From contig JBBSVW010000023.1 in assembly GCA_038046605.1 (NCBI GenBank), positions 1 through 53,859 on the forward strand: a stretch of DNA of 53,859 bases, in the 5' to 3' direction. Made by a program: the position numbers and the translations under genes. Below the pieces are notes generated by a model, which saw nothing but the letters and a program-made list of their open reading frames with translations, made no database searches and was not told the origin of the DNA. The DNA is from Candidatus Micrarchaeota archaeon. Its GTDB lineage: Archaea; Micrarchaeota; Micrarchaeia; Norongarragalinales; SBBD01. Positions within the stretch are counted from its first letter, which is position 1; every line of letters begins with the position of its first letter. Positions 1-53,859 of the stretch are shown here, piece after piece.

Positions 1-258
1 GCTCTTGAGACATAATTTTCGGACGGGATCATCTCCACCCCTTCCATCTGGCGCTTTTTCTTAGTTTTCCATGGCACCTGCGGTTTCCAGATCGAATTTT
101 TCCAAGGTACATGCAAATGCACCCCATTAAACACTAGAACTTTTTGTTTGAAGCACAAATTTCCACATCCCATTCTACTGAAATAGGGTAAATAAGGATT
201 ATGAAGAAACGGGCCTAAGACTTAAGAATTATGTTTGAATCATCGATTTATGCTGGCG

Positions 259-600
259 TTAAAAGGGGGAATCGGATCCGCAATAAAATTCATCATTGGA
301 ACCTGCCACATCCCACTGAGTACCGAATAGGCCGCCGGTTCCATCAACGGTGCATTTGGGGTCCATGCCATATTGGATTGCATTTAATTTTGTGGTGGTA
401 TCCGGCTTCCATGTCTGGTTGGCAAAATAGCATGCATTAACGTTAACTAGAAAGGTCTTGCAATGCGCAAATGTGATCGTTGTAGTGCTGCTTGTTGCAG
501 AGCTGCGCAAGATGAAAAATGCAACCGTTGCAATAGCCAAAATTCCCCCAAGCAAGAGGATGTACTCAAATGCGCCCTGCCCTTTTCGCATAATTACCAA
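259..600 (-). CDS. archaeal type IV pilin-like protein (class III signal peptide)
   Basis: N-terminus MVIMRKGQGAFEYILLLGGILAIATVAFFIL has a short basic leader, QGAFEY and a hydrophobic helix, the hallmark of archaeal prepilins. The Cys-containing C-terminal part ends EFYCGSDSPF, like its neighbours. ATG at 591 (MRKGQGA) is an alternative start. Confidence 0.75.
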   Translation of the reverse strand: MVIMRKGQGAFEYILLLGGILAIATVAFFILRSSATSSTTTITFAHCKTFLVNVNACYFANQTWKPDTTTKLNAIQYGMDPKCTVDGTGGLFGTQWDVAGSNDEFYCGSDSPF

Positions 601-657
601 ACAAAATACCGATTCTTTCTTTTTAATACTGCGCTTTTTCCTTTGAAAAATAAACTC

Positions 658-996
658 CTAAACCGGCCGGGTTGAACAATAGAAGTGAGTTTCGTCTTTT
701 TTGTATGGGGTGCCTTCCAGCCAGCCTCCATCCTCTAGGCATTTTGCCGGTAAATAGTATTTTGAAGCCAGGCAGCCCGCACCACTTCCAGGGATCCCGC
801 AGCCGTTGGGGTCCCATGAATGGTCAGCTCCAAAACATGCGGAGGCTTGGGAAATGGCAGATAGGCATTGCAGCTTTTGCACCCTTATCTGATTATCGCC
901 AATTGAGCCCCGGACAATAATGATGACCAGGACAACGACCATCAATACCCCAGATAATAGAAGAATGTACTCGAATGAGCTTTGCGCTTTTGCCAT
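658..996 (-). CDS. archaeal type IV pilin-like protein (class III signal peptide)
   Basis: The internal ATG gives MAKAQSSFEYILLLSGVLMVVVLVIIIV. The C-terminus is HFYCSTRPV. It is a paralog of 259..600 and 1098..1481. The longest ORF extends to 1044. Confidence 0.7.
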   Translation of the reverse strand: MAKAQSSFEYILLLSGVLMVVVLVIIIVRGSIGDNQIRVQKLQCLSAISQASACFGADHSWDPNGCGIPGSGAGCLASKYYLPAKCLEDGGWLEGTPYKKDETHFYCSTRPV

Positions 997-1097
997 TTTT
1001 ACCAGCAAAACAGTTAAGCAAAATTTGTTTATAAGTACGACCAAAAAGAGCTCACGCTAACGGTTGAAAAAAAAGAAAAGAAAAAGAAAAGAAAAAA

Positions 1098-1481
1098 TTA
1101 TTGGATTGGGTTTGAACCACAATCGAACTCGAGAATACTGTCAGTATCCGCTGTTCCACTCCAACTTGGTGCCTGGCTCCCAGTATTAAGACCATCATCC
1201 CAAGGAGTCCCTGAAAATGTATTTTCACAGGCCGCAGATACTCCTGTTGATGCATAAGTACATCCGGTTGCACCGCAGCCATCAGAATACCATAAGCCAG
1301 CACCAGCTCCTGTTGAATTAATGCATACAGGTACCGAAGCCACTTGCGCCTTGCACTGCGCCAGCTGTGTTTGTGTTCCAGGAACCGCACCTCTTAGAAT
1401 TATAATCGCCAAAACCACGATAAGCAGCACTCCGGCAAGCAGCAGGATGTACTCGAATGCGCCTTGTCCTCTCTTCGTCAT
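1098..1481 (-). CDS. archaeal type IV pilin-like protein (class III signal peptide)
   Basis: Starts MTKRGQGAFEYILLLAGVLLIVVLAIIIL. The mature part is Cys/Gly rich and the C-terminus is EFDCGSNPIQ. Confidence 0.75.
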   Translation of the reverse strand: MTKRGQGAFEYILLLAGVLLIVVLAIIILRGAVPGTQTQLAQCKAQVASVPVCINSTGAGAGLWYSDGCGATGCTYASTGVSAACENTFSGTPWDDGLNTGSQAPSWSGTADTDSILEFDCGSNPIQ

Positions 1482-1667
1482 TTATTACCACCTACATTTC
1501 AACAAATTGAACGAATAAACTAATCATGAGCGATATATAAAGCTTTTCTTGGGGCTCCGGCGGAAGGAAATAATCATGGGATGGAAGTGATTAGGAGAAG
1601 GAAAAGAAAAATGGGCTGAAAATCTGGTTGGGAAGAATGCAAAGCATATTGGCAAATCCGCCCGGAA

Positions 1668-1844
1668 TCAGACATACCCCGAAGTATTGGTGGCGTTCTG
1701 ATAATTGGTATAGGAAGCATTGACCTGATCCTTTCCCCCCTGGATTGGGCCTGTTCTCAAGAGCAAATAAACCAATGCAATAACCGAAAGTATCCCCGCC
1801 AAAAGAAGTATATACTCAAAGCTCGTCTGCGCCTTTTCGTCCAT
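1668..1844 (-). CDS. small pilin-like protein (58 aa, below the ORF-track cutoff)
   Basis: Manual translation gives MDEKAQTSFEYILLLAGILSVIALVYLLLRTGPIQGGKDQVNASYTNYQNATNTSGYV. It has the same Q-x-SFEYILLLAG class III leader as the three genes upstream. Confidence 0.55.
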   Translation of the reverse strand: MDEKAQTSFEYILLLAGILSVIALVYLLLRTGPIQGGKDQVNASYTNYQNATNTSGYV

Positions 1845-2023
1845 ATGAACAGGTATTGCGGGCTTGTTTTTAATACTTTGTTGGAATCTCCATGCTTTGG
1901 GGGCAAAATAGTTGAACGGAAAGGATCCCCAAAGGGTTTGGCAACAAAGACCGTATAATCTTTATACATTAATTTATCGAACATATCCACCATTTAATAA
2001 AACATATGTTCAATATATAAAAC

Positions 2024-2572
2024 ATGTTGGAAAAGTACGCCCTAATCCGGGCGATAAGGGCAATTTCAGGAAAGCCTGGGATAAAGTATTCCGTCAGGGG
2101 ATTTGCAAAGGAATCTAAACTAAGCCCCGGAACAGCCAGTTCTTCCCTAAATTATATGGAAAAGAATGGCTTGGTTTCAAAGGAAATCATCGGCAGATCG
2201 CACCTCTACAAGGCTAACCTTGAAAGCTTCCTTTTAAGGCACTGGAAAATCCTATTCAATTTGGAGGAAATTGAAAGGAGCGGGATTGTGGAAAAGCTTA
2301 TTGGAAAAATTCCAAACATCCAAAGCATCCTTCTTTATGGAAGCTGCGCCCGGGGAACCAATGATGAGAAGAGCGATTTTGACATATTGGTTATTGCCCA
2401 AAAGGAGGCAAAGATTGACCCCCAAATTGGCAAAACACTTCCAAGAGAGCCGAATATTAGTGCAATGAGCATGGCAGCATGGCACCAGAAGTCATCCCTC
2501 GAAAGGGTTTATTATGAGAATGTGATCTATGAATCAATTGTGCTTTACGGGAATAGGCCGGTGGTTTTGTAA
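2024..2572 (+). CDS. nucleotidyltransferase-domain protein with N-terminal winged-helix-like region (MNT/KNTase-like)
   Basis: The motif LLYGSCARGTNDEKSDFDILVI matches the GS-x-x-RG ... D-x-D minimal polymerase-beta nucleotidyltransferase signature. Confidence 0.65.
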   Translation: MLEKYALIRAIRAISGKPGIKYSVRGFAKESKLSPGTASSSLNYMEKNGLVSKEIIGRSHLYKANLESFLLRHWKILFNLEEIERSGIVEKLIGKIPNIQSILLYGSCARGTNDEKSDFDILVIAQKEAKIDPQIGKTLPREPNISAMSMAAWHQKSSLERVYYENVIYESIVLYGNRPVVL

Positions 2573-2840
2573 GTTAGGGGCTAAACCTCCCGCCTCGATA
2601 GCTTATAGCCAGTTGCATAAATAATTGAACTTTCTGGACTGCAAAACATACGCGAAATGGAGCCTTAAAAGTTCAAAAACTTAAGCGTTTGCCTATAAAT
2701 ACCCGGATTTCTTACTGTTTATGCTGGCCTTAAACGAAAGGGATTAAAATCGAAAAGGACATTTGTCTTTAGGAATAGATGGTTGGGATGGCTTTTGAAA
2801 CAAAAGGAATTCTATTTCATAATGCTCGGGATAGAGCAAC

Positions 2841-3413
2841 TTGCCCATGCATGAATTATTGGTGTTTGAAATGGATGTGAGGTCGCATATTTTAGAGCCG
2901 GAAATTGTCGAATTATCGGGTATTGTAGCAAAATTCATTGAAACAAAGCGCATTGACCCGGCAGGTTTTGAAAAGTTTAAAGAAGCAATCAAATCGGCTG
3001 AAGCTAAGAGGGAATATTGGGCGTTAAACGAGCAGATTGCGCCTACTCAATCGGTAACTGTTTATGGCGCCTACAAGGTAATTTACCTCTCCTTAAGCAA
3101 TATTTTAAAAACGCTCCAAATCGGCTACCAGAAGAAGGAAAATCCCATCAGCGCTGAAAAAGTCATGCCGGTATTTGAATTCCTGATAAATTTAACCCGT
3201 GACGTCAGCGTTGTCGATGGGATGGTTCGCAGCAGGAGGATGGTTTCGGATACTCAAATCGAGTCCGTATACAGGTCGACTGCGCTGCTTTACAGCAAGA
3301 CAAGGGAAATCGGAATCGCGCCAGTACTCCAGGATGAAATTAAGGGCAGTAATTCGGGGCGTAGCCTCAAATCCTTAGGGGATGACCTGTACGTAAAACT
3401 CGCGAGGTCGTAA
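2841..3413 (+). CDS. hypothetical protein, possible partner of the downstream PIN protein
   Basis: A 190-aa ORF with no recognisable motif. It ends 7 nt before the PIN-like gene. Confidence 0.4.
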   Translation: MPMHELLVFEMDVRSHILEPEIVELSGIVAKFIETKRIDPAGFEKFKEAIKSAEAKREYWALNEQIAPTQSVTVYGAYKVIYLSLSNILKTLQIGYQKKENPISAEKVMPVFEFLINLTRDVSVVDGMVRSRRMVSDTQIESVYRSTALLYSKTREIGIAPVLQDEIKGSNSGRSLKSLGDDLYVKLARS

Positions 3414-3420
3414 CAACCCT

Positions 3421-4149
3421 ATGCGAATTTTCTTCGATACGAATATACTATTAGCCGCATCAATTGACGGTTATCTCAAGGACATCGAGGTTACCCACAT
3501 TCATCATGGCCCTGCAAAGCAGCTGCTTGACCAGATTGGCAAGCTGAATGATGAAGGAAAGAATTTTGGCTATGTTACGCCCACCATTGAGGAGGAAGCA
3601 AGGGCTAAGATAACAAAGGCGATAAACAATACCATTAATGAAAAATGGGAGAAGGGAAATTTGGGGAAGCTTTCTTTGGAAAAGCGCATAGAACTGGCGG
3701 ATTCGTTCGATTTATTCATAAGGACTTCGCGCGATAATCTCGAAAAAAGTATATCCCTGCTGATAAGGCTGCCGATAAGGGCAGATTTGCGCCAAAAGAA
3801 GTACGAGGAAGTGGCACAAATGTTCAATTTGCTGGATAGCCAATATTATAAAGAAATGAGGCAGGACGAATTTACCCTTGCCACATCCACAAGATGGAAG
3901 CATTTGCGTGAGAAAATCGGAAGGGAGCACCAGATTGAGGTATCCAAAGCGTATAAGGCATCCCCCGGCATGAACGACAAGCTTCTCCTTTCCGAAATAC
4001 TCGTCCTGATGAAGGAAGGGGAGGAGATATTCCTTGTGTCCATGGATGGTAATTTCGTCAGCGAGTGGGCGACCAAGGAGATTTACTCTAAATTCAAGGT
4101 AAGGGCATGCAAGCCAGAGGGCTTGCTCGGGAGGGTACAGAGGCTATAA
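3421..4149 (+). CDS. PIN-like domain protein
   Basis: N-terminus MRIFFDTNILLAAS (first acidic PIN motif) and distal FLVSMDGNF (last acidic motif). At 242 aa it is longer than a classical VapC. Confidence 0.55.
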   Translation: MRIFFDTNILLAASIDGYLKDIEVTHIHHGPAKQLLDQIGKLNDEGKNFGYVTPTIEEEARAKITKAINNTINEKWEKGNLGKLSLEKRIELADSFDLFIRTSRDNLEKSISLLIRLPIRADLRQKKYEEVAQMFNLLDSQYYKEMRQDEFTLATSTRWKHLREKIGREHQIEVSKAYKASPGMNDKLLLSEILVLMKEGEEIFLVSMDGNFVSEWATKEIYSKFKVRACKPEGLLGRVQRL

Positions 4150-4360
4150 TCGCAAGTTACACTATTCGCCTACTAACTAGGTTAGCAAGGATAGGATGAT
4201 GATTAATACTGGCTTGGAAAGCCCACCCATTGGCACTACACGTTGTATTTTTTACATCCTCCCGGCACTATTTTTCCGTCAGTTGCACTATATCCTCCAA
4301 AATGCTTTTTAAGCCCCTGCTAGTAGTTAATCTACCCAAATTCACTAAGGTGATTTTCGC

Positions 4361-4633
4361 ATGATGCAAAAAATGAAGGAAAGCTACTCTTTTTTCTCCC
4401 CCAAGGGGAATGGCGCAATTGAATGCTCAGATGATTCCGTTTCCATGAAGGGCCCAAAAAACATCACACTAAAAAAATCCCACGTGATGGAACTTACAAA
4501 GCTTGGCGACCTTCCGCTTAGCAAGGTTGCCTGCGCCATGAAATACTTCGATATGTTCGGTGGGAATGAGACAATCGAATTTGCGATGCGGGAGGCGGAT
4601 TTCCGCGCCCTTAAGGCTGTGGTTGGGAAATAG
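4361..4633 (+). CDS. hypothetical protein
   Basis: A 90-aa ORF in an otherwise empty interval, with no motif. Confidence 0.3.
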   Translation: MMQKMKESYSFFSPKGNGAIECSDDSVSMKGPKNITLKKSHVMELTKLGDLPLSKVACAMKYFDMFGGNETIEFAMREADFRALKAVVGK

Positions 4634-4681
4634 CGCTATCTTTAAAGATTTTACTGTTTTCAATTTTAGAGGGAAATAGTT

Positions 4682-4930
4682 ATGATGGTTAGGGGCAAGG
4701 ATTACAACATTATAATTGAGAAGGGAGATGATGGGTATCTTATCGGGTTTGTTCCAGGCATGGTAGGAGCTCACTCACAAGCAAAGAGCAAAAAGGTTCT
4801 TATGAAGCGGATGAAAGATGTTATTGAACTTTGCTTGTCTGTATATGAAGAGCCAATTTCTATTCACAATGGGGTCGTGGGGGCAAAAAATCAAGTGAAA
4901 TTGCCATATGGGAGGATTGCGTCCACTTAA
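4682..4930 (+). CDS. hicB: HicB-family antitoxin
   Basis: YNIIIEKGDDGYLIGFVPGMVGAHSQAKSKKVLMKRMKDVIELCL resembles the HicB/UPF0150 N-terminal fold. It overlaps the hicA start. Confidence 0.65.
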   Translation: MMVRGKDYNIIIEKGDDGYLIGFVPGMVGAHSQAKSKKVLMKRMKDVIELCLSVYEEPISIHNGVVGAKNQVKLPYGRIAST

Positions 4931-5132
4931 GTCCCTTGAATTGCTGAAAATTCTTAATCGGTTGGGTTTCGAAATAATCAGGCAAAGCGGAAGCCATATT
5001 TTCCTTAGGCATCCAAATGGTAAAACAACCACCGTCCCCATGCATAGACGGAAGGAAATCGATAGGCATTTGCTTAGGAGGATCATCAGGGAAATCGGAA
5101 TGGAATTGAACGAATTCCTGGAATTAACTTAA
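4908..5132 (+). CDS. hicA: HicA-family mRNA interferase toxin
   Basis: LLKILNRLGFEIIRQSGSHIFLRHPNGKTTTVPMH is the typical HicA/YcfA G-S-H core. Confidence 0.8.
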   Translation: MGGLRPLKSLELLKILNRLGFEIIRQSGSHIFLRHPNGKTTTVPMHRRKEIDRHLLRRIIREIGMELNEFLELT

Positions 5133-5201
5133 ACAAGCAAATTAACAAAAACCAAAAGCCTATTAATAATCTTGTTTCCTTTCTTGGGAGTGGTCAAAAA
5201 A

Positions 5202-7178
5202 ATGAAACAGCTAACAGCGGGATTATTTGCATTCATGTTCCTATTCGCATTTGCAGCAGCGCAAACCTCCCTGGATGTGCCGGCGGTTGACGCAGAGGGA
5301 AAAGGCGTTCTTAGTGAGATTTCGGTTTCGTCAACTCCTGGAAACGGGGATATTTTCGTATCCATCGTGCCGCTAACCGGCATCGATACCCAGCATTCGG
5401 AAAAAACAGCCGTGAAAATTGCCTCTGAACTTGCAGGCAGGGATACATCAAAGCTAGACATGCTCTTCAAGATCCAATCATCCGCCGAAGTGGTGGACGG
5501 CCCTTCAGCCGGCGCAGCACTCACGCTTCTTTCATACGCCGAACTATCCAAGAAAAAGATGCGGGGGGATCTAACGCTCACAGGCTCAATTGAACCTGAT
5601 GGGAGCATAGGCAAGGTGGGGGGGATTTTTGAAAAGGCCAAGGCGGTAGCCAATTTCGAGGGCGCAAATTTCAAGGTATTCCTCATTCCAAGGGGGCAGC
5701 GCATCCAATCCGGCGTCGACATCCCAAAATATGCAAAGGAGAAATGGGATTTGCAGGTGGTCGAAGTGGATTCCATCGAGGATGCTATAAACTTTGCCTT
5801 CAACACAACCGAAGGGGAAAATGTCCCGGTAGTTGAAAAAATCATCCCGCCATTGAAATTGATCCCTTTCAAGGCAAGCGGGAGCGCAGGGGAATTTGGG
5901 GAAATTGCCAAATCCGAAATCGAGGGCGCAAAAAAGAGCCTTCAAAAATCCGATGTTTCGCCAGAGGTTAGGGAGGCTTTGGATGAATCCATCAGCCTGT
6001 CCCAAACCCTAATCGCCAAAGGCTACTATTATTCCGCGGCAAATTCCGCCTTCCTGACAACGCTTACAATTGATGAGCTATCATTTGTGAATGGAAGCAA
6101 GGGGGAACTTAGGGAAAAACTTAGGGAGATTAAAGAGCTTGCAAATAATTTGAATTTCACACCCCAAAACGAGGGCAATTTTGAATGGGTCATTGGCGGA
6201 AAGCTTCGATTCCAATGGGCAAGCGGGAAACTAAGCGATGCGGATGACAAGATTGCGCTTGGCAATTACATTTCCGCCGCCGGCGATCTTGCGGTTGCCT
6301 CTAGCTGGCTTAGGGCATCCTACAGGATGAATGAGTTCGCCAAAGCAAAGGCATCTGGCAGGGAGATGAAGGATATTTACTACAGGGACTACGCATCAAA
6401 CCTAATAGAAAAGGCAAAGGCGCTTTCAGATGATGGCCTTCTTGATTCAGAAGCGCTCGATCATTTGGATACCGCAATTGCCGCATTTGAAAATGCGAAT
6501 TACCTAACGGCGGCAATTGATGCCACATTTCCCATCTCCTATTCGGAGGCGTACGATGAAATGGGCGAAAAAAAATACAGGCAGATTGTCGAATCGCTTT
6601 GCGATGCCGATTCATTTGAGGCAACCTGCGATATTTTCAAGGATAGGGAATTTTATTCGCTTTGGGCGCAGCTTTACTATGCGCATGCGCTATATAATTT
6701 CCAGGAAAGCAACCGCTCGCAGGATATTCCATCCCTTGTAAACGGCATCAAGCTGATAAAATTAAGCGAGGGCTTTGAATTGCGCAGAAATGAAGCGCTC
6801 AAATTGCTGGATAATCCCCCAATTGACTCCGGCAATGGCGCACCAATAGATGGCAATCTTCCCGCCTCAACTATTGCCCCAAGCAAGCAGTTGAAGGTTG
6901 AAGTAGTTGCAATCCCCCAAAACTCCCAGCGCGACCTCATAGTAATGAGCATTGTTGCACTTGTTGTTTTGCTTGCGCTCGTTGCGTTCCTGGTTAGGAA
7001 AAAGCCACTTGATGGGATACAGGTAAGCGGGGGTAAAATAAGCCGCCTGGAACGCGCGGAGGAGATGGTCCTAGCCGGAAAGATGAGCGAACGATCCTTC
7101 GAGTATTTCAAGGAAAAATACGGGAAGGAGGAAAAAACAAAGGTTAAAGCTAAGGCGAAAAAATCCCACAAGAAATAG
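5202..7178 (+). CDS. membrane-anchored S16 (Lon C-terminal proteolytic domain) peptidase without an ATPase domain
   Basis: Signal-like MKQLTAGLFAFMFLFAFAAA. VVDGPSAGAALTL (catalytic Ser context) and GKVGGIFEKAKAV (Lys context) are present. A C-terminal TM helix IVMSIVALVVLLALVAFLV is followed by a Lys-rich tail. Confidence 0.7.
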   Translation: MKQLTAGLFAFMFLFAFAAAQTSLDVPAVDAEGKGVLSEISVSSTPGNGDIFVSIVPLTGIDTQHSEKTAVKIASELAGRDTSKLDMLFKIQSSAEVVDGPSAGAALTLLSYAELSKKKMRGDLTLTGSIEPDGSIGKVGGIFEKAKAVANFEGANFKVFLIPRGQRIQSGVDIPKYAKEKWDLQVVEVDSIEDAINFAFNTTEGENVPVVEKIIPPLKLIPFKASGSAGEFGEIAKSEIEGAKKSLQKSDVSPEVREALDESISLSQTLIAKGYYYSAANSAFLTTLTIDELSFVNGSKGELREKLREIKELANNLNFTPQNEGNFEWVIGGKLRFQWASGKLSDADDKIALGNYISAAGDLAVASSWLRASYRMNEFAKAKASGREMKDIYYRDYASNLIEKAKALSDDGLLDSEALDHLDTAIAAFENANYLTAAIDATFPISYSEAYDEMGEKKYRQIVESLCDADSFEATCDIFKDREFYSLWAQLYYAHALYNFQESNRSQDIPSLVNGIKLIKLSEGFELRRNEALKLLDNPPIDSGNGAPIDGNLPASTIAPSKQLKVEVVAIPQNSQRDLIVMSIVALVVLLALVAFLVRKKPLDGIQVSGGKISRLERAEEMVLAGKMSERSFEYFKEKYGKEEKTKVKAKAKKSHKK

Positions 7179-7256
7179 GCTAAAATGTAGAATGGGAATT
7201 TGACAGTTTTATTAGCAGCAATTTCTCAGATATCCAAAAAACCAAAAGTACAATAC

Positions 7257-8525
7257 TTATTCTTCAAGAGGCGTCGCGGAAATATACCCAATCTCCCCAT
7301 CCTGCAATATCGCATCAAGCTTGATATCGATCGCATCCGTTGCATTCGCACCTGTTGCAAAGATCTCGAATGTGGTTTGAGGCAATACGCCTCCAAGGGC
7401 GCTTTGGGCCGCCTCAATATCAGTTAATTCAACGCTTAATTGGCGCTTGATTGCTCCCGTAAAGGGCTTGATTGCCAAAAGGATCGCCTTCTCGTTTTCC
7501 GGCGAATAATCGAATGCGACAGTCAGGCCCGAATCCGGAAGCGAATACTGCCAATCCTCAACTCCTATTCTTTCAAGCTCGGAAACAAGGAGGGCATCAT
7601 CCGTGAAATTCCCATTCACCTTGACAACAAGCGTATCCGCCTCAAAGACATTGGCTACAAATGAAAGCGCATTGATTTTTGCAGCAGTATCATTGCCGGT
7701 GACATTCGATATAGTGATTTCAATTAGCGGGAGGTATTCAACCTGGGTATAATTCACTGTTCCATTGAGCTTTTGGATGATTTCCTCACGGCTAATTGAA
7801 TTCCTGCTTTTCCATGGGATTTGGACTTCCATTACCGCCCCTCCAAGCACTTCCAGCACAACCGCCTTTGCATTTGCCGACTTGAACTCTATTGGCGCAA
7901 CGCTCCTTGGCTCTTCTGCCGTTGCGAACTGGATCGTTTCACCAAGCATCCGCACAAAAACCATCATCTTGATCGTGGCATTTGCCTGCGTTTCGGGCTG
8001 CACAAATGCAAAGCACTGGGCGTAAGTCCCCGGCTGGGAAAGGCATGCAAGATTGGATCCGGTTACCACTTTTGATGTGCCCGCGCCATCCGCAGAGGAA
8101 AAGTTTAGGTAGCTTCCCACATTGACATAAGCGCGCTTGAACACGCGCGGTTCGCAAAATTCCTTGAGGACCTTTTTGGTTTTTGAGGCGACATCTTCAA
8201 TGCTGAAATTTTGGGAAACGACAATTCCCACCCTTAGGTTCTGGGGGTCGTAGGAGGTATCGGCAACCCCCGGAATTTCCCTCACTTTAGCTTCTGGATC
8301 CGAAGTTGCATTGCATACTGCAAGAAGTTCCCTTCCTATGGAAATGACATATGCATCCGTGCCGTTTATTCCCTGGAATGATTGGGGAATTGGCGTTGCA
8401 CTTGGAGCAACGGAGGGTATCTCCCTTTGGTAGGGGTTTTGCGTGAAGAGGAAGGCAACGATCTCAATTGCAAATATCACTATCAGTGCGACAGTGCCAA
8501 TTTTCATAAGTTTTGATTGGTCCAT
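7257..8525 (-). CDS. hypothetical N-terminally anchored extracellular protein
   Basis: Has an N-terminal TM helix IGTVALIVIFAIEIVAFLF and many N-x-S/T sequons. No recognisable domain. Confidence 0.6.
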   Translation of the reverse strand: MDQSKLMKIGTVALIVIFAIEIVAFLFTQNPYQREIPSVAPSATPIPQSFQGINGTDAYVISIGRELLAVCNATSDPEAKVREIPGVADTSYDPQNLRVGIVVSQNFSIEDVASKTKKVLKEFCEPRVFKRAYVNVGSYLNFSSADGAGTSKVVTGSNLACLSQPGTYAQCFAFVQPETQANATIKMMVFVRMLGETIQFATAEEPRSVAPIEFKSANAKAVVLEVLGGAVMEVQIPWKSRNSISREEIIQKLNGTVNYTQVEYLPLIEITISNVTGNDTAAKINALSFVANVFEADTLVVKVNGNFTDDALLVSELERIGVEDWQYSLPDSGLTVAFDYSPENEKAILLAIKPFTGAIKRQLSVELTDIEAAQSALGGVLPQTTFEIFATGANATDAIDIKLDAILQDGEIGYISATPLEE

Positions 8526-8793
8526 TTGCTTTTCGCCTCAATGCTAAAGGGTTTTAAATTCAAAACCTAAAAGTTAAGGAGAGCTAAATATTGCCCTTTT
8601 GGTTTATAACGTTTTCTTTTCCCTAATTAATGGGTTTAAGGAAAAATAACGATTAACGGGGAGTGCGGGGAGGAATAATTGGCGAACATAAATCCAGATG
8701 CAGGCGGCATATGCGCCAAAACCAACCCAAAATACCCGATTATGCCAAATTAAGCATTCCAAAAATGATGCAAAATGCGAGGATGAAAAAAAT

Positions 8794-9456
8794 ATGGCGG
8801 ATGATGATTTTTTGAAGGTGCAGTTTTCCGTTTCCGACGAGTTTGGAAAAATGATTGAAACAACCGATGAGGAGGAGGCTAAGAAGGCAGGGATCTTCAA
8901 TGGGAAGGCAAAATACGGCTATTCGCTTGTGATGCTCTCGGATGGGAGGATGGTCAGGGGCTTTAGGGCCGCCCTGCTCGCCGCTAAGGATAATTCGGAG
9001 CAAACAGTAAAAATCCCAAAAGCGGATGCATTTGGCGATAGGAAGGATGAAAACGTCGTGCTTGTCCCCTCAAGGAAATTCGAGGATGCGGGCATTTCGC
9101 CCCAGGTTGGGATGGTTGTTGACTTGGATGGCTCAAGGGGAAGGGTGCAGGCGATATCCGGCGGAAGGGTTAGGGTCGACCTCAACCACGAGCTTGCCGG
9201 AAGGGATGTCAATTACAAGTTCAAAATAATCGAGCGAATTGCTGGTGCCCGGGCGAAAATGAACGCCCTTGTTGAAGAGCAATTGGGTTTGAAGGATGCC
9301 GCAACCCTGCAGGCGGATATTGCAATTGTTTCCGTGACACAAGACACCATGAAGCAGGAGGATTACCTGCAATGGAAATACACGGCTATTGCGGCGGCAA
9401 TGCAGCACATACCGGAAATCCGCAAGATCGAATGGAAGGAGGAATTCATTAGGTAA
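8794..9456 (+). CDS. FKBP-type peptidyl-prolyl cis-trans isomerase (archaeal SlyD-like)
   Basis: Contains FLKVQFSVS...GRMVRGFRAALL...VRVDLNHELAGRDVNYKFKI, where D-x-NH-x-LAG is the FKBP C-terminal signature. The ATG at 8794 is preferred over the longer ORF from 8698. Confidence 0.75.
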   Translation: MADDDFLKVQFSVSDEFGKMIETTDEEEAKKAGIFNGKAKYGYSLVMLSDGRMVRGFRAALLAAKDNSEQTVKIPKADAFGDRKDENVVLVPSRKFEDAGISPQVGMVVDLDGSRGRVQAISGGRVRVDLNHELAGRDVNYKFKIIERIAGARAKMNALVEEQLGLKDAATLQADIAIVSVTQDTMKQEDYLQWKYTAIAAAMQHIPEIRKIEWKEEFIR

Positions 9457-9618
9457 AATCATTCATTTACGGATTTGGAAGATGTCAAGGAATGGAAAAT
9501 CCATAAGTTAACTTTTTTTTATTAGCATAGGGGAAAAGTTTTTTATTTCCCCAATCTCGAATAAGTTAAGGAAATCCGATTATATTGAAAAAGCAGTTCA
9601 TTTCAAAGGGTGGGCATT

Positions 9619-10548
9619 ATGCAAAAGGAGGTTGTTGTTTTCCTGCTTGTCCTCGTTTTCCTTGGCATTGCCATCTTCAGCCTATCGGGCGCAAAAAGCG
9701 TTTCCCAGGATCAATTGGTTCCAGTTGTGGTTGCAGCGGCAGTGCTGCTAATTTTCCTCCCAAGAATCTACGAGTTCAAGGAATATGAGCGCGCAGTTGT
9801 GCTCCGTTTGGGAAGGTATAGCCGAACAGCCGGCCCGGGATGGGTTTTCATTTTCCCGGTTTTTGAGCGCTTCATCCCAGTTGACCTGCGGGTCCAGACG
9901 CTGGATACGAAGCCGCAGGATGCGCAAACCAAGGATGATGTGCGCATCAAGGTGGATGTTGTAAGCTTCATCCGCGTAACCAACCCCAAAAAAGTCGTGT
10001 TGGAGGTCCGCGACCTGAAAACCGCAATTGTCAAATTGCTCCAGGGTGAAATCCGCCTCGTCATCGGCAAAATGGACCTGGATGAGGTTATTGAGGAAAC
10101 GGAAAACATCAATGAGCACCTTTTTGGCAAATTGAAGGAGGTGGAGGAGGCATGGGGCTTTAATGTCCTTCGCGTGGAACTTGAGGAAATCGAGCTTCCG
10201 CCATCATTGGTTGTTGCGCGGACAAAGGCGCGGGAGGCAAAGGAATACAAGGAAAAGGCGGAAATCGAGGCAAGCGCCAGGCAGATATCACTTGAGATAT
10301 TGGACAAGGCGGCAAGCAAGATGAGCGACAAAACTATGACATATCTCTATTTGGATACGCTGAAAAAGATTTCCGAAGGGAAGAGCAACAAAATCATCTT
10401 TCCCCTTGAACTCTCCAGATTGGCAAGCAACATTGCAAATAGCCTGACGCCGGATAAGGAAAAGCAGGCGGTGAAATACGGGGAGATCATTGAGGATTTG
10501 AAAAAGGCGTATTTGGAAAAGCAAAAGGATGCGCTTGAAAAGTCATAG
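9619..10548 (+). CDS. SPFH/band 7 (stomatin-prohibitin) family membrane protein
   Basis: An N-terminal TM helix is followed by EYERAVVLRLGRYSRTAGPGWVFIFPVFERFIPVDLRVQTLD, the canonical stomatin core. A GTG at 9610 is an alternative start. Confidence 0.85.
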   Translation: MQKEVVVFLLVLVFLGIAIFSLSGAKSVSQDQLVPVVVAAAVLLIFLPRIYEFKEYERAVVLRLGRYSRTAGPGWVFIFPVFERFIPVDLRVQTLDTKPQDAQTKDDVRIKVDVVSFIRVTNPKKVVLEVRDLKTAIVKLLQGEIRLVIGKMDLDEVIEETENINEHLFGKLKEVEEAWGFNVLRVELEEIELPPSLVVARTKAREAKEYKEKAEIEASARQISLEILDKAASKMSDKTMTYLYLDTLKKISEGKSNKIIFPLELSRLASNIANSLTPDKEKQAVKYGEIIEDLKKAYLEKQKDALEKS

Positions 10549-10704
10549 GGGCAAACGGAAGAAATATCAATATAATCATAAGATATGCGTAATGAACCCA
10601 AACCGGGGATCAATACGGTGGCGCCTATTCTCCACCAATTTGAATCAAAGGTTGTTTAAATCTTGCCCAAGTAAAATGATTCAATAAATTCACGTGGTTT
10701 TTTT

Positions 10705-11373
10705 ATGAACGAAATCTCATACGATGCCCTCCGCAAGATACAGATGCAGGAGCGCAACTTTGGCGCGCTTTCAGCACTGGATGAGGATTTCTACGAAAAG
10801 TACAATTTGTGGATAATGGAGCAAAAACGGCTTTTGCAGGTGCAGTTTTCAATTGAAACACTTAAGGCTTTTGAAAATGCGAAAAAGATCATTGAGGAGG
10901 TAAGCGCTAAAAGGGAGCAGAAAATCGTGCTCAAGGCACTCAAGGATTTGCGCGCAAGCTCGGTTGATTCCTCCGGCCTTTCGCGTGAGGAAAAATCGCT
11001 CTATTTGAAACTTTTATCCATGGCAAAGGAATTCCAGGAATCGGTGGTATTGTTCTCCGAAAAGAAAACCGAATTCAAAAAATCGGAATCCTTGGGCAGC
11101 AGCGCAGCTGCAACTGAAAAAACCGTTTCCGAAAGGCTCTCAACAATCAAAATACTCGTTTCCATGGGCAAATTCGTGGCTCCGGATGGGGCGACCTACG
11201 GGCCATTTGAGCCTTCGCAAACCGTTAGCATTGAGAGCGGAATTGCCGAAATCCTCATCCGGAAGGGCGCTGCTAAAAAGCCGGATGATTTCGATGGCGC
11301 TCCTTCCGTTGATGCGCCGGATTCCGAGGATGGGATGAAAGGGGGGATGCCGGATACGGTTATAATGAATTAG
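10705..11373 (+). CDS. possible GINS (Gins51-like) replication subunit
   Basis: N-terminus SYDALRKIQMQERNFGALSALDEDFYEKYNLWI resembles the archaeal GINS N-terminal helix pattern. This is from memory only and unverified. Confidence 0.35.
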   Translation: MNEISYDALRKIQMQERNFGALSALDEDFYEKYNLWIMEQKRLLQVQFSIETLKAFENAKKIIEEVSAKREQKIVLKALKDLRASSVDSSGLSREEKSLYLKLLSMAKEFQESVVLFSEKKTEFKKSESLGSSAAATEKTVSERLSTIKILVSMGKFVAPDGATYGPFEPSQTVSIESGIAEILIRKGAAKKPDDFDGAPSVDAPDSEDGMKGGMPDTVIMN

Positions 11374-11382
11374 GTGAATCGC

Positions 11383-11511
11383 ATGAAAAAATACGATGCC
11401 ATCATCCTTGCAGTCCTCATGGTTGTTTTAGCTCTTATTATACTGGGATTTTTTATTAAGGAAATACTAACTCCCGGACCAACCGTAGGTTATGTGGGAG
11501 GAAGTCTTTAA
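11383..11511 (+). CDS. small membrane protein (42 aa)
   Basis: Manual translation gives MKKYDAIILAVLMVVLALIILGFFIKEILTPGPTVGYVGGSL, with a single TM helix. It starts 10 nt after the upstream stop. Confidence 0.3.
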   Translation: MKKYDAIILAVLMVVLALIILGFFIKEILTPGPTVGYVGGSL

Positions 11512-11554
11512 TTTGAACTATAATGAATGGAATTAGCCTGGAAGAAAATTTTGA

Positions 11555-11670
11555 CCCGTTTGAGGGGCTTTGCACCTAAACAATCCCGTTTATGTGCAGG
11601 GAGGGTAGTTTGTGTGCAGGATTAGGAGTTTATGTGCAGGAGCTACTTTATGTGCAAAGCCCGTTTGAGG
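11555..11670. repeat. iteron-like array: four copies of a 13-nt unit bracketed by direct and inverted repeats
   Basis: GTTTATGTGCAGG at 11588, GTTTGTGTGCAGG at 11608, GTTTATGTGCAGG at 11628 and CTTTATGTGCAAA at 11646 give spacing 20/20/18. CCCGTTTGAGG occurs at 11555 and 11660. GGGCTTTGCAC at 11565 is the reverse complement of GTGCAAAGCCC at 11652. Confidence 0.8.
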
Positions 11671-11807
11671 CAGTACAACGATTCAACGCATTTCAACTGC
11701 GGCGAGAAGCCGGCTTGAATGCACAATGGAAAAGCCAAGACCGAATGAGATTGGAAAAGCGTGCCGCTAGTTATTGATTTATTGAGGGAATATTGCACTT
11801 CCGGAAT

Positions 11808-12041
11808 TTAATGCGGAATCGGCAGCATCAGCGTCGTGATGAGTTTGGTGCCCTGCCTCCTCTTAATTTCCTGCAGCTCGCTTGATGAGAGGCATTCCAA
11901 ATGAAGTTCCATTGCCTCCTTGAGGTGTTTCACCGCATCATTCAAGGTATCCCCCTGCGAGGCAACATCCAATTCGGGGCACCATGCGGAATAGCTCTTT
12001 GCTTCCGGAAAAACCACAATTGAAAAGCCGAAATATTTCAT
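11808..12041 (-). CDS. HicB-like antitoxin (orphan)
   Basis: SYSAWCPELDVASQGDTLNDAVKHLKEAMELHLE matches the HicB-like antitoxin pattern (CPEL...SQGDT..EA...I.EA.EL.LE). No adjacent hicA. Confidence 0.7.
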   Translation of the reverse strand: MKYFGFSIVVFPEAKSYSAWCPELDVASQGDTLNDAVKHLKEAMELHLECLSSSELQEIKRRQGTKLITTLMLPIPH

Positions 12042-12354
12042 GATTTAAATAGGAACGAGGAAATTTATATAATTGCGCTAAGGCCGATAATTAGGCAGTC
12101 CGGCTTTTCTGTCGAAGAATTCTCCTTCCTTGTGAAATAGAGCAGCCACTTTGGACATTTCAATTGCGGCGGAAATCCGGCGTAATAAACGCCCATTTAA
12201 CGGAAACCAAACCCCAAAGCCAAGGAATAGTATTAAAACCCTCCACGTCCCAAATAATAGCTCCTCATACTACTGTATTTTGTGGATTTGGGGGTTTTTC
12301 AGGCGGATTAATGGTTTAGCCGTTTTTCCCCTATTCATAGTCAGGTGTTAAAGA

Positions 12355-12642
12355 ATGATCGTCCCAAAGGAAATCAACACATACTGCCCGTATTGCAGGA
12401 AGCACCGCGTGCACAAGGTGAAGGTCAGCACAAGCAAGTACAAGGCGGGCAGGAGCCTTGCCTGGGGAACGCGCAAGCACGAAAGGAAACTCGCCGGATT
12501 CCACGGAAAAGTCAAGGGCAAGGCAAAGGTCAAAAAGCAGGGCATCCGAAACAAGCTCATGCTGGAATGCCTAACCTGCCACAAGAAGCATGAAACAGTG
12601 ACAACGGGAAGGATGAAGAAGAAATCCGAAGTTGCAAAGTAA
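12355..12642 (+). CDS. rpl44e: 50S ribosomal protein L44e
   Basis: Starts MIVPKEINTYCPYCRKHRVHKV and later has LECLTCHKKH, a CxxC...CxxC zinc ribbon with a basic composition typical of L44e. Confidence 0.9.
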   Translation: MIVPKEINTYCPYCRKHRVHKVKVSTSKYKAGRSLAWGTRKHERKLAGFHGKVKGKAKVKKQGIRNKLMLECLTCHKKHETVTTGRMKKKSEVAK

Positions 12643-12671
12643 AATTCTTTTGAAAAAAGGATGAGAAAATT

Positions 12672-12836
12672 ATGGCAAGATTCCTGAAAATACAATGCGA
12701 ATGCGGCGCGGATTCCGAAATCGTTTATGGCGATGCGAAAAGCGCCCGCAATTGCAAGGGCTGCAACCGGCAAATCGTCTCACCAAGGGGCGGGAGGGCG
12801 AAGATCAATGCTCGCGTTGTGGAAGTATTAAGCTAG
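12672..12836 (+). CDS. rps27e: 30S ribosomal protein S27e
   Basis: Manual translation (54 aa, not in the ORF track) gives MARFLKIQCECGADSEIVYGDAKSARNCKGCNRQIVSPRGGRAKINARVVEVLS. It has the S27e zinc-ribbon pattern and its conserved position after L44e. Confidence 0.85.
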   Translation: MARFLKIQCECGADSEIVYGDAKSARNCKGCNRQIVSPRGGRAKINARVVEVLS

Positions 12837-12946
12837 ATAAATTATTTGGATTTGGGATAAATTGTTGGGAGGGTAAAATACCGCCCCATATTCCCAAACC
12901 TCTTATCAAATCTTTTTTTTCTTAATTCATTCGAGGCATAGAAAAA

Positions 12947-13699
12947 ATGGCTAATTTTCCTGAAATTGGCGAATTCGTGATCGTCACCGTAAACAAGATC
13001 ATGCCTTACGGCGCTTTTTGCTCCCTCCAGGAATATGGCAGCATGGAGGCGTTCTTGCACGTATCCGAGGTCTCATCCGGATGGGTCAAGAACATACGCG
13101 ATTTCGTAAAGGAAGGCCAGAAATCAGTTGCAATGGTTAGCCGCATCGATGTTGAAAAGCGGCAAATCGACCTTTCAATCAAGCGCGTTTCCGAATCCGA
13201 CAAAAAGCGAAAGCTCGAAAGCTTCCAAATGGGCAAGCGCGCAGAAAAGCTCCTGGAAAGGGCGGCCCAGAAATTAAAATTAACACTAAAGGATGCCATG
13301 AAGGAGGTTGGCGAACTGCTCATTGTGGAATACGGCGACCTATACTCCGCATTCGAGGGGTTCAAGGAAGGCAATATTTCAAAGAAGATCCCTGCTCAAT
13401 GGATCCCGGTTTTGCAGGAGGTTGCGGATGCCGAAATCAAGGAAAAGGTAATCAATGCAAGGGCGGAAATCAAAATCCAAAGCTTTGAAAGCGATGGGCT
13501 GGATAAAATCAAAACCGGCCTCCTGAAAATCCCAAAAGCAGCCCCCGGCGTTACGGTCCATTACATTGGCGCCCCCAAATACTATGTTGATTTCACGGTG
13601 AAGGATCCAAAGGATGTGGATAAGACGATTGGAAAAATCGAAAAAATGCTTGCTTTGGAGGCGGGATTGGAAATTTCAATTGCACGCATAAAGGGATGA
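12947..13699 (+). CDS. eif2a: translation initiation factor aIF-2 alpha subunit
   Basis: N-terminal S1 domain: GEFVIVTVNKIMPYGAFCSLQEYGSMEAFLHVSEVSSGWVKNIRDFVKEGQ. Conserved position after S27e. Confidence 0.9.
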   Translation: MANFPEIGEFVIVTVNKIMPYGAFCSLQEYGSMEAFLHVSEVSSGWVKNIRDFVKEGQKSVAMVSRIDVEKRQIDLSIKRVSESDKKRKLESFQMGKRAEKLLERAAQKLKLTLKDAMKEVGELLIVEYGDLYSAFEGFKEGNISKKIPAQWIPVLQEVADAEIKEKVINARAEIKIQSFESDGLDKIKTGLLKIPKAAPGVTVHYIGAPKYYVDFTVKDPKDVDKTIGKIEKMLALEAGLEISIARIKG

Positions 13700-13825
13700 A
13701 AAACAAAGGGGGCGGATGGGTTGATTTTTTCTAATTTTCAGATGGCGTATTGCCCATCAATCAAAAATTGGCCTTCAATTAAAAAAAATTCGGCATTAAA
13801 ATTAATTCCAAAAACGTTGATATCC

Positions 13826-13996
13826 ATGCAATACCTCCTCAAAAACTGCGGCAATTGCGGCGCATACACAATGGAGGCAAAATGCCCCAAATGCGCAGGT
13901 GAAACGAAAATCGCCCACCCAACTAAGTATTCTAAGGAGGATAAGTATGCAATTTACAGGAGGAAGGAGCTGTATCCGGAATTATTCAAGGATTGA
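13826..13996 (+). CDS. nop10: H/ACA RNP protein Nop10
   Basis: MQYLLKNCGNCGAYTMEAKCPKCAGETKIAHPTKYSKEDKYAIYRR has the Nop10 zinc ribbon plus the P-x-(K/R)-(F/Y)-S-x-x-D-K-Y motif. The longer ORF from 13721 is unlikely. Confidence 0.85.
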   Translation: MQYLLKNCGNCGAYTMEAKCPKCAGETKIAHPTKYSKEDKYAIYRRKELYPELFKD

Positions 13997-14223
13997 ACAC
14001 ATGGGAGCGATTGGCGCAATTGCGAAATAAACCGCAACGGTTAATAAGGGCGAAATCCGCTACAATCAGGCTGCAACGCATAAATGGCCTCCAGCAGGCA
14101 AATTGGGGATTTGGGAAAGGGAGGAATTGCGGCAAATGGGGGGCAAAATCAAATTAAGCCCTGAATCCGATTAAGTTAAATGATAATTTATTAAAGTGAA
14201 ATTTCCAAATAGGGTAGGTAAAC

Positions 14224-15027
14224 ATGAAAACATTCGTTTCTGAAACGGAATTTCCGATGACGGAATCAACAATTCGGATCAAGAAGGATATCAAGGCTAA
14301 AGATCCCCTTTTGATAGTTGGGCTTCCGGGCATTGGCTTTGTTTCCAAGCTGGCAGCGGATCATCTGATAAAAACCGCAAAAGCCGAGCACTTTGCAACC
14401 CTTTACTCGCCCAATTTCCCAAACCAGGTAATTGCGCTCAAATCCGGCAATTTGAAGCTTTTTTCCATGCGCTTTTTCTACAAGAAATTCAAGGGGAGGG
14501 ATTTGATCATTGTGAAGGGCGATGTGCAGCCCCTGACTGTGGAAGGGCAGTATGAGGTTTCCGCCAAAATCCTCAATTTCTTCAAGACACTTGGAGGCTC
14601 GGAAATTGTTGCTATGGCTGGTTATGCGGTAAATAAGAAAACTGAAAAACCTACTATCTTTTGCACCTCCAATTCCAAATCGCATTTGAAATATTTCCTT
14701 TCAATTGGCGCAAAGCAAAACGATGCGATCATACCAATTGTAGGGATGGCTGGGCTCGTTCCAGGCATTGCAAGGCTCTTTGACATAAAAGGCTCCTGCC
14801 TTTTAGTGGAAACGCAGGGGCAGGCAATTGACGCGGTTGGCGCAACATCCCTGCTCGATATGATCAGCAAGATGGTCAAGGAAAAGATCAACACGGACGC
14901 CCTTCAAGGGAAGGCGAAAAAGACGGAGGATGTGATCCGGAAAATCGAGCAGCAGGCAATGGGCGAGGGCAGGCAGATGGGAGGCGGCGATGCTCCTAAA
15001 AAGGAAGTTTTGACGTACATCCATTAA
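14224..15027 (+). CDS. PAC2 (proteasome assembly chaperone 2-like) family protein
   Basis: LIVGLPGIGFVSKLAADHLIK is the typical PAC2 N-terminal motif. The gene follows Nop10, as in many archaea. Confidence 0.7.
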   Translation: MKTFVSETEFPMTESTIRIKKDIKAKDPLLIVGLPGIGFVSKLAADHLIKTAKAEHFATLYSPNFPNQVIALKSGNLKLFSMRFFYKKFKGRDLIIVKGDVQPLTVEGQYEVSAKILNFFKTLGGSEIVAMAGYAVNKKTEKPTIFCTSNSKSHLKYFLSIGAKQNDAIIPIVGMAGLVPGIARLFDIKGSCLLVETQGQAIDAVGATSLLDMISKMVKEKINTDALQGKAKKTEDVIRKIEQQAMGEGRQMGGGDAPKKEVLTYIH

Positions 15028-15042
15028 TTTATTCCTTCCTTA

Positions 15043-15057
15043 TTTTTCATTTTTTTT
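15043..15057 (+). terminator. oligo-T tract downstream of the PAC2 gene
   Basis: TTTTT followed by T8, 16-30 nt after the stop. Archaeal terminators are typically T-runs. Confidence 0.35.
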
Positions 15058-15177
15058 AGCTAATGGCTATTTGGAAAACGCAGGGAGCAAATTGAACTTG
15101 CCAAACTAGCCTTTATCCTGAACTTATTTGCATTTCCACCCAAAAGCCTTTTATATGCAATTGCATATAACATTGCT

Positions 15178-15447
15178 ATGGAAAACACCGTGGTTTTGCC
15201 GCCAATAAAGATCGGAAGGAAGTTTGTCGAGGATCTCGACAAGCTTGTCGAGGAGGGTTACTACCGCAGCAGGAGCGAGGCGGTACGGGACGCAGTAAAA
15301 AGGCTTGTTTTGGAGATGAAGAGAATTATGGCCATAGATGAAGCCGTGACTGGTACTAGGGAAATCCGAAAGGAATTGTGGGATAGGGCATTAAAAGCAG
15401 CCGATGGGGACAGGGTCAGGGCAATGTACCTTTATGGAAAGGGTTGA
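15178..15447 (+). CDS. ribbon-helix-helix (CopG-like) DNA-binding protein
   Basis: KIGRKFVEDLDKLVEEGYYRSRSEAVRDAVKRLV has the RHH pattern (strand, then Y-x-SRSE-x-(I/V)R-x-A helix). Confidence 0.65.
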   Translation: MENTVVLPPIKIGRKFVEDLDKLVEEGYYRSRSEAVRDAVKRLVLEMKRIMAIDEAVTGTREIRKELWDRALKAADGDRVRAMYLYGKG

Positions 15448-15867
15448 TCAATCTAGTTCATTAAGATTTTTTACCGTCATTTTCCTGGCTGCTGCTTTTC
15501 CAAAATCTGAATCAAACGTGACTAGCGCATCTGCGAAGTTCTTGGCTATCATAAAATGGACCGAATCTGGATGGTGGAACCCCAGGCCCTCATCCGAAAT
15601 TACATTTGCGGCAACCAATAATTCATCCGTTAATTCGGCCCAGATCAATTTCTTGCCAACCTGACGGATAAAATCCGCCCATGGGCCCTCTAATTGAGGA
15701 TATTTAGAAAGCATTTCCTTTTCTATCAATTCACTGGCAATGATGAAATGTTTGCAGTCAATTGCTGAATTCACGAATTTTTCAAAATCTGGGAAAACCA
15801 ATTTTCCCTCGCGTTTTTCCAATAGCCACGCCGCATCGTAAACGGATGTGTCCAGGTAAACTCGCAT
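15448..15867 (-). CDS. PIN-domain (VapC-like) protein
   Basis: Has MRVYLDTSVY at the N-terminus and a distal LVTFDSDF. It is convergent with the RHH gene, and the two stop codons share one TGATCA palindrome at 15445..15450. Confidence 0.65.
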   Translation of the reverse strand: MRVYLDTSVYDAAWLLEKREGKLVFPDFEKFVNSAIDCKHFIIASELIEKEMLSKYPQLEGPWADFIRQVGKKLIWAELTDELLVAANVISDEGLGFHHPDSVHFMIAKNFADALVTFDSDFGKAAARKMTVKNLNELD

Positions 15868-16010
15868 GGAGGGTTTGCCCAGCATCCACTTGAATAAGGT
15901 TTGGTAGAAAAAAAGTAAACGAATAGTTGATATTTTAAGTTCGTAAGCTAAAACGGGCTTAAATCATCAATCAACCCAAATTAATTCTCCCACCGGAATT
16001 TAGCCAAACT

Positions 16011-18959
16011 TTAGTTTTGCCCATCATCTTGCTTTTTCTTTTTGAGGGCATCAATTAGCTTATCCAGATCCGGATTGGAATAATCGGCAGGTGGCGCTTT
16101 GGGCAATTCATGCAGAGGTGTTTCATCAATTGCTTGGGGTTTTTGGATGCCGGATTTCTTTTGCTCTCCAAGCAGTTCAAATCCCTGCAATTCCGTCTTG
16201 CCTTCCGTTAGTTCCTGCGCCCTTTTCCTTTCGATGATTTTTGAAATGTCGGGCTCTTCCGAATAATTTGTTGCGCTGGCATTGCCAGTTTCGCTTCCTA
16301 ATTGCCCTTTTGCGCCGCCAACCCTTTCGCTTCCAGATCCGCTTCCGCCAAACCCTTGCCCGCTTTCGCCCCCGCCTAAATTGATCCGTTCCTTTTTAGG
16401 ATGCTTCTTGTACCATTCCCGGAGGCGCGCTTCGGTCAAAGTTTTGTTTTCCTCCAAGCGCTTTGTTTCCTCCTTGAATTCCTGCTCCTTGATCAGCCCC
16501 TTCATGAATTTCAAGTTGAGCTCCTCCTTGTAGTGCGGAACGGTATATGCCAGGTAATTTTCAAGCCTTGGACCATACAGGCGATCCTTCCTTTTCTTGT
16601 AAATGATGCTTCCTCCGGTAAGGGCGATCACGAATACTGAAATTGCCAAAAGCAAAATGAAAATAACGTTCCTTTCCGTATCGGGCACAAAAACCTTTGA
16701 AACCTGCGCCGGCTTGCCATTTTCCAGGATGACGCTAATTTTCCCCGATTGCCCTTCCGCGTTTTTAAGAGTGATGAAGTATTCCCCCTTTGCCAGGGGC
16801 TGCATCTCGCATTTGAAATTGCCCTTTGATCCCAAATAGCCCGGCTCGCAGTTGCAATAGCCGGATCCTTCCGGATGCTCGCATATGGGCTGGCCTATGA
16901 TGTCGGATTTGCTGTTGGTTTGTACGTAAACATCCACATTGTCCGTTTCCCTTATGATTTCGGGCTCGGTCAGGTAACCAAGCGGTGAAATTTCATTGCC
17001 CCTGCCGCCGGCTGGGATTTCAATTGTTTCATTATCCGTCTTGTTGTATTCGATTTTTATCGGGGGCTTGTCCGGCCCCTGGTCGATGCCGGTGGAAGAG
17101 CCGGTTTTGCAGAATGTGTCGTCCAGGCTCCATAGGAATTTTTCACCCTGCCTAATGCAATAGTGGTTTTTGCCTCTGCAAACGAATGGATTTTGTATAG
17201 TGTCGCAAAGGTTTAGCTTGTCGCATTTAAGTTCAGCGTATATGCATTTTCCATCGGTGGTGCTTGTCCCTTGTACGCAATTGGCATCCACCCTTAGCCC
17301 TTCCGGGGAGCAGCTTTCCTTGCAGAATGAATTGTCCGGAACGCCAATGCAGCCACCCTGGGAGACATCGCAGGAAGCGGTGAAGCAGCCGGTTGCTTTG
17401 CAAATTTCCCCAGCTGGATTTAGGATTTTGCATTCCCCATTTACAGCTTGCATTTTGAAGAACTTTGCGCCTGTGCAATAGTTGCTTGAATCGCAAAACC
17501 TCGAATCATCTGCAAGAGTTTGGAAGGTCAAATAACCTGTCGATGGATATACACTCGATGTGCCACCTGCGCCAAAGCTTGTTATCTTGAACCGGTATAT
17601 TTTGCCTTTTTCCAATGGGCTTAATGTTATTGTATGCTGGGCAGAACTTGTTTTGATTTCCTGGAATTTTCCAAAGCCATCAATCCCGAAGTCTATACGG
17701 CTTGATGATGGAATATCAGTTTCCCAGGCAATTTTTGAAGTTGTTCCTGATGGGGTGGAAATAATTGTATCCGGATAAACTAAAGGTGGGGAAACTTTTT
17801 GGGTTATTTGGATGAATAAGGCTGAACCTAAATCAATATTGGATGCAAGACCGGTAATTACTAAATCCGGCAATATTTCATGCGAGCCATTCACCCAGCC
17901 ATCGGTTGGGATTGTTGCCGTGAATGTGATTTTATCTCCCGGCTGGAGTGTAAGTCCGCTATTTTCCCGATCAAAGAAGGCATTTGTGATCCTTCTGTAG
18001 GATGTTGCGGAAGCCGCCCTTTCCTTTGCATAGACGGTAACAATTGTTGGCCTATTCCCCTTGTTTTCGACGGTTATTGCAGCTAGCAACACTGACCCTT
18101 CGGAAACCAGGTTTGAGCCGCTTCCCCCTGCATTCTGGATTGTTGCGCGCAAACGGTAGATCGCAACAGGTGGGCTTGGCGAAACGCCGGTTGTTGGCAC
18201 CGGCGTTGGGGTTGGCGTTGCGGTCAGGTTTGTCTGGTCGGTTTGGAAGGAGCCGGTAACGGATGAACAAATATCCAAGTTATTCAGATCGCAACTTGTG
18301 ATATTATAGTAATAAACCGTATTATTGGTTAAAGAGTCATTCAGATATATCGCTTCAGCATTCGAAAAGCTTTGTGTATAAACAACGGGTAGCGAGCTTG
18401 GTAAAATTCCTAACCGGAAGATATTTAGGGTATTATCAAAAGGAGTTGACCCATCCTGCTTTTTGGTAAAGTAATGGAATTGGGCGGATTGGTTTGTTGT
18501 TGTGATTTGGAGATTTGTGATTTGAGGCGGGGACGGGGGTGGAACGATGATCGTATCCATTTTTTTTGTATTTAAATTTCCCGGCAAGTTACAGGTTATT
18601 ATCAGATCATCAGGATCCGTAATGAAAGCACCCGATTTTATTGTAACTGGCAAACTGCCAGGCACTGCAATATTCGAACAGGAAATATTATGTAATTCAG
18701 GATTTCCGTTACAAACAAAAGAAAATTGGATGATACTTCTCGGTGAAGATCCATCATCAATACATGCGTACGATATTTTACGATTGCCAGCATAATATGA
18801 GTCGCAAGTAATGCTTAAAGCTATATTAAAATCAACATAGCCATTTGGTATCCCCACTACTTGCTGATTGGAGGACATGTATTCACAATAACCCATAATG
18901 GCATTTGTAAAAGGCAGGCCGAGTATTATCATAAATAACGAAAGTTGTAAAATTTTCAT
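16011..18959 (-). CDS. large type I membrane surface protein (FN3-like and CARDB-like modules, Cys-rich region, TM helix, coiled-coil/SHOCT-like tail)
   Basis: Signal peptide MKILQLSLFMIILGLPFTNA. It has PT linker TATPTPTPVPTTG, an FN3-like KIAWETDIPSSSRIDFGID...GKIYRFKITS, more than 30 Cys in about 140 aa, and TM helix VIFILLLAISVFVIALTGGSIIY followed by KKRK. The cytoplasmic tail carries LKFMKGLIKEQEFKEETKRLEEN. Confidence 0.85.
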   Translation of the reverse strand: MKILQLSLFMIILGLPFTNAIMGYCEYMSSNQQVVGIPNGYVDFNIALSITCDSYYAGNRKISYACIDDGSSPRSIIQFSFVCNGNPELHNISCSNIAVPGSLPVTIKSGAFITDPDDLIITCNLPGNLNTKKMDTIIVPPPSPPQITNLQITTTNQSAQFHYFTKKQDGSTPFDNTLNIFRLGILPSSLPVVYTQSFSNAEAIYLNDSLTNNTVYYYNITSCDLNNLDICSSVTGSFQTDQTNLTATPTPTPVPTTGVSPSPPVAIYRLRATIQNAGGSGSNLVSEGSVLLAAITVENKGNRPTIVTVYAKERAASATSYRRITNAFFDRENSGLTLQPGDKITFTATIPTDGWVNGSHEILPDLVITGLASNIDLGSALFIQITQKVSPPLVYPDTIISTPSGTTSKIAWETDIPSSSRIDFGIDGFGKFQEIKTSSAQHTITLSPLEKGKIYRFKITSFGAGGTSSVYPSTGYLTFQTLADDSRFCDSSNYCTGAKFFKMQAVNGECKILNPAGEICKATGCFTASCDVSQGGCIGVPDNSFCKESCSPEGLRVDANCVQGTSTTDGKCIYAELKCDKLNLCDTIQNPFVCRGKNHYCIRQGEKFLWSLDDTFCKTGSSTGIDQGPDKPPIKIEYNKTDNETIEIPAGGRGNEISPLGYLTEPEIIRETDNVDVYVQTNSKSDIIGQPICEHPEGSGYCNCEPGYLGSKGNFKCEMQPLAKGEYFITLKNAEGQSGKISVILENGKPAQVSKVFVPDTERNVIFILLLAISVFVIALTGGSIIYKKRKDRLYGPRLENYLAYTVPHYKEELNLKFMKGLIKEQEFKEETKRLEENKTLTEARLREWYKKHPKKERINLGGGESGQGFGGSGSGSERVGGAKGQLGSETGNASATNYSEEPDISKIIERKRAQELTEGKTELQGFELLGEQKKSGIQKPQAIDETPLHELPKAPPADYSNPDLDKLIDALKKKKQDDGQN

Positions 18960-19086
18960 TCATTTGCACCGAATGTCAGTTATCATACTTTTACGGCATA
19001 TATTAAGGTTGACAATTACGCCAAATATCGAATAAAAAGATTAATAAGTAATAAAATCCAAATATAATTGCTATTAAGGTGATATA

Positions 19087-19959
19087 ATGAAAATTAAACT
19101 AACAATATCGGCGATCGTAATGTTAGCCATATCCCTATCGTTAAATGCAACATCGGCATCTATCCTACCCATTCCAGATGAAATAACCTCAATACAATCT
19201 CCTCAAGGAGTCGATACGGAAAACTATACGGTAAGCGAAAACCAGCTCCTGGCATATAGCAAAACGTGGGGAGATACCCAGACAATGTGGTTTGTAATAA
19301 ACACAACAAGTAATCCTGGAAATATTTTTCCAGGTTTGCCTTCCGGGGCGACAATGCCTCCAGTCCGGGGATTTGCAACTCCGGTAAGCACTACTTTTTC
19401 TTGGACCCCAAATTTTTGTCAAAGCTCACCAACGCCTTATTCCTTTAAAGTAAAGTACTATTCTGATGGCACTATTTCACAAACAAATGTTACCAATATA
19501 AGTGTTACCAATGTCAATCGTGCACCATACATAACTACAAATCTAGACATCGATACGCCCCTTACACCCAATGGAAAGGTAATGGTTGCCGTAGGCGGAT
19601 ATCTAAACTATAACATTGTTGCAACCGATGATGACAATACGCAATGCAGCGAAAATGCATTCCTTGAACTGCCACTACCGTCAATGACTTCTTGGACTCA
19701 ACTTCAAGCAGCCTCACCAAACATCCTTGCAAATCCAGATCCTCAAACAATTAGCGGACAGCGGTCATTTACAATTGGCCCGTTCGATTCAACCCAAATC
19801 GGCTCTTGGAACCTCAAATTCTCAGTTAACGATGGAGGCACTGGAAACAACAATGGAACTTCCAATATGACCATAGTAGTTTACCAGCCATACGGATCGG
19901 GTTGCGCCCAAACCAAACTCAGCAAGTTGAACCGCAATAATCTAAGATATTGCACCTAA
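19087..19959 (+). CDS. secreted cadherin/He_PIG-like two-domain protein (A-B)
   Basis: Has a signal peptide. Domain A carries LPSGATMPP...FSWTPNFCQSSPTPYSFKVKYYSDG...ISVTNVNRAPYI (He_PIG/dystroglycan-type cadherin-like pattern). Domain B carries ATDDDN...FSVNDGG. The tail is YQPYGSGCAQTKLSKLNRNNLRYCT. Confidence 0.75.
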   Translation: MKIKLTISAIVMLAISLSLNATSASILPIPDEITSIQSPQGVDTENYTVSENQLLAYSKTWGDTQTMWFVINTTSNPGNIFPGLPSGATMPPVRGFATPVSTTFSWTPNFCQSSPTPYSFKVKYYSDGTISQTNVTNISVTNVNRAPYITTNLDIDTPLTPNGKVMVAVGGYLNYNIVATDDDNTQCSENAFLELPLPSMTSWTQLQAASPNILANPDPQTISGQRSFTIGPFDSTQIGSWNLKFSVNDGGTGNNNGTSNMTIVVYQPYGSGCAQTKLSKLNRNNLRYCT

Positions 19960-19983
19960 TTTTTCCTTTTTTTTCTATTTTCT
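19960..19983 (+). terminator. T-rich tract after 19087..19959
   Basis: TTTTTCCTTTTTTTTCTATTTTCT lies immediately after the TAA stop. Confidence 0.35.
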
Positions 19984-20122
19984 CTAATGGAGCTAATTAA
20001 CCATCGAATCGAATGGCAGTGGTTCGATAGGCTAAGAAATACAACAAATATTGCTATTTTTTTCATACCACTAGGTTTTAATTTGGCAAATGAATCATTA
20101 TTTTACCCACAGTGCCCAAAAT

Positions 20123-21547
20123 ATGAAAAAATACGCCATTTTTCTAGTATTTGCATTATTCATATTTGGGTGTACTGGACGGGCGTTCAATTTGAAGGAG
20201 GCACCGGTTTTGGAGGATAATACACCTGTGGAGAATATTCAAAGTAACCCCGGAGATGGAAGTCCTCCTGCAGCCGGTACTGATGAACAATACTATACTA
20301 TAATTGAAAATGGGCAACTCACAATAGAATCTAATTGGGGAAATTCAGAAACAATGTGGTTTAACATAACTTCTGATAGCAATCCATCAGGAAATCCGCC
20401 GGGATTGCCACCAGGCGCGACTATGCCTTGGGCGAATGGATTTTCTACACCAATAACGACATCTTTTTCTTGGACCCCATCAAATTGTCAGAGTAAAAAT
20501 AGTCAATATTCATTCAAAATAAAATTTTGGTCTGATAACAGCCCCTCTCAAACAAATGTTACCAATATAACTGTTATCAACGTCAACCGCCCCCCAACCA
20601 TCACCGGCTACCCGAATTGGGGAAGGGAGGTAGTGCACCTGAATGACGGATATGCCTTGGAATACGTCATAACGCCCCAAGATATTGACAAAGAGGAATG
20701 CGGCGATGACACCGTAGATCTAAGCTATAGCCTTGCATCCGCGGGCTATTCCTTGCTTACCAACAATCAGGGAACCTATCGCTTCCTTTGGATCCCTATT
20801 GCCGCCGACGATGGCAAGCACGAACTTAGGTTTTGGGCATCCGACCAAACATCCGGTTCCGAATACAAGAAATTTACGGTCTATGTGCACAGGCGCTTCC
20901 TTGATTGGAACGCAACGGAAAATTCCACATTCACCTACTCGGATATTATGAATGGCTCAAATTCCTCTGAATCCTTATCCATCCAGCCTGGCAACTTGCC
21001 CCAAGGCGCAACAATGCCGCAGGTATCCGGAATGGGCGCCATTCAATCCCGATTCAGCTGGACCCCAACTTTTTGTCAAACAAGCAATATCCCATATGAA
21101 TTTACGGTGGACCATTACATTAACGGGCAAAAAGCATACGAAAACGTGCATTCCATGCGGGTAAACAACACAAACCGCCCACCAATCATCCAAACGTCCG
21201 CTCCGGCAACTGTTAGCGTGAAAATTGGCGAGAGAGTGACTTTGACATTCAACAAATCCGATCCCGACAGGGATGTTTGCCATGATGATACGGTTAGCTG
21301 GGGGCAGGTGAATTTGCTCCCCAAGAGGAATCCAACGGCATTTGATTATAGCTATTCCGGCACAAACAATGATGTTCTCACCTGGACATGGAAGCCAATG
21401 GTGGATGGGGATATTGGCTCCTACAACCTAACGATTGTTGCCGACGATGGGAAGGGCAAATTCACAAACAAATTGATCAAAATCACCGCCTACAAGCCTG
21501 CTTCCTCATCAGGCTGCGGAGGGAAGTTCCAAAAGCCGTGCACATAG
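20123..21547 (+). CDS. lipobox-bearing cadherin/He_PIG-like four-domain protein (A-B-A-B)
   Basis: MKKYAIFLVFALFIFGCTG is a lipoprotein-like signal. Two copies of the FSWTP..CQ....Y.F......NVNRPP domain alternate with two acidic cadherin-like domains. The tail is YKPASSSGCGGKFQKPCT. Confidence 0.75.
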   Translation: MKKYAIFLVFALFIFGCTGRAFNLKEAPVLEDNTPVENIQSNPGDGSPPAAGTDEQYYTIIENGQLTIESNWGNSETMWFNITSDSNPSGNPPGLPPGATMPWANGFSTPITTSFSWTPSNCQSKNSQYSFKIKFWSDNSPSQTNVTNITVINVNRPPTITGYPNWGREVVHLNDGYALEYVITPQDIDKEECGDDTVDLSYSLASAGYSLLTNNQGTYRFLWIPIAADDGKHELRFWASDQTSGSEYKKFTVYVHRRFLDWNATENSTFTYSDIMNGSNSSESLSIQPGNLPQGATMPQVSGMGAIQSRFSWTPTFCQTSNIPYEFTVDHYINGQKAYENVHSMRVNNTNRPPIIQTSAPATVSVKIGERVTLTFNKSDPDRDVCHDDTVSWGQVNLLPKRNPTAFDYSYSGTNNDVLTWTWKPMVDGDIGSYNLTIVADDGKGKFTNKLIKITAYKPASSSGCGGKFQKPCT

Positions 21548-21589
21548 GCGGATGGGTTATCTGACGGCCAATCAGGAAAAAAATCACAA

Positions 21590-24500
21590 TCACTCCAATG
21601 CTGGAATAATTTTTTCTGTTGGTTTGGCGGAAGGAACCGGAGTTGGGGAGGCCGCAGGTGTTGGCGAGGGATTTGAAGTCGGGGAAGGCATCGGTGTTGG
21701 TGTAGGTACGGGTGTTGGCGAAGATAGGGGGATCCAGCCCATGCGCCTGCCTTCCAAATCAGCGCCTTTTGCCTCAACGAACTTAAGGCCAACAGGCAGG
21801 GAACGGAATTTGAGCAGGGCTATGGTGTTCCTGCCGAAAGGCAGGGGCGTTTCCGAATCGACATAACCAAGCGTCAAATTTTTGCCCTGAACCCGCTCAT
21901 ATGAATCTATATTCGCAGCGGCTGCTTGTGAAACCGCGCCCAGATATTCAGCAGAAACATCGTATGCAATATCGAGCTGGAGCGCTCCGGCATTGGAAGC
22001 GAATTCTGTCTCGACCGGGATGTAAGTAATGCCATCAGCGGAATATGGGGTGCCGAGTGAGGCCGCGAATGTGCTTGATGAGGGAGCGGACGTTACGCAA
22101 CCCGGCTCAGGCGCGCCGCGGAAAACGTGATTGATGAGATGGACTACGTCGAATATGTCATGAACCCCATTCGCGTCAAGATCCCCGATCCACAAAGGCT
22201 GCGGGGGGGCGCCATTCCGGAAGACGTAATTTATCAGCAAAACAACGTCGAAAATGTCCCGCAAACCGTCAGAGTTTATGTCCCCGCACTCCGGCGGCTT
22301 TATTGAAAAGCTGCCGAGCCAATCTATAGCATTAGCAACCAACAGGTTTCGCGCACTTTTGTCGGTTATTGAATCCACAGAAAATCCAAAATAAGCCATT
22401 GCCTTCGTACCCTGCAACGAGGCGAGGATTGCAGATTGCCTTCCCTGCCAGTTGCCAATTGAAATGCTGCTTCCTATTGGCAGCAATGAATCGGGAAACG
22501 GGGAGAGGCTGCCGTTTATCGTGATGTCGGGCACTCCGTAAGTGATATTATGCGGCTGAAGTAAAATAAATTCAGATTCGGCTGCATGAAAATCCTCATG
22601 CAAAGCGCTTATTAATAGCTCTCCCATTACCGCCTCTCCCTTATGGTCGTAACCGAAATCCGCTCCTTCGTATATGACATTTCCGGAATATTGCCTCAGG
22701 AAATTCGCGTCTTCCTCTGATATCAAAGTGGAAAAGTAATCGCCGCCGCTCCAAATCAGCACGGGATATGCGTTTGCAGCCTGCAAATCCGGAAGCCCAT
22801 TTTGAGCTTCTCTCCAGCGCTTTACGCAATGGCCGCCATATTCTGCAGCTTCCTTCAGTGCTGAGAAACTGCTGGGGCTGTCCGTTAATGCGCCTTCCGT
22901 GTCATCGTCTTCGACGATAAGAACCCCAAATTTATCGCAAGTGAATAGTTCAGTTTCGTACTGGTTATTTGAGTAATCGAGTTCAGGGGAACTTGTAGAG
23001 ACTTCCAATATAAGGTGGTGGGTTCCAGCAGAGGAAGCCTGAAAGTTGAAAACGGCGGTTTCCTCCTTGCCTTTCCGAACCAGTAGATCCATCTCATCAA
23101 CAAGCGCTCCGTCAAGATATGCCTTCAATATTGCCTGTGCATCTGTTCCGCCGGCATTGCTTATATTTGCACTTATAATTGCGAGTTCCCTATCTACCTC
23201 AACAGAGACGGCGCCTATGCCTAATTCGGGCTGGATGCTGGCGACCTGCACTTCAGATGACCAGAAATTATTCAAATAGTGCGATTCTTTGATGAAGGAC
23301 CCTTCAGCAAGCCTTAGTTCAAGAAGGTGCTTTCCGGGTGTCAACGAAATAGTAAAATTGATTGTCGAATTCCGGCTTAAAACGGGGACGTTTCCACTTG
23401 CTTTCTCGATGCCGTCGACGAATAATTTTGCCGCATATGTTCCGGAAGCGACGAGTAACCCTAAGTTCCCAACGAGGAATTCCAATTTATTATTCCCTTC
23501 CACTAGATAAGGGAGGGCGACTCCAATGACGGCGAAATCCGGCGAATTTTGGCGGGTGGAAGAAAGCCAGCCATATGCATCCAGGACGATGGATTGCGCA
23601 ACTGGCTTTCCGAGAGCATTGAGCGAGAAGGGGAAAATTGCCGATTTGCCTATTGATTCATTCACAACAATTGCGGCACTTTGGTCTGCCCAAACCGCTA
23701 CTGGCGTACCGGCCATTGCCTCCAAAGAGTCGGGGTAGGGAGAAATGGTTCCATTGACCTGGGAACCGTTTGCCAACGAGGATAGAAGCCGATGATTGTG
23801 GATTTTATAGATTGGTGCGGTATTTGCAACCCCTAGATTCAGTTCATTGCTGTAGGAAGCGCCTAGTGAAGCCATGAGCGAATCCGCCCTGTGCCTGAAA
23901 GCTACATCCTCCCCCACTAAAAGAACGCCTCCGCCGGAAGATAAATAATCCGCAATTGCCACCGCCCCTTCATCATTCACATTTCGATTGAATAACCGCC
24001 CTGCATCCCAAAAGACGGCCTTGAACCGCTTCATGTAATTTGCATCAGGAGCGCCGCCCCATCTTTCATTCCAAAGCGCCAGGCACATATTATCGAGTGC
24101 GGCAAGGTATGGTGATTTGTCCGAAAGCTCATCCTCATATACAAGGAGTGCGTTCTTAGGGCTGCATGAATTCACTTTAAATGTTTTTTCAGGGGACGTT
24201 ACGCAATTGCCTTCCTGGTCGCAAAGCTCGTAATAGTAGAAATATGTGCCGGTGACCGAAGTGCCCGTAAATGCACCGGAAAATGTCCGTAAATTTCCTA
24301 TTTTCCTCCGTTCGAGCAGAGGATATGAGAAATTTTGTTGGTTGGGCGAGTATATGTGGGCAACCGCATTGACGGAGGAGAGATCAAAGAGCTCAAGTTT
24401 CGTCTCAAAAGGCGCATTGAGGGGGATCGCAGCTGAAGAGGAATCATCAATTATTGCGGGCGGTGCCGTATCCAAAACAATCATGTTCATAATTACCTCC

Positions 24501-26293
24501 GCATTGTTTCCGGAGTAGGTTGCCATCGCTCGTGCCTGTTTCGTTCCGACGGAGGTCGCGTTCCAGCTGAAATTGGCGCTGAAGTTACCTCCTGCAATCA
24601 CATCAGTGAGAACCGTATCCTGGCTGAAAATTACAGTGCCATTATCTATAACGGCGAAGGCGAGGATGGTTTGCAAGGTTGTGTTTCCTTGATTCTCAAA
24701 TAAAATGGTGGGATTCGCAACTTCCCCAAAGTCAATGGTTGCGGGAATATCGTATAGGGTTAATCGGCCGTCAGTGTTCGGCAACGGAAATACCTCGAAA
24801 TTAGAAATCAACTGATGCGTATTTCCCTGGAAATCTCGAACGTTCACAATAATGGCGTAATTACTAACGTCTAGTGTATTGCTGAAAACAGCCTTCCAAT
24901 GGGTAGAGTTCAGTTTGTTGAAGCTAATATTGACGGAATTGTTGGATGGGGTTAAGACGCTTCCGCTAAGAGTGATATTCTGATCGTTTGTGACCAGAAA
25001 AATATCGATAGGCGAATTTGCCGATATGGAGCGGGAATGTTCAAGCCGGTATTTCAAGATCAAATTTACGTTTTCAGGAAGAAGCTTGCTACAGTCAACT
25101 AAGCCAGAGCCGAATTGTACATCCTTGCCGGCAGAGCCCAGATCTATTGCGGTTGTTTCAAGTAGGTATTTTACTTCCGGGGGAGTAAGGCGGGGATTTT
25201 GTTGCAGCAGTAACGCAGCCAACCCGGAAACATGGGGCGCTGCCATGCTAGTACCGCTGTCGGTCCCAAATAAGCCTCCCGGAAGAGAGGAATTAATGAA
25301 TACTCCCGGCGCAACGACATCAGGTTTCATGTAGGTGCCCAAGGCTGCACCTGATGAAAAACACGCCCATTGATTGTATTTGTCAACAGCCCCCACGGAT
25401 ATTGCATCAGGAGAGTTGCCGGGCGTGCCAATTCCCACATACCCGTTGCAGCTTATGGATGGGCAACCAACGCCGCAATTTCCAGCGGAAACAACTACGG
25501 TTGCACCCGAAGAAACCGCATCACTGACAGCTGATAATATGGGGGAAACCAAGTTATTGTACGCCCCTCCCAAGCTCATGGAAATTATATCTGCACCATC
25601 ACCGGTTGAAACGTTATTGTCTGGATTTAATGCCCAATTGATCCCTGCAATGATGTCAGCCTCGTAACCGTTTCCGGCATTGTCCAGCACCTTGCCATTG
25701 AGAATGGATGCACCAGGCGCTACCCCCCTAAGTACGCCGTTCCCGGCCGCGATACCCGCCACATGAGTGCCATGACCGTTCCCATCCTGCCAACTTGCCT
25801 CCCCTGTAAAAACTTTGTTGGCGACAATTCGCCCTGCAAACATGGGATGGCTGGTATCGATTCCCGTATCAAGTATGGCCACCCTCACCCCTGTTCCGTC
25901 ATAACCAGCAGACCATAGATCATCCGCATTTATTTGAAGGGCGCTTCCCGACAACTGAATATGAAATATCCGGTTTGGGGATACCGACTTGACATAATTT
26001 AATTTTGCTATTTCCGGAAGCTTGCCTGCGGGAATTTCGGCATAAATGATATCACCAATTTTGAATTCGGACTTGACTTTACCCCCATTTGAAATAATGG
26101 AATCCTTCATTAATTGCATCGATGCTTCGCTTGATGCTGAAAATAATACCGGCACAGTTTGGGCTGGTTTCGACTTTGATAATTCCTTAAGTTCTCCTTG
26201 GATTTTCGTATAGGTGACGCTTTCCGCCTGCTGACCTGAGGCATGGATTGCACTAATCAGGAAAAGTAAAATGACAGCCAGCATGAATCTCAT
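21590..26293 (-). CDS. secreted S8 subtilisin-like serine protease with long C-terminal extension (CARDB-like, two flavodoxin/GATase-like repeats, dockerin pair, cohesin-like module, PT-rich tail)
   Basis: Signal MRFMLAVILLFLISAIHASG and an I9-like propeptide. Catalytic motifs are AILDTGID (Asp), HGTHVAG (His) and GTSMAAPHVSG (Ser). Dockerin repeats are DINSDGLRDIFDVVLLINYVF and DLDANGVHDIFDVVHLINHVF. The C-terminus is SSPTPVPTPTPMPSPTSNPSPTPAASPTPVPS. Confidence 0.9.
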   Translation of the reverse strand: MRFMLAVILLFLISAIHASGQQAESVTYTKIQGELKELSKSKPAQTVPVLFSASSEASMQLMKDSIISNGGKVKSEFKIGDIIYAEIPAGKLPEIAKLNYVKSVSPNRIFHIQLSGSALQINADDLWSAGYDGTGVRVAILDTGIDTSHPMFAGRIVANKVFTGEASWQDGNGHGTHVAGIAAGNGVLRGVAPGASILNGKVLDNAGNGYEADIIAGINWALNPDNNVSTGDGADIISMSLGGAYNNLVSPILSAVSDAVSSGATVVVSAGNCGVGCPSISCNGYVGIGTPGNSPDAISVGAVDKYNQWACFSSGAALGTYMKPDVVAPGVFINSSLPGGLFGTDSGTSMAAPHVSGLAALLLQQNPRLTPPEVKYLLETTAIDLGSAGKDVQFGSGLVDCSKLLPENVNLILKYRLEHSRSISANSPIDIFLVTNDQNITLSGSVLTPSNNSVNISFNKLNSTHWKAVFSNTLDVSNYAIIVNVRDFQGNTHQLISNFEVFPLPNTDGRLTLYDIPATIDFGEVANPTILFENQGNTTLQTILAFAVIDNGTVIFSQDTVLTDVIAGGNFSANFSWNATSVGTKQARAMATYSGNNAEVIMNMIVLDTAPPAIIDDSSSAAIPLNAPFETKLELFDLSSVNAVAHIYSPNQQNFSYPLLERRKIGNLRTFSGAFTGTSVTGTYFYYYELCDQEGNCVTSPEKTFKVNSCSPKNALLVYEDELSDKSPYLAALDNMCLALWNERWGGAPDANYMKRFKAVFWDAGRLFNRNVNDEGAVAIADYLSSGGGVLLVGEDVAFRHRADSLMASLGASYSNELNLGVANTAPIYKIHNHRLLSSLANGSQVNGTISPYPDSLEAMAGTPVAVWADQSAAIVVNESIGKSAIFPFSLNALGKPVAQSIVLDAYGWLSSTRQNSPDFAVIGVALPYLVEGNNKLEFLVGNLGLLVASGTYAAKLFVDGIEKASGNVPVLSRNSTINFTISLTPGKHLLELRLAEGSFIKESHYLNNFWSSEVQVASIQPELGIGAVSVEVDRELAIISANISNAGGTDAQAILKAYLDGALVDEMDLLVRKGKEETAVFNFQASSAGTHHLILEVSTSSPELDYSNNQYETELFTCDKFGVLIVEDDDTEGALTDSPSSFSALKEAAEYGGHCVKRWREAQNGLPDLQAANAYPVLIWSGGDYFSTLISEEDANFLRQYSGNVIYEGADFGYDHKGEAVMGELLISALHEDFHAAESEFILLQPHNITYGVPDITINGSLSPFPDSLLPIGSSISIGNWQGRQSAILASLQGTKAMAYFGFSVDSITDKSARNLLVANAIDWLGSFSIKPPECGDINSDGLRDIFDVVLLINYVFRNGAPPQPLWIGDLDANGVHDIFDVVHLINHVFRGAPEPGCVTSAPSSSTFAASLGTPYSADGITYIPVETEFASNAGALQLDIAYDVSAEYLGAVSQAAAANIDSYERVQGKNLTLGYVDSETPLPFGRNTIALLKFRSLPVGLKFVEAKGADLEGRRMGWIPLSSPTPVPTPTPMPSPTSNPSPTPAASPTPVPSAKPTEKIIPALE

Positions 26294-26364
26294 AATTATC
26301 CCGTCGTCAGGAACGACCACCAAGGCTTTTCAATAACCTAGTTCAATGCCTTTATTCTCATGAT

Positions 26365-28410
26365 TTAACCAACTTTCCATGCCCTCATCTCTTCCACGAG
26401 CCACTTTCTTAATTTTTCTAACTTTTCGGGGAGGGGCCTTTGAGGCATGACTCCCGCACTAAACCTAACGATCACTTTAACCTCTGGATTTTCATCCCTT
26501 GCTGCTCCGATCTCCCTGCTCAAGACTTTTTGCAAAGCTGCAGCGTCATATTCGTGCCCGTTTAATTCAGTCTTATCTTCGCCCCAATAATAATTAATGT
26601 AAAAATGCTTCCAACCAATATATTTTTCCAATTTTGGATACACTTTGCTTTCTTCCTCCCAATTTGCGGAAAATAGCATTGGCAACTTGGAAGGAACTAA
26701 TAAGATCCCGTTTTCCAGCTGCTCAACCCTGAAAGCAGGTGCGGAGAGGAGCTTTTCCTTGCCTATTTTCTCAACTATCGATGAGGAATAGAAGTTGAGC
26801 CAGAAGAACAGTTTATGAACATTCGGCGGTGCCTCCCCCTTCGAGAGGTTTTTATAAAGTTCGTCCCAATCATCGATTGACCCTATTTCGAACCGTGTTT
26901 GGTCGCCTGTTCCATAAAATCCTGCTTTTCCCAAAGATCTCCAAATCGCCTTTGCTAATTCAATTAATCTCTCGCTTCTTATCTCATACTCATGAAGTTT
27001 TGTTTCCCGTTCCTTCTCGTCCCCGATATACTTCAAATTATATACATCATATAAGGGGAAGTTGTAAACCGCTAACGAGACTTGAATTATGGGTGCGAGG
27101 GGCGAATTATTTATAGATAAGTGTAGAAGAGACGGAGGGGAGCTTTCAGGATCAGGTGAGTCTAAAAACCAAACTCCGGTTTTTCCTGTGGATAATTCCC
27201 TGATGGCTTGCCCTAATGTCAACTCCGAAACATCCTCATAGCCCCTTAAGTGATAGCTAGGCATCGGGCTTTGATTAGCATCGGATAAACCCGTACTTAC
27301 TCTTTTCGCTATTTCGACTGAAGATATCCTATTTGAAGGGCAATAAAAGTGAAGTTGCAAATCATCGTAAAATTCGGCATTCCTTTGAACCCTCCATGCC
27401 CCCATCTCATCGAGCAGCCACCTTCTTAATTTCTCGAATTTTTCTGGCAACGGCCTTTCTTTGGCGTACCAATAGTTAAGTCTCACAAATATCCTCAATT
27501 CTGGATTTTTCATTCTCGCTTCGCCGATCTCTACCTTGAGAATATCTTGCAACGCAGCGACAGTGTAAGCCCTATCCCGCCATTCCGCTTTGTCCTCTCT
27601 ATTACCTATTTCTATGAAAATATGCATCCATCCGAAAAATTTATATGCCTCTTCATATTGCGTATAAAAATTAGGAGGTGAAGCTGGGTCGCAGCTATGA
27701 GGCAATTTTGACAGCATTAGCACAAACCCATTTTCAAGCTGTTCCGCTCTATTCGCGGGTGCGGAGAAGAGCTTTTCCTTGCCTATTTTCTCAACTAGCG
27801 ATGGGGAATAGAAGTTGAGCCAATAGATTTTAGGGCTTGCATCCGGAGTGACCCTTTCCTTTGAAAGATTGCGTTCGAAAAATATGTTATCTGGAAAATC
27901 TAGTCGCAAAGCCCAATAATAGTCAACTTTTCCATAAAGAGCGTTTTTTCCTAAAGAATTCCAAATGGCCTTAGCTAATTCAAGGACTCTTTCACCTCTC
28001 GATTCATATTCTCCAAGTTTTTTATCAAATTCCTTTGGGTCTTTAACGCCCCTAAGACTGAGGGCATCAAGGGCAGATTTGTGGAAAGATAAGTGGACAT
28101 CATAAATTCCCTCATAATTCCATAGGGTGATGCCGAGACTCATTTCGGTTCCAAACCTTATGGCCGAATCCTCACGGTCAACAAATCCTACAGACTCCCC
28201 AATCGTGATGCTCCCATTTCTTTCTTCATGGGATAGCGTTTTAATCGCTTTAGCGACCGTCATTTTTGGAAGGCCTTTAAACTCTTCGGTAATGTTGCTG
28301 AACTCAAAACCATTTTCAAGCAAAGCCGATACTACTCTTTCAGCTAATTTTTTTATATCAATATTCTTAGAAGATGAATAAAAATGCAGCCATATGTCAG
28401 TCTCGCTCAT
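26365..28410 (-). CDS. cytoplasmic protein, internal tandem duplication 2 x (A+B); the A modules are homologous to the 233-aa protein at 29294..29995 (candidate immunity/partner fusion)
   Basis: No signal peptide. Residues about 1-250 and 345-590 align with each other and with the 233-aa protein (MSETDIWLHFYSS / LQLHFYCPS / MSDNDIVIHVFVG; YWLNFYSPSLVEKIGKEKLFSAP / FWLNFYSSSIVEKIGKEKLLSAP / YWLEIYSNELLGKVKF; QLENGFVLMLSKLP / QLENGILLVPSKLP / KLENGVFLLASPLP). The B modules are also duplicated (RPLPEKFEKLRRWLLDEMGAWRV / RPLPEKLEKLRKWLVEEMRAWKV). The start overlaps the upstream stop (ATGA). Confidence 0.85.
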   Translation of the reverse strand: MSETDIWLHFYSSSKNIDIKKLAERVVSALLENGFEFSNITEEFKGLPKMTVAKAIKTLSHEERNGSITIGESVGFVDREDSAIRFGTEMSLGITLWNYEGIYDVHLSFHKSALDALSLRGVKDPKEFDKKLGEYESRGERVLELAKAIWNSLGKNALYGKVDYYWALRLDFPDNIFFERNLSKERVTPDASPKIYWLNFYSPSLVEKIGKEKLFSAPANRAEQLENGFVLMLSKLPHSCDPASPPNFYTQYEEAYKFFGWMHIFIEIGNREDKAEWRDRAYTVAALQDILKVEIGEARMKNPELRIFVRLNYWYAKERPLPEKFEKLRRWLLDEMGAWRVQRNAEFYDDLQLHFYCPSNRISSVEIAKRVSTGLSDANQSPMPSYHLRGYEDVSELTLGQAIRELSTGKTGVWFLDSPDPESSPPSLLHLSINNSPLAPIIQVSLAVYNFPLYDVYNLKYIGDEKERETKLHEYEIRSERLIELAKAIWRSLGKAGFYGTGDQTRFEIGSIDDWDELYKNLSKGEAPPNVHKLFFWLNFYSSSIVEKIGKEKLLSAPAFRVEQLENGILLVPSKLPMLFSANWEEESKVYPKLEKYIGWKHFYINYYWGEDKTELNGHEYDAAALQKVLSREIGAARDENPEVKVIVRFSAGVMPQRPLPEKLEKLRKWLVEEMRAWKVG
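26738..26802 (-). repeat. near-identical 65-nt patch, copy 1 of 2 (partner at 27758..27822)
   Basis: GGTGCGGAGAGGAGCTTTTCCTTGCCTATTTTCTCAACTATCGATGAGGAATAGAAGTTGAGCCA differs at 3 positions from the copy exactly 1020 nt upstream. The flanking codons of the two halves are far more diverged. Confidence 0.85.
27758..27822 (-). repeat. near-identical 65-nt patch, copy 2 of 2
   Basis: See 26738..26802. The offset of 1020 nt equals 340 codons, so the patch is in frame. Confidence 0.85.
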
Positions 28411-29288
28411 TGGAGCACCTCAATACCCGCAATTATCCCACGCATTTCTTCATCAAAAAACCGCACAACATCATCATCCGGCATTTGCTCTAAAACAAAT
28501 GTAAGTCCGCCCCTTCCTTCCAACTCTTTACCCCTTACAAGTTTGTTTATTTTATCCCGAAGATATTCGATGTCCGGCGCCTCAAGGTATACGGATTTCA
28601 CTTCATCATCGCCGTTAGTCCCGGTTTCCGCTGCTTCGGAAGGCAGGATTATTTTCTTCCAACCGTTTCCGACAGAAGCCAACAATTCGGCCCCATCTGT
28701 CCGCACATTCGCGTTTGTCCGCGCCCGCATACCGCCGTATTCGATTTCGATGCCATCGGCGGCCTTCTCAATTTTGACCTTCAAGACGGGTTCACTTGTA
28801 ACCCGCGGCTTGTATTCTGAAGGCGATAGCGGTTCTTCGGACGCACTTGGCCTGGGCAACTGGGCAATTATCTGCAGAGTTGAACCGGGCAATTGCTTAA
28901 CCTTGGAAGAAGACCGGCCATTGCCCGAATCTTGAACGGTTATGGATGCTCCCGAGCGGTCAGTTGAAGTAATGCTAATTGTTGTTGGGTCGGGGGATGT
29001 TCGATAGGCTTGCCCTTCAATAACCTGCACAACCACGGTAATGAAATTACCTCCCATTGAAAGATTATAGGTGCCGTTTTCGGAATTGGATGGTGTGGGT
29101 TGGACGCTAATCCGAATTATAGGTATCAATGAAGGGGCAGGAGACGCACATGGCTCATCGTAAGTGCCATAAGGATCGTTCAACGCGCGGTAAATGCGCT
29201 CGGTGGGGCAAGGAGCGTTGGGCGGGCCTATTTCCGCAGCTACGGCAACAAGAAGTGCAGTAATTGCGATCAATAAACTAATTTTCAT
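28407..29288 (-). CDS. secreted chimeric protein: N-terminal about 220 aa like the 326-aa protein (33772..34752), C-terminal about 65 aa like the end of the 1258-aa protein
   Basis: Signal MKISLLIAITALLVAVAAE. LPGSTLQIIAQLPRPSASEEP aligns with VPGSEVRLIARLPTPTISPEP, and KKIILPSEA with RKLILPSLA. The tail LRDKINKLVRGKELEGRGGLTFVLEQMPDDDVV...IIAGIEVLQ aligns with ILDKITKLTNAVRMEGRGGIRFVFENTPFSDVI...DIIGWEVLT. A TTG at 29297 is an alternative start. Confidence 0.85.
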   Translation of the reverse strand: MKISLLIAITALLVAVAAEIGPPNAPCPTERIYRALNDPYGTYDEPCASPAPSLIPIIRISVQPTPSNSENGTYNLSMGGNFITVVVQVIEGQAYRTSPDPTTISITSTDRSGASITVQDSGNGRSSSKVKQLPGSTLQIIAQLPRPSASEEPLSPSEYKPRVTSEPVLKVKIEKAADGIEIEYGGMRARTNANVRTDGAELLASVGNGWKKIILPSEAAETGTNGDDEVKSVYLEAPDIEYLRDKINKLVRGKELEGRGGLTFVLEQMPDDDVVRFFDEEMRGIIAGIEVLQ

Positions 29289-29293
29289 ATTTT

Positions 29294-29995
29294 TCAATCA
29301 CCCAAATTGATGCCTTTAGGCTGGCAGGTATATGGCAACGGGGAAGCCAAGAGGAACACGCCGTTTTCAAGCTTTTCACTTTTCCTTGAATTAACGAACT
29401 TAACCTTCCCCAATAGTTCATTCGAATAAATCTCCAGCCAATATTTTTTATCCCCTCCAAATGTTTCAAGAGTCTGGAGGAAATTCTGCAACGGCTCGAA
29501 GTTAGCCTCCTTCAAATAAAGAACGTCGTCCCCAACCGCAAAAACTGCTAAGTCGCCCAACGAATCCATAATGGATTTAGTGGTGTTAAGCAATAGTCTT
29601 GCCCTTCCATAAAACTCCTTAAGTACAGGTCCAGCTACCTTCGGGTCTTCGTTATCCAGAACCTGCATCCGGGCGTTGAGTGGACTTTTTGGAACCGAAT
29701 AATGAACATTATAATATTTGCCGTTATGATCATAAATAAATAGGAACAATACCGCATAATCCGTACTCAACATCACGTGCTTGCCAACCACAAAGGTTCC
29801 ATGCCGCTCTCCGGAGCATAATCTTTTTACAGCCTCATCTATAGTCATGTCGGATTTACCGTCTTTTTTTTCTATTACATTATAAAAATGAAGCCCGCTC
29901 TTCAGCATGGCAGTAAGCACCCTTTTTGCTATTTCTTCCTTTTTCAATTTATTTTTGCCAACAAATACGTGTATTACGATGTCGTTATCGCTCAT
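29294..29995 (-). CDS. cytoplasmic 233-aa protein, single A module (candidate immunity/partner of the upstream C-terminal module)
   Basis: No signal peptide. Its ATG overlaps the TGA of the 1258-aa gene (TCAT on the plus strand at 29992..29995). It is homologous to both A modules of 26365..28410. Confidence 0.85.
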   Translation of the reverse strand: MSDNDIVIHVFVGKNKLKKEEIAKRVLTAMLKSGLHFYNVIEKKDGKSDMTIDEAVKRLCSGERHGTFVVGKHVMLSTDYAVLFLFIYDHNGKYYNVHYSVPKSPLNARMQVLDNEDPKVAGPVLKEFYGRARLLLNTTKSIMDSLGDLAVFAVGDDVLYLKEANFEPLQNFLQTLETFGGDKKYWLEIYSNELLGKVKFVNSRKSEKLENGVFLLASPLPYTCQPKGINLGD

Positions 29996-32900
29996 GTCAA
30001 CACCTCCCAGCCGATAATATCCCCTTTACTTACCGCATTATTCAAAACCGTAATTACATCACTGAACGGGGTATTTTCAAAAACAAAACGAATACCGCCC
30101 CTGCCTTCCATCCGAACTGCATTTGTCAACTTCGTGATTTTATCCAAAATAACATCTTTGGCGGGATTCCCAGACTTGAATTCTAAAATTGAATTATCAT
30201 TAAGAATTGCATCGAAGTCCGTAATATCCCTACCACCACTTCTTACTGCATGGCTTACTTCAACAACCTCATCTGCATGACTCGAGCGAGAAGCAGCTTT
30301 AATTTCGAAAAGATAACCCGTTAGTTCCCCGTCGGTAGACCTGATTATCTTTTCTTCGATCTTATCTATCCCCACAACTCCCCTGCTGCGCAATTTGTTC
30401 ATATTCTCGAAGGCTTCTTCAGCCCCTTCCTTCGCCACTCTGGCAATTTTTTTGCCTGCATCCTGCCTTATCGGAGAGCCCTGTACGAATTCGTCCAATC
30501 CTTTTATCGCGTCGTCGGACCAGCGAGTAGTATCTACGCCGATATCGACAGCCTTCCTAAAAATGCCGATGTCGTCGAACCACCTGGCAAGTTTCTGGAT
30601 GCCTTCCTTTCCATAAGAGAATAAATCGTCACCAATTTTTCCAATAGCCTTAGTTGCTTTTTCCAGTATTTCTACTTTTTTGATACCTTTGCCCACAGTA
30701 ATTCCGACTACGCCCACCAACCCGACGGGGATCAATGGCGAGGCAATGTCACCGATAAGGAATGCCTCTTCCACCCAGCATTTATTCGCAGTAACGCCCG
30801 CCTCCCGCCTTATGGTTGCGGTGCAAGTTTTAAAGTCCCCAGAGCAGCTCTCAATTGCTTTTATGCATCCAGAAAAGCCGCTCCCAAATGCACTCTGGTT
30901 TGAGTAAATTATGCAACTGCAGTACTCTTCGGTGCTTAATCCTATGGAAATAAGATCGACTACTTCCAACGCTATGACTCCCAGGGCAATAGCACTCGTA
31001 TTGACTGAACCGTTCGATGCACTCCCGATTCTATTGGATGGTGAAAACGTAGTTTGGAATGAAAGCGTTTGGACTGGCGATTGCAAATTAACGGACTGGG
31101 TCAACTGATAAAGCCCGGAATATGAAGGATTTGTAACGGCATATCGGACATCCACCCTATGGTTGCCGTAATCAATGTTTTCAATATATGCAAAGCCGAA
31201 CACATTCGTTAATGCCTTAGGATCGTCGTATTTCGAATCCAAAAATACGTATGCGTTTGCAACCGGGTACCCATTAGGGTTATCCGTATTTATTTTCAGG
31301 TTCCCCTTCTGGACGGGCTGGGTGCAGGCACAATCAAAATACGCCCATTCGCTTCCGTCCACGTACACATTCCGGATTCCGCAGTAGTTGCCATTGGGGC
31401 AATATACTGTAACGGAATGAGACCCGTATTTAGCGGACGAGGATAATGTGCCGTCGTCTCCGGTTACACCCACAGCATTGCCGTCAATACTGACCGAAGC
31501 GGATTTCACGGGGCCATATCCTGCATTAATATCGTCAACATCCACGGAAATTTGGCCGTATTGAGAAGCAGGGCAATAAGGCTGGTCGGGTATGCAGCCG
31601 TTTGTGCAAGTTTCCTTATAGCACATGCAAGTATTCTGGCTGGAATCAAAATAGCAGTTGTAATTCCTTCGATTACCGTCGCATGTGTTGTCGAACAAGG
31701 AGCAATCGGTTGATGATGTAAAGATAATGTCGCCGAAGTTCACATCGCCCATGAAGAAGAAGCAGCTGTTTCCCAAATTATCATATACCGTATACTTCGT
31801 GCCCCCGACGGTTACCTTTACTTTATAATTTCCGGAATTCCCGTTCAGGGCGAAGTAACCGTTAGCATCTGTAGATGTGCCGGATACGAACGAATCGGAA
31901 CAGGTTGCTAGCTCCATCGGTGCGCCTGCGATGGGCGTGCCATTCGGGTTCTTGACGTATCCGTGAACTGAAGTTTTCATCGGCAGCTTGATGGTGGACA
32001 ATTCCCACGCGCCGGCAGCATAGTATTTGCATGCCTGCCCCTCTACCGTAATATCAAAAGTCGCGAAATTTGTTACAATTTTGAGCTTGTAACTGCCAGG
32101 TTGCGCAACCAGCGTATATCTGCCCGAAGAATCCGTCGTGGAGGAAGTAACGAAATTGCCGCTGCAATCGGTGAACTGCGCCTGCAATCCCTGCTGGGGG
32201 GTGCCCTGCTCATCCTGAACAATTCCGGTGACGCTTGCCTGGGTTACGATGATAATTGGATTATTGAGTGCGTAATAACCCGGCACCCACCTATAGCAAC
32301 TGATGCCGTCAATCGGGACTTCAACCGTTGTGCCAGAATAGGTTGCCTTAAGCTTATAGGTTCCGTACGGGGCAACGAGAGTGAACGAGCCATCGCCCGC
32401 GGTTGTGGCACTGGCGACAGGGTTGTCCGAACAGTCCGTGAAGCGCACGGCCGCGCCCGAGAGTGGGGCGTTGGCGCTGTTTTTCACATAGCCCGTGAGG
32501 TGCACTTTTACAATAATTTGGATGTTGGGGAAGGTCCAGCCGCCGGGTGTGAACAGGAAGCACTCCGAAAGGGGGATCTGGCCCCAGCTCGTGTCCGCCC
32601 AAACTACGTACTGGCCCCACTTTTCCTGCGGGAAAACGAAATGGCCGCTTCCGTCGGTGAAAGCGGTTTGCTTCGGATTTCCAACGCAATCCTTCAGCCT
32701 CATCAGGTAGCCGGAAAGAGGCGCGCCGTTTTCGTCCCTCAAATAGCCGTCTATATCCACGCGGTCATTGACAGTCAGGTCGCCAAAATTTACGGTGTCG
32801 ACGAGCCTCAAACAGGTATTTCCCGAACCGTCGCCAATGTAAACCCATGCCGACCACGGCATCCAGAATTTAATCTTGTAATAGCCATTCACGTCATTGA

Positions 32901-33768
32901 TCCTGAAAATCCCGAAGGCATCTGTAGAAATCGGCTGCATGTTAATATCATTGCAATCGGTCAATTGGCCGGTCAGGTATGCGTACGGGACACCGAACTG
33001 GTTGGCTAATTTTCCGGTGGTGCTCATGAAGCCGCCAATTACTGAGAAATAATTCGTAAAGGCTGAAACGGTAGAGCCGGGAATAGACAGCTGGGTGAAC
33101 CAACGCATGTTCGGGCCCCAATAATTGGTGGGCCAGTTCAATTCTCCCAGCCATTGAGAGGCGAAGCCGTTTAAGGGCCAGGGGGGGAAGGTGGTTGGCG
33201 GACCCATAACGCCGTTTTCGTCGACGAAGCGAATCGTTTCCGTTGCCTGGACTGCGGGGCCGTTGTTTTCCACGAAGCGCCTTATAATTTGGGTCTCGGT
33301 TTTGTAGAAATAAAGGGTCTTGTCCGTTGAGGCAGTGTAGCGGCCTAGGCTTGTGGGCGATAAAACACCCTTCTGGGCGATATCCGCAATTTTTTGAACG
33401 CCACTCACTACGGTCAGGCTGGGCTTGTACGACGCCAATGCCGGCCAATCACCGCCGGTGGTTATCGTCGTGAAGTTCGCATTGCTGACGAGCGAATAAT
33501 TGTAGGGGTGGTTATATGTGACCGTGTAAACGCTTGAGGATTCCACGGCCTGCAATGCGCTGGAGGTCGCTGCAAATGAGCCCGCACTTTCGCTTATTTG
33601 GAGGCTGCTTATGCCAGAATAGCCCGTTGCAATAACTGCGTTCAATTCGGATTCGGGAATAATTGTTGGGGAAGGGTCGAGGGAAACTTTCGCGCCTAAA
33701 GCACCGGAGGTTAGCAGTGCGACTGCAAGAAGCAGTACTATCGCAAGCAAGGAAATTTTTCCATGCAT
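29992..33768 (-). CDS. giant secreted repeat protein with C-terminal Hjc/PD-(D/E)xK-like module (candidate polymorphic-toxin-like effector)
   Basis: Signal MHGKISLLAIVLLLAVALLTSGALG. It has at least 5 tandem carboxypeptidase-regulatory-like beta-sandwich repeats, each with a (T/K)DC motif (for example GYVKNSANAPLSGAAVRFTDCSDNPVASATTAGDGSFTLVAPYGTYKLKATY). A Cys-rich knot (CSLFDNTCDGNRRNYNCYFDSSQNTCMCYKETCTNGC) follows. Two hydrophobic segments lie at aa 924-944 and 1002-1026. The 232-aa tail ends ...HAVRSGGRDITDFDAILNDNSILEFKSG...MEGRGGIRFVFEN. Confidence 0.9.
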   Translation of the reverse strand: MHGKISLLAIVLLLAVALLTSGALGAKVSLDPSPTIIPESELNAVIATGYSGISSLQISESAGSFAATSSALQAVESSSVYTVTYNHPYNYSLVSNANFTTITTGGDWPALASYKPSLTVVSGVQKIADIAQKGVLSPTSLGRYTASTDKTLYFYKTETQIIRRFVENNGPAVQATETIRFVDENGVMGPPTTFPPWPLNGFASQWLGELNWPTNYWGPNMRWFTQLSIPGSTVSAFTNYFSVIGGFMSTTGKLANQFGVPYAYLTGQLTDCNDINMQPISTDAFGIFRINDVNGYYKIKFWMPWSAWVYIGDGSGNTCLRLVDTVNFGDLTVNDRVDIDGYLRDENGAPLSGYLMRLKDCVGNPKQTAFTDGSGHFVFPQEKWGQYVVWADTSWGQIPLSECFLFTPGGWTFPNIQIIVKVHLTGYVKNSANAPLSGAAVRFTDCSDNPVASATTAGDGSFTLVAPYGTYKLKATYSGTTVEVPIDGISCYRWVPGYYALNNPIIIVTQASVTGIVQDEQGTPQQGLQAQFTDCSGNFVTSSTTDSSGRYTLVAQPGSYKLKIVTNFATFDITVEGQACKYYAAGAWELSTIKLPMKTSVHGYVKNPNGTPIAGAPMELATCSDSFVSGTSTDANGYFALNGNSGNYKVKVTVGGTKYTVYDNLGNSCFFFMGDVNFGDIIFTSSTDCSLFDNTCDGNRRNYNCYFDSSQNTCMCYKETCTNGCIPDQPYCPASQYGQISVDVDDINAGYGPVKSASVSIDGNAVGVTGDDGTLSSSAKYGSHSVTVYCPNGNYCGIRNVYVDGSEWAYFDCACTQPVQKGNLKINTDNPNGYPVANAYVFLDSKYDDPKALTNVFGFAYIENIDYGNHRVDVRYAVTNPSYSGLYQLTQSVNLQSPVQTLSFQTTFSPSNRIGSASNGSVNTSAIALGVIALEVVDLISIGLSTEEYCSCIIYSNQSAFGSGFSGCIKAIESCSGDFKTCTATIRREAGVTANKCWVEEAFLIGDIASPLIPVGLVGVVGITVGKGIKKVEILEKATKAIGKIGDDLFSYGKEGIQKLARWFDDIGIFRKAVDIGVDTTRWSDDAIKGLDEFVQGSPIRQDAGKKIARVAKEGAEEAFENMNKLRSRGVVGIDKIEEKIIRSTDGELTGYLFEIKAASRSSHADEVVEVSHAVRSGGRDITDFDAILNDNSILEFKSGNPAKDVILDKITKLTNAVRMEGRGGIRFVFENTPFSDVITVLNNAVSKGDIIGWEVLT

Positions 33769-33771
33769 ACC

Positions 33772-34752
33772 CTATCCCATCGCCAGGAACGCCCACCATG
33801 GCTTTTCAATGCTTTCAACCCGCCTGGTTTCCGCATTCACAAAGGTTTTCAGAGGCATATTTACCTCCAGGAGCCCAAACAGCCTCGTTCGCCTTTCGGA
33901 TGATATTTGGTATATCGGCCTTCCTCCCTCAACCTCCAATTCAAATTTAGTTATCGCGCCTAGCTGGGCCTTGATCGGGGCAAGGGCCAATGATGGCAAG
34001 ATCAACTTCCTCTTCTCGCTTCCGGCTTCCACCTTCAAGTCCCCATTTACCAAGAAGAGCTCCCGGGTAGTTTCTGCCACAATACCCCCCTCTTCAATTA
34101 GGGTTACATCCCCTATTTTTGAAAGCTTCACTTTCCCGCCCTCATTATTTATCTCAGCATTTCCCTCAGAAACTTCTTGTGGGGAAATTGGTTCTGCTGT
34201 TGGCTGGATGGGCTCGATTTCGTCCGCAGGAGGTAGGGGAGGCGATTCAGGCGACTGTGGGGTCGGCTCCGGTGAAATTGTGGGGGTGGGAAGGCGGGCG
34301 ATGAGCCGGACTTCCGAACCCGGCACTACCTGCACGTTTGGCATGTATGGCGGAGATGCCTGAATTGTGGAGATGGTTACTGTGTCGGTGTAGCTTCTGA
34401 CCGGTTTGTTTAGTGAATAGTTTCTGGTTTCGTAAGAGACGTTCGCGCCAATTTGCGAGGGCGTAGAAGATGCAAACATTATAGGAGGAATTACGTTTGG
34501 CGATCCATTGGAGAGGTTAACATTAATCATCAACGGGAAGGGCGCTACCGGCATGCTCGTAGGAAAACCAATTGATGGGGAGGCGCTTGGGCAGGGAGTG
34601 CGGTTGTACGGATAAATCAGAATGCTATAAGGAGCGCACGGCGTTGGCGTAACGTTTTCCGCAATTGCATTAGGCATAAGGGAAACGATAACGGCGAAAA
34701 ACATGCCTGCTGGCAGTATGAGAAGAAGCTTCCGGTTCAATTCCACCCCCAT
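33772..34752 (-). CDS. secreted protein, first gene of the operon (Pro-rich linker; C-terminal KPWWAFL module)
   Basis: Signal/anchor LLLILPAGMFFAVIVSLMPNAIA and the linker ARLPTPTISPEPTPQSPESPPLPPADEIEP. The C-terminus is FELEVEGGRPIYQISSERRTRLFGLLEVNMPLKTFVNAETRRVESIEKPWWAFL (PepSY-like pattern from memory, unverified). Its stop is 3 nt before the next start. Confidence 0.85.
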   Translation of the reverse strand: MGVELNRKLLLILPAGMFFAVIVSLMPNAIAENVTPTPCAPYSILIYPYNRTPCPSASPSIGFPTSMPVAPFPLMINVNLSNGSPNVIPPIMFASSTPSQIGANVSYETRNYSLNKPVRSYTDTVTISTIQASPPYMPNVQVVPGSEVRLIARLPTPTISPEPTPQSPESPPLPPADEIEPIQPTAEPISPQEVSEGNAEINNEGGKVKLSKIGDVTLIEEGGIVAETTRELFLVNGDLKVEAGSEKRKLILPSLALAPIKAQLGAITKFELEVEGGRPIYQISSERRTRLFGLLEVNMPLKTFVNAETRRVESIEKPWWAFLAMG

Positions 34753-34876
34753 GGTTTCTTGCTTTGAAGATATTTAATACTATTGAATTGCCGGCTTGGC
34801 ACCATCAACTCAACGGCTCACCGCATCACGTGAAGCACGAAATCTTAGTGGATCGCTATGATTCGGAGGTTTTTAT

Positions 34877-36046
34877 CTAATATAGCAATCCAAACAGGAA
34901 TAGCGGCATGAACTTGCCCTCAAATTTGACTCCGTCAACAGCGATAAGGTCGGCCATAGCATAGGATTTTTTGCTGACGCCCCCTACTTCCACCACTTTC
35001 CCCTCTTTTAGGAAATCCGGGGTCTTCTCCCCGCGTTTGGTCTTAAAGTAGCAATCGGGATCCGCATTATTGACGAAGAATTCCTCCCTCAAGGCGCCTT
35101 TGTCGGGGTTTGGGCACAGCAAAAAACGGTAAGGCGGGGATAGGAATACCTTGGGCTCTTTTTTCACGTTCGCTAGCCCGTGCTGGCAGGGAAGCAAAGT
35201 TTTGATGATTCCCGCATCCTCAAGATTTGAAATCAGGGTTATGAGGAATGTTTTGCCTATTCCAAGTTTTTGCGATACTGAATTGTAGCTGAATTCATAA
35301 GGCGGCGAACTCGCAACATGGTAAAGCAGCTTATAGGCGTCGTTTTCATATTTCGAATTGATCCCGCGCATTGAAATAAGGTCCTTGGTAAGCATCTTAT
35401 CCAGCGTATTGCCAAGTGCTTCCCTGAAACCGCTTCCTCCGAATAGGACGCCCCCGTTTAGCATATAATCTTCCAAATAGCGGGAGGCTTCGGCGTGCCT
35501 TATGCTCAAATCCTTCCTGCTTTCCATTATGGTTTTGAAATCGTAAGGGGGTATGTCGTACCCTTTCTTTATGTTCAAGTATTCCCTATAGGAGGCGGGC
35601 TTGAGCTCGAGAATAACCGCCCTGCGGGAGAGATCGGCCCCGCGCCCCCGGATCTTAAGGCCCGAAGAGCCCGAAAAGAATACCCTTGCCCTTTTCTCAT
35701 CGTAGATTGCTTTCAGGTCCCCCGCCCATTCGTAGGAGGTATGGATTTCATCAATGAAAATATTCTGGAAACCCTGCCGTTGCAGATGCTCTGCAATCTC
35801 ATATATTGAGTATTTTCTCAAGAAGATTGCATCCGCGGAGAAATATATTGAATTTTCGAAGCGACCTGCAATCTGGAGCAATAAAATCGTCTTCCCAATG
35901 CCCCTTAGCCCCACAATTCCGACAAAATAATCATCGGTTATGCCCATCGCTTTCTCAAACAAATGCCGTTTCTTTGTGAAAGAATTGCCCCATTTTTTCA
36001 AGGATTCACTGTTCCTTAGCAATTTTTCAAAATCCTGGTTTTCCAT
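34877..36046 (-). CDS. AAA+ ATPase (AAA_14/COG1373-like)
   Basis: Walker A GLRGIGKTILLLQ and Walker B NIFIDEIH followed by W..DLK and FFSGSS, as in the archaeal predicted ATPase family. Confidence 0.7.
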   Translation of the reverse strand: MENQDFEKLLRNSESLKKWGNSFTKKRHLFEKAMGITDDYFVGIVGLRGIGKTILLLQIAGRFENSIYFSADAIFLRKYSIYEIAEHLQRQGFQNIFIDEIHTSYEWAGDLKAIYDEKRARVFFSGSSGLKIRGRGADLSRRAVILELKPASYREYLNIKKGYDIPPYDFKTIMESRKDLSIRHAEASRYLEDYMLNGGVLFGGSGFREALGNTLDKMLTKDLISMRGINSKYENDAYKLLYHVASSPPYEFSYNSVSQKLGIGKTFLITLISNLEDAGIIKTLLPCQHGLANVKKEPKVFLSPPYRFLLCPNPDKGALREEFFVNNADPDCYFKTKRGEKTPDFLKEGKVVEVGGVSKKSYAMADLIAVDGVKFEGKFMPLFLFGLLY

Positions 36047-36121
36047 GTATATTAATGCAACCTACAGATTTATTAACATTTTGTTTTATTTGTAATACAA
36101 AATACAAACATTATGTATTAT

Positions 36122-36456
36122 TTAAAGTTCAAATTGCATGGAATTCCGATAACGTTTCACAAGCACCTTTACCAAACTTGCCGGCTTTCCGTTCTCAAGC
36201 GTGACATTAATGGTGCCGCCTTTTCACCGAGGGAATTTTTTAGGGTAATTAAGTATGTACCGGTTGCAAGCGGCTGCATCTCGCACCGGAAATTGCTCTT
36301 CTTTCCCCGGTAGCCGCTTTCGCAGCTGCAAATACCCGAATCCGGCGGTGTGCTGCATGCAGGTTGACCGATAATGCCGGCTTCGCTGTTGGTTTCAACG
36401 TACAACCTCACAACGTCTGATTCCCTGATGAATCCCAGGAACTCGATAAATTGCAA
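36122..36456 (-). pseudogene. decayed 3' remnant of the 16011..18959 / 51413..53431 surface-protein family
   Basis: IRESDVVRLYVETNSEAGIIGQPACSTPPDSGICSCESGYRGKKSNFRCEMQPLATGTYLITLKNSLGE aligns with IRETDNVDVYVQTNSKSDIIGQPICEHPEGSGYCNCEPGYLGSKGNFKCEMQPLAKGEYFITLKNAEGQ. A frameshift follows, and the other frame continues GGTINVTLENGKPASLVKV. The N-terminal 650 aa and the TM helix and tail are missing. Confidence 0.8.
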
Positions 36457-36550
36457 GTAGGGCTTTGGATTTTTACCTTTTGCACATTAAATTCCAAAAA
36501 TATGCAATTTTCAGCCCCAAAACCCTAAAAGCACCTATTCCGTTGTGAGT

Positions 36551-37903
36551 TCAAGGCAGGCCGTGGATGAATTTGAGCGATTCCTCCGGGTCCAGCAAAA
36601 ACAGGGGCAAAGGCACCTTGTTTTTTCCAATGCTGTCTTTTGTGATGTAAATAACCCCTTCCCGCTCCTTGCCTATAATCCCGTACTTGCTTTCCAGCGA
36701 ATAGGTCTTTTCCCCAATCCTTGCAATGAAATCTATTTCCCCCCCACTTGGGCTTTTCTCGAAATGCACAAACCGCCTAACATCAAAATCATTGCTTCCA
36801 CCCCTTAAGTCAAGATATTGGGATAGGTTGGAAAATATCGACAGTTCTGCAAGCTTGCCCATAGTTTCGGAGGTGAGGTCGGCTACTTGGGCGGAATTCA
36901 GTTTTCTTCCCCGGAATAGCGAAAGCCAATAAAGGAATGGATCGGAAAAATACACCTTCTTGTTCCTCGGATTACCGAAAAGCGCCCGTTTTGCCTTTTC
37001 CAGGTAGCCGATTACGAACATATCTTTTAGGGTTTCACCATAGTTAGCAACGGTTGGATGGGAGGCGTGCTTGGATAGGGCGCTCCACGAGATGTCGTTT
37101 GTTAGGCTGTTTGCAATCCCATCCATGAGATAGGTCGCAAGTTCGGGCGATTTCCTTGCCTTCGATAGCTCGCCATCGATCCATGCAGAATAGACCGAAA
37201 AGAGGTCCTCATCCAGCCTCTTGTTCATTTCAAGCGCGTTTATGGCCCGTATAAACCCCCCGTGAATGAAATATTTGTAAAGAACGGAATTGAGCTCGCG
37301 AAGATTTGCCAGAGCTTCCCTTGGGGATTTTACCCTAATGCCAAATAGTTCCGCAACCTCACGAAAGCTTAAGGGATAGAAACGGTATTTGTTCCTTCCT
37401 TCCGAAAGCCTTCCCGGAAGCCGTTCAGCCTTCTTTAACAGGTTTATTGACGAGGAGCCTGTCAGTATAGCCTGCTTCCCGTCAAAAAACCCCCCATCCA
37501 CCAACGCCTTTATGGATACCTCCCAGTCGGAAATGGCCGTGATTTCATCAATGTAGCAAAATTCGAGCTTGTTTATCGAATCCGCCGTTTTCAAAAAATC
37601 AATTAGCTCGAAACGGTCCCGTACTGTTTCGGCGTTAAGGTACAAAATGCCTTCAGGTTCCTGCTTTTTCAGCTTCTCTATAATCTGAAGCTTGATCCAG
37701 GTGGTTTTGCCAACCTGCCTTGGGCCGTAGAGTATGCTGACCCCCTCCTTGTCGGGAATTATTTTAGGCCTCGAATATACCAGGGGGTATTTTTTCAATT
37801 GCCTTAAATGGCGATCCTCCTCGTGCCACCTTTTGCCCCTCCACCAGGGGTTCTGGGAAATTATGGTTTCAATTTCCATACTGAAACTATTGGAAAGGGG
37901 CAT
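36551..37903 (-). CDS. AAA+ ATPase, COG1373 type (AAA_14 + DUF4143-like)
   Basis: Starts with NPWWRGKRW, then has Walker A GPRQVGKTTW, Walker B CYIDEITAISDWE and ILTGSSS. Confidence 0.8.
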   Translation of the reverse strand: MPLSNSFSMEIETIISQNPWWRGKRWHEEDRHLRQLKKYPLVYSRPKIIPDKEGVSILYGPRQVGKTTWIKLQIIEKLKKQEPEGILYLNAETVRDRFELIDFLKTADSINKLEFCYIDEITAISDWEVSIKALVDGGFFDGKQAILTGSSSINLLKKAERLPGRLSEGRNKYRFYPLSFREVAELFGIRVKSPREALANLRELNSVLYKYFIHGGFIRAINALEMNKRLDEDLFSVYSAWIDGELSKARKSPELATYLMDGIANSLTNDISWSALSKHASHPTVANYGETLKDMFVIGYLEKAKRALFGNPRNKKVYFSDPFLYWLSLFRGRKLNSAQVADLTSETMGKLAELSIFSNLSQYLDLRGGSNDFDVRRFVHFEKSPSGGEIDFIARIGEKTYSLESKYGIIGKEREGVIYITKDSIGKNKVPLPLFLLDPEESLKFIHGLP

Positions 37904-38003
37904 TAATAAGCCTTTTGATTATTGAAACTAGGCTTTCAATAAATGATTAATTATTGATACTACACATACAATAATACACAAAATCACTTCTTTTTTCGGC
38001 ATC

Positions 38004-38183
38004 CTAAACCGCCAAAGGAAGGAAGAAAATCTGCTCGCGTGCACCATCGCCAACAGGTACCTTTGAAACCTGCGCCGGCTTGCCATTTTCCAGGATTACG
38101 CTGATTTTGCCCGATTCCCCCTCTGCGTTTTTCAATGTGATGAAATACTCGCCCTCAATCGGCAGGGCTTCCTGCGGCTATGA
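38004..38183 (-). pseudogene. second short remnant of the surface-protein family
   Basis: Translates IEGEYFITLKNAEGESGKISVILENGKPAQVSKVPV, with an in-frame TAG 8 codons upstream. Positions 38059..38096 are identical over 38 nt to 16693..16730, with roughly 85 percent identity (visual estimate) over about 95 nt. Confidence 0.8.
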
Positions 38184-38323
38184 CAGGTACAAGAGGAGGG
38201 TTTGCTGGTAAGGGGTTCTGATTTTTTTCCTTTTCAAGAGGCGAGCCTTGCCGGCTATGGCGTTAATGCGGATTTGAGCAGATATGTTAACAATTAGGCG
38301 GATTTGTTATTCCTTTATTTTCC

Positions 38324-38569
38324 TTACTTATAGGCGTTCTTCCTATGGACAATGTCCGCGATAAACAGGGTATTTTTCGCCTTATCCAATTTCACGAATA
38401 ACCGGTAATCCCCAATCCGGATTTTGTCGAAAGGAAGATCAGTTAAGCCCTCAATAAATCGCCGGGGATTATTTCCGATCTCAAGTAGTTTTTTGGCAAT
38501 CCGTTCCTTCATTATTTTATCCAGCGAGGCGAATGATTTATCCGCCCGATGGGAAAATTCTAATGGCAT
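38324..38569 (-). CDS. RelE/ParE-family toxin
   Basis: KIRIGDYRLFVKLDKAKNTLFIADIVHRKNAYK is the typical RelE/ParE C-terminal core. Confidence 0.7.
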   Translation of the reverse strand: MPLEFSHRADKSFASLDKIMKERIAKKLLEIGNNPRRFIEGLTDLPFDKIRIGDYRLFVKLDKAKNTLFIADIVHRKNAYK

Positions 38570-38575
38570 ATGGGT

Positions 38576-38824
38576 TCAGCCCGCATCGATGCCGTATTTT
38601 CCAATTATCTTTTCCAACGGGATTGTGCGCCCCTCCTTGATGTCCTTAAGGCCCCGTTTTATCCCTTCTTTGGCTTCCTGCGTGAATTCACCCTCGTCAT
38701 CACCAAGGGATGCATCCTCCATAAGTCTCCCCAAAAGCTCGTCATATGTCTCCCTTCGGTAGAGCCGGAATCCTTCAAGCCTGCGCTTAATTTTGGGGGA
38801 AACACTTATAGTCGAATATGCCAT
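38576..38824 (-). CDS. putative antitoxin of the downstream RelE-like toxin
   Basis: An 82-aa acidic protein ending 6 nt before the toxin start. Assigned by position only. Confidence 0.5.
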   Translation of the reverse strand: MAYSTISVSPKIKRRLEGFRLYRRETYDELLGRLMEDASLGDDEGEFTQEAKEGIKRGLKDIKEGRTIPLEKIIGKYGIDAG

Positions 38825-38919
38825 TGCTAATCACCTAACAAGTAGTTATTATCAATAATGATTAATAATGATCCGGTTATTTAAAAGGGCGGTTCGGATG
38901 GGCGCGGCTCAATTAATGC

Positions 38920-39429
38920 CTATTTCACATTCTCCCCACGATGCACACCGGAATATCCCTCCTTCGTGCTTTCACTTAATTTGTTGAAAATCAGCTGGGT
39001 TACCTTTGCGCCCTTCTTTAGCCGGATGCCATGTTCATTTCCAACAATTATTGCCGTCTCCCCCTTGCCATGGTAGCCGGGATCCCAAAAGCCATGGTGC
39101 ATAATGCAGCCGGAGCGCATGAGGGATGAGCGCAGGATGTTTGTTCCCGCCAGATCAAGGGGGATTTTCACCTCCTCGGTGAACCTGATTTTGTAAATCC
39201 CCATTGGCAAATCCCACCAGCCCTTTGAATCCGTTGCAATCTCCTCAACTTCGCTCATTTTCCTCTCTGAATTGTCGAAATCAAACGCCCCCTGCGAGGT
39301 GAACCTGAAAATCTTCTCAACCGTAAGGTCAAATCCCGCCGGCTGCAGCTGCTCCTTCAAATCGATGTAATTTGAAATAAGCCCATCCTTCAAAATCCGA
39401 TCCTCGATTTCGTGCTTTGAGAGCAGCAT
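38920..39429 (-). CDS. dCTP deaminase/dUTPase-family protein (archaeal Dut-like)
   Basis: QLQPAGFDLTVEKIFRF and the size of 169 aa resemble archaeal dUTPase/dCTP deaminase trimeric family members. Confidence 0.6.
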   Translation of the reverse strand: MLLSKHEIEDRILKDGLISNYIDLKEQLQPAGFDLTVEKIFRFTSQGAFDFDNSERKMSEVEEIATDSKGWWDLPMGIYKIRFTEEVKIPLDLAGTNILRSSLMRSGCIMHHGFWDPGYHGKGETAIIVGNEHGIRLKKGAKVTQLIFNKLSESTKEGYSGVHRGENVK

Positions 39430-39435
39430 AAATTT

Positions 39436-39738
39436 TTACCCCTTTCCGAGTTTATAGGTTTGAGGGGCGGAATTTGCAATCCGCACAATTTTCCCCCTTG
39501 CCTTCAAATCCAGTTTTACCCATTCCAAAAACCATCTAATGGAACCTTTGAATTTTCCTTTTAGCTTTTTTTCCGCAATACCCGCCATTTCAGTATAAGT
39601 TGATGGCTTTTTCCCAACCTCTCCAAGGATTATTTTGCTAAAGGCATCATATGCCGTTTTATCAATGGCAACCCCCTTCCTGCCCAAGGGATGAATCAAA
39701 ATCACTTTTTCCAAACTTTTTGCGGTTGTTTTGCTCAT
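39436..39738 (-). CDS. hypothetical protein
   Basis: A 100-aa basic ORF. It overlaps the upstream epimerase stop by 4 nt. Confidence 0.5.
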   Translation of the reverse strand: MSKTTAKSLEKVILIHPLGRKGVAIDKTAYDAFSKIILGEVGKKPSTYTEMAGIAEKKLKGKFKGSIRWFLEWVKLDLKARGKIVRIANSAPQTYKLGKG

Positions 39739-40637
39739 GAAAAAAGCGCTCCCGAACCATAATACGCCGATATTCCGGTTTCAATTGTGAATTTTGGGGC
39801 AAACCCGATCATCTTTTTCGCATAACTCATGTCGCATTCCGTGTGGTTCTGGTAGGTTTTGGCATAAGGGTTTTCAAAATACTCGATTTGGCGGCTAAAG
39901 GATGAAACCCGCATGATTAGGCCAATTAGCTCATTAAAAGAAGTCGCTTTCCCGCCGGCGCAATTGACAATGCAGCTTTTCCTGGCATTTGCAGCAAGCA
40001 AATTGGCATCCACCACATCCCCAACATAGATGTAATCGCGCTTTTGCTCCCCATCGGTGAAAACTCTTGGGTTCCCCTTTTTGATTTGCTGCGCAAGCTG
40101 GTAAACCATGCTCGCCATTTTTCCTTTATGGCTTTCCCCTTTCCCGTAAACATTGCAGTAGCGCAAACCAACAATCACAATATCTCTATTGCTATCAGCG
40201 AACAATTTGACGAATTCATCAAGTTCAAGTTTTGATTTGCCATAGGCATTTAGGGGCTTGCACTCATCGCTTTCCTTGAATGGGGGCCTGCCTGCGCCAT
40301 AAACCGCAGTTGATGAGGCATAAACGATTCGTTTGCAGCCAGATTCCATTGCCCATTCGAATAATCGTTTTGCCTCATAATAATTTACCCTCATCATTTC
40401 CTTTTCGTCGGTTACTAGGGTGTTTGTGATTGCCGCCTGATGGAAGATCACATCGAATTTGCCTAAATCCGCCCAGTTGATTTCCCCCAAATCGCCAAGA
40501 ATGGTTTTCGAAACCCCTATCGGAAGCGGCTGCTCATTTTTCATCCCGGCTGCAACTACCTCCCAGCCGTCCTTAAGCAGCCTTTCAGTTAGGTTCGATC
40601 CAATAAAGCCGGTTGCTCCGGTGACAAGTGCGCGCAT
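39735..40637 (-). CDS. NAD-dependent sugar-nucleotide epimerase/dehydratase (SDR family)
   Basis: MRALVTGATGFIGSNLTERLLKDGWEVV has the Rossmann GxxGxxG motif, and YGKSK provides the YxxxK catalytic motif. The longest ORF starts at 40685. Confidence 0.85.
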   Translation of the reverse strand: MRALVTGATGFIGSNLTERLLKDGWEVVAAGMKNEQPLPIGVSKTILGDLGEINWADLGKFDVIFHQAAITNTLVTDEKEMMRVNYYEAKRLFEWAMESGCKRIVYASSTAVYGAGRPPFKESDECKPLNAYGKSKLELDEFVKLFADSNRDIVIVGLRYCNVYGKGESHKGKMASMVYQLAQQIKKGNPRVFTDGEQKRDYIYVGDVVDANLLAANARKSCIVNCAGGKATSFNELIGLIMRVSSFSRQIEYFENPYAKTYQNHTECDMSYAKKMIGFAPKFTIETGISAYYGSGALFS

Positions 40638-40834
40638 GCTCAAAATTAGGGAGGGTGATTTTAAAAGAGAGGCTGGCTTTGCCACAAATAGACGCTACCA
40701 AGCCACCCGAAGCTACCTCCCAAATTCCTTTTAAAATAGCACATTCAACCCTAGTATGAGGGGTCATGTTTATGCTACGCAATAGGGAAAACGGCACCAA
40801 AACGGTTATTAATTCAGGATATCTAAAGCTACCT

Positions 40835-41089
40835 ATGGCTAGCCAAGTGAATTTGAAATTTCCAGACAACCTGTTCAAGGCGGCAAAGCGCTATGCCGGC
40901 GAGCACGGATATCGGAACATGCAGGAGCTGATTTACGTGAGCGTTCGGGAGAAGGTGTTTAGGGAAGGCGAATTTGATGAGAGCTTCTCAGAAAAGGAGA
41001 TCGATCTTATTGATAAAATCATAGACACGAGCATACGGAGGAGGCTGCTTGGGGATGAAAAAGACCTGAAAGCGGCGCTATCCAAATGA
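40835..41089 (+). CDS. RHH/CopG-like antitoxin
   Basis: MASQVNLKFPDNLFKAAKRYAGEHGYRNMQELIYVSVREKVF has a strand-helix-helix pattern. It overlaps the downstream toxin gene by 4 nt. Confidence 0.55.
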   Translation: MASQVNLKFPDNLFKAAKRYAGEHGYRNMQELIYVSVREKVFREGEFDESFSEKEIDLIDKIIDTSIRRRLLGDEKDLKAALSK

Positions 41090-41391
41090 GCTTCACAATT
41101 AAACCCACATTTTTCTTCCTTGACCAGGTAAGGCAGCTTAGCGGTCAGTCGCGCCGTTTGATTGGGGAAAAGCTGGAACTCATCAAGCAAAACCCCTACA
41201 GATCCAAATCAATCCATTCGAGGATATTTTCAAGGGTTTTCCGGATACGGCTCGACCTCGATGGAAAAGAATCCCGCCTAATTTATGCGGTAATTGAGCC
41301 GGATATAATTGTCGTTTGCATACTTGAAAGAAAGAACGATTACAGGGATTTGGAAAAGATGCTCCTTAGGGCAATGAGAGGAGAGGGCTAA
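41086..41391 (+). CDS. RelE/ParE-like toxin
   Basis: FRIRLDLDGKESRLIYAVIEPDIIVVCILERKNDY is a RelE/ParE-type C-terminal core. Confidence 0.55.
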   Translation: MSFTIKPTFFFLDQVRQLSGQSRRLIGEKLELIKQNPYRSKSIHSRIFSRVFRIRLDLDGKESRLIYAVIEPDIIVVCILERKNDYRDLEKMLLRAMRGEG

Positions 41392-41433
41392 GGGAGTAAT
41401 TAACAAAAAAACTCGACGTAAATATTCAACAAG

Positions 41434-42201
41434 CTAGACGGCAACCCTTAGAACAGAACCAATCGCATATCCAAGGAGAGCAGCTACTCCCCCAACAAAA
41501 GCCATCTCCAAGCCGGATCTCCAAGGAACGCCCGTTGTCTTTTTCGCCTTGATGTAGCCGGCTATGAAGAGCGCAAGGATGCTTGAAACAGCAGCAAGCC
41601 ACGCAGCATTATGAATTGAAAGAAGCCCTATTTGGGGAATCGCCAGAAAGAAGGGCAATAGGGGGAATATTGAGCCGGAAACTGCGGATATGCCAACTAT
41701 GAAGGCTTCCTTCCTCGCATACCCCAAATCCACCTTTTCAAGGCCCAACTCTTCACGCATCATGACTTCCTTCCATATGTCCTTGTTGCTTGCGATCGTA
41801 TCCACGATTTTTGAAAGCTGCTTTCCCCGGAAACCCTTCTCATGGTAAATTCTAGTGACCTCCTCCCGCTCAATTTCGGGCATCTCCTCGATTTCCTTGA
41901 TTTCCCGCTCCTCTTCCGCCTTGTAATAATCCTCCTCTGCGCGTGCGCTGGTGTAGGCGACGGCAAGCATGGAGATAGATTCGGTGAATGCGGCGGCAAT
42001 TCCGGCGATTAATACGATTCGAGGTTCATAGGTTGCGGAGGCTACTGCCAAAAGCACTCCAAGAACATTTACAACCCCATCCTGCCCCCCAAGGATCACA
42101 GAAGCAATCAAAGCGTTCTTTTTCCTTGTTGCCAGGAACTTCTCATGCTCCTCGAGCCGCTTGCTTTTCTGGAGGGGGGTTTCATCCTTTTTTGTTGGCA
42201 T
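41434..42201 (-). CDS. VIT1/CCC1-family iron/manganese transporter
   Basis: ILGGQDGVVNVLGVLLAVASAT, an acidic cytoplasmic helix region, then the C-terminal TM bundle. ATG MPTKKDE is preferred, and the longest ORF reaches 42300. Confidence 0.7.
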   Translation of the reverse strand: MPTKKDETPLQKSKRLEEHEKFLATRKKNALIASVILGGQDGVVNVLGVLLAVASATYEPRIVLIAGIAAAFTESISMLAVAYTSARAEEDYYKAEEEREIKEIEEMPEIEREEVTRIYHEKGFRGKQLSKIVDTIASNKDIWKEVMMREELGLEKVDLGYARKEAFIVGISAVSGSIFPLLPFFLAIPQIGLLSIHNAAWLAAVSSILALFIAGYIKAKKTTGVPWRSGLEMAFVGGVAALLGYAIGSVLRVAV

Positions 42202-42292
42202 AACGAAATAAATGAGGTTAAAACTATTTTTAAACACTGAAGTTGAAAGCCCCATGCGAGAATAGCAATTGCCTTGAGCCTCAAAAACAACT

Positions 42293-42706
42293 TCACTCAT
42301 TCTTCTCGAAAATCATCTGCTTGTTCTTCTCATCGAAGGTAATCCGGAATTTCTCAAAGAACGGCATCCGGCCAAGAAGGTTATACCTGAATTTATAATC
42401 ACGGGAAAATTCTATTGGGGAATTGAATGATTCGCCTCCGAAATCAACCTCCATATTGAACGCGTAGGTTTTGATTTCTCCGGAGATGCCCTTGATGGTT
42501 TTTACCGCTCCCCGTTCCAAAGGCAAGCCCAGCGCCTCTGCAATTTCGTGCCTGAAAAGCGAATAGTCAGCACCGCTGTCAATGAGGGCATCCGTATTGA
42601 ATGTTTTACCCATTCTTTTCAGTGTTATTTGAACCTTCGGAAAGTACCAATCCTTTCCCTGAAGCTTGAGTTTGGTGTAAGGTACTATAAACTGCGGCAC
42701 GAACAT
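42293..42706 (-). CDS. retropepsin-like (clan AA) aspartic protease
   Basis: ALIDSGADYSLF has the D-S-G-A active-site motif, in a 137-aa single-lobe protein. Confidence 0.65.
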   Translation of the reverse strand: MFVPQFIVPYTKLKLQGKDWYFPKVQITLKRMGKTFNTDALIDSGADYSLFRHEIAEALGLPLERGAVKTIKGISGEIKTYAFNMEVDFGGESFNSPIEFSRDYKFRYNLLGRMPFFEKFRITFDEKNKQMIFEKNE

Positions 42707-42951
42707 CAGTCCCTGAATAATATTACGCCGACATCCTGCTCGGAGGGTATTTGGGTTATAAGCTGCTTAGCGGGATCGACACTTGGCGCCTTAAGCAATT
42801 CCTTGAGCGAAGTTGCAGAAGCAATGATTTTGCCCTCCACCACCGCGACCCATTTCCCCAAATATTTGCTGCTAATATTGCTGTTGGTCGCAAGCCAGAT
42901 GTGCGCATCCATCATTTTGTCCATATTGACCCCAATAGCTATTGCACCCAA
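42706..42951 (-). CDS. small DUF5678-like protein paired with the retropepsin-like protease
   Basis: YLGKWVAVVEGKIIASATSLKELLK is a pattern I recall for DUF5678 (unverified). Its stop overlaps the protease start by 1 nt. Confidence 0.45.
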   Translation of the reverse strand: MGAIAIGVNMDKMMDAHIWLATNSNISSKYLGKWVAVVEGKIIASATSLKELLKAPSVDPAKQLITQIPSEQDVGVILFRD

Positions 42952-43055
42952 AATTATTTAACTTACCTGCGCGTCACGTGATGCACTTTTTAGCTTCAGA
43001 CCAAACAGACGTAGGACGTTCAATCAGTCGGTCAGGACACTAGACCAGAACTTAG

Positions 43056-43201
43056 AGCCCCCGGCGAGAGTCGCACTCGCGGCCTTTTCCTTTTCGATAC
43101 CTTGTCACTTTTTTCTTTGGCGCGGAGCCACCGCACCTTTCTTTTCTAAAGAAAGGGGCAAGGCATACCAAGGAAACGCTCTACTGCTGAGCTACGGAGG
43201 C
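43056..43201 (-). tRNA. tRNA-Thr (anticodon GGU) with a roughly 74-nt intron after position 37
   Basis: The reverse complement reads GCCTCCG TA GCTC AGCAGTA GAGC G TTTCC TTGGTA [intron] A GGAAA AGGCC GCGAG TGCGACT CTCGC CGGGGGC T. All four stems pair (one G-U in the acceptor). The T-loop has G at the normally invariant position 55. Confidence 0.7.
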
Positions 43202-43224
43202 ATGGGAGTAAGGTTTGGAAGCGA

Positions 43225-43290
43225 AAATTTATAATAGAGGCAATTAAAGGGGGAGAGGCGACACGAGTGGGGGATCTAATTCCCCGCAGA
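43225..43290 (-). other. conserved element upstream of the tRNA gene (copy a)
   Basis: On the minus strand it reads GGGGAATTAGATCCCCCACTCGTGTCGCCTCTCCCCCTTTAATT: a G5/C5 hairpin, then CGTGTCGCC, a C-run and TTTAATT. It lies 25-90 nt upstream of tRNA-Thr. Confidence 0.6.
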
Positions 43291-43318
43291 TATATTAAAT
43301 TACCTGCTTTTTGGGAGC

Positions 43319-43573
43319 TTAAATGGCGAGGTAGACGTTTTCCCTCTTGGCAATTCTGTGAACAAGTATCAAGCTTTCTTTCTTACGTATTTCGAAAACG
43401 ATGCGGAATTCGCCAACCCGGATGCTGTGGAAATCGGCAGTCCCTTCCATTTTTTTCGAATCATAGGGATTTAGGGCTAATTTATCCATGGCTGCAACTA
43501 TCCTTTCGCGATGACTAGATTGCAGCTTTTTCGCATCCTTCCTGACTCGTTTTGTGAACTCAACTTTCCACAC
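43319..43573 (-). CDS. relE: RelE-family toxin
   Basis: FHSIRVGEFRIVFEIRKKESLILVHRIAKRENVY is the canonical RelE/ParE core. Confidence 0.75.
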   Translation of the reverse strand: MWKVEFTKRVRKDAKKLQSSHRERIVAAMDKLALNPYDSKKMEGTADFHSIRVGEFRIVFEIRKKESLILVHRIAKRENVYLAI

Positions 43574-43580
43574 TTGCAGG

Positions 43581-43832
43581 TCACTCCAATAGCTCCTTCC
43601 TAACCTTTTCCCAAGGATAGGTTTTCATCTTCCCTGCCTCCACGAGCCTTGCGCTTCTCTTAGCGTACCTTAAATCCTCTTCGTCTTCAAGCTTTTCAAG
43701 CAATGAATATTCCCTATCAAGCATTAAAATACCCATCCGGAGGGCCTCGCTTTTGGACTTGGCAAGCCCCTGCTTGACCGCCTGCCCGAGTATCGCATCA
43801 AGGGTCCCTTCAAAATTCACTACTACGTTCAT
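43581..43832 (-). CDS. antitoxin partner of RelE
   Basis: An 83-aa protein ending 7 nt before the toxin start. KSKSEALRMGILML is RHH-like. Confidence 0.55.
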   Translation of the reverse strand: MNVVVNFEGTLDAILGQAVKQGLAKSKSEALRMGILMLDREYSLLEKLEDEEDLRYAKRSARLVEAGKMKTYPWEKVRKELLE

Positions 43833-44042
43833 GGCATTGCACCGCTATACTTAATTCAATAGTTATGTAAAGTATTATGGTTTCCATTATGAAAGGCATA
43901 ATTAATAAGGGTTTTGGAGGGTTTGTATCATTTTGCTTTTCCCAACGCATTATTCTGGCCTTGCGACATCACAACCATTAAAAAACCGCTTCCGCATATG
44001 AATACTCTTTCAATTTTGAGTTCAATTCAAGGTGTTAGTTTT

Positions 44043-44207
44043 ATGGGCAAGTTTCCAATCGCCGACAAGGCAATCATGGCAATCCTCATCTGCAGGAAGT
44101 GCAAATCGCGAAACCCATTGGGGGCGCAACGCTGCAGGAAGTGCAACTACCCCAATTTACGGCCCAAGAGGCAAAGGAAGAAGGAGGCCAAGGGCGGCGC
44201 TAAGTAA
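44043..44207 (+). CDS. rpl40e: 50S ribosomal protein L40e
   Basis: MGKFPIADKAIMAILICRKCKSRNPLGAQRCRKCNYPNLRPKRQ has the L40e zinc-ribbon pattern C-x2-C...C-x2-C followed by NLRPK. Confidence 0.85.
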   Translation: MGKFPIADKAIMAILICRKCKSRNPLGAQRCRKCNYPNLRPKRQRKKEAKGGAK

Positions 44208-44262
44208 GTGACACCTCTAGGGGGATAATCCCCCTGCACGTGTCGCCGACCACCCCCTTATT
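44207..44262 (+). other. conserved element upstream of the tRNA gene (copy b)
   Basis: GTGACACCTCTAGGGGGATAATCCCCCTGCACGTGTCGCCGACCACCCCCTTATTTT has an outer imperfect stem (GTGACAC/GTGTCGC) and an inner G5/C5 stem. It lies 70-125 nt upstream of tRNA-Leu. Confidence 0.6.
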
Positions 44263-44333
44263 TTCTTTGTTATTTCAAAGGTTTAGCGGATGCCCTATGC
44301 GTTTAAATCCGTCAATTTCCGCATAATATCCAT

Positions 44334-44506
44334 GCAGGGGTTCCAGAGCCTGGTCAAATGGGCGGGACTTAAGGAAACTCTTTTCTTCTAAAGAAAAGAC
44401 TTTCATGAGAAAAGAAGCCTTCGCGAAAAATCTTTGATTTTCCGCTTCGGCGTTTTAGGCCATCCCGTGCTGTAGAGCTTCGTGGGTTCAAATCCCTCCC
44501 CCTGCA
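44334..44506 (+). tRNA. tRNA-Leu (anticodon UAA) with an 88-nt intron after position 37
   Basis: Reads GCAGGGG TT CCAGAGCCTGGTCAAATGG G CGGGA CTTAAG [intron 44374..44461] A TCCCG, a long variable arm, GTGGG TTCAAAT CCCTC CCCCTGC A. The long D-loop and variable arm are typical of type II tRNA. Confidence 0.8.
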
Positions 44507-44659
44507 CTCCTACTGCTTCTGAGTGTGCACCCGAACCGAACATACTCAAATCACCCATTTTCCTCAAGCCAAGACCATGGCGAAGACGAATAAAAAGTCT
44601 GCTCCATTAGGCAAGCGACGGAATAGATTTCGTAGCGGACCAAAATTTCAAACCGTCCG

Positions 44660-45262
44660 CTAGATCGGGATAACTAATGTCGTAATCAAGGCTGAAATGA
44701 GCCCTATAAGGATGCCCCAGATGATCTGCCAGATGCTGTGCGCCTGAAGCTTTAGGCGCATATAAGCTGAAACCGGAACGAGCAAATAAAGCACGCCTGC
44801 AGTTGGTCCGAAAGCGGTAACATAGAGCGTAACCAATCCCGTCAAAATGGATGCATGCGCGCTTGCCTTGACGAAGAAATTAACAAGGTAATGGGCCGCA
44901 TAGGTAACAAACAACCAAACTCCCAGGAAAACCAATACTGGCGACCCTAAATATTGAAACAGCAGAGTTGCAATACCAATTATTGCCATGTATTGTGGGT
45001 AAAGTTTGAATCTTAGCTCCCGCGGCGTTTTCTTATAAACATCCGGGTCTGGATGGAGACGAGTTAGGAAGAAATATGGAATTGCAGCAAACGCCAGCAC
45101 CCCTAATATAATTGCATTGAATTGGCCGAGGTTACCCAAGGATTCCGGTTTCAGCAGTGCAAATGTTACCACGGCTATTGCGGAAAGCATTTCAGCTGTC
45201 ATCAGGGATGTCCAGAATTCCAGTTCGTTTTTTTCAGCCATATCTATTCTTCCAATTCTCAT
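44660..45262 (-). CDS. polytopic membrane protein (weak PAP2-like motifs)
   Basis: Has 5-6 predicted TM helices. KASAHAS and R-x5-H-x3-Q weakly resemble PAP2 motifs C2/C3. An alternative start is at 45241. Confidence 0.5.
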   Translation of the reverse strand: MRIGRIDMAEKNELEFWTSLMTAEMLSAIAVVTFALLKPESLGNLGQFNAIILGVLAFAAIPYFFLTRLHPDPDVYKKTPRELRFKLYPQYMAIIGIATLLFQYLGSPVLVFLGVWLFVTYAAHYLVNFFVKASAHASILTGLVTLYVTAFGPTAGVLYLLVPVSAYMRLKLQAHSIWQIIWGILIGLISALITTLVIPI

Positions 45263-46172
45263 ACGATTTATACATATCGAAAATTACAGTTCTCGGGAAT
45301 TCCCACCGCAAGTCACCTTTGGAGTACAAAAAGAGATCCCGCCAGATATGCTGTAGGAACGCGTATTTCAGGGCATCGTTCAAATATGCCTCCTCGAATT
45401 CATTAAGTTTCCTGGCCTTCGTATATCCGTTCATTAATGCATCATATTTTTCCGTATCAAGTGCATTGTTCTCGAAGCACCACCAGACTACGGTTTTCAT
45501 CAGGTCCATAATGAAGGGTCCCTCGAAGCAATAGTCGAAATCTATTACTCCCGAAAGGGAGTTCTTGAGGAAAAGTACGTTTTCGGGTTTGACATCGCAA
45601 TGGATGGGCCCGCGCGGCAGTGAGTTTGGTAAGCGCACCTCCTTCATGTCTTTTTGGAATTCTTTGATGAATTTTTCTTTATCCGGAAGGTCGCTTTTCA
45701 AAATGCTTATCTTATATGCTTGAAATCTCTTCCTGATTTCAGGCAAATCCTGCGATTCGCGCTTTCCTGTAGGTCGAAAATTTTCCGAAGCCGAATGAGC
45801 ACTTCCTAAAAATTCGCCAATTTGAATCAAGCGATTGCTAGTAATAGCTGTTGGATGACTTCCTTCAATATACTTGAAAACACACCCCCAACACTGTTTG
45901 AATTTGAAAATCCGATCCCCGTTTTTCATGTAGATGATTTTCTGGACTGGCAATTTCCTGCTCCAGAGTTTTTTCAGGAAATCCAGTTCATACTCGATTT
46001 CAGATCTGCTCCTATGCCGGTTAATCCGAATCACATACTTGCCTTTGGCTGTGCTTATCTTATAACTCAAATTCATCTGGCCCATGCCCAGTCGTTGTAT
46101 TCTTTTTATCCCTCCTATCGGATAGTTTGCCAAGATTCGTTTGATTTCTGACTTACTTACCGTATCTATCAT
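45234..46172 (-). CDS. aminoglycoside/choline-kinase-type phosphotransferase (APH family)
   Basis: PIHCDVKPENVLF (H-x-D-x4-N catalytic loop) and GVIDFDYC (DFD metal-binding motif). Confidence 0.8.
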   Translation of the reverse strand: MIDTVSKSEIKRILANYPIGGIKRIQRLGMGQMNLSYKISTAKGKYVIRINRHRSRSEIEYELDFLKKLWSRKLPVQKIIYMKNGDRIFKFKQCWGCVFKYIEGSHPTAITSNRLIQIGEFLGSAHSASENFRPTGKRESQDLPEIRKRFQAYKISILKSDLPDKEKFIKEFQKDMKEVRLPNSLPRGPIHCDVKPENVLFLKNSLSGVIDFDYCFEGPFIMDLMKTVVWWCFENNALDTEKYDALMNGYTKARKLNEFEEAYLNDALKYAFLQHIWRDLFLYSKGDLRWEFPRTVIFDMYKSYENWKNRYG

Positions 46173-46610
46173 GCCGTTCAGCCAATAACTCTATCAGCTC
46201 GTATTTAATAATAACTTCTTCCGCAAGAACCATCCGAACCCCTCCCGCGGAAGCAAAGCCCCAAATCCTCCGCTCCTTCACCCTAGCCCTTCAGCTCTCT
46301 GCCAAACCCTGGATAATTGGTGGAAAATATTCCCAAAATTTTGCCGTTAATTTTAAGGGGTGAAGTTTTACGCCTGTTCAACCCCTTAAATTTTCTAGCG
46401 CAATAGCGGTTTTTGTATTCTGAAACGAGTTCTCGATTTCTCCGCCTGGTTTGCTCCATATAATATATCTATATTATACGACTATCTCGCCTTGCCTCAA
46501 ATAGGCCGATTTTTCTATTATCCTCTTTATTGATGCCAACAAATAGGCTTATATTGTGCAATTTGTTCTACTATTTAGTAGTTTAAACACCGCAATAGGC
46601 AGTGGTATTT

Positions 46611-47282
46611 ATGGCGTTTTGGTCAAGTGATGCCGGACGGGTTCACAATGTACTATTATCTCGGCCAAGTCGAGTAATTTCCAGCAACGAAGTGAAGCGC
46701 GTTTGCAGGGCCGTAGGGGTCAAGTACAAGACCGCATTAGCAGGGCTTACGAGGGCTAAAGTCATTGTTCCCGTGGTCTTCAAGGGGATTTATTACGTCC
46801 GTGACCGTGATGAGCGAGACCTTGAAACTATCCGAAAGGATGCGTTGGATTCGGTTGCCCAGGCCTGTGCCCTTAAACTGGGCAAGGATTGGTATTTTGG
46901 ATTGGCTACGGCGCTCTTTTTATCCGGGATTTGGGGTCAGCAGGCCCTGACTACGATAACCGTCATCTCAAAAAGACGCATCCAACGGAAAAGCCGCTTT
47001 GCGGGGATGAACGTCGAGTTCAGGCAGTTGGCCGGAGTGCCTTTTTCCTTGCAAGTGAGCCGCAAGGGGCATATCCGTTTCAGTGAGCCCAGTCGGACGG
47101 TTTTGGATTACGCTTATTTTGGAGCCCGCGACCCGAAAATGAGGGAGTTTGCCAAGGCCATTTATTTCGAATATTCTGCAACGGCAGGTGGCAAGGTTAA
47201 GCGGTTTTCAAGGATTCGCAATTTAATCCGGAAATATCCCCGGCTTTATGGGGTTTATCTGCGCAGGCTTTTTGAGGAATAA
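46611..47282 (+). CDS. abiEi: AbiEi-like antitoxin/transcriptional regulator
   Basis: A 220-aa protein immediately upstream (3-nt gap) of an AbiEii-type nucleotidyltransferase. The N-terminus is wHTH-like. Assigned mainly by context. Confidence 0.55.
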   Translation: MAFWSSDAGRVHNVLLSRPSRVISSNEVKRVCRAVGVKYKTALAGLTRAKVIVPVVFKGIYYVRDRDERDLETIRKDALDSVAQACALKLGKDWYFGLATALFLSGIWGQQALTTITVISKRRIQRKSRFAGMNVEFRQLAGVPFSLQVSRKGHIRFSEPSRTVLDYAYFGARDPKMREFAKAIYFEYSATAGGKVKRFSRIRNLIRKYPRLYGVYLRRLFEE

Positions 47283-47284
47283 TA

Positions 47285-48253
47285 ATGGCAAATTCTGAGA
47301 AAATATCCGAAGAAAATCAGCCCCAGTCAGACCTGATGGAGGCTATCCAGAACAAGGAAACACCTGGAAAAGTCCGAAAAATGGCCGAAATCATTGCCGC
47401 CGTGAACAACCTGCCGGTTGGTTTGGTGGAAAAGGACATTTGGATTACCTACGCCTTGCGGGAAATCTTTTCCCTGCCAGAAGCGAAACATCTTGTATTC
47501 AAGGGCGGCACGTGCCTGGTCAAGGCCTACTGCGGGTATTACCGCTTCAGCGAAGACATTGACCTGACTTGGGCGAATGGGAAGGTCAGGGAGCATGCGT
47601 TCAGGAAGGCGATTATTGAGAAAGTGAGGTCGCAGCTGGGCTTGGAGTGGGATTACCACGACAAGGTGAAGACCGGCATGGCCGGCACCCATAGTGGCGG
47701 TATCATGAACTACTTCTTCCTAACGCCCAAGAACGGCTCAACGCCAAGCAAGCTCAAGATAACCGTTGCTTTCGATGAGAAGCTCTCGTTCCAAACCGAG
47801 CGCAGGAAGCTTAGGCACATCGAAGTCAACCGGGAGAAGGAGCGGGAGCTGGTGGCCATGTTTGACGACGTGGCAAGGGCCTATTTCGGGCCTTTGGAAG
47901 TCCCTTGCTATTCCTTGCAGGAGATTGGCGCGGAGAAGATCCGAGCTGTGCTTACGCGCAAGCTCCAGCCGGTGCGTTCTCGGGACTTGTTTGACTTGTA
48001 CAAGATGGGTGGGGATAACCGCCTAGCCAAAATAGCGCCCCCTGATGCCGTCAAGGCCAAGCTTTTCTCTGCGCTCAAGATTCCCGCCTATGCTGCCGAA
48101 TACAAGCGGAATATCGCTGACCTCCGAAATCATTTGCAGCAGCTCGCTGTGCAAGCGGCACTGGACCCGGTATTCATAGAAAAGCCCGACGTTGAAGCCT
48201 TGAAGGTCTTTGCAGAAAAGCTTGAGAAATACATTAAAAGTCAAGCGCTGTGA
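47285..48253 (+). CDS. abiEii: AbiEii/AbiGii-family nucleotidyltransferase toxin (DUF1814)
   Basis: VFKGGTCLVKAYCGYYRFSEDIDLT matches the KGGT-x-L ... R-x-S-x-D-(I/L)-D signature of AbiEii. Confidence 0.75.
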   Translation: MANSEKISEENQPQSDLMEAIQNKETPGKVRKMAEIIAAVNNLPVGLVEKDIWITYALREIFSLPEAKHLVFKGGTCLVKAYCGYYRFSEDIDLTWANGKVREHAFRKAIIEKVRSQLGLEWDYHDKVKTGMAGTHSGGIMNYFFLTPKNGSTPSKLKITVAFDEKLSFQTERRKLRHIEVNREKERELVAMFDDVARAYFGPLEVPCYSLQEIGAEKIRAVLTRKLQPVRSRDLFDLYKMGGDNRLAKIAPPDAVKAKLFSALKIPAYAAEYKRNIADLRNHLQQLAVQAALDPVFIEKPDVEALKVFAEKLEKYIKSQAL

Positions 48254-48690
48254 ATGGCTGTTTCTTGGAATACGCCACGTTCAATGCCCTGGCACTAAGT
48301 AATCTCGATCAAATTTGTCTATGGCGGCCGTACAACGTTTTCTGGATTCAATGTCCAAAATGCGCATTTGCCTCGCAGATTGGAAAAAAATCCAACCTGT
48401 TACGAGTTTTGAAATATTCGGTAACGGAAGGGCTTTGGAAAGGAACGCATAGCTTAAATTATCCGCTCCACGTGATGCATATGCCGGCTTCCTCTCACGC
48501 CTGAAGCGCCTCTTGAACTGAAAGAGGCGTCTCCCTCTGGGGCACTCAAAGGCGCCAATTCAGCATCCTCCTCGTAGAGCGCATCTTCCGTTTACCCTCC
48601 TGTTTAACTCCTGAGGCACAACCGGCTTCGCCGTATAATTATTATTCTTTGCAAGCATTAGAAAATTATGGGAAGCATGCCGGTGACTTC

Positions 48691-49608
48691 ATGAGCAAAT
48701 CGTTCACCAAAACTCTTAAGGCGCTCTTTGCCTCTTCCCGGCCAATCCAATCCACCCTTTCTATTTCACAACCTCTTTTTGGCGCCTTCCTTGCAGTTGG
48801 CGCCGTTCCATCTCCCGAATTGATGATCCTTTTGGTTATTGGGAGCGCGGCTGGACTTTATGCCGTCTTTTCCATAAATGATCTTCTCGATTATAATCTT
48901 GACCGCCAGATGGTGGCAAGAAGGAAGCAGGTGGGATTTGACCTCGATTCGGTGTTAGCGCGGCATCCCCTCACGGCTGGACTTGTTACAACTAACGAAC
49001 AAATTGCCTGGATTATTGCAATGGGCATCATTGCAATTATCATCCTCCTATCCCTTAGCACCACTGCCCTCGCCTTGTTTTTTTTAGCGATCTTGTTGGA
49101 AGCCCTCTATTGCCGCCTCGCATTAGTAACCGAATACAAGTTCGCCTTTGCAGGTGCCGTGGTTGCCGTCGGCGTAATGATTGGATGGTTTGCCGCAGGG
49201 GGAGGGTTTGCCGCCATACCCCTGCTCCTTCTTAGCGGATTATTCTTCGCCTGGGAAGTCGGGGGAAGAAACATCCCCAACGACTTGTCGGATGTGGAAC
49301 AAGACAAACTTCTCGGGGTAAGGACATTGCCATCAGTTTATGGCGAAAAAACATCATCGCTATTGATCGCGCTATTTGGTTTCGCAGTTTTGATTGCAAA
49401 TATTGCACTGGGGGTTTTACTTTCACTTGGCATGCCATATCTCGTTCTTTCCACCCTAGCAGGCATCGCATTCCTGATCCTTCCCGCCCTTTTTCTGATG
49501 GCAAACCCTTTGCCCAAAGAGGCACTGAAGTATTTCAATAAAGCCTCGATCTACCCTTTCTTCCTCTTAGCGCTCCTTGCATTTGTTTATGGAATTAATG
49601 CACCATGA
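48691..49608 (+). CDS. UbiA-family prenyltransferase
   Basis: It is polytopic. INDLLDYNLDRQ matches the N-D-x-x-D-x-x-x-D first Asp-rich motif, and a second acidic motif is DLSDVEQDKLLGVRTLP. A TTG at 48649 is an alternative start. Confidence 0.8.
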   Translation: MSKSFTKTLKALFASSRPIQSTLSISQPLFGAFLAVGAVPSPELMILLVIGSAAGLYAVFSINDLLDYNLDRQMVARRKQVGFDLDSVLARHPLTAGLVTTNEQIAWIIAMGIIAIIILLSLSTTALALFFLAILLEALYCRLALVTEYKFAFAGAVVAVGVMIGWFAAGGGFAAIPLLLLSGLFFAWEVGGRNIPNDLSDVEQDKLLGVRTLPSVYGEKTSSLLIALFGFAVLIANIALGVLLSLGMPYLVLSTLAGIAFLILPALFLMANPLPKEALKYFNKASIYPFFLLALLAFVYGINAP

Positions 49609-50435
49609 AAAATTGCTTCCATTAGAAGGAAAAGATAAGCGGCCGGAGCAACAATCGAAATGCCTTTTTGCGGGGTTTGATTCAAAGGCCAAAGGAATAG
49701 AATAAGGAATAGAATTGAAGCGCCGGCTCGATAAATTGTGAACGAATTAAGGAGGGCTAGAAGCGTTCCAAGCATCAGAAAACCAATTGATAGGCCTTTT
49801 GCTCCCGGAATTCCAAATACATTTGAAATATTGGGCCTCCCTGTCCTGGAATCCGTTTCGGAATCCGCCGTATCCATCCACGTTTTTACTCCCAGTAGGA
49901 TCAGGAAAACGGGGCCCAAAAGCGCTGCAAACGAATTCCAATCATTTCCATTTGCTACGATGAAAGCGCCGGACATTGCAAGCATTACTCCAGAAGGATA
50001 AGCAAGCAAGCCCGCAAGCAAGTTTCTGGAAAGTATTCGTGAGTACGACACTCCAATTGCCCAAGCGGCAAAGAGAATAGGAAAGAGAATTGCCCCAGCA
50101 TTAACTGCAAGGTAGGCAAAGCCAACCAGGGCAAACGCTGAACTGATTATTGAAATCGCGGCCAGTTCGTTTTTAGTCAGTAATCCGGTGGCGCCATGGG
50201 CAAATGTAAACGACTTAAACCTATCTTCCTTTCTGATAAATTCATCTTCATATGTATCAAGGGCATGAACCGCATAGAGGCAAAAAAGAAGTGAAACAAA
50301 CAAAATGGTTATTTCAAATGAAAAAATGCCATCAGCAAATAGCACGGCAAGGAAAACGCAGGTAAGGGTAGTTAAAAGAGTTAGGGGCCGCAATTCCCTT
50401 AACAGCCCCATTATTTTTCTATCCATTGATGTCAC
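49587..50435 (-). CDS. UbiA-like polytopic membrane protein (divergent prenyltransferase)
   Basis: Has 8-9 TM helices, HALDTYEDEFIRKED, and DTADSETDSRTGRPNISNVFG, which resembles the second UbiA motif. Its 3' end overlaps the convergent UbiA gene by 22 nt. Confidence 0.5.
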   Translation of the reverse strand: MTSMDRKIMGLLRELRPLTLLTTLTCVFLAVLFADGIFSFEITILFVSLLFCLYAVHALDTYEDEFIRKEDRFKSFTFAHGATGLLTKNELAAISIISSAFALVGFAYLAVNAGAILFPILFAAWAIGVSYSRILSRNLLAGLLAYPSGVMLAMSGAFIVANGNDWNSFAALLGPVFLILLGVKTWMDTADSETDSRTGRPNISNVFGIPGAKGLSIGFLMLGTLLALLNSFTIYRAGASILFLILFLWPLNQTPQKGISIVAPAAYLFLLMEAIFHGALIP

Positions 50436-50525
50436 GCTTTGCGCATTTCATTTCTTTGGGCAAAAGCCCTTTTTATAGGGGTTTTTTAAGCCTCGGCGCC
50501 AAAATACCTCTCCAAAGCTGATAGA

Positions 50526-50930
50526 ATGGAATACGAAAAGATGCTGGATAAGGTGTATGCGACCCTTCCCAAAAAGCAGGAGAGTGGGGAACGCTTTGAA
50601 ATACCAGTAGCGGATGCCATATTGCAGGGAACCAAGACGTTTATCAAGAACTTCGATGCTATTTGCGCAAAAATCCGCAGAAGCCCCGAGGAGGTTTCCA
50701 AGTTCCTATTCCGCGAGCTTGCAATACCTGGCAAACGGGAGCAAAACGGGCTGATATTGCATGGAAAAATGAACATGCGCCTGGTCAATGAAAAGATCAC
50801 GCTATATACCCAAACGCATGTGATTTGCAAGGAGTGCAAAAAGCCAGATACGCATATTGAAGCCCATGGCAGGGGGCCAAAGAGCCTTATTTGCGAGGCG
50901 TGCGGGGCAAGAAGCACGATTCTTGAATGA
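50526..50930 (+). CDS. eif2b: translation initiation factor aIF-2 beta subunit
   Basis: MEYEKMLDKVYATLP...RFEIPVADAILQGTKTFIKNF...VICKECKKPDTHI...LICEACGA has the conserved N-terminal helix, core and C4 zinc ribbon. Confidence 0.9.
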   Translation: MEYEKMLDKVYATLPKKQESGERFEIPVADAILQGTKTFIKNFDAICAKIRRSPEEVSKFLFRELAIPGKREQNGLILHGKMNMRLVNEKITLYTQTHVICKECKKPDTHIEAHGRGPKSLICEACGARSTILE

Positions 50931-51023
50931 TAATAAGGCAAAAAGAATTGAAAGCATGGATTGTGACGGGAAAGGATGAAACATTAACGGCTTAAATTTC
51001 AAAAATATTTTGGTGACAAAAAT

Positions 51024-51323
51024 ATGGACGCTCCAAGCGCAATTCCAGAAGTTCACATCCGCCTTCCAAGGAAGGGCGAAATTTTTGGCCTCGTCAAGGA
51101 GATGCACGGCGGGGGCAGGATGCGCGTTGAATGCGCCGATGGCAAGGAGAGGCTTTGCCGCATACCCGGAAAAATCAAGATGAGGGTTTGGGTCAAGGTG
51201 AACGATGTCGTGCTCGTCAAGCCGTGGGAAGTTGAGAGCGATTCCCGGGCGGACATTGCCTACAGGTACATCAGGCCCCAGGTCGAAATACTAACAAGGA
51301 AGGGGCTTTTGAAATTCAAGTGA
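51024..51323 (+). CDS. eif1a: translation initiation factor aIF-1A
   Basis: RLPRKGEIFGLVKEMHGGGRMRVECADGKERLCRIPGKIKMRVWVKVNDVVLVKPW is the S1-like OB fold signature of eIF1A. Confidence 0.9.
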   Translation: MDAPSAIPEVHIRLPRKGEIFGLVKEMHGGGRMRVECADGKERLCRIPGKIKMRVWVKVNDVVLVKPWEVESDSRADIAYRYIRPQVEILTRKGLLKFK

Positions 51324-51412
51324 ATTCCGGGGCTAATTTTTGACTTGCCTTGCACGATTGTCGGAAAAGTGGGGGCAATTTGTTTTTATATCACTATTGA
51401 TTACTCTATTTC

Positions 51413-53431
51413 ATGTCCCTAAACAAGATTCGTTCCTTCGCCCTCCTGCTGCTGATTTTGGCATCCTTTTCTGCGGCGGACTTATCCTGCAGTTTCGCAC
51501 CGGCGCAATATAGCGCATTTGCAGGCGTGGAAATCAACATCACCGTTAAGTTGATTGACGAGGACAATAAGACGCAAAGCGTAGCAATCGACTGCGGCAC
51601 GGGCATAATCGCAGGAGGGCCGGGCCTTGGCCCGCCTGAGCAAACGCCAACCCCGATCAATTTTACATGCGCCTATCCCCAAGCGGGCCAATATAACGTT
51701 ACAGGATGGATAATAATAAAAACGGGCGGGGAGACGAAAAGCTGCACGAACAATGCGACCGTTCAGGTAATGGCGGCGCCGGCAATTTCGCAAATTACCG
51801 AGGGAAACCAGACCCTCGCATCGATAGATATCTCATGGCTGACGGATCAGCCGGCGAATTCATCCATAAGTTTTGGGATAACCGACAGGGCCGGCATCGG
51901 AAGCGCCGAATTGAGGGTTCACCATTCATTGAAGCTTGCAAATTTGCAGGAGGGGAAAACCTACAACTACATAATCGAGAGCTGCAACATAGCCGGATGC
52001 ACAAGCTCTGTTACCCGGGCGTTCATGCTTGTAAACATTTGCACCGTCCAGAATGCGTGCGAAACCTCGCCTAACGGCCCCCTATACCGGAAATATTCGC
52101 TGAATGAGACCGCCAGTTGCGAATTGAAACAAACCGATACTTGCACGGCAGGGGCAGGCGGATGCTGCGAGGCAACATGTGCAAACGATAAAGGATGCCT
52201 AACAACCGCCAGGGCAAATGCATGCGTAGACATATGCATAGAGGCAACACGCAAAACACTCAAAATAATAGGGGTTTGCACCGGATGCGGCATTAGCAAT
52301 GCAAAGGGTGAGTGCGGATATTCCCAGAGGGTTTGTGATGCGGCAAGCAAGTGCAAAAGCACAAGTGATTCCATCAGCTGCGGGGGCGCAGCATACTATT
52401 GCATAGAGGAAAATGGCAATTTCGTTTGGAGCCAAAATGCCGCATCGTGCATCCCGGCATCAACTCCAGTTGCAACAATATCATCAGGAGGGGGAGGCAG
52501 CGGCTCCGGAGGCGGGAGTGGAACTGGGGCAACGCCAACTCCAACGCAAAGCATGCCACCAGGAAATTTGGATTCGGGACATGTGCCCATTCCATTTTTA
52601 GGCGAAACAAATCCGGCAGATTCACTTATTGGGATAGTTGATAATGAAACCATTGAAATAATAAAAAAATCGCCAAACAAGGAAAGCTACAACTTGATAC
52701 AGGTCGTTTCCCACCAATTCGATCCGGAACTGATACGGGAGGGCGCGCGGGTCCTTCTTATTGCAACCACCGATTCTGAATCCCCCCTCAAAACTCCAAG
52801 GTGCTATCCCGCCCCGGCGGATCCAAGAAAAGCCATTGCCGCGGATTGCTCTTGCTCGGAAAACCTGGGCGGCAATTTCTCAAGGTTTAGGTGCGATATC
52901 ATTCCCAAATTCCCAAAACTTCTGGCCGGAAGCTACACGATTGAATTGTCAAATGCGCTTGGCCAATCAGGCTTCCAGACAATAGAGCTGCCAATTGGGA
53001 AAAGCGCAAAACTGACAAGGCTCACGGTCAAATCGGGTCGCAATGAACTTTTGTTCTATGGCGCCATTTTCGCGGGGATGATGCTTATTTCTTACGCGCT
53101 ATTCCACGTGCTTTCGAAATTTGAAAAAGCGGCAAAAGCGGGGGAAATCCTGCGGCAGCAAAAGCAAAAAGTGCTCTCCGACATGGAAACGCTAAAATTC
53201 CACTATTTGAAAAGGGGCATAGACTATGCCACCTACAATATGGCAATGATTCAAAAGCAAAAGGAATTGACGGAGATCAACACACGGATAGCCGAATCCC
53301 AAAGCGGGAAGGGAGGCAAAATGGAAGCGCCAAGTGACTCAAATGCGTGGGAGGGAAAAAAACAGGCATCGGGGATTTCGGGAAAGACGGATTTGCCGGA
53401 TGCTGGAAATTCAGCGCCAAACCAAAGTTAA
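51413..53431 (+). CDS. type I membrane surface protein, paralog of 16011..18959
   Basis: Has a signal peptide, an FN3-like SWLTDQPANSSISFGITD...GKTYNYIIESC, and a Cys-rich region ending AYYCIEENGNFVWSQNAASC (compare NHYCIRQGEKFLWSLDDTFC). A Gly/Ser linker, CSCSENLGGNFSRFRCD...GSYTIELSNALGQSG, a TM helix and a coiled-coil tail LKFHYLKRGIDYATY follow. Confidence 0.85.
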   Translation: MSLNKIRSFALLLLILASFSAADLSCSFAPAQYSAFAGVEINITVKLIDEDNKTQSVAIDCGTGIIAGGPGLGPPEQTPTPINFTCAYPQAGQYNVTGWIIIKTGGETKSCTNNATVQVMAAPAISQITEGNQTLASIDISWLTDQPANSSISFGITDRAGIGSAELRVHHSLKLANLQEGKTYNYIIESCNIAGCTSSVTRAFMLVNICTVQNACETSPNGPLYRKYSLNETASCELKQTDTCTAGAGGCCEATCANDKGCLTTARANACVDICIEATRKTLKIIGVCTGCGISNAKGECGYSQRVCDAASKCKSTSDSISCGGAAYYCIEENGNFVWSQNAASCIPASTPVATISSGGGGSGSGGGSGTGATPTPTQSMPPGNLDSGHVPIPFLGETNPADSLIGIVDNETIEIIKKSPNKESYNLIQVVSHQFDPELIREGARVLLIATTDSESPLKTPRCYPAPADPRKAIAADCSCSENLGGNFSRFRCDIIPKFPKLLAGSYTIELSNALGQSGFQTIELPIGKSAKLTRLTVKSGRNELLFYGAIFAGMMLISYALFHVLSKFEKAAKAGEILRQQKQKVLSDMETLKFHYLKRGIDYATYNMAMIQKQKELTEINTRIAESQSGKGGKMEAPSDSNAWEGKKQASGISGKTDLPDAGNSAPNQS

Positions 53432-53561
53432 TATATCCCCCAATAGAAGCGTTTTTATTGGAATCAATCCAGAAAATATACCTCCTGATGCTTATTGGGA
53501 TTTGGGTGCAGGCGCCCATAAAATAAGGGAAATTTCGTTGCGCCTTTGGAAAGCTATTTTG

Positions 53562-53635
53562 GGGCTCGTAGCTCAGCTTGGTAGAGCGTTCGGCTCTTAA
53601 CCGAAATGTCAAGGGTTCAAATCCCTTCGAGCCCG
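53562..53635 (+). tRNA. tRNA-Lys (anticodon CUU), no intron
   Basis: GGGCTCG TA GCTC AGCTTGGTA GAGC G TTCGG CTCTTAA CCGAA ATGTC AAGGG TTCAAAT CCCTT CGAGCCC G forms a perfect cloverleaf. Confidence 0.92.
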
Positions 53636-53750
53636 TGACAAAACTATGGGGGCCTAGCCCCCCTACTTTTGTCGGATCGTCACCCCCCAAATTTGTTTTG
53701 CGAATTAATCAAAATCAGATTCGTACTCGTGTCGCCCCTACCACCTTATT
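53636..53750 (+). other. conserved hairpin plus CGTGTCGCC element (copy c), downstream of tRNA-Lys
   Basis: It has the hairpin GTGACAAAACTATGGGGGCCTAGCCCCCCTACTTTTGTC, then ACTCGTGTCGCCCCTACCACCTTATTT. A TATA-like TTTACATTTATAATTTA lies at the window end, so another gene (possibly an RNA gene) may start just beyond the window. Confidence 0.55.
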
Positions 53751-53859
53751 TACCTCTGCGAATTCAGCAACTCAAATTGCAATATGTCCTGTCGCCTTTA
53801 TTCCCCAATTTGTTCATCGAACCATTATCATTTGAAAAAAGTTTTACATTTATAATTTA

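Follow-up and report, generated by a model that had tools for sequence, protein, structure and literature searches.

Polymorphic toxin systems are built from a secreted multi-domain repeat protein with an exchanged C-terminal toxin cassette, an immunity gene immediately downstream, and orphan cassettes and extra immunity genes beyond, and REase-fold toxins form one of their major classes (Zhang et al., 2012, PMC3482391). Archaeal polymorphic toxin systems with PD-DExK toxins were predicted earlier (PMC6393860), and computational predictions are ascribed to Makarova et al. (2019), as cited in PMC8416519; the family described here may already figure among the latter. In the TseV/TsiV pairs, type VI VRR-Nuc effectors are matched with DUF3396 (PF11876) immunity proteins, including P. 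aeruginosa PA0821 (7DRG), which is reported as the closest structural neighbour of TsiV3 and is an immunity protein against a PD-(D/E)xK type VI toxin (PMC9635880). The VARTIG proteins of Thermococcales are large archaeal signal-peptide proteins with Ig-like domains and a variable C-terminus, with shorter downstream genes repeating the C-terminal part of the big protein (PMC8416519).

Here we describe a candidate toxin/immunity cluster of five tightly coupled genes (g1 to g5) on the minus strand of a groundwater archaeon, at 26365-34752 of the window, which is the whole 53,859-nt stretch that was analysed. The five-gene pattern is not down to chance. From sequence comparisons and structural modelling, we regard it as likely that the locus is a Sec-dependent archaeal polymorphic toxin/immunity system; the similar proposal of an earlier sequence-only reading is supported by a signal-like N-terminus, tail exchange, a linked partner and orphan cassettes, and every genomic hallmark of such a system open to in-silico testing was found. 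The components of polymorphic toxin systems listed above all recur here, the REase-fold nuclease as a prediction. In contrast to those systems, the g2 scaffold matches no RHS, filamentous haemagglutinin, LXG/WXG, PAAR, MafB-N, HINT or PrsW domain, the pre-toxin junction is a two-segment hairpin with six Cys that has no Pfam or NCBIfam model, and the conserved neighbourhood includes a PepSY-like gene in first position and a giant S8 protease. The analogy with CdiA/CdiI, Rhs and MafB stands for the overall layout and for displaced C-terminal cassettes with orphan immunity genes, but membership does not, as Pfam and NCBIfam searches found no TPS/FHA, YD-repeat or MafB-N domain in g2 and, unlike with CdiA, there is no CdiB-like transporter here; archaea, to our knowledge, have no outer membrane. 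The locus also resembles VARTIG, compared by description, in the features given above, but the variable part of VARTIG is an Ig domain with no known toxin or immunity domain, whereas here it resembles an enzyme and has a cytoplasmic partner of its own.

The five reading frames have the sizes described from the letters alone, and their junctions, read from the sequence, are as claimed. g1 (33772-34752, 326 aa) ends 3 nt before g2 (29992-33768, 1258 aa), the predicted polymorphic toxin precursor, in TAG-GGT-ATG, and the g2 stop codon is overlapped in an ATGA by the start of g3 (29294-29995, 233 aa), the cytoplasmic partner and predicted cognate immunity protein. g4 (28407-29297, 296 aa from TTG) overlaps g3 in a TTGA, or starts 5 nt past its stop at the ATG at 29288 chosen by gene callers (293 aa), and shares an ATGA with g5 (26365-28410, 681 aa). 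A Kyte-Doolittle hydropathy scan, from which signal-like N-termini were called throughout, gives hydrophobic N-terminal segments in g1, g2 and g4 and none in g3 and g5, matching the signal peptides assigned before. The giant secreted S8 subtilase (21590-26293, minus strand, 1567 aa; Peptidase_S8, E 6.5e-57) starts with the ATG at 26293, 71 nt past the g5 stop, as reported, and the functional unit probably extends as far as this gene. The two AAA ATPases noted upstream are present and are AAA_14-type. The window also holds an AbiEii gene.

From its signal-like N-terminus, g2 runs through beta-sandwich repeats, a two-segment hydrophobic hairpin with six Cys and a helical linker to a C-terminal nuclease-like domain. 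The CarboxypepD_reg/transthyretin-like repeats (aa ~337-660, 31789-32760; Pfam CarboxypepD_reg, E 1.5e-37, four stretches) are presumed to be an extracellular stalk, and a match to Fn3_arc stays below threshold (27.7 bits against a 28.9-bit cut-off). The conserved pre-toxin module (aa 925-1025, 30694-30996), delimited by hydropathy and by invariant columns of an alignment of g2 with five ANME-type tails (A5), consists of two hydrophobic segments (1 and 2) joined by a loop in which six Cys are invariant (950, 952, 968, 975, 982, 997), segment 2 bearing the motif GD.ASP.IP.G with basic residues after it, and has no match in Pfam or NCBIfam. The exchangeable region (aa ~1057-1258, 29995-30600), delimited by comparing P0136-P0142 with P0143-P0151 and by A5, comprises the helical linker (W.DD, T..W.DDA..GL) and the toxin domain.

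Homologues of g2 occur in ANME-1 (L006; 33% over the last 355 aa, E 1.5e-49) and in ANME-2 (L009), and the g2 ectodomain is 39% identical to each. The ANME-2 relatives P0143-P0151 keep the signal-like N-terminus, an Ig-like repeat and the six-Cys hairpin, and their unrelated tails part ways directly after EYVKxG, a point that aligns with SYGKEG of g2; the nuclease motif is absent from these tails and a different gene lies downstream. In these alignments, the ANME-2 scaffold is retained while the tail is swapped.

The tail of g2 (aa 1147-1258, 29995-30330), defined by motif conservation and a local HMM, is probably a PD-(D/E)xK-type nuclease toxin with the catalytic signature present. Its candidate catalytic residues are G1151, E1155, D1186, E1196 and K1198; G, F-E, D and ExK are invariant in 6/6 sequences of A5, and in a broader alignment (A6) G, E and D are invariant in 10/10 tails and ExK is found in all 10, offset by two residues in two DPANN rows (MAFFT). 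Among homologous tails, that of L019 has a textbook RPDIV...IIECKSG and a sub-threshold match to Tox-REase-3 (E 0.0012, 19.6 bits against a 25-bit cut-off), and that of L012 weakly matches Mrr_cat, NA-iREase1 and UPF0102; the common-fold Pfam matches of these tails are to PD-(D/E)xK families only, all below threshold. For the g2 tail, no Pfam or NCBIfam family model reaches threshold, VRR_NUC of TseV is not matched, and a sequence search with the tail profile found no solved structure. The model of the tail is too poor for use (pLDDT 37), and the REase fold thus remains a prediction. The G...E, D and ExK residues recall the Tox-REase families (Tox-REase-3, PF15647; Tox-REase-7, with GxxxE, IxD, ExK and Q), but no tail here reaches the Pfam cut-off, and the partner is TsiV-like whereas those described in Zhang et al. 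(2012) are Imm-SUKH, Imm7, HEAT repeats, Imm23 and Imm54.

The 233-aa family is indeed linked to the C-terminal parts of secreted proteins: the local HMM places the tail domain at 13 distinct loci in ANME-1, ANME-2, DPANN and other archaea, and a partner-family gene directly follows every tail. The sources of tail or partner loci include ANME-1, ANME-2, a Methanobacteriota MAG and Iainarchaeum, and a partner gene overlapping the toxin stop codon is seen in many archaeal lineages. No toxin adjoins at 6 of ~21 partner-family loci; orphan immunity genes are expected in polymorphic toxin systems. A profile search gave 135 relatives of g3 at E<=1e-3. The AF2 model of g3 (pLDDT 81, pTM 0.83) has PA0821 (7drg_B) as its sole PDB match at E<=1e-3 (E 8.1e-5, probability 1.00), with low TM-scores of 0.39 and 0.27 and an rmsd of 10.6 A. 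TsiV (PF11876) is weakly matched by 16 of the 133 relatives scanned, the next commonest Pfam family by 2, and the TsiV sequence matches that were checked are all sub-threshold and limited to one motif region. On this combined evidence from profiles and model, the g3 family is likely a distant TsiV/DUF3396 relative of similar fold, and g3 is predicted to be the cognate immunity protein of the g2 tail. Like TseV/TsiV, the locus pairs a predicted PD-(D/E)xK-type toxin with a predicted alpha+beta immunity protein from the adjoining gene, and both have immunity genes in tandem (TsiV1.1/1.2 in Salmonella, g5 in this locus). Unlike in TseV/TsiV, the hosts are archaea, a giant surface protein carries a Sec signal in place of PAAR/VgrG type VI machinery, and g3, at 233 aa, is shorter than TsiV (~330-360 aa) and does not reach the Pfam threshold.

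g4 joins a g1-like N-terminal part to the C-terminal end of g2, a claim borne out by BLASTP (aa 133-222 against g1 aa 140-256, 31%, E 8e-9; aa 241-295 against g2 aa 1202-1257, 41%, E 5e-9), and in a four-way alignment the similarity to g1 reaches the N-terminus. Its 5' two thirds or so, with signal-like N-terminus and linker, derive from a g1 paralogue, and its 3' end (aa 241-296, nt 28410-28577) from a toxin tail; of the nuclease motif, g4 lacks both E and D. Between g5 and the S8 gene, 2 nt ahead of the S8 start codon, lies a remnant of 12 codons (26297-26334, minus strand; direct repeat D4) that encodes IEKPWWSFLTTG* and is identical at 34/38 nt to the 3' end of g1. As read from these alignments and from this 38-nt repeat footprint, g4 is a scar of recombination, not a module shuffle by design, and the remnant is the 3' end that its gene-1-like parent has lost. 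The homology of g3 and g5 and the reading of g5 as a 2 x (A+B) fusion were likewise recovered by BLASTP: g3 matches the first half of g5 at E 4e-29 and the second at E 3e-12, and the halves are 41% identical to each other over 345 aa (E 4e-67). Each unit (unit 1, 27376-28410; unit 2, 26368-27375) carries a ~100-aa B extension after the g3-homologous A, the form usual beside ANME-type tails (P0003-P0008; L005-L009), and g5 is predicted to be an orphan or extra immunity gene for the displaced tail in g4. Truncated or orphan cassettes with further partner genes downstream also occur in L005, L007, where ORF 2426-2914 is a scar analogous to g4, and L021, with a 185-aa orphan cassette that has no membrane part.

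In g1, a Pro-rich linker connects the signal-like N-terminus with a PepSY-like module at the C-terminal end, whose last residues are ..IEKPWWAFLAMG; g1 itself has no family match in Pfam or NCBIfam, and its L012 homologue matches PepSY weakly (E 0.063). In L012 (1939-2991) and L013 (1845-3041) a homologue immediately precedes the big toxin gene, and one stands after an orphan immunity gene in L011; judged by these relatives, g1 is a conserved gene that opens the locus. L012 and L013 have relatives of the S8 subtilase downstream of their immunity genes, and the similarity reaches outside the catalytic domain; in L015 the contig includes the catalytic region of such a relative, whose gene overlaps the stop codon of the immunity gene. 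The subtilase is a candidate processing or release protease.

In the mechanism that we propose, g2 would be exported via its signal peptide and display its long beta-sandwich stalk, and its C-terminal cassette of helical linker and PD-(D/E)xK-type nuclease would degrade nucleic acid of a neighbouring cell. g3, made in the cytoplasm from a start overlapping the toxin stop, would act as cognate immunity protein in producer and kin cells, most likely by blocking the substrate-binding face of the nuclease, and g1 and the S8 protease would be conserved accessory factors that probably mature or release the toxin. g4 and g5 would represent an older or displaced cassette, a toxin 3' fragment with a double immunity gene, which recombined into a g1 paralogue formerly ahead of the S8 gene, and because of this g4 would be an inactive scar; g5 may still provide extra immunity.

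An exported nuclease-like tail with a cytoplasmic partner overlapping its stop would fit equally well a secreted or surface nuclease that scavenges extracellular DNA or remodels biofilm, with g3 protecting the producer before export and no antagonism between cells. Barstar protects its producer from barnase before export in just this manner, and nucleotide scavenging plausibly benefits DPANN and ANME archaea. We nevertheless consider this explanation unlikely. Tail swaps (homologous scaffolds with an unrelated, motif-less tail and a different downstream gene), displaced tail fragments accompanied by additional partner genes (g4/g5, L007), partner genes that stand alone where no toxin gene is near and the duplicated, fused g5 point to an arms race and not to a housekeeping enzyme; furthermore, in structure the partner comes closest to an immunity protein of an interbacterial weapon.

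The topology of g2 is ambiguous from its sequence. The flank after hydrophobic segment 1 is acidic and that after segment 2 is basic (KGIKK, KSR, ERR), and under the positive-inside rule these flanks would equally suit a protein with one span and a cytoplasmic C-terminus. g2 could accordingly be a surface receptor whose cytoplasmic nuclease tail is held inactive by g3 and freed when a virus attaches, the envelope is damaged or another external signal arrives, a suicide module of abortive-infection or toxin-antitoxin-like type; the partners without signal peptide fit this, as would AbiEii and the AAA_14 ATPases as a defence-rich neighbourhood. A cleaved signal peptide with two hydrophobic segments would, however, leave the C-terminus outside, and fixed-junction tail swapping is typical of exported polymorphic toxins. 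The cytoplasmic signalling tail that the sequence-only reading had weighed against its own proposal is unlikely because in DPANN this tail family, together with the partner family, is found on proteins that begin with a signal-like N-terminus and lack a strong hydrophobic segment ahead of the tail, and the orphan cassette of L021 also speaks against it; we hold the receptor to be very improbable. A decaying remnant without present function, resembling toxin loci merely for historical reasons, is extremely improbable. The clear recombination scar g4 and the 12-codon remnant of a gene downstream of it favour decay, but the five ORFs are intact, including those of 1258 and 681 aa, g2 keeps its catalytic-type residues, the overlapping start/stop junctions are preserved, and four groundwater samples yielded assemblies with identical g3 copies and surrounding gene models of equal length.

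A polymorphic toxin locus remains the favoured reading, and a similar weapon-like cluster occurs in methane-oxidising (ANME) and tiny (DPANN) archaea. The proteins of L021 have an acid-rich composition.

The first gene of the minus-strand locus, g1 (33772-34752; 326 aa, PepSY-like), is followed by the giant predicted toxin precursor g2 (29992-33768; 1258 aa), its partner and predicted immunity gene g3 (29294-29995; 233 aa), the chimeric g4 (28407-29297; 296 aa with a TTG start in the ORF list, 293 aa from the ATG at 29288 in public gene calls) and the double partner g5 (26365-28410; 681 aa). Read from the sequence, the g1/g2 junction is TAG-GGT-ATG with a gap of 3 nt, g2/g3 and g4/g5 share ATGA overlaps, and g3/g4 is either a TTGA overlap or an ATG start 5 nt past the g3 stop. 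The ORF list and these junctions bear out the sizes and tight spacing of an earlier, sequence-only reading, and a hydropathy scan agrees with its signal peptides, with a hydrophobic, signal-like N-terminal segment in each of g1, g2 and g4 and no such segment in the other two proteins. The homologies it had proposed within the locus were likewise confirmed by BLASTP: g4 joins a g1-like part (E 8e-9) to a g2 C-terminus (41% over the last 56 aa of both proteins, E 5e-9), g3 matches both halves of g5 (E 4e-29 and 3e-12), and g5 is a tandem whose halves align over 345 aa (41%, E 4e-67). The DNA is archaeal and chromosomal, the window encoding aIF2-alpha, a PAC2 proteasome chaperone and FKBP26, and an identical g3 protein is present on contigs of four samples, which we take to be Hainich groundwater metagenomes, the name of one contig pointing to that site. 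NCBIfam returned nothing above noise for the five proteins. A promoter and terminator scan showed no enrichment over shuffles and is uninformative, since its models are of bacterial type and the host is an archaeon.

g2 is a large protein of the secreted type, with an export-type N-terminus and a repeat stalk made of four CarboxypepD_reg/transthyretin-like repeats (Pfam, E 1.5e-37) together with a sub-threshold match to archaeal Fn3 (Fn3_arc). Its last 340 aa have no Pfam match. Here, a first hydrophobic segment (aa 925-945), a loop of 55 aa with six cysteines and a second hydrophobic segment (aa 1002-1025, with the motif GD.ASP.IP.G and then KGIKK) form a hairpin, and a helical linker leads on to a final domain of ~110 aa. 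In an alignment of g2 with five ANME-type tails (A5), the six loop cysteines, GD.ASP.IP.G, the linker motifs W.DD and T..W.DDA..GL, and F-E, D and E-x-K of the final domain are invariant. A cleaved signal peptide and two membrane spans would place the g2 tail outside the cell. The flanking charges, acidic after the first hydrophobic segment and basic after the second, would also be compatible with only one span and a tail in the cytoplasm. In the toxins of two DPANN-type loci (L012 and L013), the N-terminus is signal-like and the part ahead of the same tail lacks a strong hydrophobic segment, which favours export of the tail in these proteins. As far as sequence can tell, these features decide in favour of export for the DPANN-type toxins, and the g2/ANME-type scaffold is compatible with either side.

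The candidate catalytic residues of the g2 tail are G1151, E1155, D1186 and E1196-F-K1198, of which the E, the D and the E-x-K are invariant in A5. In an alignment of ten tails that includes two of DPANN type (A6), G, E and D are again invariant and ExK is present in 10/10 rows, shifted by two residues in both DPANN rows. Such an E ... D ... ExK pattern is, at the level of sequence, the signature of a restriction-endonuclease-fold nuclease, and Zhang et al. give "GxxxE, IxD, ExK, Q" for Tox-REase-7 (PMC3482391). No family model passed its curated Pfam threshold on the g2 tail or the homologous tails. The sole near-significant match was that of a more distant homologue, the L019 tail, which has the textbook PD...ECK form (RPDIVTKTQIIECKSG), to Tox-REase-3 (E 0.0012, 19.6 bits against a cut-off of 25). 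Weak matches of the L012 tail were also to REase-fold families (Mrr_cat, E 0.02, 15.4 bits; NA-iREase1, E 0.076, 13.5 bits; UPF0102, E 0.16, 12.8 bits). PDB sequence searches with the g2 tail and with the A6 profile gave nothing significant, PHROGs gave no informative match for eight tails, and a single-sequence AF2 model of the tail (pLDDT 37) was unusable. We regard the g2 tail as a likely PD-(D/E)xK nuclease on three grounds: its motif is conserved, the weak matches agree in the fold to which they point, and the partner belongs to a family of a fitting kind.

A word-index search with g3 recovered g3 itself and no other protein. A profile of g3 and both g5 halves (A1), searched against 1.84 billion representative proteins, retrieved 135 relatives (E<=1e-3), of which 19 pass E<=1e-10, mostly of 200-330 aa, with a common C-terminal motif W-LNF-GPE-VEKIGKEKLLSAPAYKVEEL-DGG. 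By far their commonest Pfam match is TsiV (PF11876, "type VI immunity for VRR-NUC", formerly DUF3396), found for 4/75 relatives at E<=0.01 and for 16/133 at E<=0.1 (best 3.2e-5), compared with at most two matches for any other family. The two TsiV matches inspected score 13-14 bits at profile positions 164-226; none inspected reaches the 25-bit gathering score, and g3 itself has no match to PF11876. An AlphaFold model of g3 built from a 75-sequence alignment (pLDDT 81, pTM 0.83) was compared with the PDB by Foldseek, the route by which the sequence-only reading had proposed to place the 233-aa protein, and this gave a single match at E<=1e-3, the P. aeruginosa immunity protein PA0821 (7DRG, chain 7drg_B; E 8.1e-5, probability 1.00). 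The TM-scores of 0.39/0.27 and rmsd of 10.6 A would fit a remote relationship, or a domain that the two proteins share in part. PA0821 is reported to be the closest structural neighbour of TsiV3, and TsiV3 is the immunity protein of DUF3396 type by which TseV3, a type VI effector of the PD-(D/E)xK (VRR-Nuc) class, is neutralised (PMC9635880). PDB sequence searches with g3 and with the partner profile A2 yielded nothing significant, and the g3 model had no match at E<=1e-3 in a viral fold library. We regard g3 and g5 as probable members of a distant archaeal branch of TsiV-like immunity proteins, one that falls outside the Pfam family by its threshold.

Relatives of ~400 aa were considered as bona fide bacterial TsiV proteins and rejected, as only 2/10 tested match TsiV, and those weakly. 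The g5 halves and the ANME partners carry a C-terminal B extension of ~100 aa (FGWKHF...RPLPEK.EKLR.WL..EM.AW), which g3 does not have. In g5 (26368-28410) its copies lie on the minus strand at ~27376-27690 and 26368-26670, and in Pfam it weakly matches RecO_N_2 (E 0.016) and no other family.

The pairing of tail and partner is kept across archaea. A genome scan with the partner-family alignment gave ten loci, archaeal in 10/10, from ANME-1 Methanophagales, a Methanobacteriota MAG, ANME-2 Ca. Methanogaster, a Nanoarchaeota MAG, an uncultured archaeon and Ca. Iainarchaeum; exact-protein look-ups and a metagenome scan added others, the latter at least four loci, and among the matches listed all are ANME-2-like. 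In ANME-1 (L006), a 1105-aa g2 relative (33% identity with g2 across the last 355 aa, E 1.5e-49) has its stop 1 nt ahead of the partner gene, and the toxins of Iainarchaeum (L013, 1564 aa) and the uncultured archaeon (L012, 1549 aa) also have the partner gene directly after them. When local HMMs of tail and partner were run on all ORFs of all loci, each tail match, across 13 distinct loci, had a partner-family gene after it, in most cases with the stop of the one overlapping the start of the other, so that a nuclease-motif tail neighbours a partner-family gene as in TsiV-type pairs. The proposed linkage of the 233-aa family to C-terminal modules of secreted proteins therefore holds, and the objection that the two might be unlinked elsewhere fails because the tail matches at the 13 loci all have a partner gene next to them. 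Six partner loci (L010, L011, L014, L016-18, L022/23) have no adjoining toxin, and g5 follows a tail fragment only. Orphan immunity genes are expected for polymorphic toxin systems.

Two of these contigs have further features. One (L021, 2-3504), with an acid-rich protein composition that suggests a haloarchaeon, carries two nuclease-motif tails that differ from each other; behind the first lies a gene of 239 aa unmatched by the partner-family model, and the second is a stand-alone cassette of 185 aa followed by the partner-family gene P0023. On an ANME-1 contig (L010; 1720-2115 and 3004-8703), a truncated partner-family fragment lies beside an apparent DNA methyltransferase and a large helicase-like gene, surroundings that suggest a defence island.

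The tails are also exchanged. The hairpin-plus-tail profile A5 retrieved 16 proteins, of which seven (P0136-P0142) have the nuclease-type tail and in nine (P0143-P0151) the scaffold is kept, with its signal-like N-terminus, a single Ig-like repeat and the hairpin of six Cys, and leads into an unrelated tail (...GFKLGIIHYVSWWDELSQ..., whose end lies near GWEHI). The groups part sharply past a conserved EYVKxG, ~30 aa beyond the second hydrophobic segment. Such a C-terminal swap on a homologous scaffold is the defining behaviour of polymorphic toxins. The second tail type, present in P0143-P0151 and at L009 (4844-6544) and L005 (2096-3090), has no Pfam match; it finishes near GWEHI.. or GFGWEHIS.. 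and is itself variable at the extreme C-terminus. In ANME-2 (L009), a nuclease-type toxin is followed by a partner gene and then by a 566-aa second toxin with the other tail, and L005 has the same order plus a further ORF of 185 aa (3095-3652) after the second tail, which may be the immunity gene of the second toxin. Orphan cassettes or extra immunity genes are thus represented by g4 and g5 in the window, a scar ORF in L007, the L021 cassette with P0023, and the second toxins of L005 and L009.

The window itself keeps a footprint of a cassette insertion. In alignment A8, g4 tracks the g1 family to about aa 222 and then continues as the last ~56-70 aa of a toxin tail, which retains at most the ExK of the nuclease motif; the absence of the upstream E and D rules g4 out as an active nuclease. 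In g1, the final 12 codons (IEKPWWAFLAMG-stop) lie 3 nt ahead of the start of g2. A direct repeat of this g1 3' end, identical at 34/38 nt, lies at 26297-26334 (IEKPWWSFLTTG-stop) and ends 2 nt ahead of the true start of the S8 protease gene. This repeat locates the remainder of the g1-like gene. In the simplest history, a g1 paralogue would formerly have stood upstream of the S8 gene, and a cassette of a toxin 3' end and g5 would have replaced its last ~60 codons, bar one dozen. g4 itself is a scar. An analogous scar ORF of 162 aa after the partner gene in L007 begins with a signal-like N-terminus and also contains pieces of the scaffold and the final ~50 aa of the tail.

Neighbouring genes are conserved as well. 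In L012 and L013 a g1-like gene immediately precedes the big toxin, and in L011 one comes after an orphan partner gene; the copy in L012 matches PepSY weakly at full length (E 0.063). Relatives of the window's giant S8 subtilase occur in L012 and L013, downstream of the partner gene, and their similarity to it extends past the catalytic domain (27% across 881 aa for L013). In L015 an S8 gene, of which the contig covers the catalytic region only, overlaps the partner gene stop. Between partner gene and protease, L012 (8261-9169, E 7.5e-25) and L013 (8373-9773, E 4.5e-27) have an RDD-family membrane protein that is absent from the window. The window's S8 gene is on the minus strand at 21590-26293 and starts at the ATG at 26293 (MRFMLAVILLF...); a longer, 1577-aa ORF from the TTG at 26323 is an extension artefact of the 26293-26334 region, the extra codons being the g1-like remnant read out of frame. 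By eye, the S8 protease has two dockerin-like repeats (GDINSDGLRDIFDVVLLINYVF, GDLDANGVHDIFDVVHLINHVF) and a Pro/Thr-rich C-terminal tail. The AAA_14 ATPases were rejected as a part of the system and are treated as context because they have a single weak counterpart, upstream in L012 (28% across 152 aa).

The polymorphic toxin layout that the sequence-only reading had recognised is thus upheld in each of its elements, namely repeat protein, tail exchange, adjacent partner and orphan cassettes. Membership in the CdiA, Rhs or MafB toxins is rejected, as searches of Pfam and NCBIfam found none of the signature delivery domains in g2 (no TPS with FHA/VENN, YD/RHS or MafB N-terminal match). In the mechanism that we propose, g2 would be exported and shown on its beta-sandwich stalk. 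For the steps beyond export, we infer that the C-terminal PD-(D/E)xK nuclease would be the toxic payload, that g3, made from the overlapping start codon, would bind and block the nuclease in the cytoplasm of the producer and its kin, that g5 would supply immunity to a related tail variant, and that g1 and the S8 protease would assist maturation or release of the toxin. The blocking mode suggested for g3 is the one proposed for TsiV3 (PMC9635880). A further and rather unlikely reading is that the hairpin, the PepSY-like g1 and the giant S8 protease constitute an undescribed archaeal delivery apparatus. The six-Cys hairpin, always placed before the exchangeable tail, would then hold the toxin at the producer membrane, the S8 protease, kept in check by the PepSY protein, would cut it free, and the hairpin or linker would take the nuclease across the single membrane of the target. 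If this were true, the apparatus would serve ANME consortia and DPANN episymbionts as a means of kin discrimination or host manipulation.

The kind of system described here is already known, since bacterial polymorphic toxin systems whose toxins have the REase fold are well documented (PMC3482391) and archaeal ones, PD-DExK domains included, have been predicted computationally (PMC6393860; Makarova 2019, cited in PMC8416519). What appears to be new is the scaffold with a six-Cys hairpin as pre-toxin junction, the conserved PepSY-like and S8 neighbours, a TsiV-like immunity family in archaea, and the spread over ANME-1, ANME-2, DPANN and a groundwater archaeon; an overlap with the families of Makarova 2019 may exist. 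Predicted archaeal contact-dependent polymorphic toxin systems were experimentally uncharacterised as of 2021 (PMC8416519), and a haloarchaeal contractile injection system provides an experimental example of archaeal antagonism (PMC11566945). The locus offers a compact, clonable predicted toxin-immunity pair, a ~200-aa tail and its 233-aa partner, with candidate catalytic residues and a clear exchange junction, and keeps a readable footprint of cassette insertion. Furthermore, the family reaches groups that matter ecologically and are for the most part uncultured (the methane oxidisers ANME-1 and ANME-2, DPANN, and a groundwater archaeon), and it would extend to predicted Sec-exported archaeal proteins the pairing of TsiV/DUF3396-like immunity with PD-(D/E)xK toxins that is seen in bacterial type VI systems.

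Elsewhere in the window, four long ORFs have no Pfam match (16011-18959, minus, 982 aa; 20090-21547, plus, 485 aa; 51413-53431, plus, 672 aa; 7257-8525, minus, 422 aa). A 146-nt tRNA (43056-43201, minus; Rfam, 48 bits), missing from the ARAGORN output, is presumably an intron-containing archaeal tRNA. An AbiEii-type nucleotidyltransferase toxin is encoded on the plus strand at 47285-48253 (Pfam, E 2.5e-26), and the 226-aa gene that abuts it upstream (46602-47282, plus), which has no Pfam match, may be an AbiEi-like antitoxin.

Follow-up and report, generated by a model that had tools for sequence, protein, structure and literature searches.

A putative restriction-endonuclease-fold toxin family carried by a new, proposed polymorphic-toxin scaffold of archaea

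Does a giant archaeal surface protein end in a nuclease, and, if it does, could this nuclease be a toxin with its own immunity protein? In bacteria, polymorphic toxin systems are familiar, but for archaea they are described as scarce (PMC3482391). The predicted archaeal systems were experimentally uncharacterised as of 2021 (PMC8416519), and the tested archaeal toxin-immunity pairs that we found are T6SS-linked and come from one haloarchaeon (PMC11566945). Here, we explored this question in a locus within a window of 53,859 nucleotides, by which we mean the whole stretch of DNA that was analysed. The gene concerned and its N-terminal segment are as follows.

29992..33768, minus strand: giant gene of 1258 aa, the putative toxin (ORF list)
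33688..33768, minus strand: Sec-type signal peptide or anchor, aa 1-27, MHGKISLLAIVLLLAVALLTSGALGAK (predicted from sequence)

The encoded protein is composed, in order, of the signal peptide, a beta-sandwich stalk, a pre-toxin module, a helical linker and a nuclease domain with a restriction-endonuclease (REase) fold. The N-terminal 27 residues have a Kyte-Doolittle mean of 2.55 and a crude Hessa sum of -2.3 kcal/mol. The stalk (aa 337-816) matches the Pfam families CarboxypepD_reg (four times), DUF1416, SdrD_B, Big_1 and others. The protein also contains many Cys-rich extracellular stretches besides the six-cysteine loop of the pre-toxin module. Homologues have an architecture identical in type. 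The family is rare, with 8 other cluster representatives among 1.84 billion; its hosts so far are almost only methane-oxidising (ANME) archaea (ANME-1, ANME-2 and related MAGs), and each genome has several paralogous loci.

The initial annotation had read a nuclease signature in positions 29995..30690, which are exactly aa 1027-1258 of the giant ORF. All the strings that it quoted were found where it had placed them, within aa 1151-1232: GYLFE at 1151-1155, VRSGG at 1175, D1184-F-D1186, E1196-F-K1198 and GRGGIRF at 1222. We counted their conservation in a 16-row homologue alignment comprising 15 distinct sequences, which are 20-54% identical to that of the window.

30304..30306, minus strand: E1155 on helix alpha1 (G-x-x-x-E), kept in 15/16 rows
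30211..30219, minus strand: D1184-F-D1186 on strand beta2 (alignment)
30175..30183, minus strand: E1196-F-K1198 on strand beta3, the (D/E)-x-K motif (AF2 model and alignment)

D1186 and K1198 were present in all 16 rows, as was D1166, and position 1196 is E in 15 rows and D in one. Because these residues are kept across homologues of 20-54% identity, the motif is not a chance pattern. D1184/D1186 and E1196-x-K1198 had been put forward as the catalytic residues, and this proposal holds for D1186, E1196 and K1198, each kept in 15 or 16 of the 16 rows. However, D1184 is not the key aspartate but only a mostly acidic position (D/E in 14/16 rows, Q in 2/16).

The fold was then modelled with AF2 from aa 1122-1258 and an 8-sequence alignment, which gave a pLDDT of 93.4 and a pTM of 0.86. 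The model has the canonical alpha-beta-beta-beta-alpha-beta core, in the order helix(E1155)-beta1-beta2(D1186)-beta3(E1196-x-K1198)-helix-beta4-helix-beta5 (elements H25-38, E47-56, E59-68, E73-77, H83-100, E105-109, H115-127 and E132-135). A second model (aa 897-1258) reached a pLDDT of 67-90 past about residue 181, with five helices before the core, and the linker from about aa 1077 was modelled confidently together with the nuclease core. The structured unit would thus extend over about aa 1077-1258, with the predicted catalytic core inside it.

30334..30681, minus strand: helical linker, aa 1030-1145, with a W-S-D-D-A-x-x-G-L motif (AF2 model)
29995..30333, minus strand: predicted PD-(D/E)xK (restriction-endonuclease-fold) core, aa 1146-1258 (AF2 model and Foldseek against PDB and BFVD)

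Restriction-endonuclease-fold proteins made up about 30 of the 50 best Foldseek matches in PDB and many of the matches in BFVD, with TM-scores of 0.55-0.59 among the best. The best PDB matches, mostly of this fold, were VC1899 (1xmx), Can2 (8bao; TM 0.56, probability 0.96), Hef, MUS81, FANCM/FAAP24, EcoT38I, Avs4 and the RPB5 N-domain, at weak E-values of 0.025 or worse. In BFVD, the best match was an uncharacterised giant-virus protein (E = 3.4e-4), and those annotated as 'PD-(D/E)XK nuclease' or 'Restriction endonuclease' had E = 3e-3 to 5e-3 and probabilities of 0.99-1.0 (one PD-(D/E)XK nuclease, E = 3.1e-3, probability 1.0). The closest structural neighbours, Can2 and the Card1-like VC1899 as well as Hef/XPF/MUS81 (1j22, 9f9l), share the core with the model at a query-normalised TM-score of up to 0.56, whereas sequence identity is 12-22% and the Foldseek E-values are 0.04-0.1. 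Their context is wholly unlike that of the window domain: Can2 and VC1899 are CARF-fused defence effectors and Hef/XPF/MUS81 are DNA-repair enzymes, while here the domain is the C-terminus of a secreted protein. At the sequence level, no known nuclease or toxin family was matched in Pfam, NCBIfam, PADLOC, PHROGs or PDB sequences, and searching PDB sequences with the family profile (hmmsearch) returned nothing. The model and the REase-dominated match lists nevertheless bear out the fold that had been claimed, and they support the prediction that this archaeal surface protein, which is secreted, ends in a PD-(D/E)xK (restriction-endonuclease-type) nuclease domain of ~180 residues.

The domain had also been called Hjc-like, which we retain only as a description of its motifs. 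With Hjc/Hje (1gef, 2wcw, 1ob8, 1hh1) it shares the succession of helix-E, V-R-x-x-G, beta2 D, beta3 E-x-K, helix and G-G plus strand in roughly the same spacing, and hhalign places D1186 on Hjc D33 and E1196-x-K1198 on E46-x-K48. However, a specific kinship is unsupported: the family profile scored a probability of 0.2% (E = 0.28) against a 4-sequence Hjc/Hje profile, Pfam Hjc was not matched by the window (E up to 1) or by 8 members (E up to 10), and no Hjc/Hje chain was among the top 50 of either Foldseek PDB search. The window domain differs further in its longer beta1-beta2 hairpin and extra N-terminal helical subdomain, and Hjc is a small free-standing cytoplasmic dimer, whereas this domain ends a 1258-aa secreted protein.

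To what extent does this C-terminus vary among relatives? In the ANME-1 and ANME-2 MAGs, the paralogues are 85-100% identical in the pre-toxin module and then switch abruptly to unrelated C-termini. Windowed identity between the paralogues of one ANME-1 MAG fell abruptly from 85-100% to below 40%, about 100-140 aa past an S-T-x-E-F-C-x-C motif. In the window, the approximate junction is as follows.

30571..30582, minus strand: W-F-D-D, aa 1063-1066, approximate recombination junction, beyond which paralogues diverge

Three proteins, L014 (666 aa), L015 (984 aa) and L017 (1179 aa), have the same pre-toxin module with different C-termini of the H-x(4-5)-H type, and to date the C-termini fall into no more than two superfamilies. 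Mild mosaicism shows in the window protein too: for the stalk, the closest sequence is P0004 (42% vs 37%), and for the nuclease it is L006 (54% vs 34%). A large secreted protein with a conserved pre-toxin part and a recombination-variable C-terminus, as in polymorphic toxins, is found here.

The genes around the giant ORF were investigated next to this variation, and all are on the same strand.

33772..34752, minus strand: secreted protein of 326 aa, upstream (BLASTP)
29294..29995, minus strand: candidate cognate immunity gene, 233 aa, without a signal peptide (ORF list and imm330 comparison)
28407..29297, minus strand: degenerate toxin remnant, 296 aa (giant-protein similarity and family HMM)
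26365..28410, minus strand: double immunity-type protein of 681 aa, with two imm330 units in tandem (sequence comparison)
21590..26323, minus strand: giant secreted subtilase, Peptidase_S8 and CARDB (Pfam)

The start of the 233-aa ORF overlaps the stop of the toxin gene (ATGA), so that the two are translationally coupled. Downstream of the nuclease-type toxins stands a single family of small cytoplasmic proteins, imm330, to which the 233-aa and 681-aa ORFs belong; the former is a short member that lacks the C-terminal ~100 aa of the family. An imm330 ORF lies directly downstream of a nuclease-type toxin in nine non-redundant loci (L001-3 taken as one, L004, L005, L007, L008, L009, L012, L013 and L016), and L018 and L021 have one just upstream of additional toxin genes. 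After the L014 and L015 toxins there is no imm330 but unrelated ORFs of 192 aa and 181 aa. The downstream gene thus co-varies with the C-terminal type, with the exception of L006, the closest homologue, in which a different ORF of 388 aa follows. Outside these loci, the imm330 family was found nowhere among 5.8 billion proteins.

Three parts make up the remnant, which is followed by the 681-aa double immunity-type protein: a signal peptide, a stretch resembling the secreted ORF upstream and the final ~64 aa of the REase domain. It is 41% identical to the C-terminus of the giant protein over 56 aa, and positions 80-150 of the family HMM match its aa 232-295. An analogous remnant is present in L009 (2426..2911), and short toxin-immunity pairs stand in tandem in L012, L013, L016, L018 and L021; remnant or standalone cassettes, as known from polymorphic toxin systems, are found in both the window and related loci. 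The subtilase lies downstream in L001-3, L005, L006, L015 and L022, irrespective of toxin type, and is a candidate processing or release protease. The 326-aa protein has no Pfam match, and its C-terminal domain recurs in ORFs of L001-3, L006, L015, L019, L020 and L022 (BLASTP). The displacement of C-termini in paralogues and the co-varying downstream genes favour the earlier suggestion of a polymorphic toxin warhead, and the comparison supports the view that the nuclease domain behaves like a swappable warhead with its own immunity gene adjoining.

PD-(D/E)xK-fold toxins are known among the CdiA-CT proteins of E. coli EC869 and Burkholderia 1026b. As a class of polymorphic-toxin warheads, REase-fold domains are well established under the names Tox-REase-1 to -10 (Zhang et al. 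2012, PMC3482391). As in those systems, in the window a large secreted multi-domain protein has the REase-fold domain at its very C-terminus, the candidate immunity gene is directly downstream, and recombinational C-terminal replacement and remnant cassettes are present. The E ... D ... E-x-K signature is also shared, and the G-x-x-x-E / x-D / E-x-K of the window resembles the motif list of Tox-REase-7 (PMC3482391). However, neither the window domain nor 7 homologues matched any Tox-REase Pfam model at E up to 10. Tox-REase systems are bacterial and use T5SS, T6SS, T7SS or Rhs, whereas this family is archaeal (ANME-1, ANME-2 and relatives) and built on a Sec signal peptide and a CarboxypepD_reg-type stalk. 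Its pre-toxin module and immunity family are new, and the giant subtilase takes the place of the HINT, PrsW or caspase-type releasing peptidases.

Among archaea, the predicted polymorphic toxins (Makarova et al. 2019, cited in PMC8416519) and the haloarchaeal T6SS pairs (PMC11566945) can be compared, as far as these two accounts describe them. The likeness lies in a gene array headed by a long protein, downstream genes homologous to its C-terminal region, and immunity genes. The accounts state that DNase and RNase domains are the commonest toxin moieties, and they report Ig-like domains in some effectors. Our family differs from the systems as described there in its ANME MAG lineage and its pre-toxin module, and the window ORFs that were scanned yielded no genes of a contractile injection system or a T6SS. 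The VARTIG arrays of Thermococcales (PMC8416519) are similar in that they are archaeal, begin with a large Ig-like-domain surface protein, and have a hypervariable recombination-made C-terminus and variable downstream genes. However, VARTIG has no recognisable toxin domain, which is the main caveat of its authors, whereas here the C-terminus has a predicted nuclease fold with conserved catalytic residues.

Based on these comparisons, the C-terminal domain is probably an active, metal-dependent PD-(D/E)xK nuclease and, within a polymorphic toxin of archaea, the exchangeable toxin domain. The 1258-aa protein would be exported and displayed on the cell, and its C-terminal fragment would be released, possibly by the subtilase, and enter a neighbouring cell. 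The glycine/proline-rich hydrophobic pre-toxin module may be the membrane-crossing device. Inside the neighbour, the nuclease would cleave nucleic acid by means of E1155, D1186, E1196 and K1198, and carriers of the cognate immunity protein would be protected. An archaeal pathway that would export or translocate such a toxin is not known to us, and this counts against the reading, as do the lack of sequence matches to known nuclease or toxin families, the weak PDB E-values, the different ORF after L006, the shortened 233-aa partner, the low model confidence of the pre-toxin module and the small number of C-terminal superfamilies.

In the pre-toxin module, two moderately hydrophobic segments stand on either side of a six-cysteine loop.

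30931..30999, minus strand: hydrophobic segment 1, aa 924-946, with E933 and conserved D936 (Kyte-Doolittle and alignment A7)
30778..30921, minus strand: six-Cys loop, aa 950-997 (C950, C952, C968, C975, C982, C997; alignments)
30682..30765, minus strand: hydrophobic segment 2, aa 1002-1029, marginal transmembrane candidate (hydropathy and alignments)

Segment 1 has a conserved A-V-I-D-x-A-S motif whose D is invariant in the pre-toxin alignment A7. The six cysteines are invariant in A7 and nearly so in A6. In segment 2, the conserved motif is L-x-G-D-x-x-S-P-x-I-P-x-G, with L, D, P and G invariant. The 19-residue Kyte-Doolittle means of the window reach 2.24 in segment 1 and 1.98 in segment 2, and the pLDDT of the module is below 56 (AF2, aa 897-1258). 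The pre-toxin module, the nuclease domain and the immunity family were all absent from the libraries searched.

We think it rather unlikely that the protein acts as an outside-in sensor, that is, as a type I membrane protein whose beta-sandwich ectodomain senses a virus or a neighbour and whose segment 2 spans the membrane. The nuclease would then be in the producer cytoplasm, kept inactive by the 233-aa partner until it acts as a suicide or defence effector, and the domain swapping would resemble the effector modularity of defence systems. The basic GKGIKK after segment 2 of the window, together with the hydropathy of that segment, is consistent with the positive-inside rule and would agree with a tail in the cytoplasm of the producer. 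A signal peptide is absent from the partner, the six-cysteine loop would be on the ectodomain side like the other Cys-rich extracellular stretches, and the defence-effector nucleases Can2, Card1-like VC1899 and Avs4 are among the best structural neighbours. However, segment 2 varies from 1.25 to 1.98 on the Kyte-Doolittle scale across the family and is marginal in most homologues (1.25-1.73), with crude Hessa insertion sums of +6 to +11 kcal/mol. Because it combines this marginal hydropathy with an invariant D and P, a G, a second P and usually a His, it resembles a conserved motif more than a general-purpose membrane anchor, and these family-wide sequence data weaken the option of a stop-transfer anchor. 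Moreover, tandem toxin-partner cassettes and degenerate remnants are typical of a polymorphic toxin locus, and the conserved secreted subtilase suits extracellular processing.

It is very unlikely that the protein is no toxin but a surface-displayed nuclease degrading environmental DNA for nutrient scavenging or matrix remodelling. The signal peptide, the long adhesin-like stalk and the conserved nuclease active site would suit this role. However, it leaves unexplained the tight coupling of the cytoplasmic partner gene and its co-variation with the C-terminal type, the abrupt C-terminal replacement between near-identical paralogues, and the remnant cassettes. Least credible of all is an inert REase-fold binding module like the RPB5 N-domain and FAAP24 of the Foldseek lists, against which the four canonical catalytic positions kept in 15-16 of 16 divergent homologues argue, or a genuine Hjc-type resolvase fused to a surface protein, which agrees in the D and E-x-K register but fails in the profile, Pfam and structural comparisons above and would biologically be senseless as a recombination enzyme on a secreted protein.

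The preferred reading is that of an exchangeable toxin domain, and since its catalytic residues and partner gene are defined, the locus is directly testable in heterologous hosts. If confirmed, it would add a new toxin/immunity pair of the REase fold and a candidate module for toxin translocation in archaea. A more far-reaching proposal, which we regard as doubtful, is that the pre-toxin module and the conserved giant subtilase constitute a novel archaeal single-membrane protein delivery and the first contact-dependent inhibition in ANME archaea, or else a transmembrane sensor with a swappable cytoplasmic nuclease effector, which may be freed from its inhibitor upon contact with a virus or a foreign cell. 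If true, either version would mean that archaea deploy toxins or effectors by a new principle, and this in uncultured organisms with a consortium biology that is not understood. The toxin itself, if confirmed, would offer a molecular handle on competition or kin discrimination among methane-oxidising archaea, organisms that do not grow in pure culture.

The putative giant toxin is encoded by 29992..33768 (- strand) and has 1258 aa, and the tail singled out by the initial annotation (29995..30690) corresponds exactly to aa 1027-1258. All of the motif strings quoted for this tail were recovered, namely GYLFE ending at E1155, VRSGG from residue 1175, D1184-F-D1186, E1196-F-K1198 and GRGGIRF from residue 1222, and the two hydrophobic stretches reported ahead of it were found at aa 924-946 and 1002-1029. 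Residues 1-27 are strongly hydrophobic and look like a signal peptide. Pfam matches were limited to the middle of the protein (about aa 337-816), which contains four CarboxypepD_reg-type beta-sandwich repeats and matches related Ig-like models; in the tail, Pfam recognised nothing.

We searched for relatives of the C-terminal 232 aa in several collections. Scans of this region and of the partner ORFs against Pfam, NCBIfam, PADLOC and PHROGs gave no meaningful match, nothing relevant was found among PDB sequences by phmmer or profile hmmsearch, and a word-indexed protein search with the 232-aa tail returned no match. When 1.84 billion cluster representatives were searched exhaustively with phmmer, just eight other proteins came up. 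In six of these the match covers the nuclease-like end, and they are either full-length with the same architecture or pieces of such proteins; P0004 is a family member too, though its listed best stretch fell in the linker, and the match of P0009 was confined to a repeat within the linker. Scanning GTDB species representatives and JGI metagenome contigs with a 3-sequence alignment added 17 loci. In GTDB, four of the family loci lie in a Methanophagales (ANME-1) MAG, two in a Candidatus Methanogaster (ANME-2) MAG and three in a 'Methanobacteriota archaeon' MAG, and the family also occurs in one unclassified archaeon. Word-indexed searches in which the pre-toxin module and the immunity family served as profiles returned only a few fragments, from loci of the same kind. 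Three database proteins (P0002, P0012 and P0013; 275-286 aa) have as their first residue the Met of the conserved motif A-M-L-V-G-D-x-A-S-P; they are orphan toxin cassettes whose start coincides with the recombination homology, or else artefacts of gene calling on short contigs.

Conservation of the C-terminal domain was counted over 16 aligned rows, which comprise 15 distinct sequences with 20-54% identity to the window. D1166, D1186 and K1198 are invariant, position 1196 is E in 15 rows and D in one, E1155 is kept in 15 of 16, and position 1184 is acidic in 14 and Q in two. These counts define the motif as a conserved signature, G-x-x-x-E ... [DE]-x-D ... E-x-K. Of the catalytic residues proposed initially, D1186, E1196 and K1198 are conserved; D1186, not D1184, is the key beta2 Asp.

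AlphaFold2 modelled aa 1122-1258 from an 8-sequence alignment with a mean pLDDT of 93.4 and a pTM of 0.86. The elements follow in the order E1155 helix, beta1/beta2 hairpin (long, D1186 being on its second strand), beta3 with E1196-x-K1198, helix, beta4, helix and beta5; this predicted topology is the classic PD-(D/E)xK one. A Foldseek search of PDB gave nothing at E ≤ 1e-3, and restriction-endonuclease-fold proteins made up about 30 of the best 50 matches. Among them were VC1899 (1xmx), Can2 (8bao; TM-score 0.56, probability 0.96), Hef, MUS81-EME1, FANCM-FAAP24, EcoT38I, EcoO109I, Nt.BspD6I and Avs4, as well as the RPB5 N-domain, which SCOP assigns to this fold too. Matches in BFVD were stronger than those in PDB; the best was an uncharacterised giant-virus protein (E = 3.4e-4), and proteins annotated 'PD-(D/E)XK nuclease' or 'Restriction endonuclease' followed at E = 3e-3 to 5e-3 with probabilities of 0.99-1.0. 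When the modelled stretch was extended to aa 897-1258, only the part beyond about aa 1077 came out with confidence (pLDDT about 67-90); it has five helices packed ahead of the nuclease core, and this model again retrieved restriction-endonuclease-fold proteins. The earlier proposal of a PD-(D/E)xK fold is therefore borne out by predicted topology and structural neighbours, and we consider the assignment sound at the superfamily level.

The same proposal had likened the domain to the Holliday-junction resolvase Hjc. We aligned a 14-sequence family profile with an Hjc/Hje profile (1gef, 2wcw, 1ob8 and Sulfolobus Hjc; the Pyrococcus Hjc sequence is identical to 1gef) using hhalign. The register coincides, with D1186 on D33 and E1196-x-K1198 on E46-x-K48, but the probability was 0.2% (E = 0.28), and no Hjc chain was among the best 50 Foldseek matches of either model. 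A specific homology to Hjc was therefore rejected as unsupported. What the two share is the superfamily's generic signature in a matching register, which is not evidence for Hjc membership.

Several relatives carry the pre-toxin module with different C-termini, each with an H-x(4-5)-H motif:

L014, 7236..9236, 666 aa: alternative C-terminus with K-K-H-I-Q-F-K-H
L015, 6258..9212, 984 aa: alternative C-terminus with W-T-H-I-K-K-K-H
L017, 92..3628, 1179 aa: alternative C-terminus with W-E-H-I-V-G-E-G-H-H

These C-termini may represent an RNase-type toxin family; their sole Pfam match was Ntox5 at an unusable E = 0.13. Between paralogues within one ANME-1 MAG, and with a metagenome copy, windowed identity was 85-100% across the stalk end and pre-toxin module and then dropped abruptly to below 40%, and L014 and L015 share at least 90% identity through a common linker, their divergence being confined to the last ~150 aa. 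Such a pattern marks replacement of the C-terminus through recombination. The window protein is itself mildly mosaic, since its stalk is nearest to P0004 (42% versus 37% for L006) and its nuclease domain is nearest to L006 (54% versus 34%).

The genes beside the toxin gene in the window are as follows:

21590..26323, - strand: secreted subtilase (Peptidase_S8 + CARDB), 1577 aa
26365..28410, - strand: 681-aa protein of two tandem immunity-type units, ~340 aa each
28407..29297, - strand: apparent degenerate toxin remnant, 296 aa, between both immunity-type genes
29294..29995, - strand: 233-aa ORF, candidate immunity gene
33772..34752: secreted 326-aa ORF, upstream of the toxin gene

The 233-aa ORF starts inside the toxin stop codon (ACATGA), has no signal peptide and is homologous to either half of the 681-aa ORF. 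Homologues of about 300-330 aa lie directly 3' of nuclease-type toxins in L001-3, L004, L005, L007, L008, L009, L012, L013 and L016, and in L018 and L021 immunity-family ORFs are found just 5' of a further toxin gene. The family is absent after the L014 and L015 toxins, which are followed by unrelated ORFs of 192 aa and 181 aa, respectively, and was not found outside such loci in a collection of 5.8 billion proteins. Because it tracks the nuclease toxin type and is found nowhere else, it behaves as expected of a cognate immunity protein. L006, the closest homologue, has a different, 388-aa ORF downstream of its toxin. The initial suggestion of a polymorphic-toxin warhead is strengthened by C-terminal replacement among near-identical paralogues and by a downstream gene that co-varies with toxin type. 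We also compared the C-terminal beta-alpha-beta of the immunity protein with the toxin beta4-alpha-beta5, which it resembles by eye, and rejected homology at an hhalign probability of 1.3%.

The window's 233-aa copy lacks the C-terminal ~100 residues that all other family members have; the insertion event behind the downstream remnant may have cut it short. Judged from its composition, this 296-aa remnant is chimeric: a signal peptide and a segment similar to the secreted 326-aa ORF are joined to the last ~64 residues of a nuclease domain, a piece that includes E-V-K. Its listed TTG start is probably wrong, and an ATG at 29288 gives MKISLL... L009 holds a comparable remnant with an internal deletion, and short toxin-immunity pairs occur in tandem in L012, L013, L016, L018 and L021. 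Because the 681-aa double copy comes after the remnant, the locus has three immunity-type units per one intact toxin.

Synteny of the subtilase with the toxin gene extends to at least six other loci (among L001-3, L005, L006, L015 and L022), regardless of toxin type, and small secreted proteins like the 326-aa ORF are conserved in the same way. Two dockerin-like repeats (DINSDG..., DLDANG...) can be made out by eye in the subtilase, as can a tail rich in Pro and Thr. Three adjoining ORFs, 16011..18959 (-; 982 aa), 19087..19959 (+; 290 aa) and 20090..21547 (+; 485 aa), have no Pfam match at all.

Elsewhere, the window carries archaeal features: genes for FKBP26, PAC2, a UbiA-family prenyltransferase and a dCTP deaminase-like protein, and an intron-containing tRNA. 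This 146-nt tRNA (43056..43201, -) is found by Rfam and missed by ARAGORN, presumably due to the intron, and fits an archaeal genome. Two AAA_14 ATPases are encoded immediately upstream of the toxin locus, at 34877..36046 and 36551..37903 (-), the second also with DUF4143. An AbiEii-type nucleotidyltransferase toxin lies at 47285..48253 (+), within 46602..48253, and the 226-aa ORF preceding it probably encodes the AbiEi partner. Over 32001..34000, the 5' third of the toxin gene, GC content reaches 52.8%, versus 42-46% for its 3' part and the downstream genes; amino-acid composition or mosaic origin may explain this.

The pre-toxin module is common to all members and lies directly upstream of aa 1027-1258. 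Hydrophobic segment 1 (A-V-I-D-x-A-S, with a conserved Asp) is followed by a loop with six invariant cysteines, similar to numerous other Cys-rich extracellular stretches in these proteins, then by hydrophobic segment 2 with L-x-G-D-x-x-S-P-x-I-P-x-G, and finally by a helical stretch ending near K-W-F-D-D. The main rival explanation is a transmembrane sensor whose cytoplasmic nuclease effector is restrained by a partner protein. In the window, segment 2 has moderate hydrophobicity (Kyte-Doolittle 1.98) and GKGIKK comes right after it, which, taken alone, suggests a cytoplasmic tail and fits this rival. Across the family, segment 2 reaches just 1.25-1.73, keeps one D and one P in every member along with G, another P and, in most cases, His, and gives crude summed Hessa energies of +6 to +11 kcal/mol versus -2.3 for the signal peptide; in the aa 897-1258 model, pLDDT was below 56 over the hydrophobic segments. 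We infer that both segments form a conserved functional module, which may be membrane-active in delivery rather than a simple stop-transfer anchor, and we regard the sensor as unlikely. A surface nuclease scavenging eDNA and an inert or Hjc-type module are minor rivals that fit the comparative data poorly.

The kind of system is known, because domains with a restriction-endonuclease fold form a recognised class of polymorphic-toxin warhead (Tox-REase-1 to -10; PMC3482391), archaeal nuclease-tipped polymorphic toxins have already been predicted (Makarova et al. 2019, as cited in PMC8416519), and toxin-immunity pairs of a haloarchaeal T6SS have been tested (PMC11566945). The literature searched yielded nothing relevant on ANME with polymorphic toxins or immunity proteins. 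The nuclease family is new in having no profile or PDB sequence match, though it may already be listed in the 2019 survey; the immunity family, the pre-toxin module, the association with a giant subtilase and the host lineage (ANME and relatives) are new as well. A nuclease-type active site is conserved on a confidently predicted restriction-endonuclease fold. As a polymorphic toxin, the giant protein would be exported by Sec and displayed on its stalk, and its C-terminal part would be released by proteolysis, perhaps via the subtilase. The hydrophobic pre-toxin module would help entry into a neighbouring cell, where E1155, D1186, E1196 and K1198 would cleave nucleic acid, and the immunity protein would protect kin.
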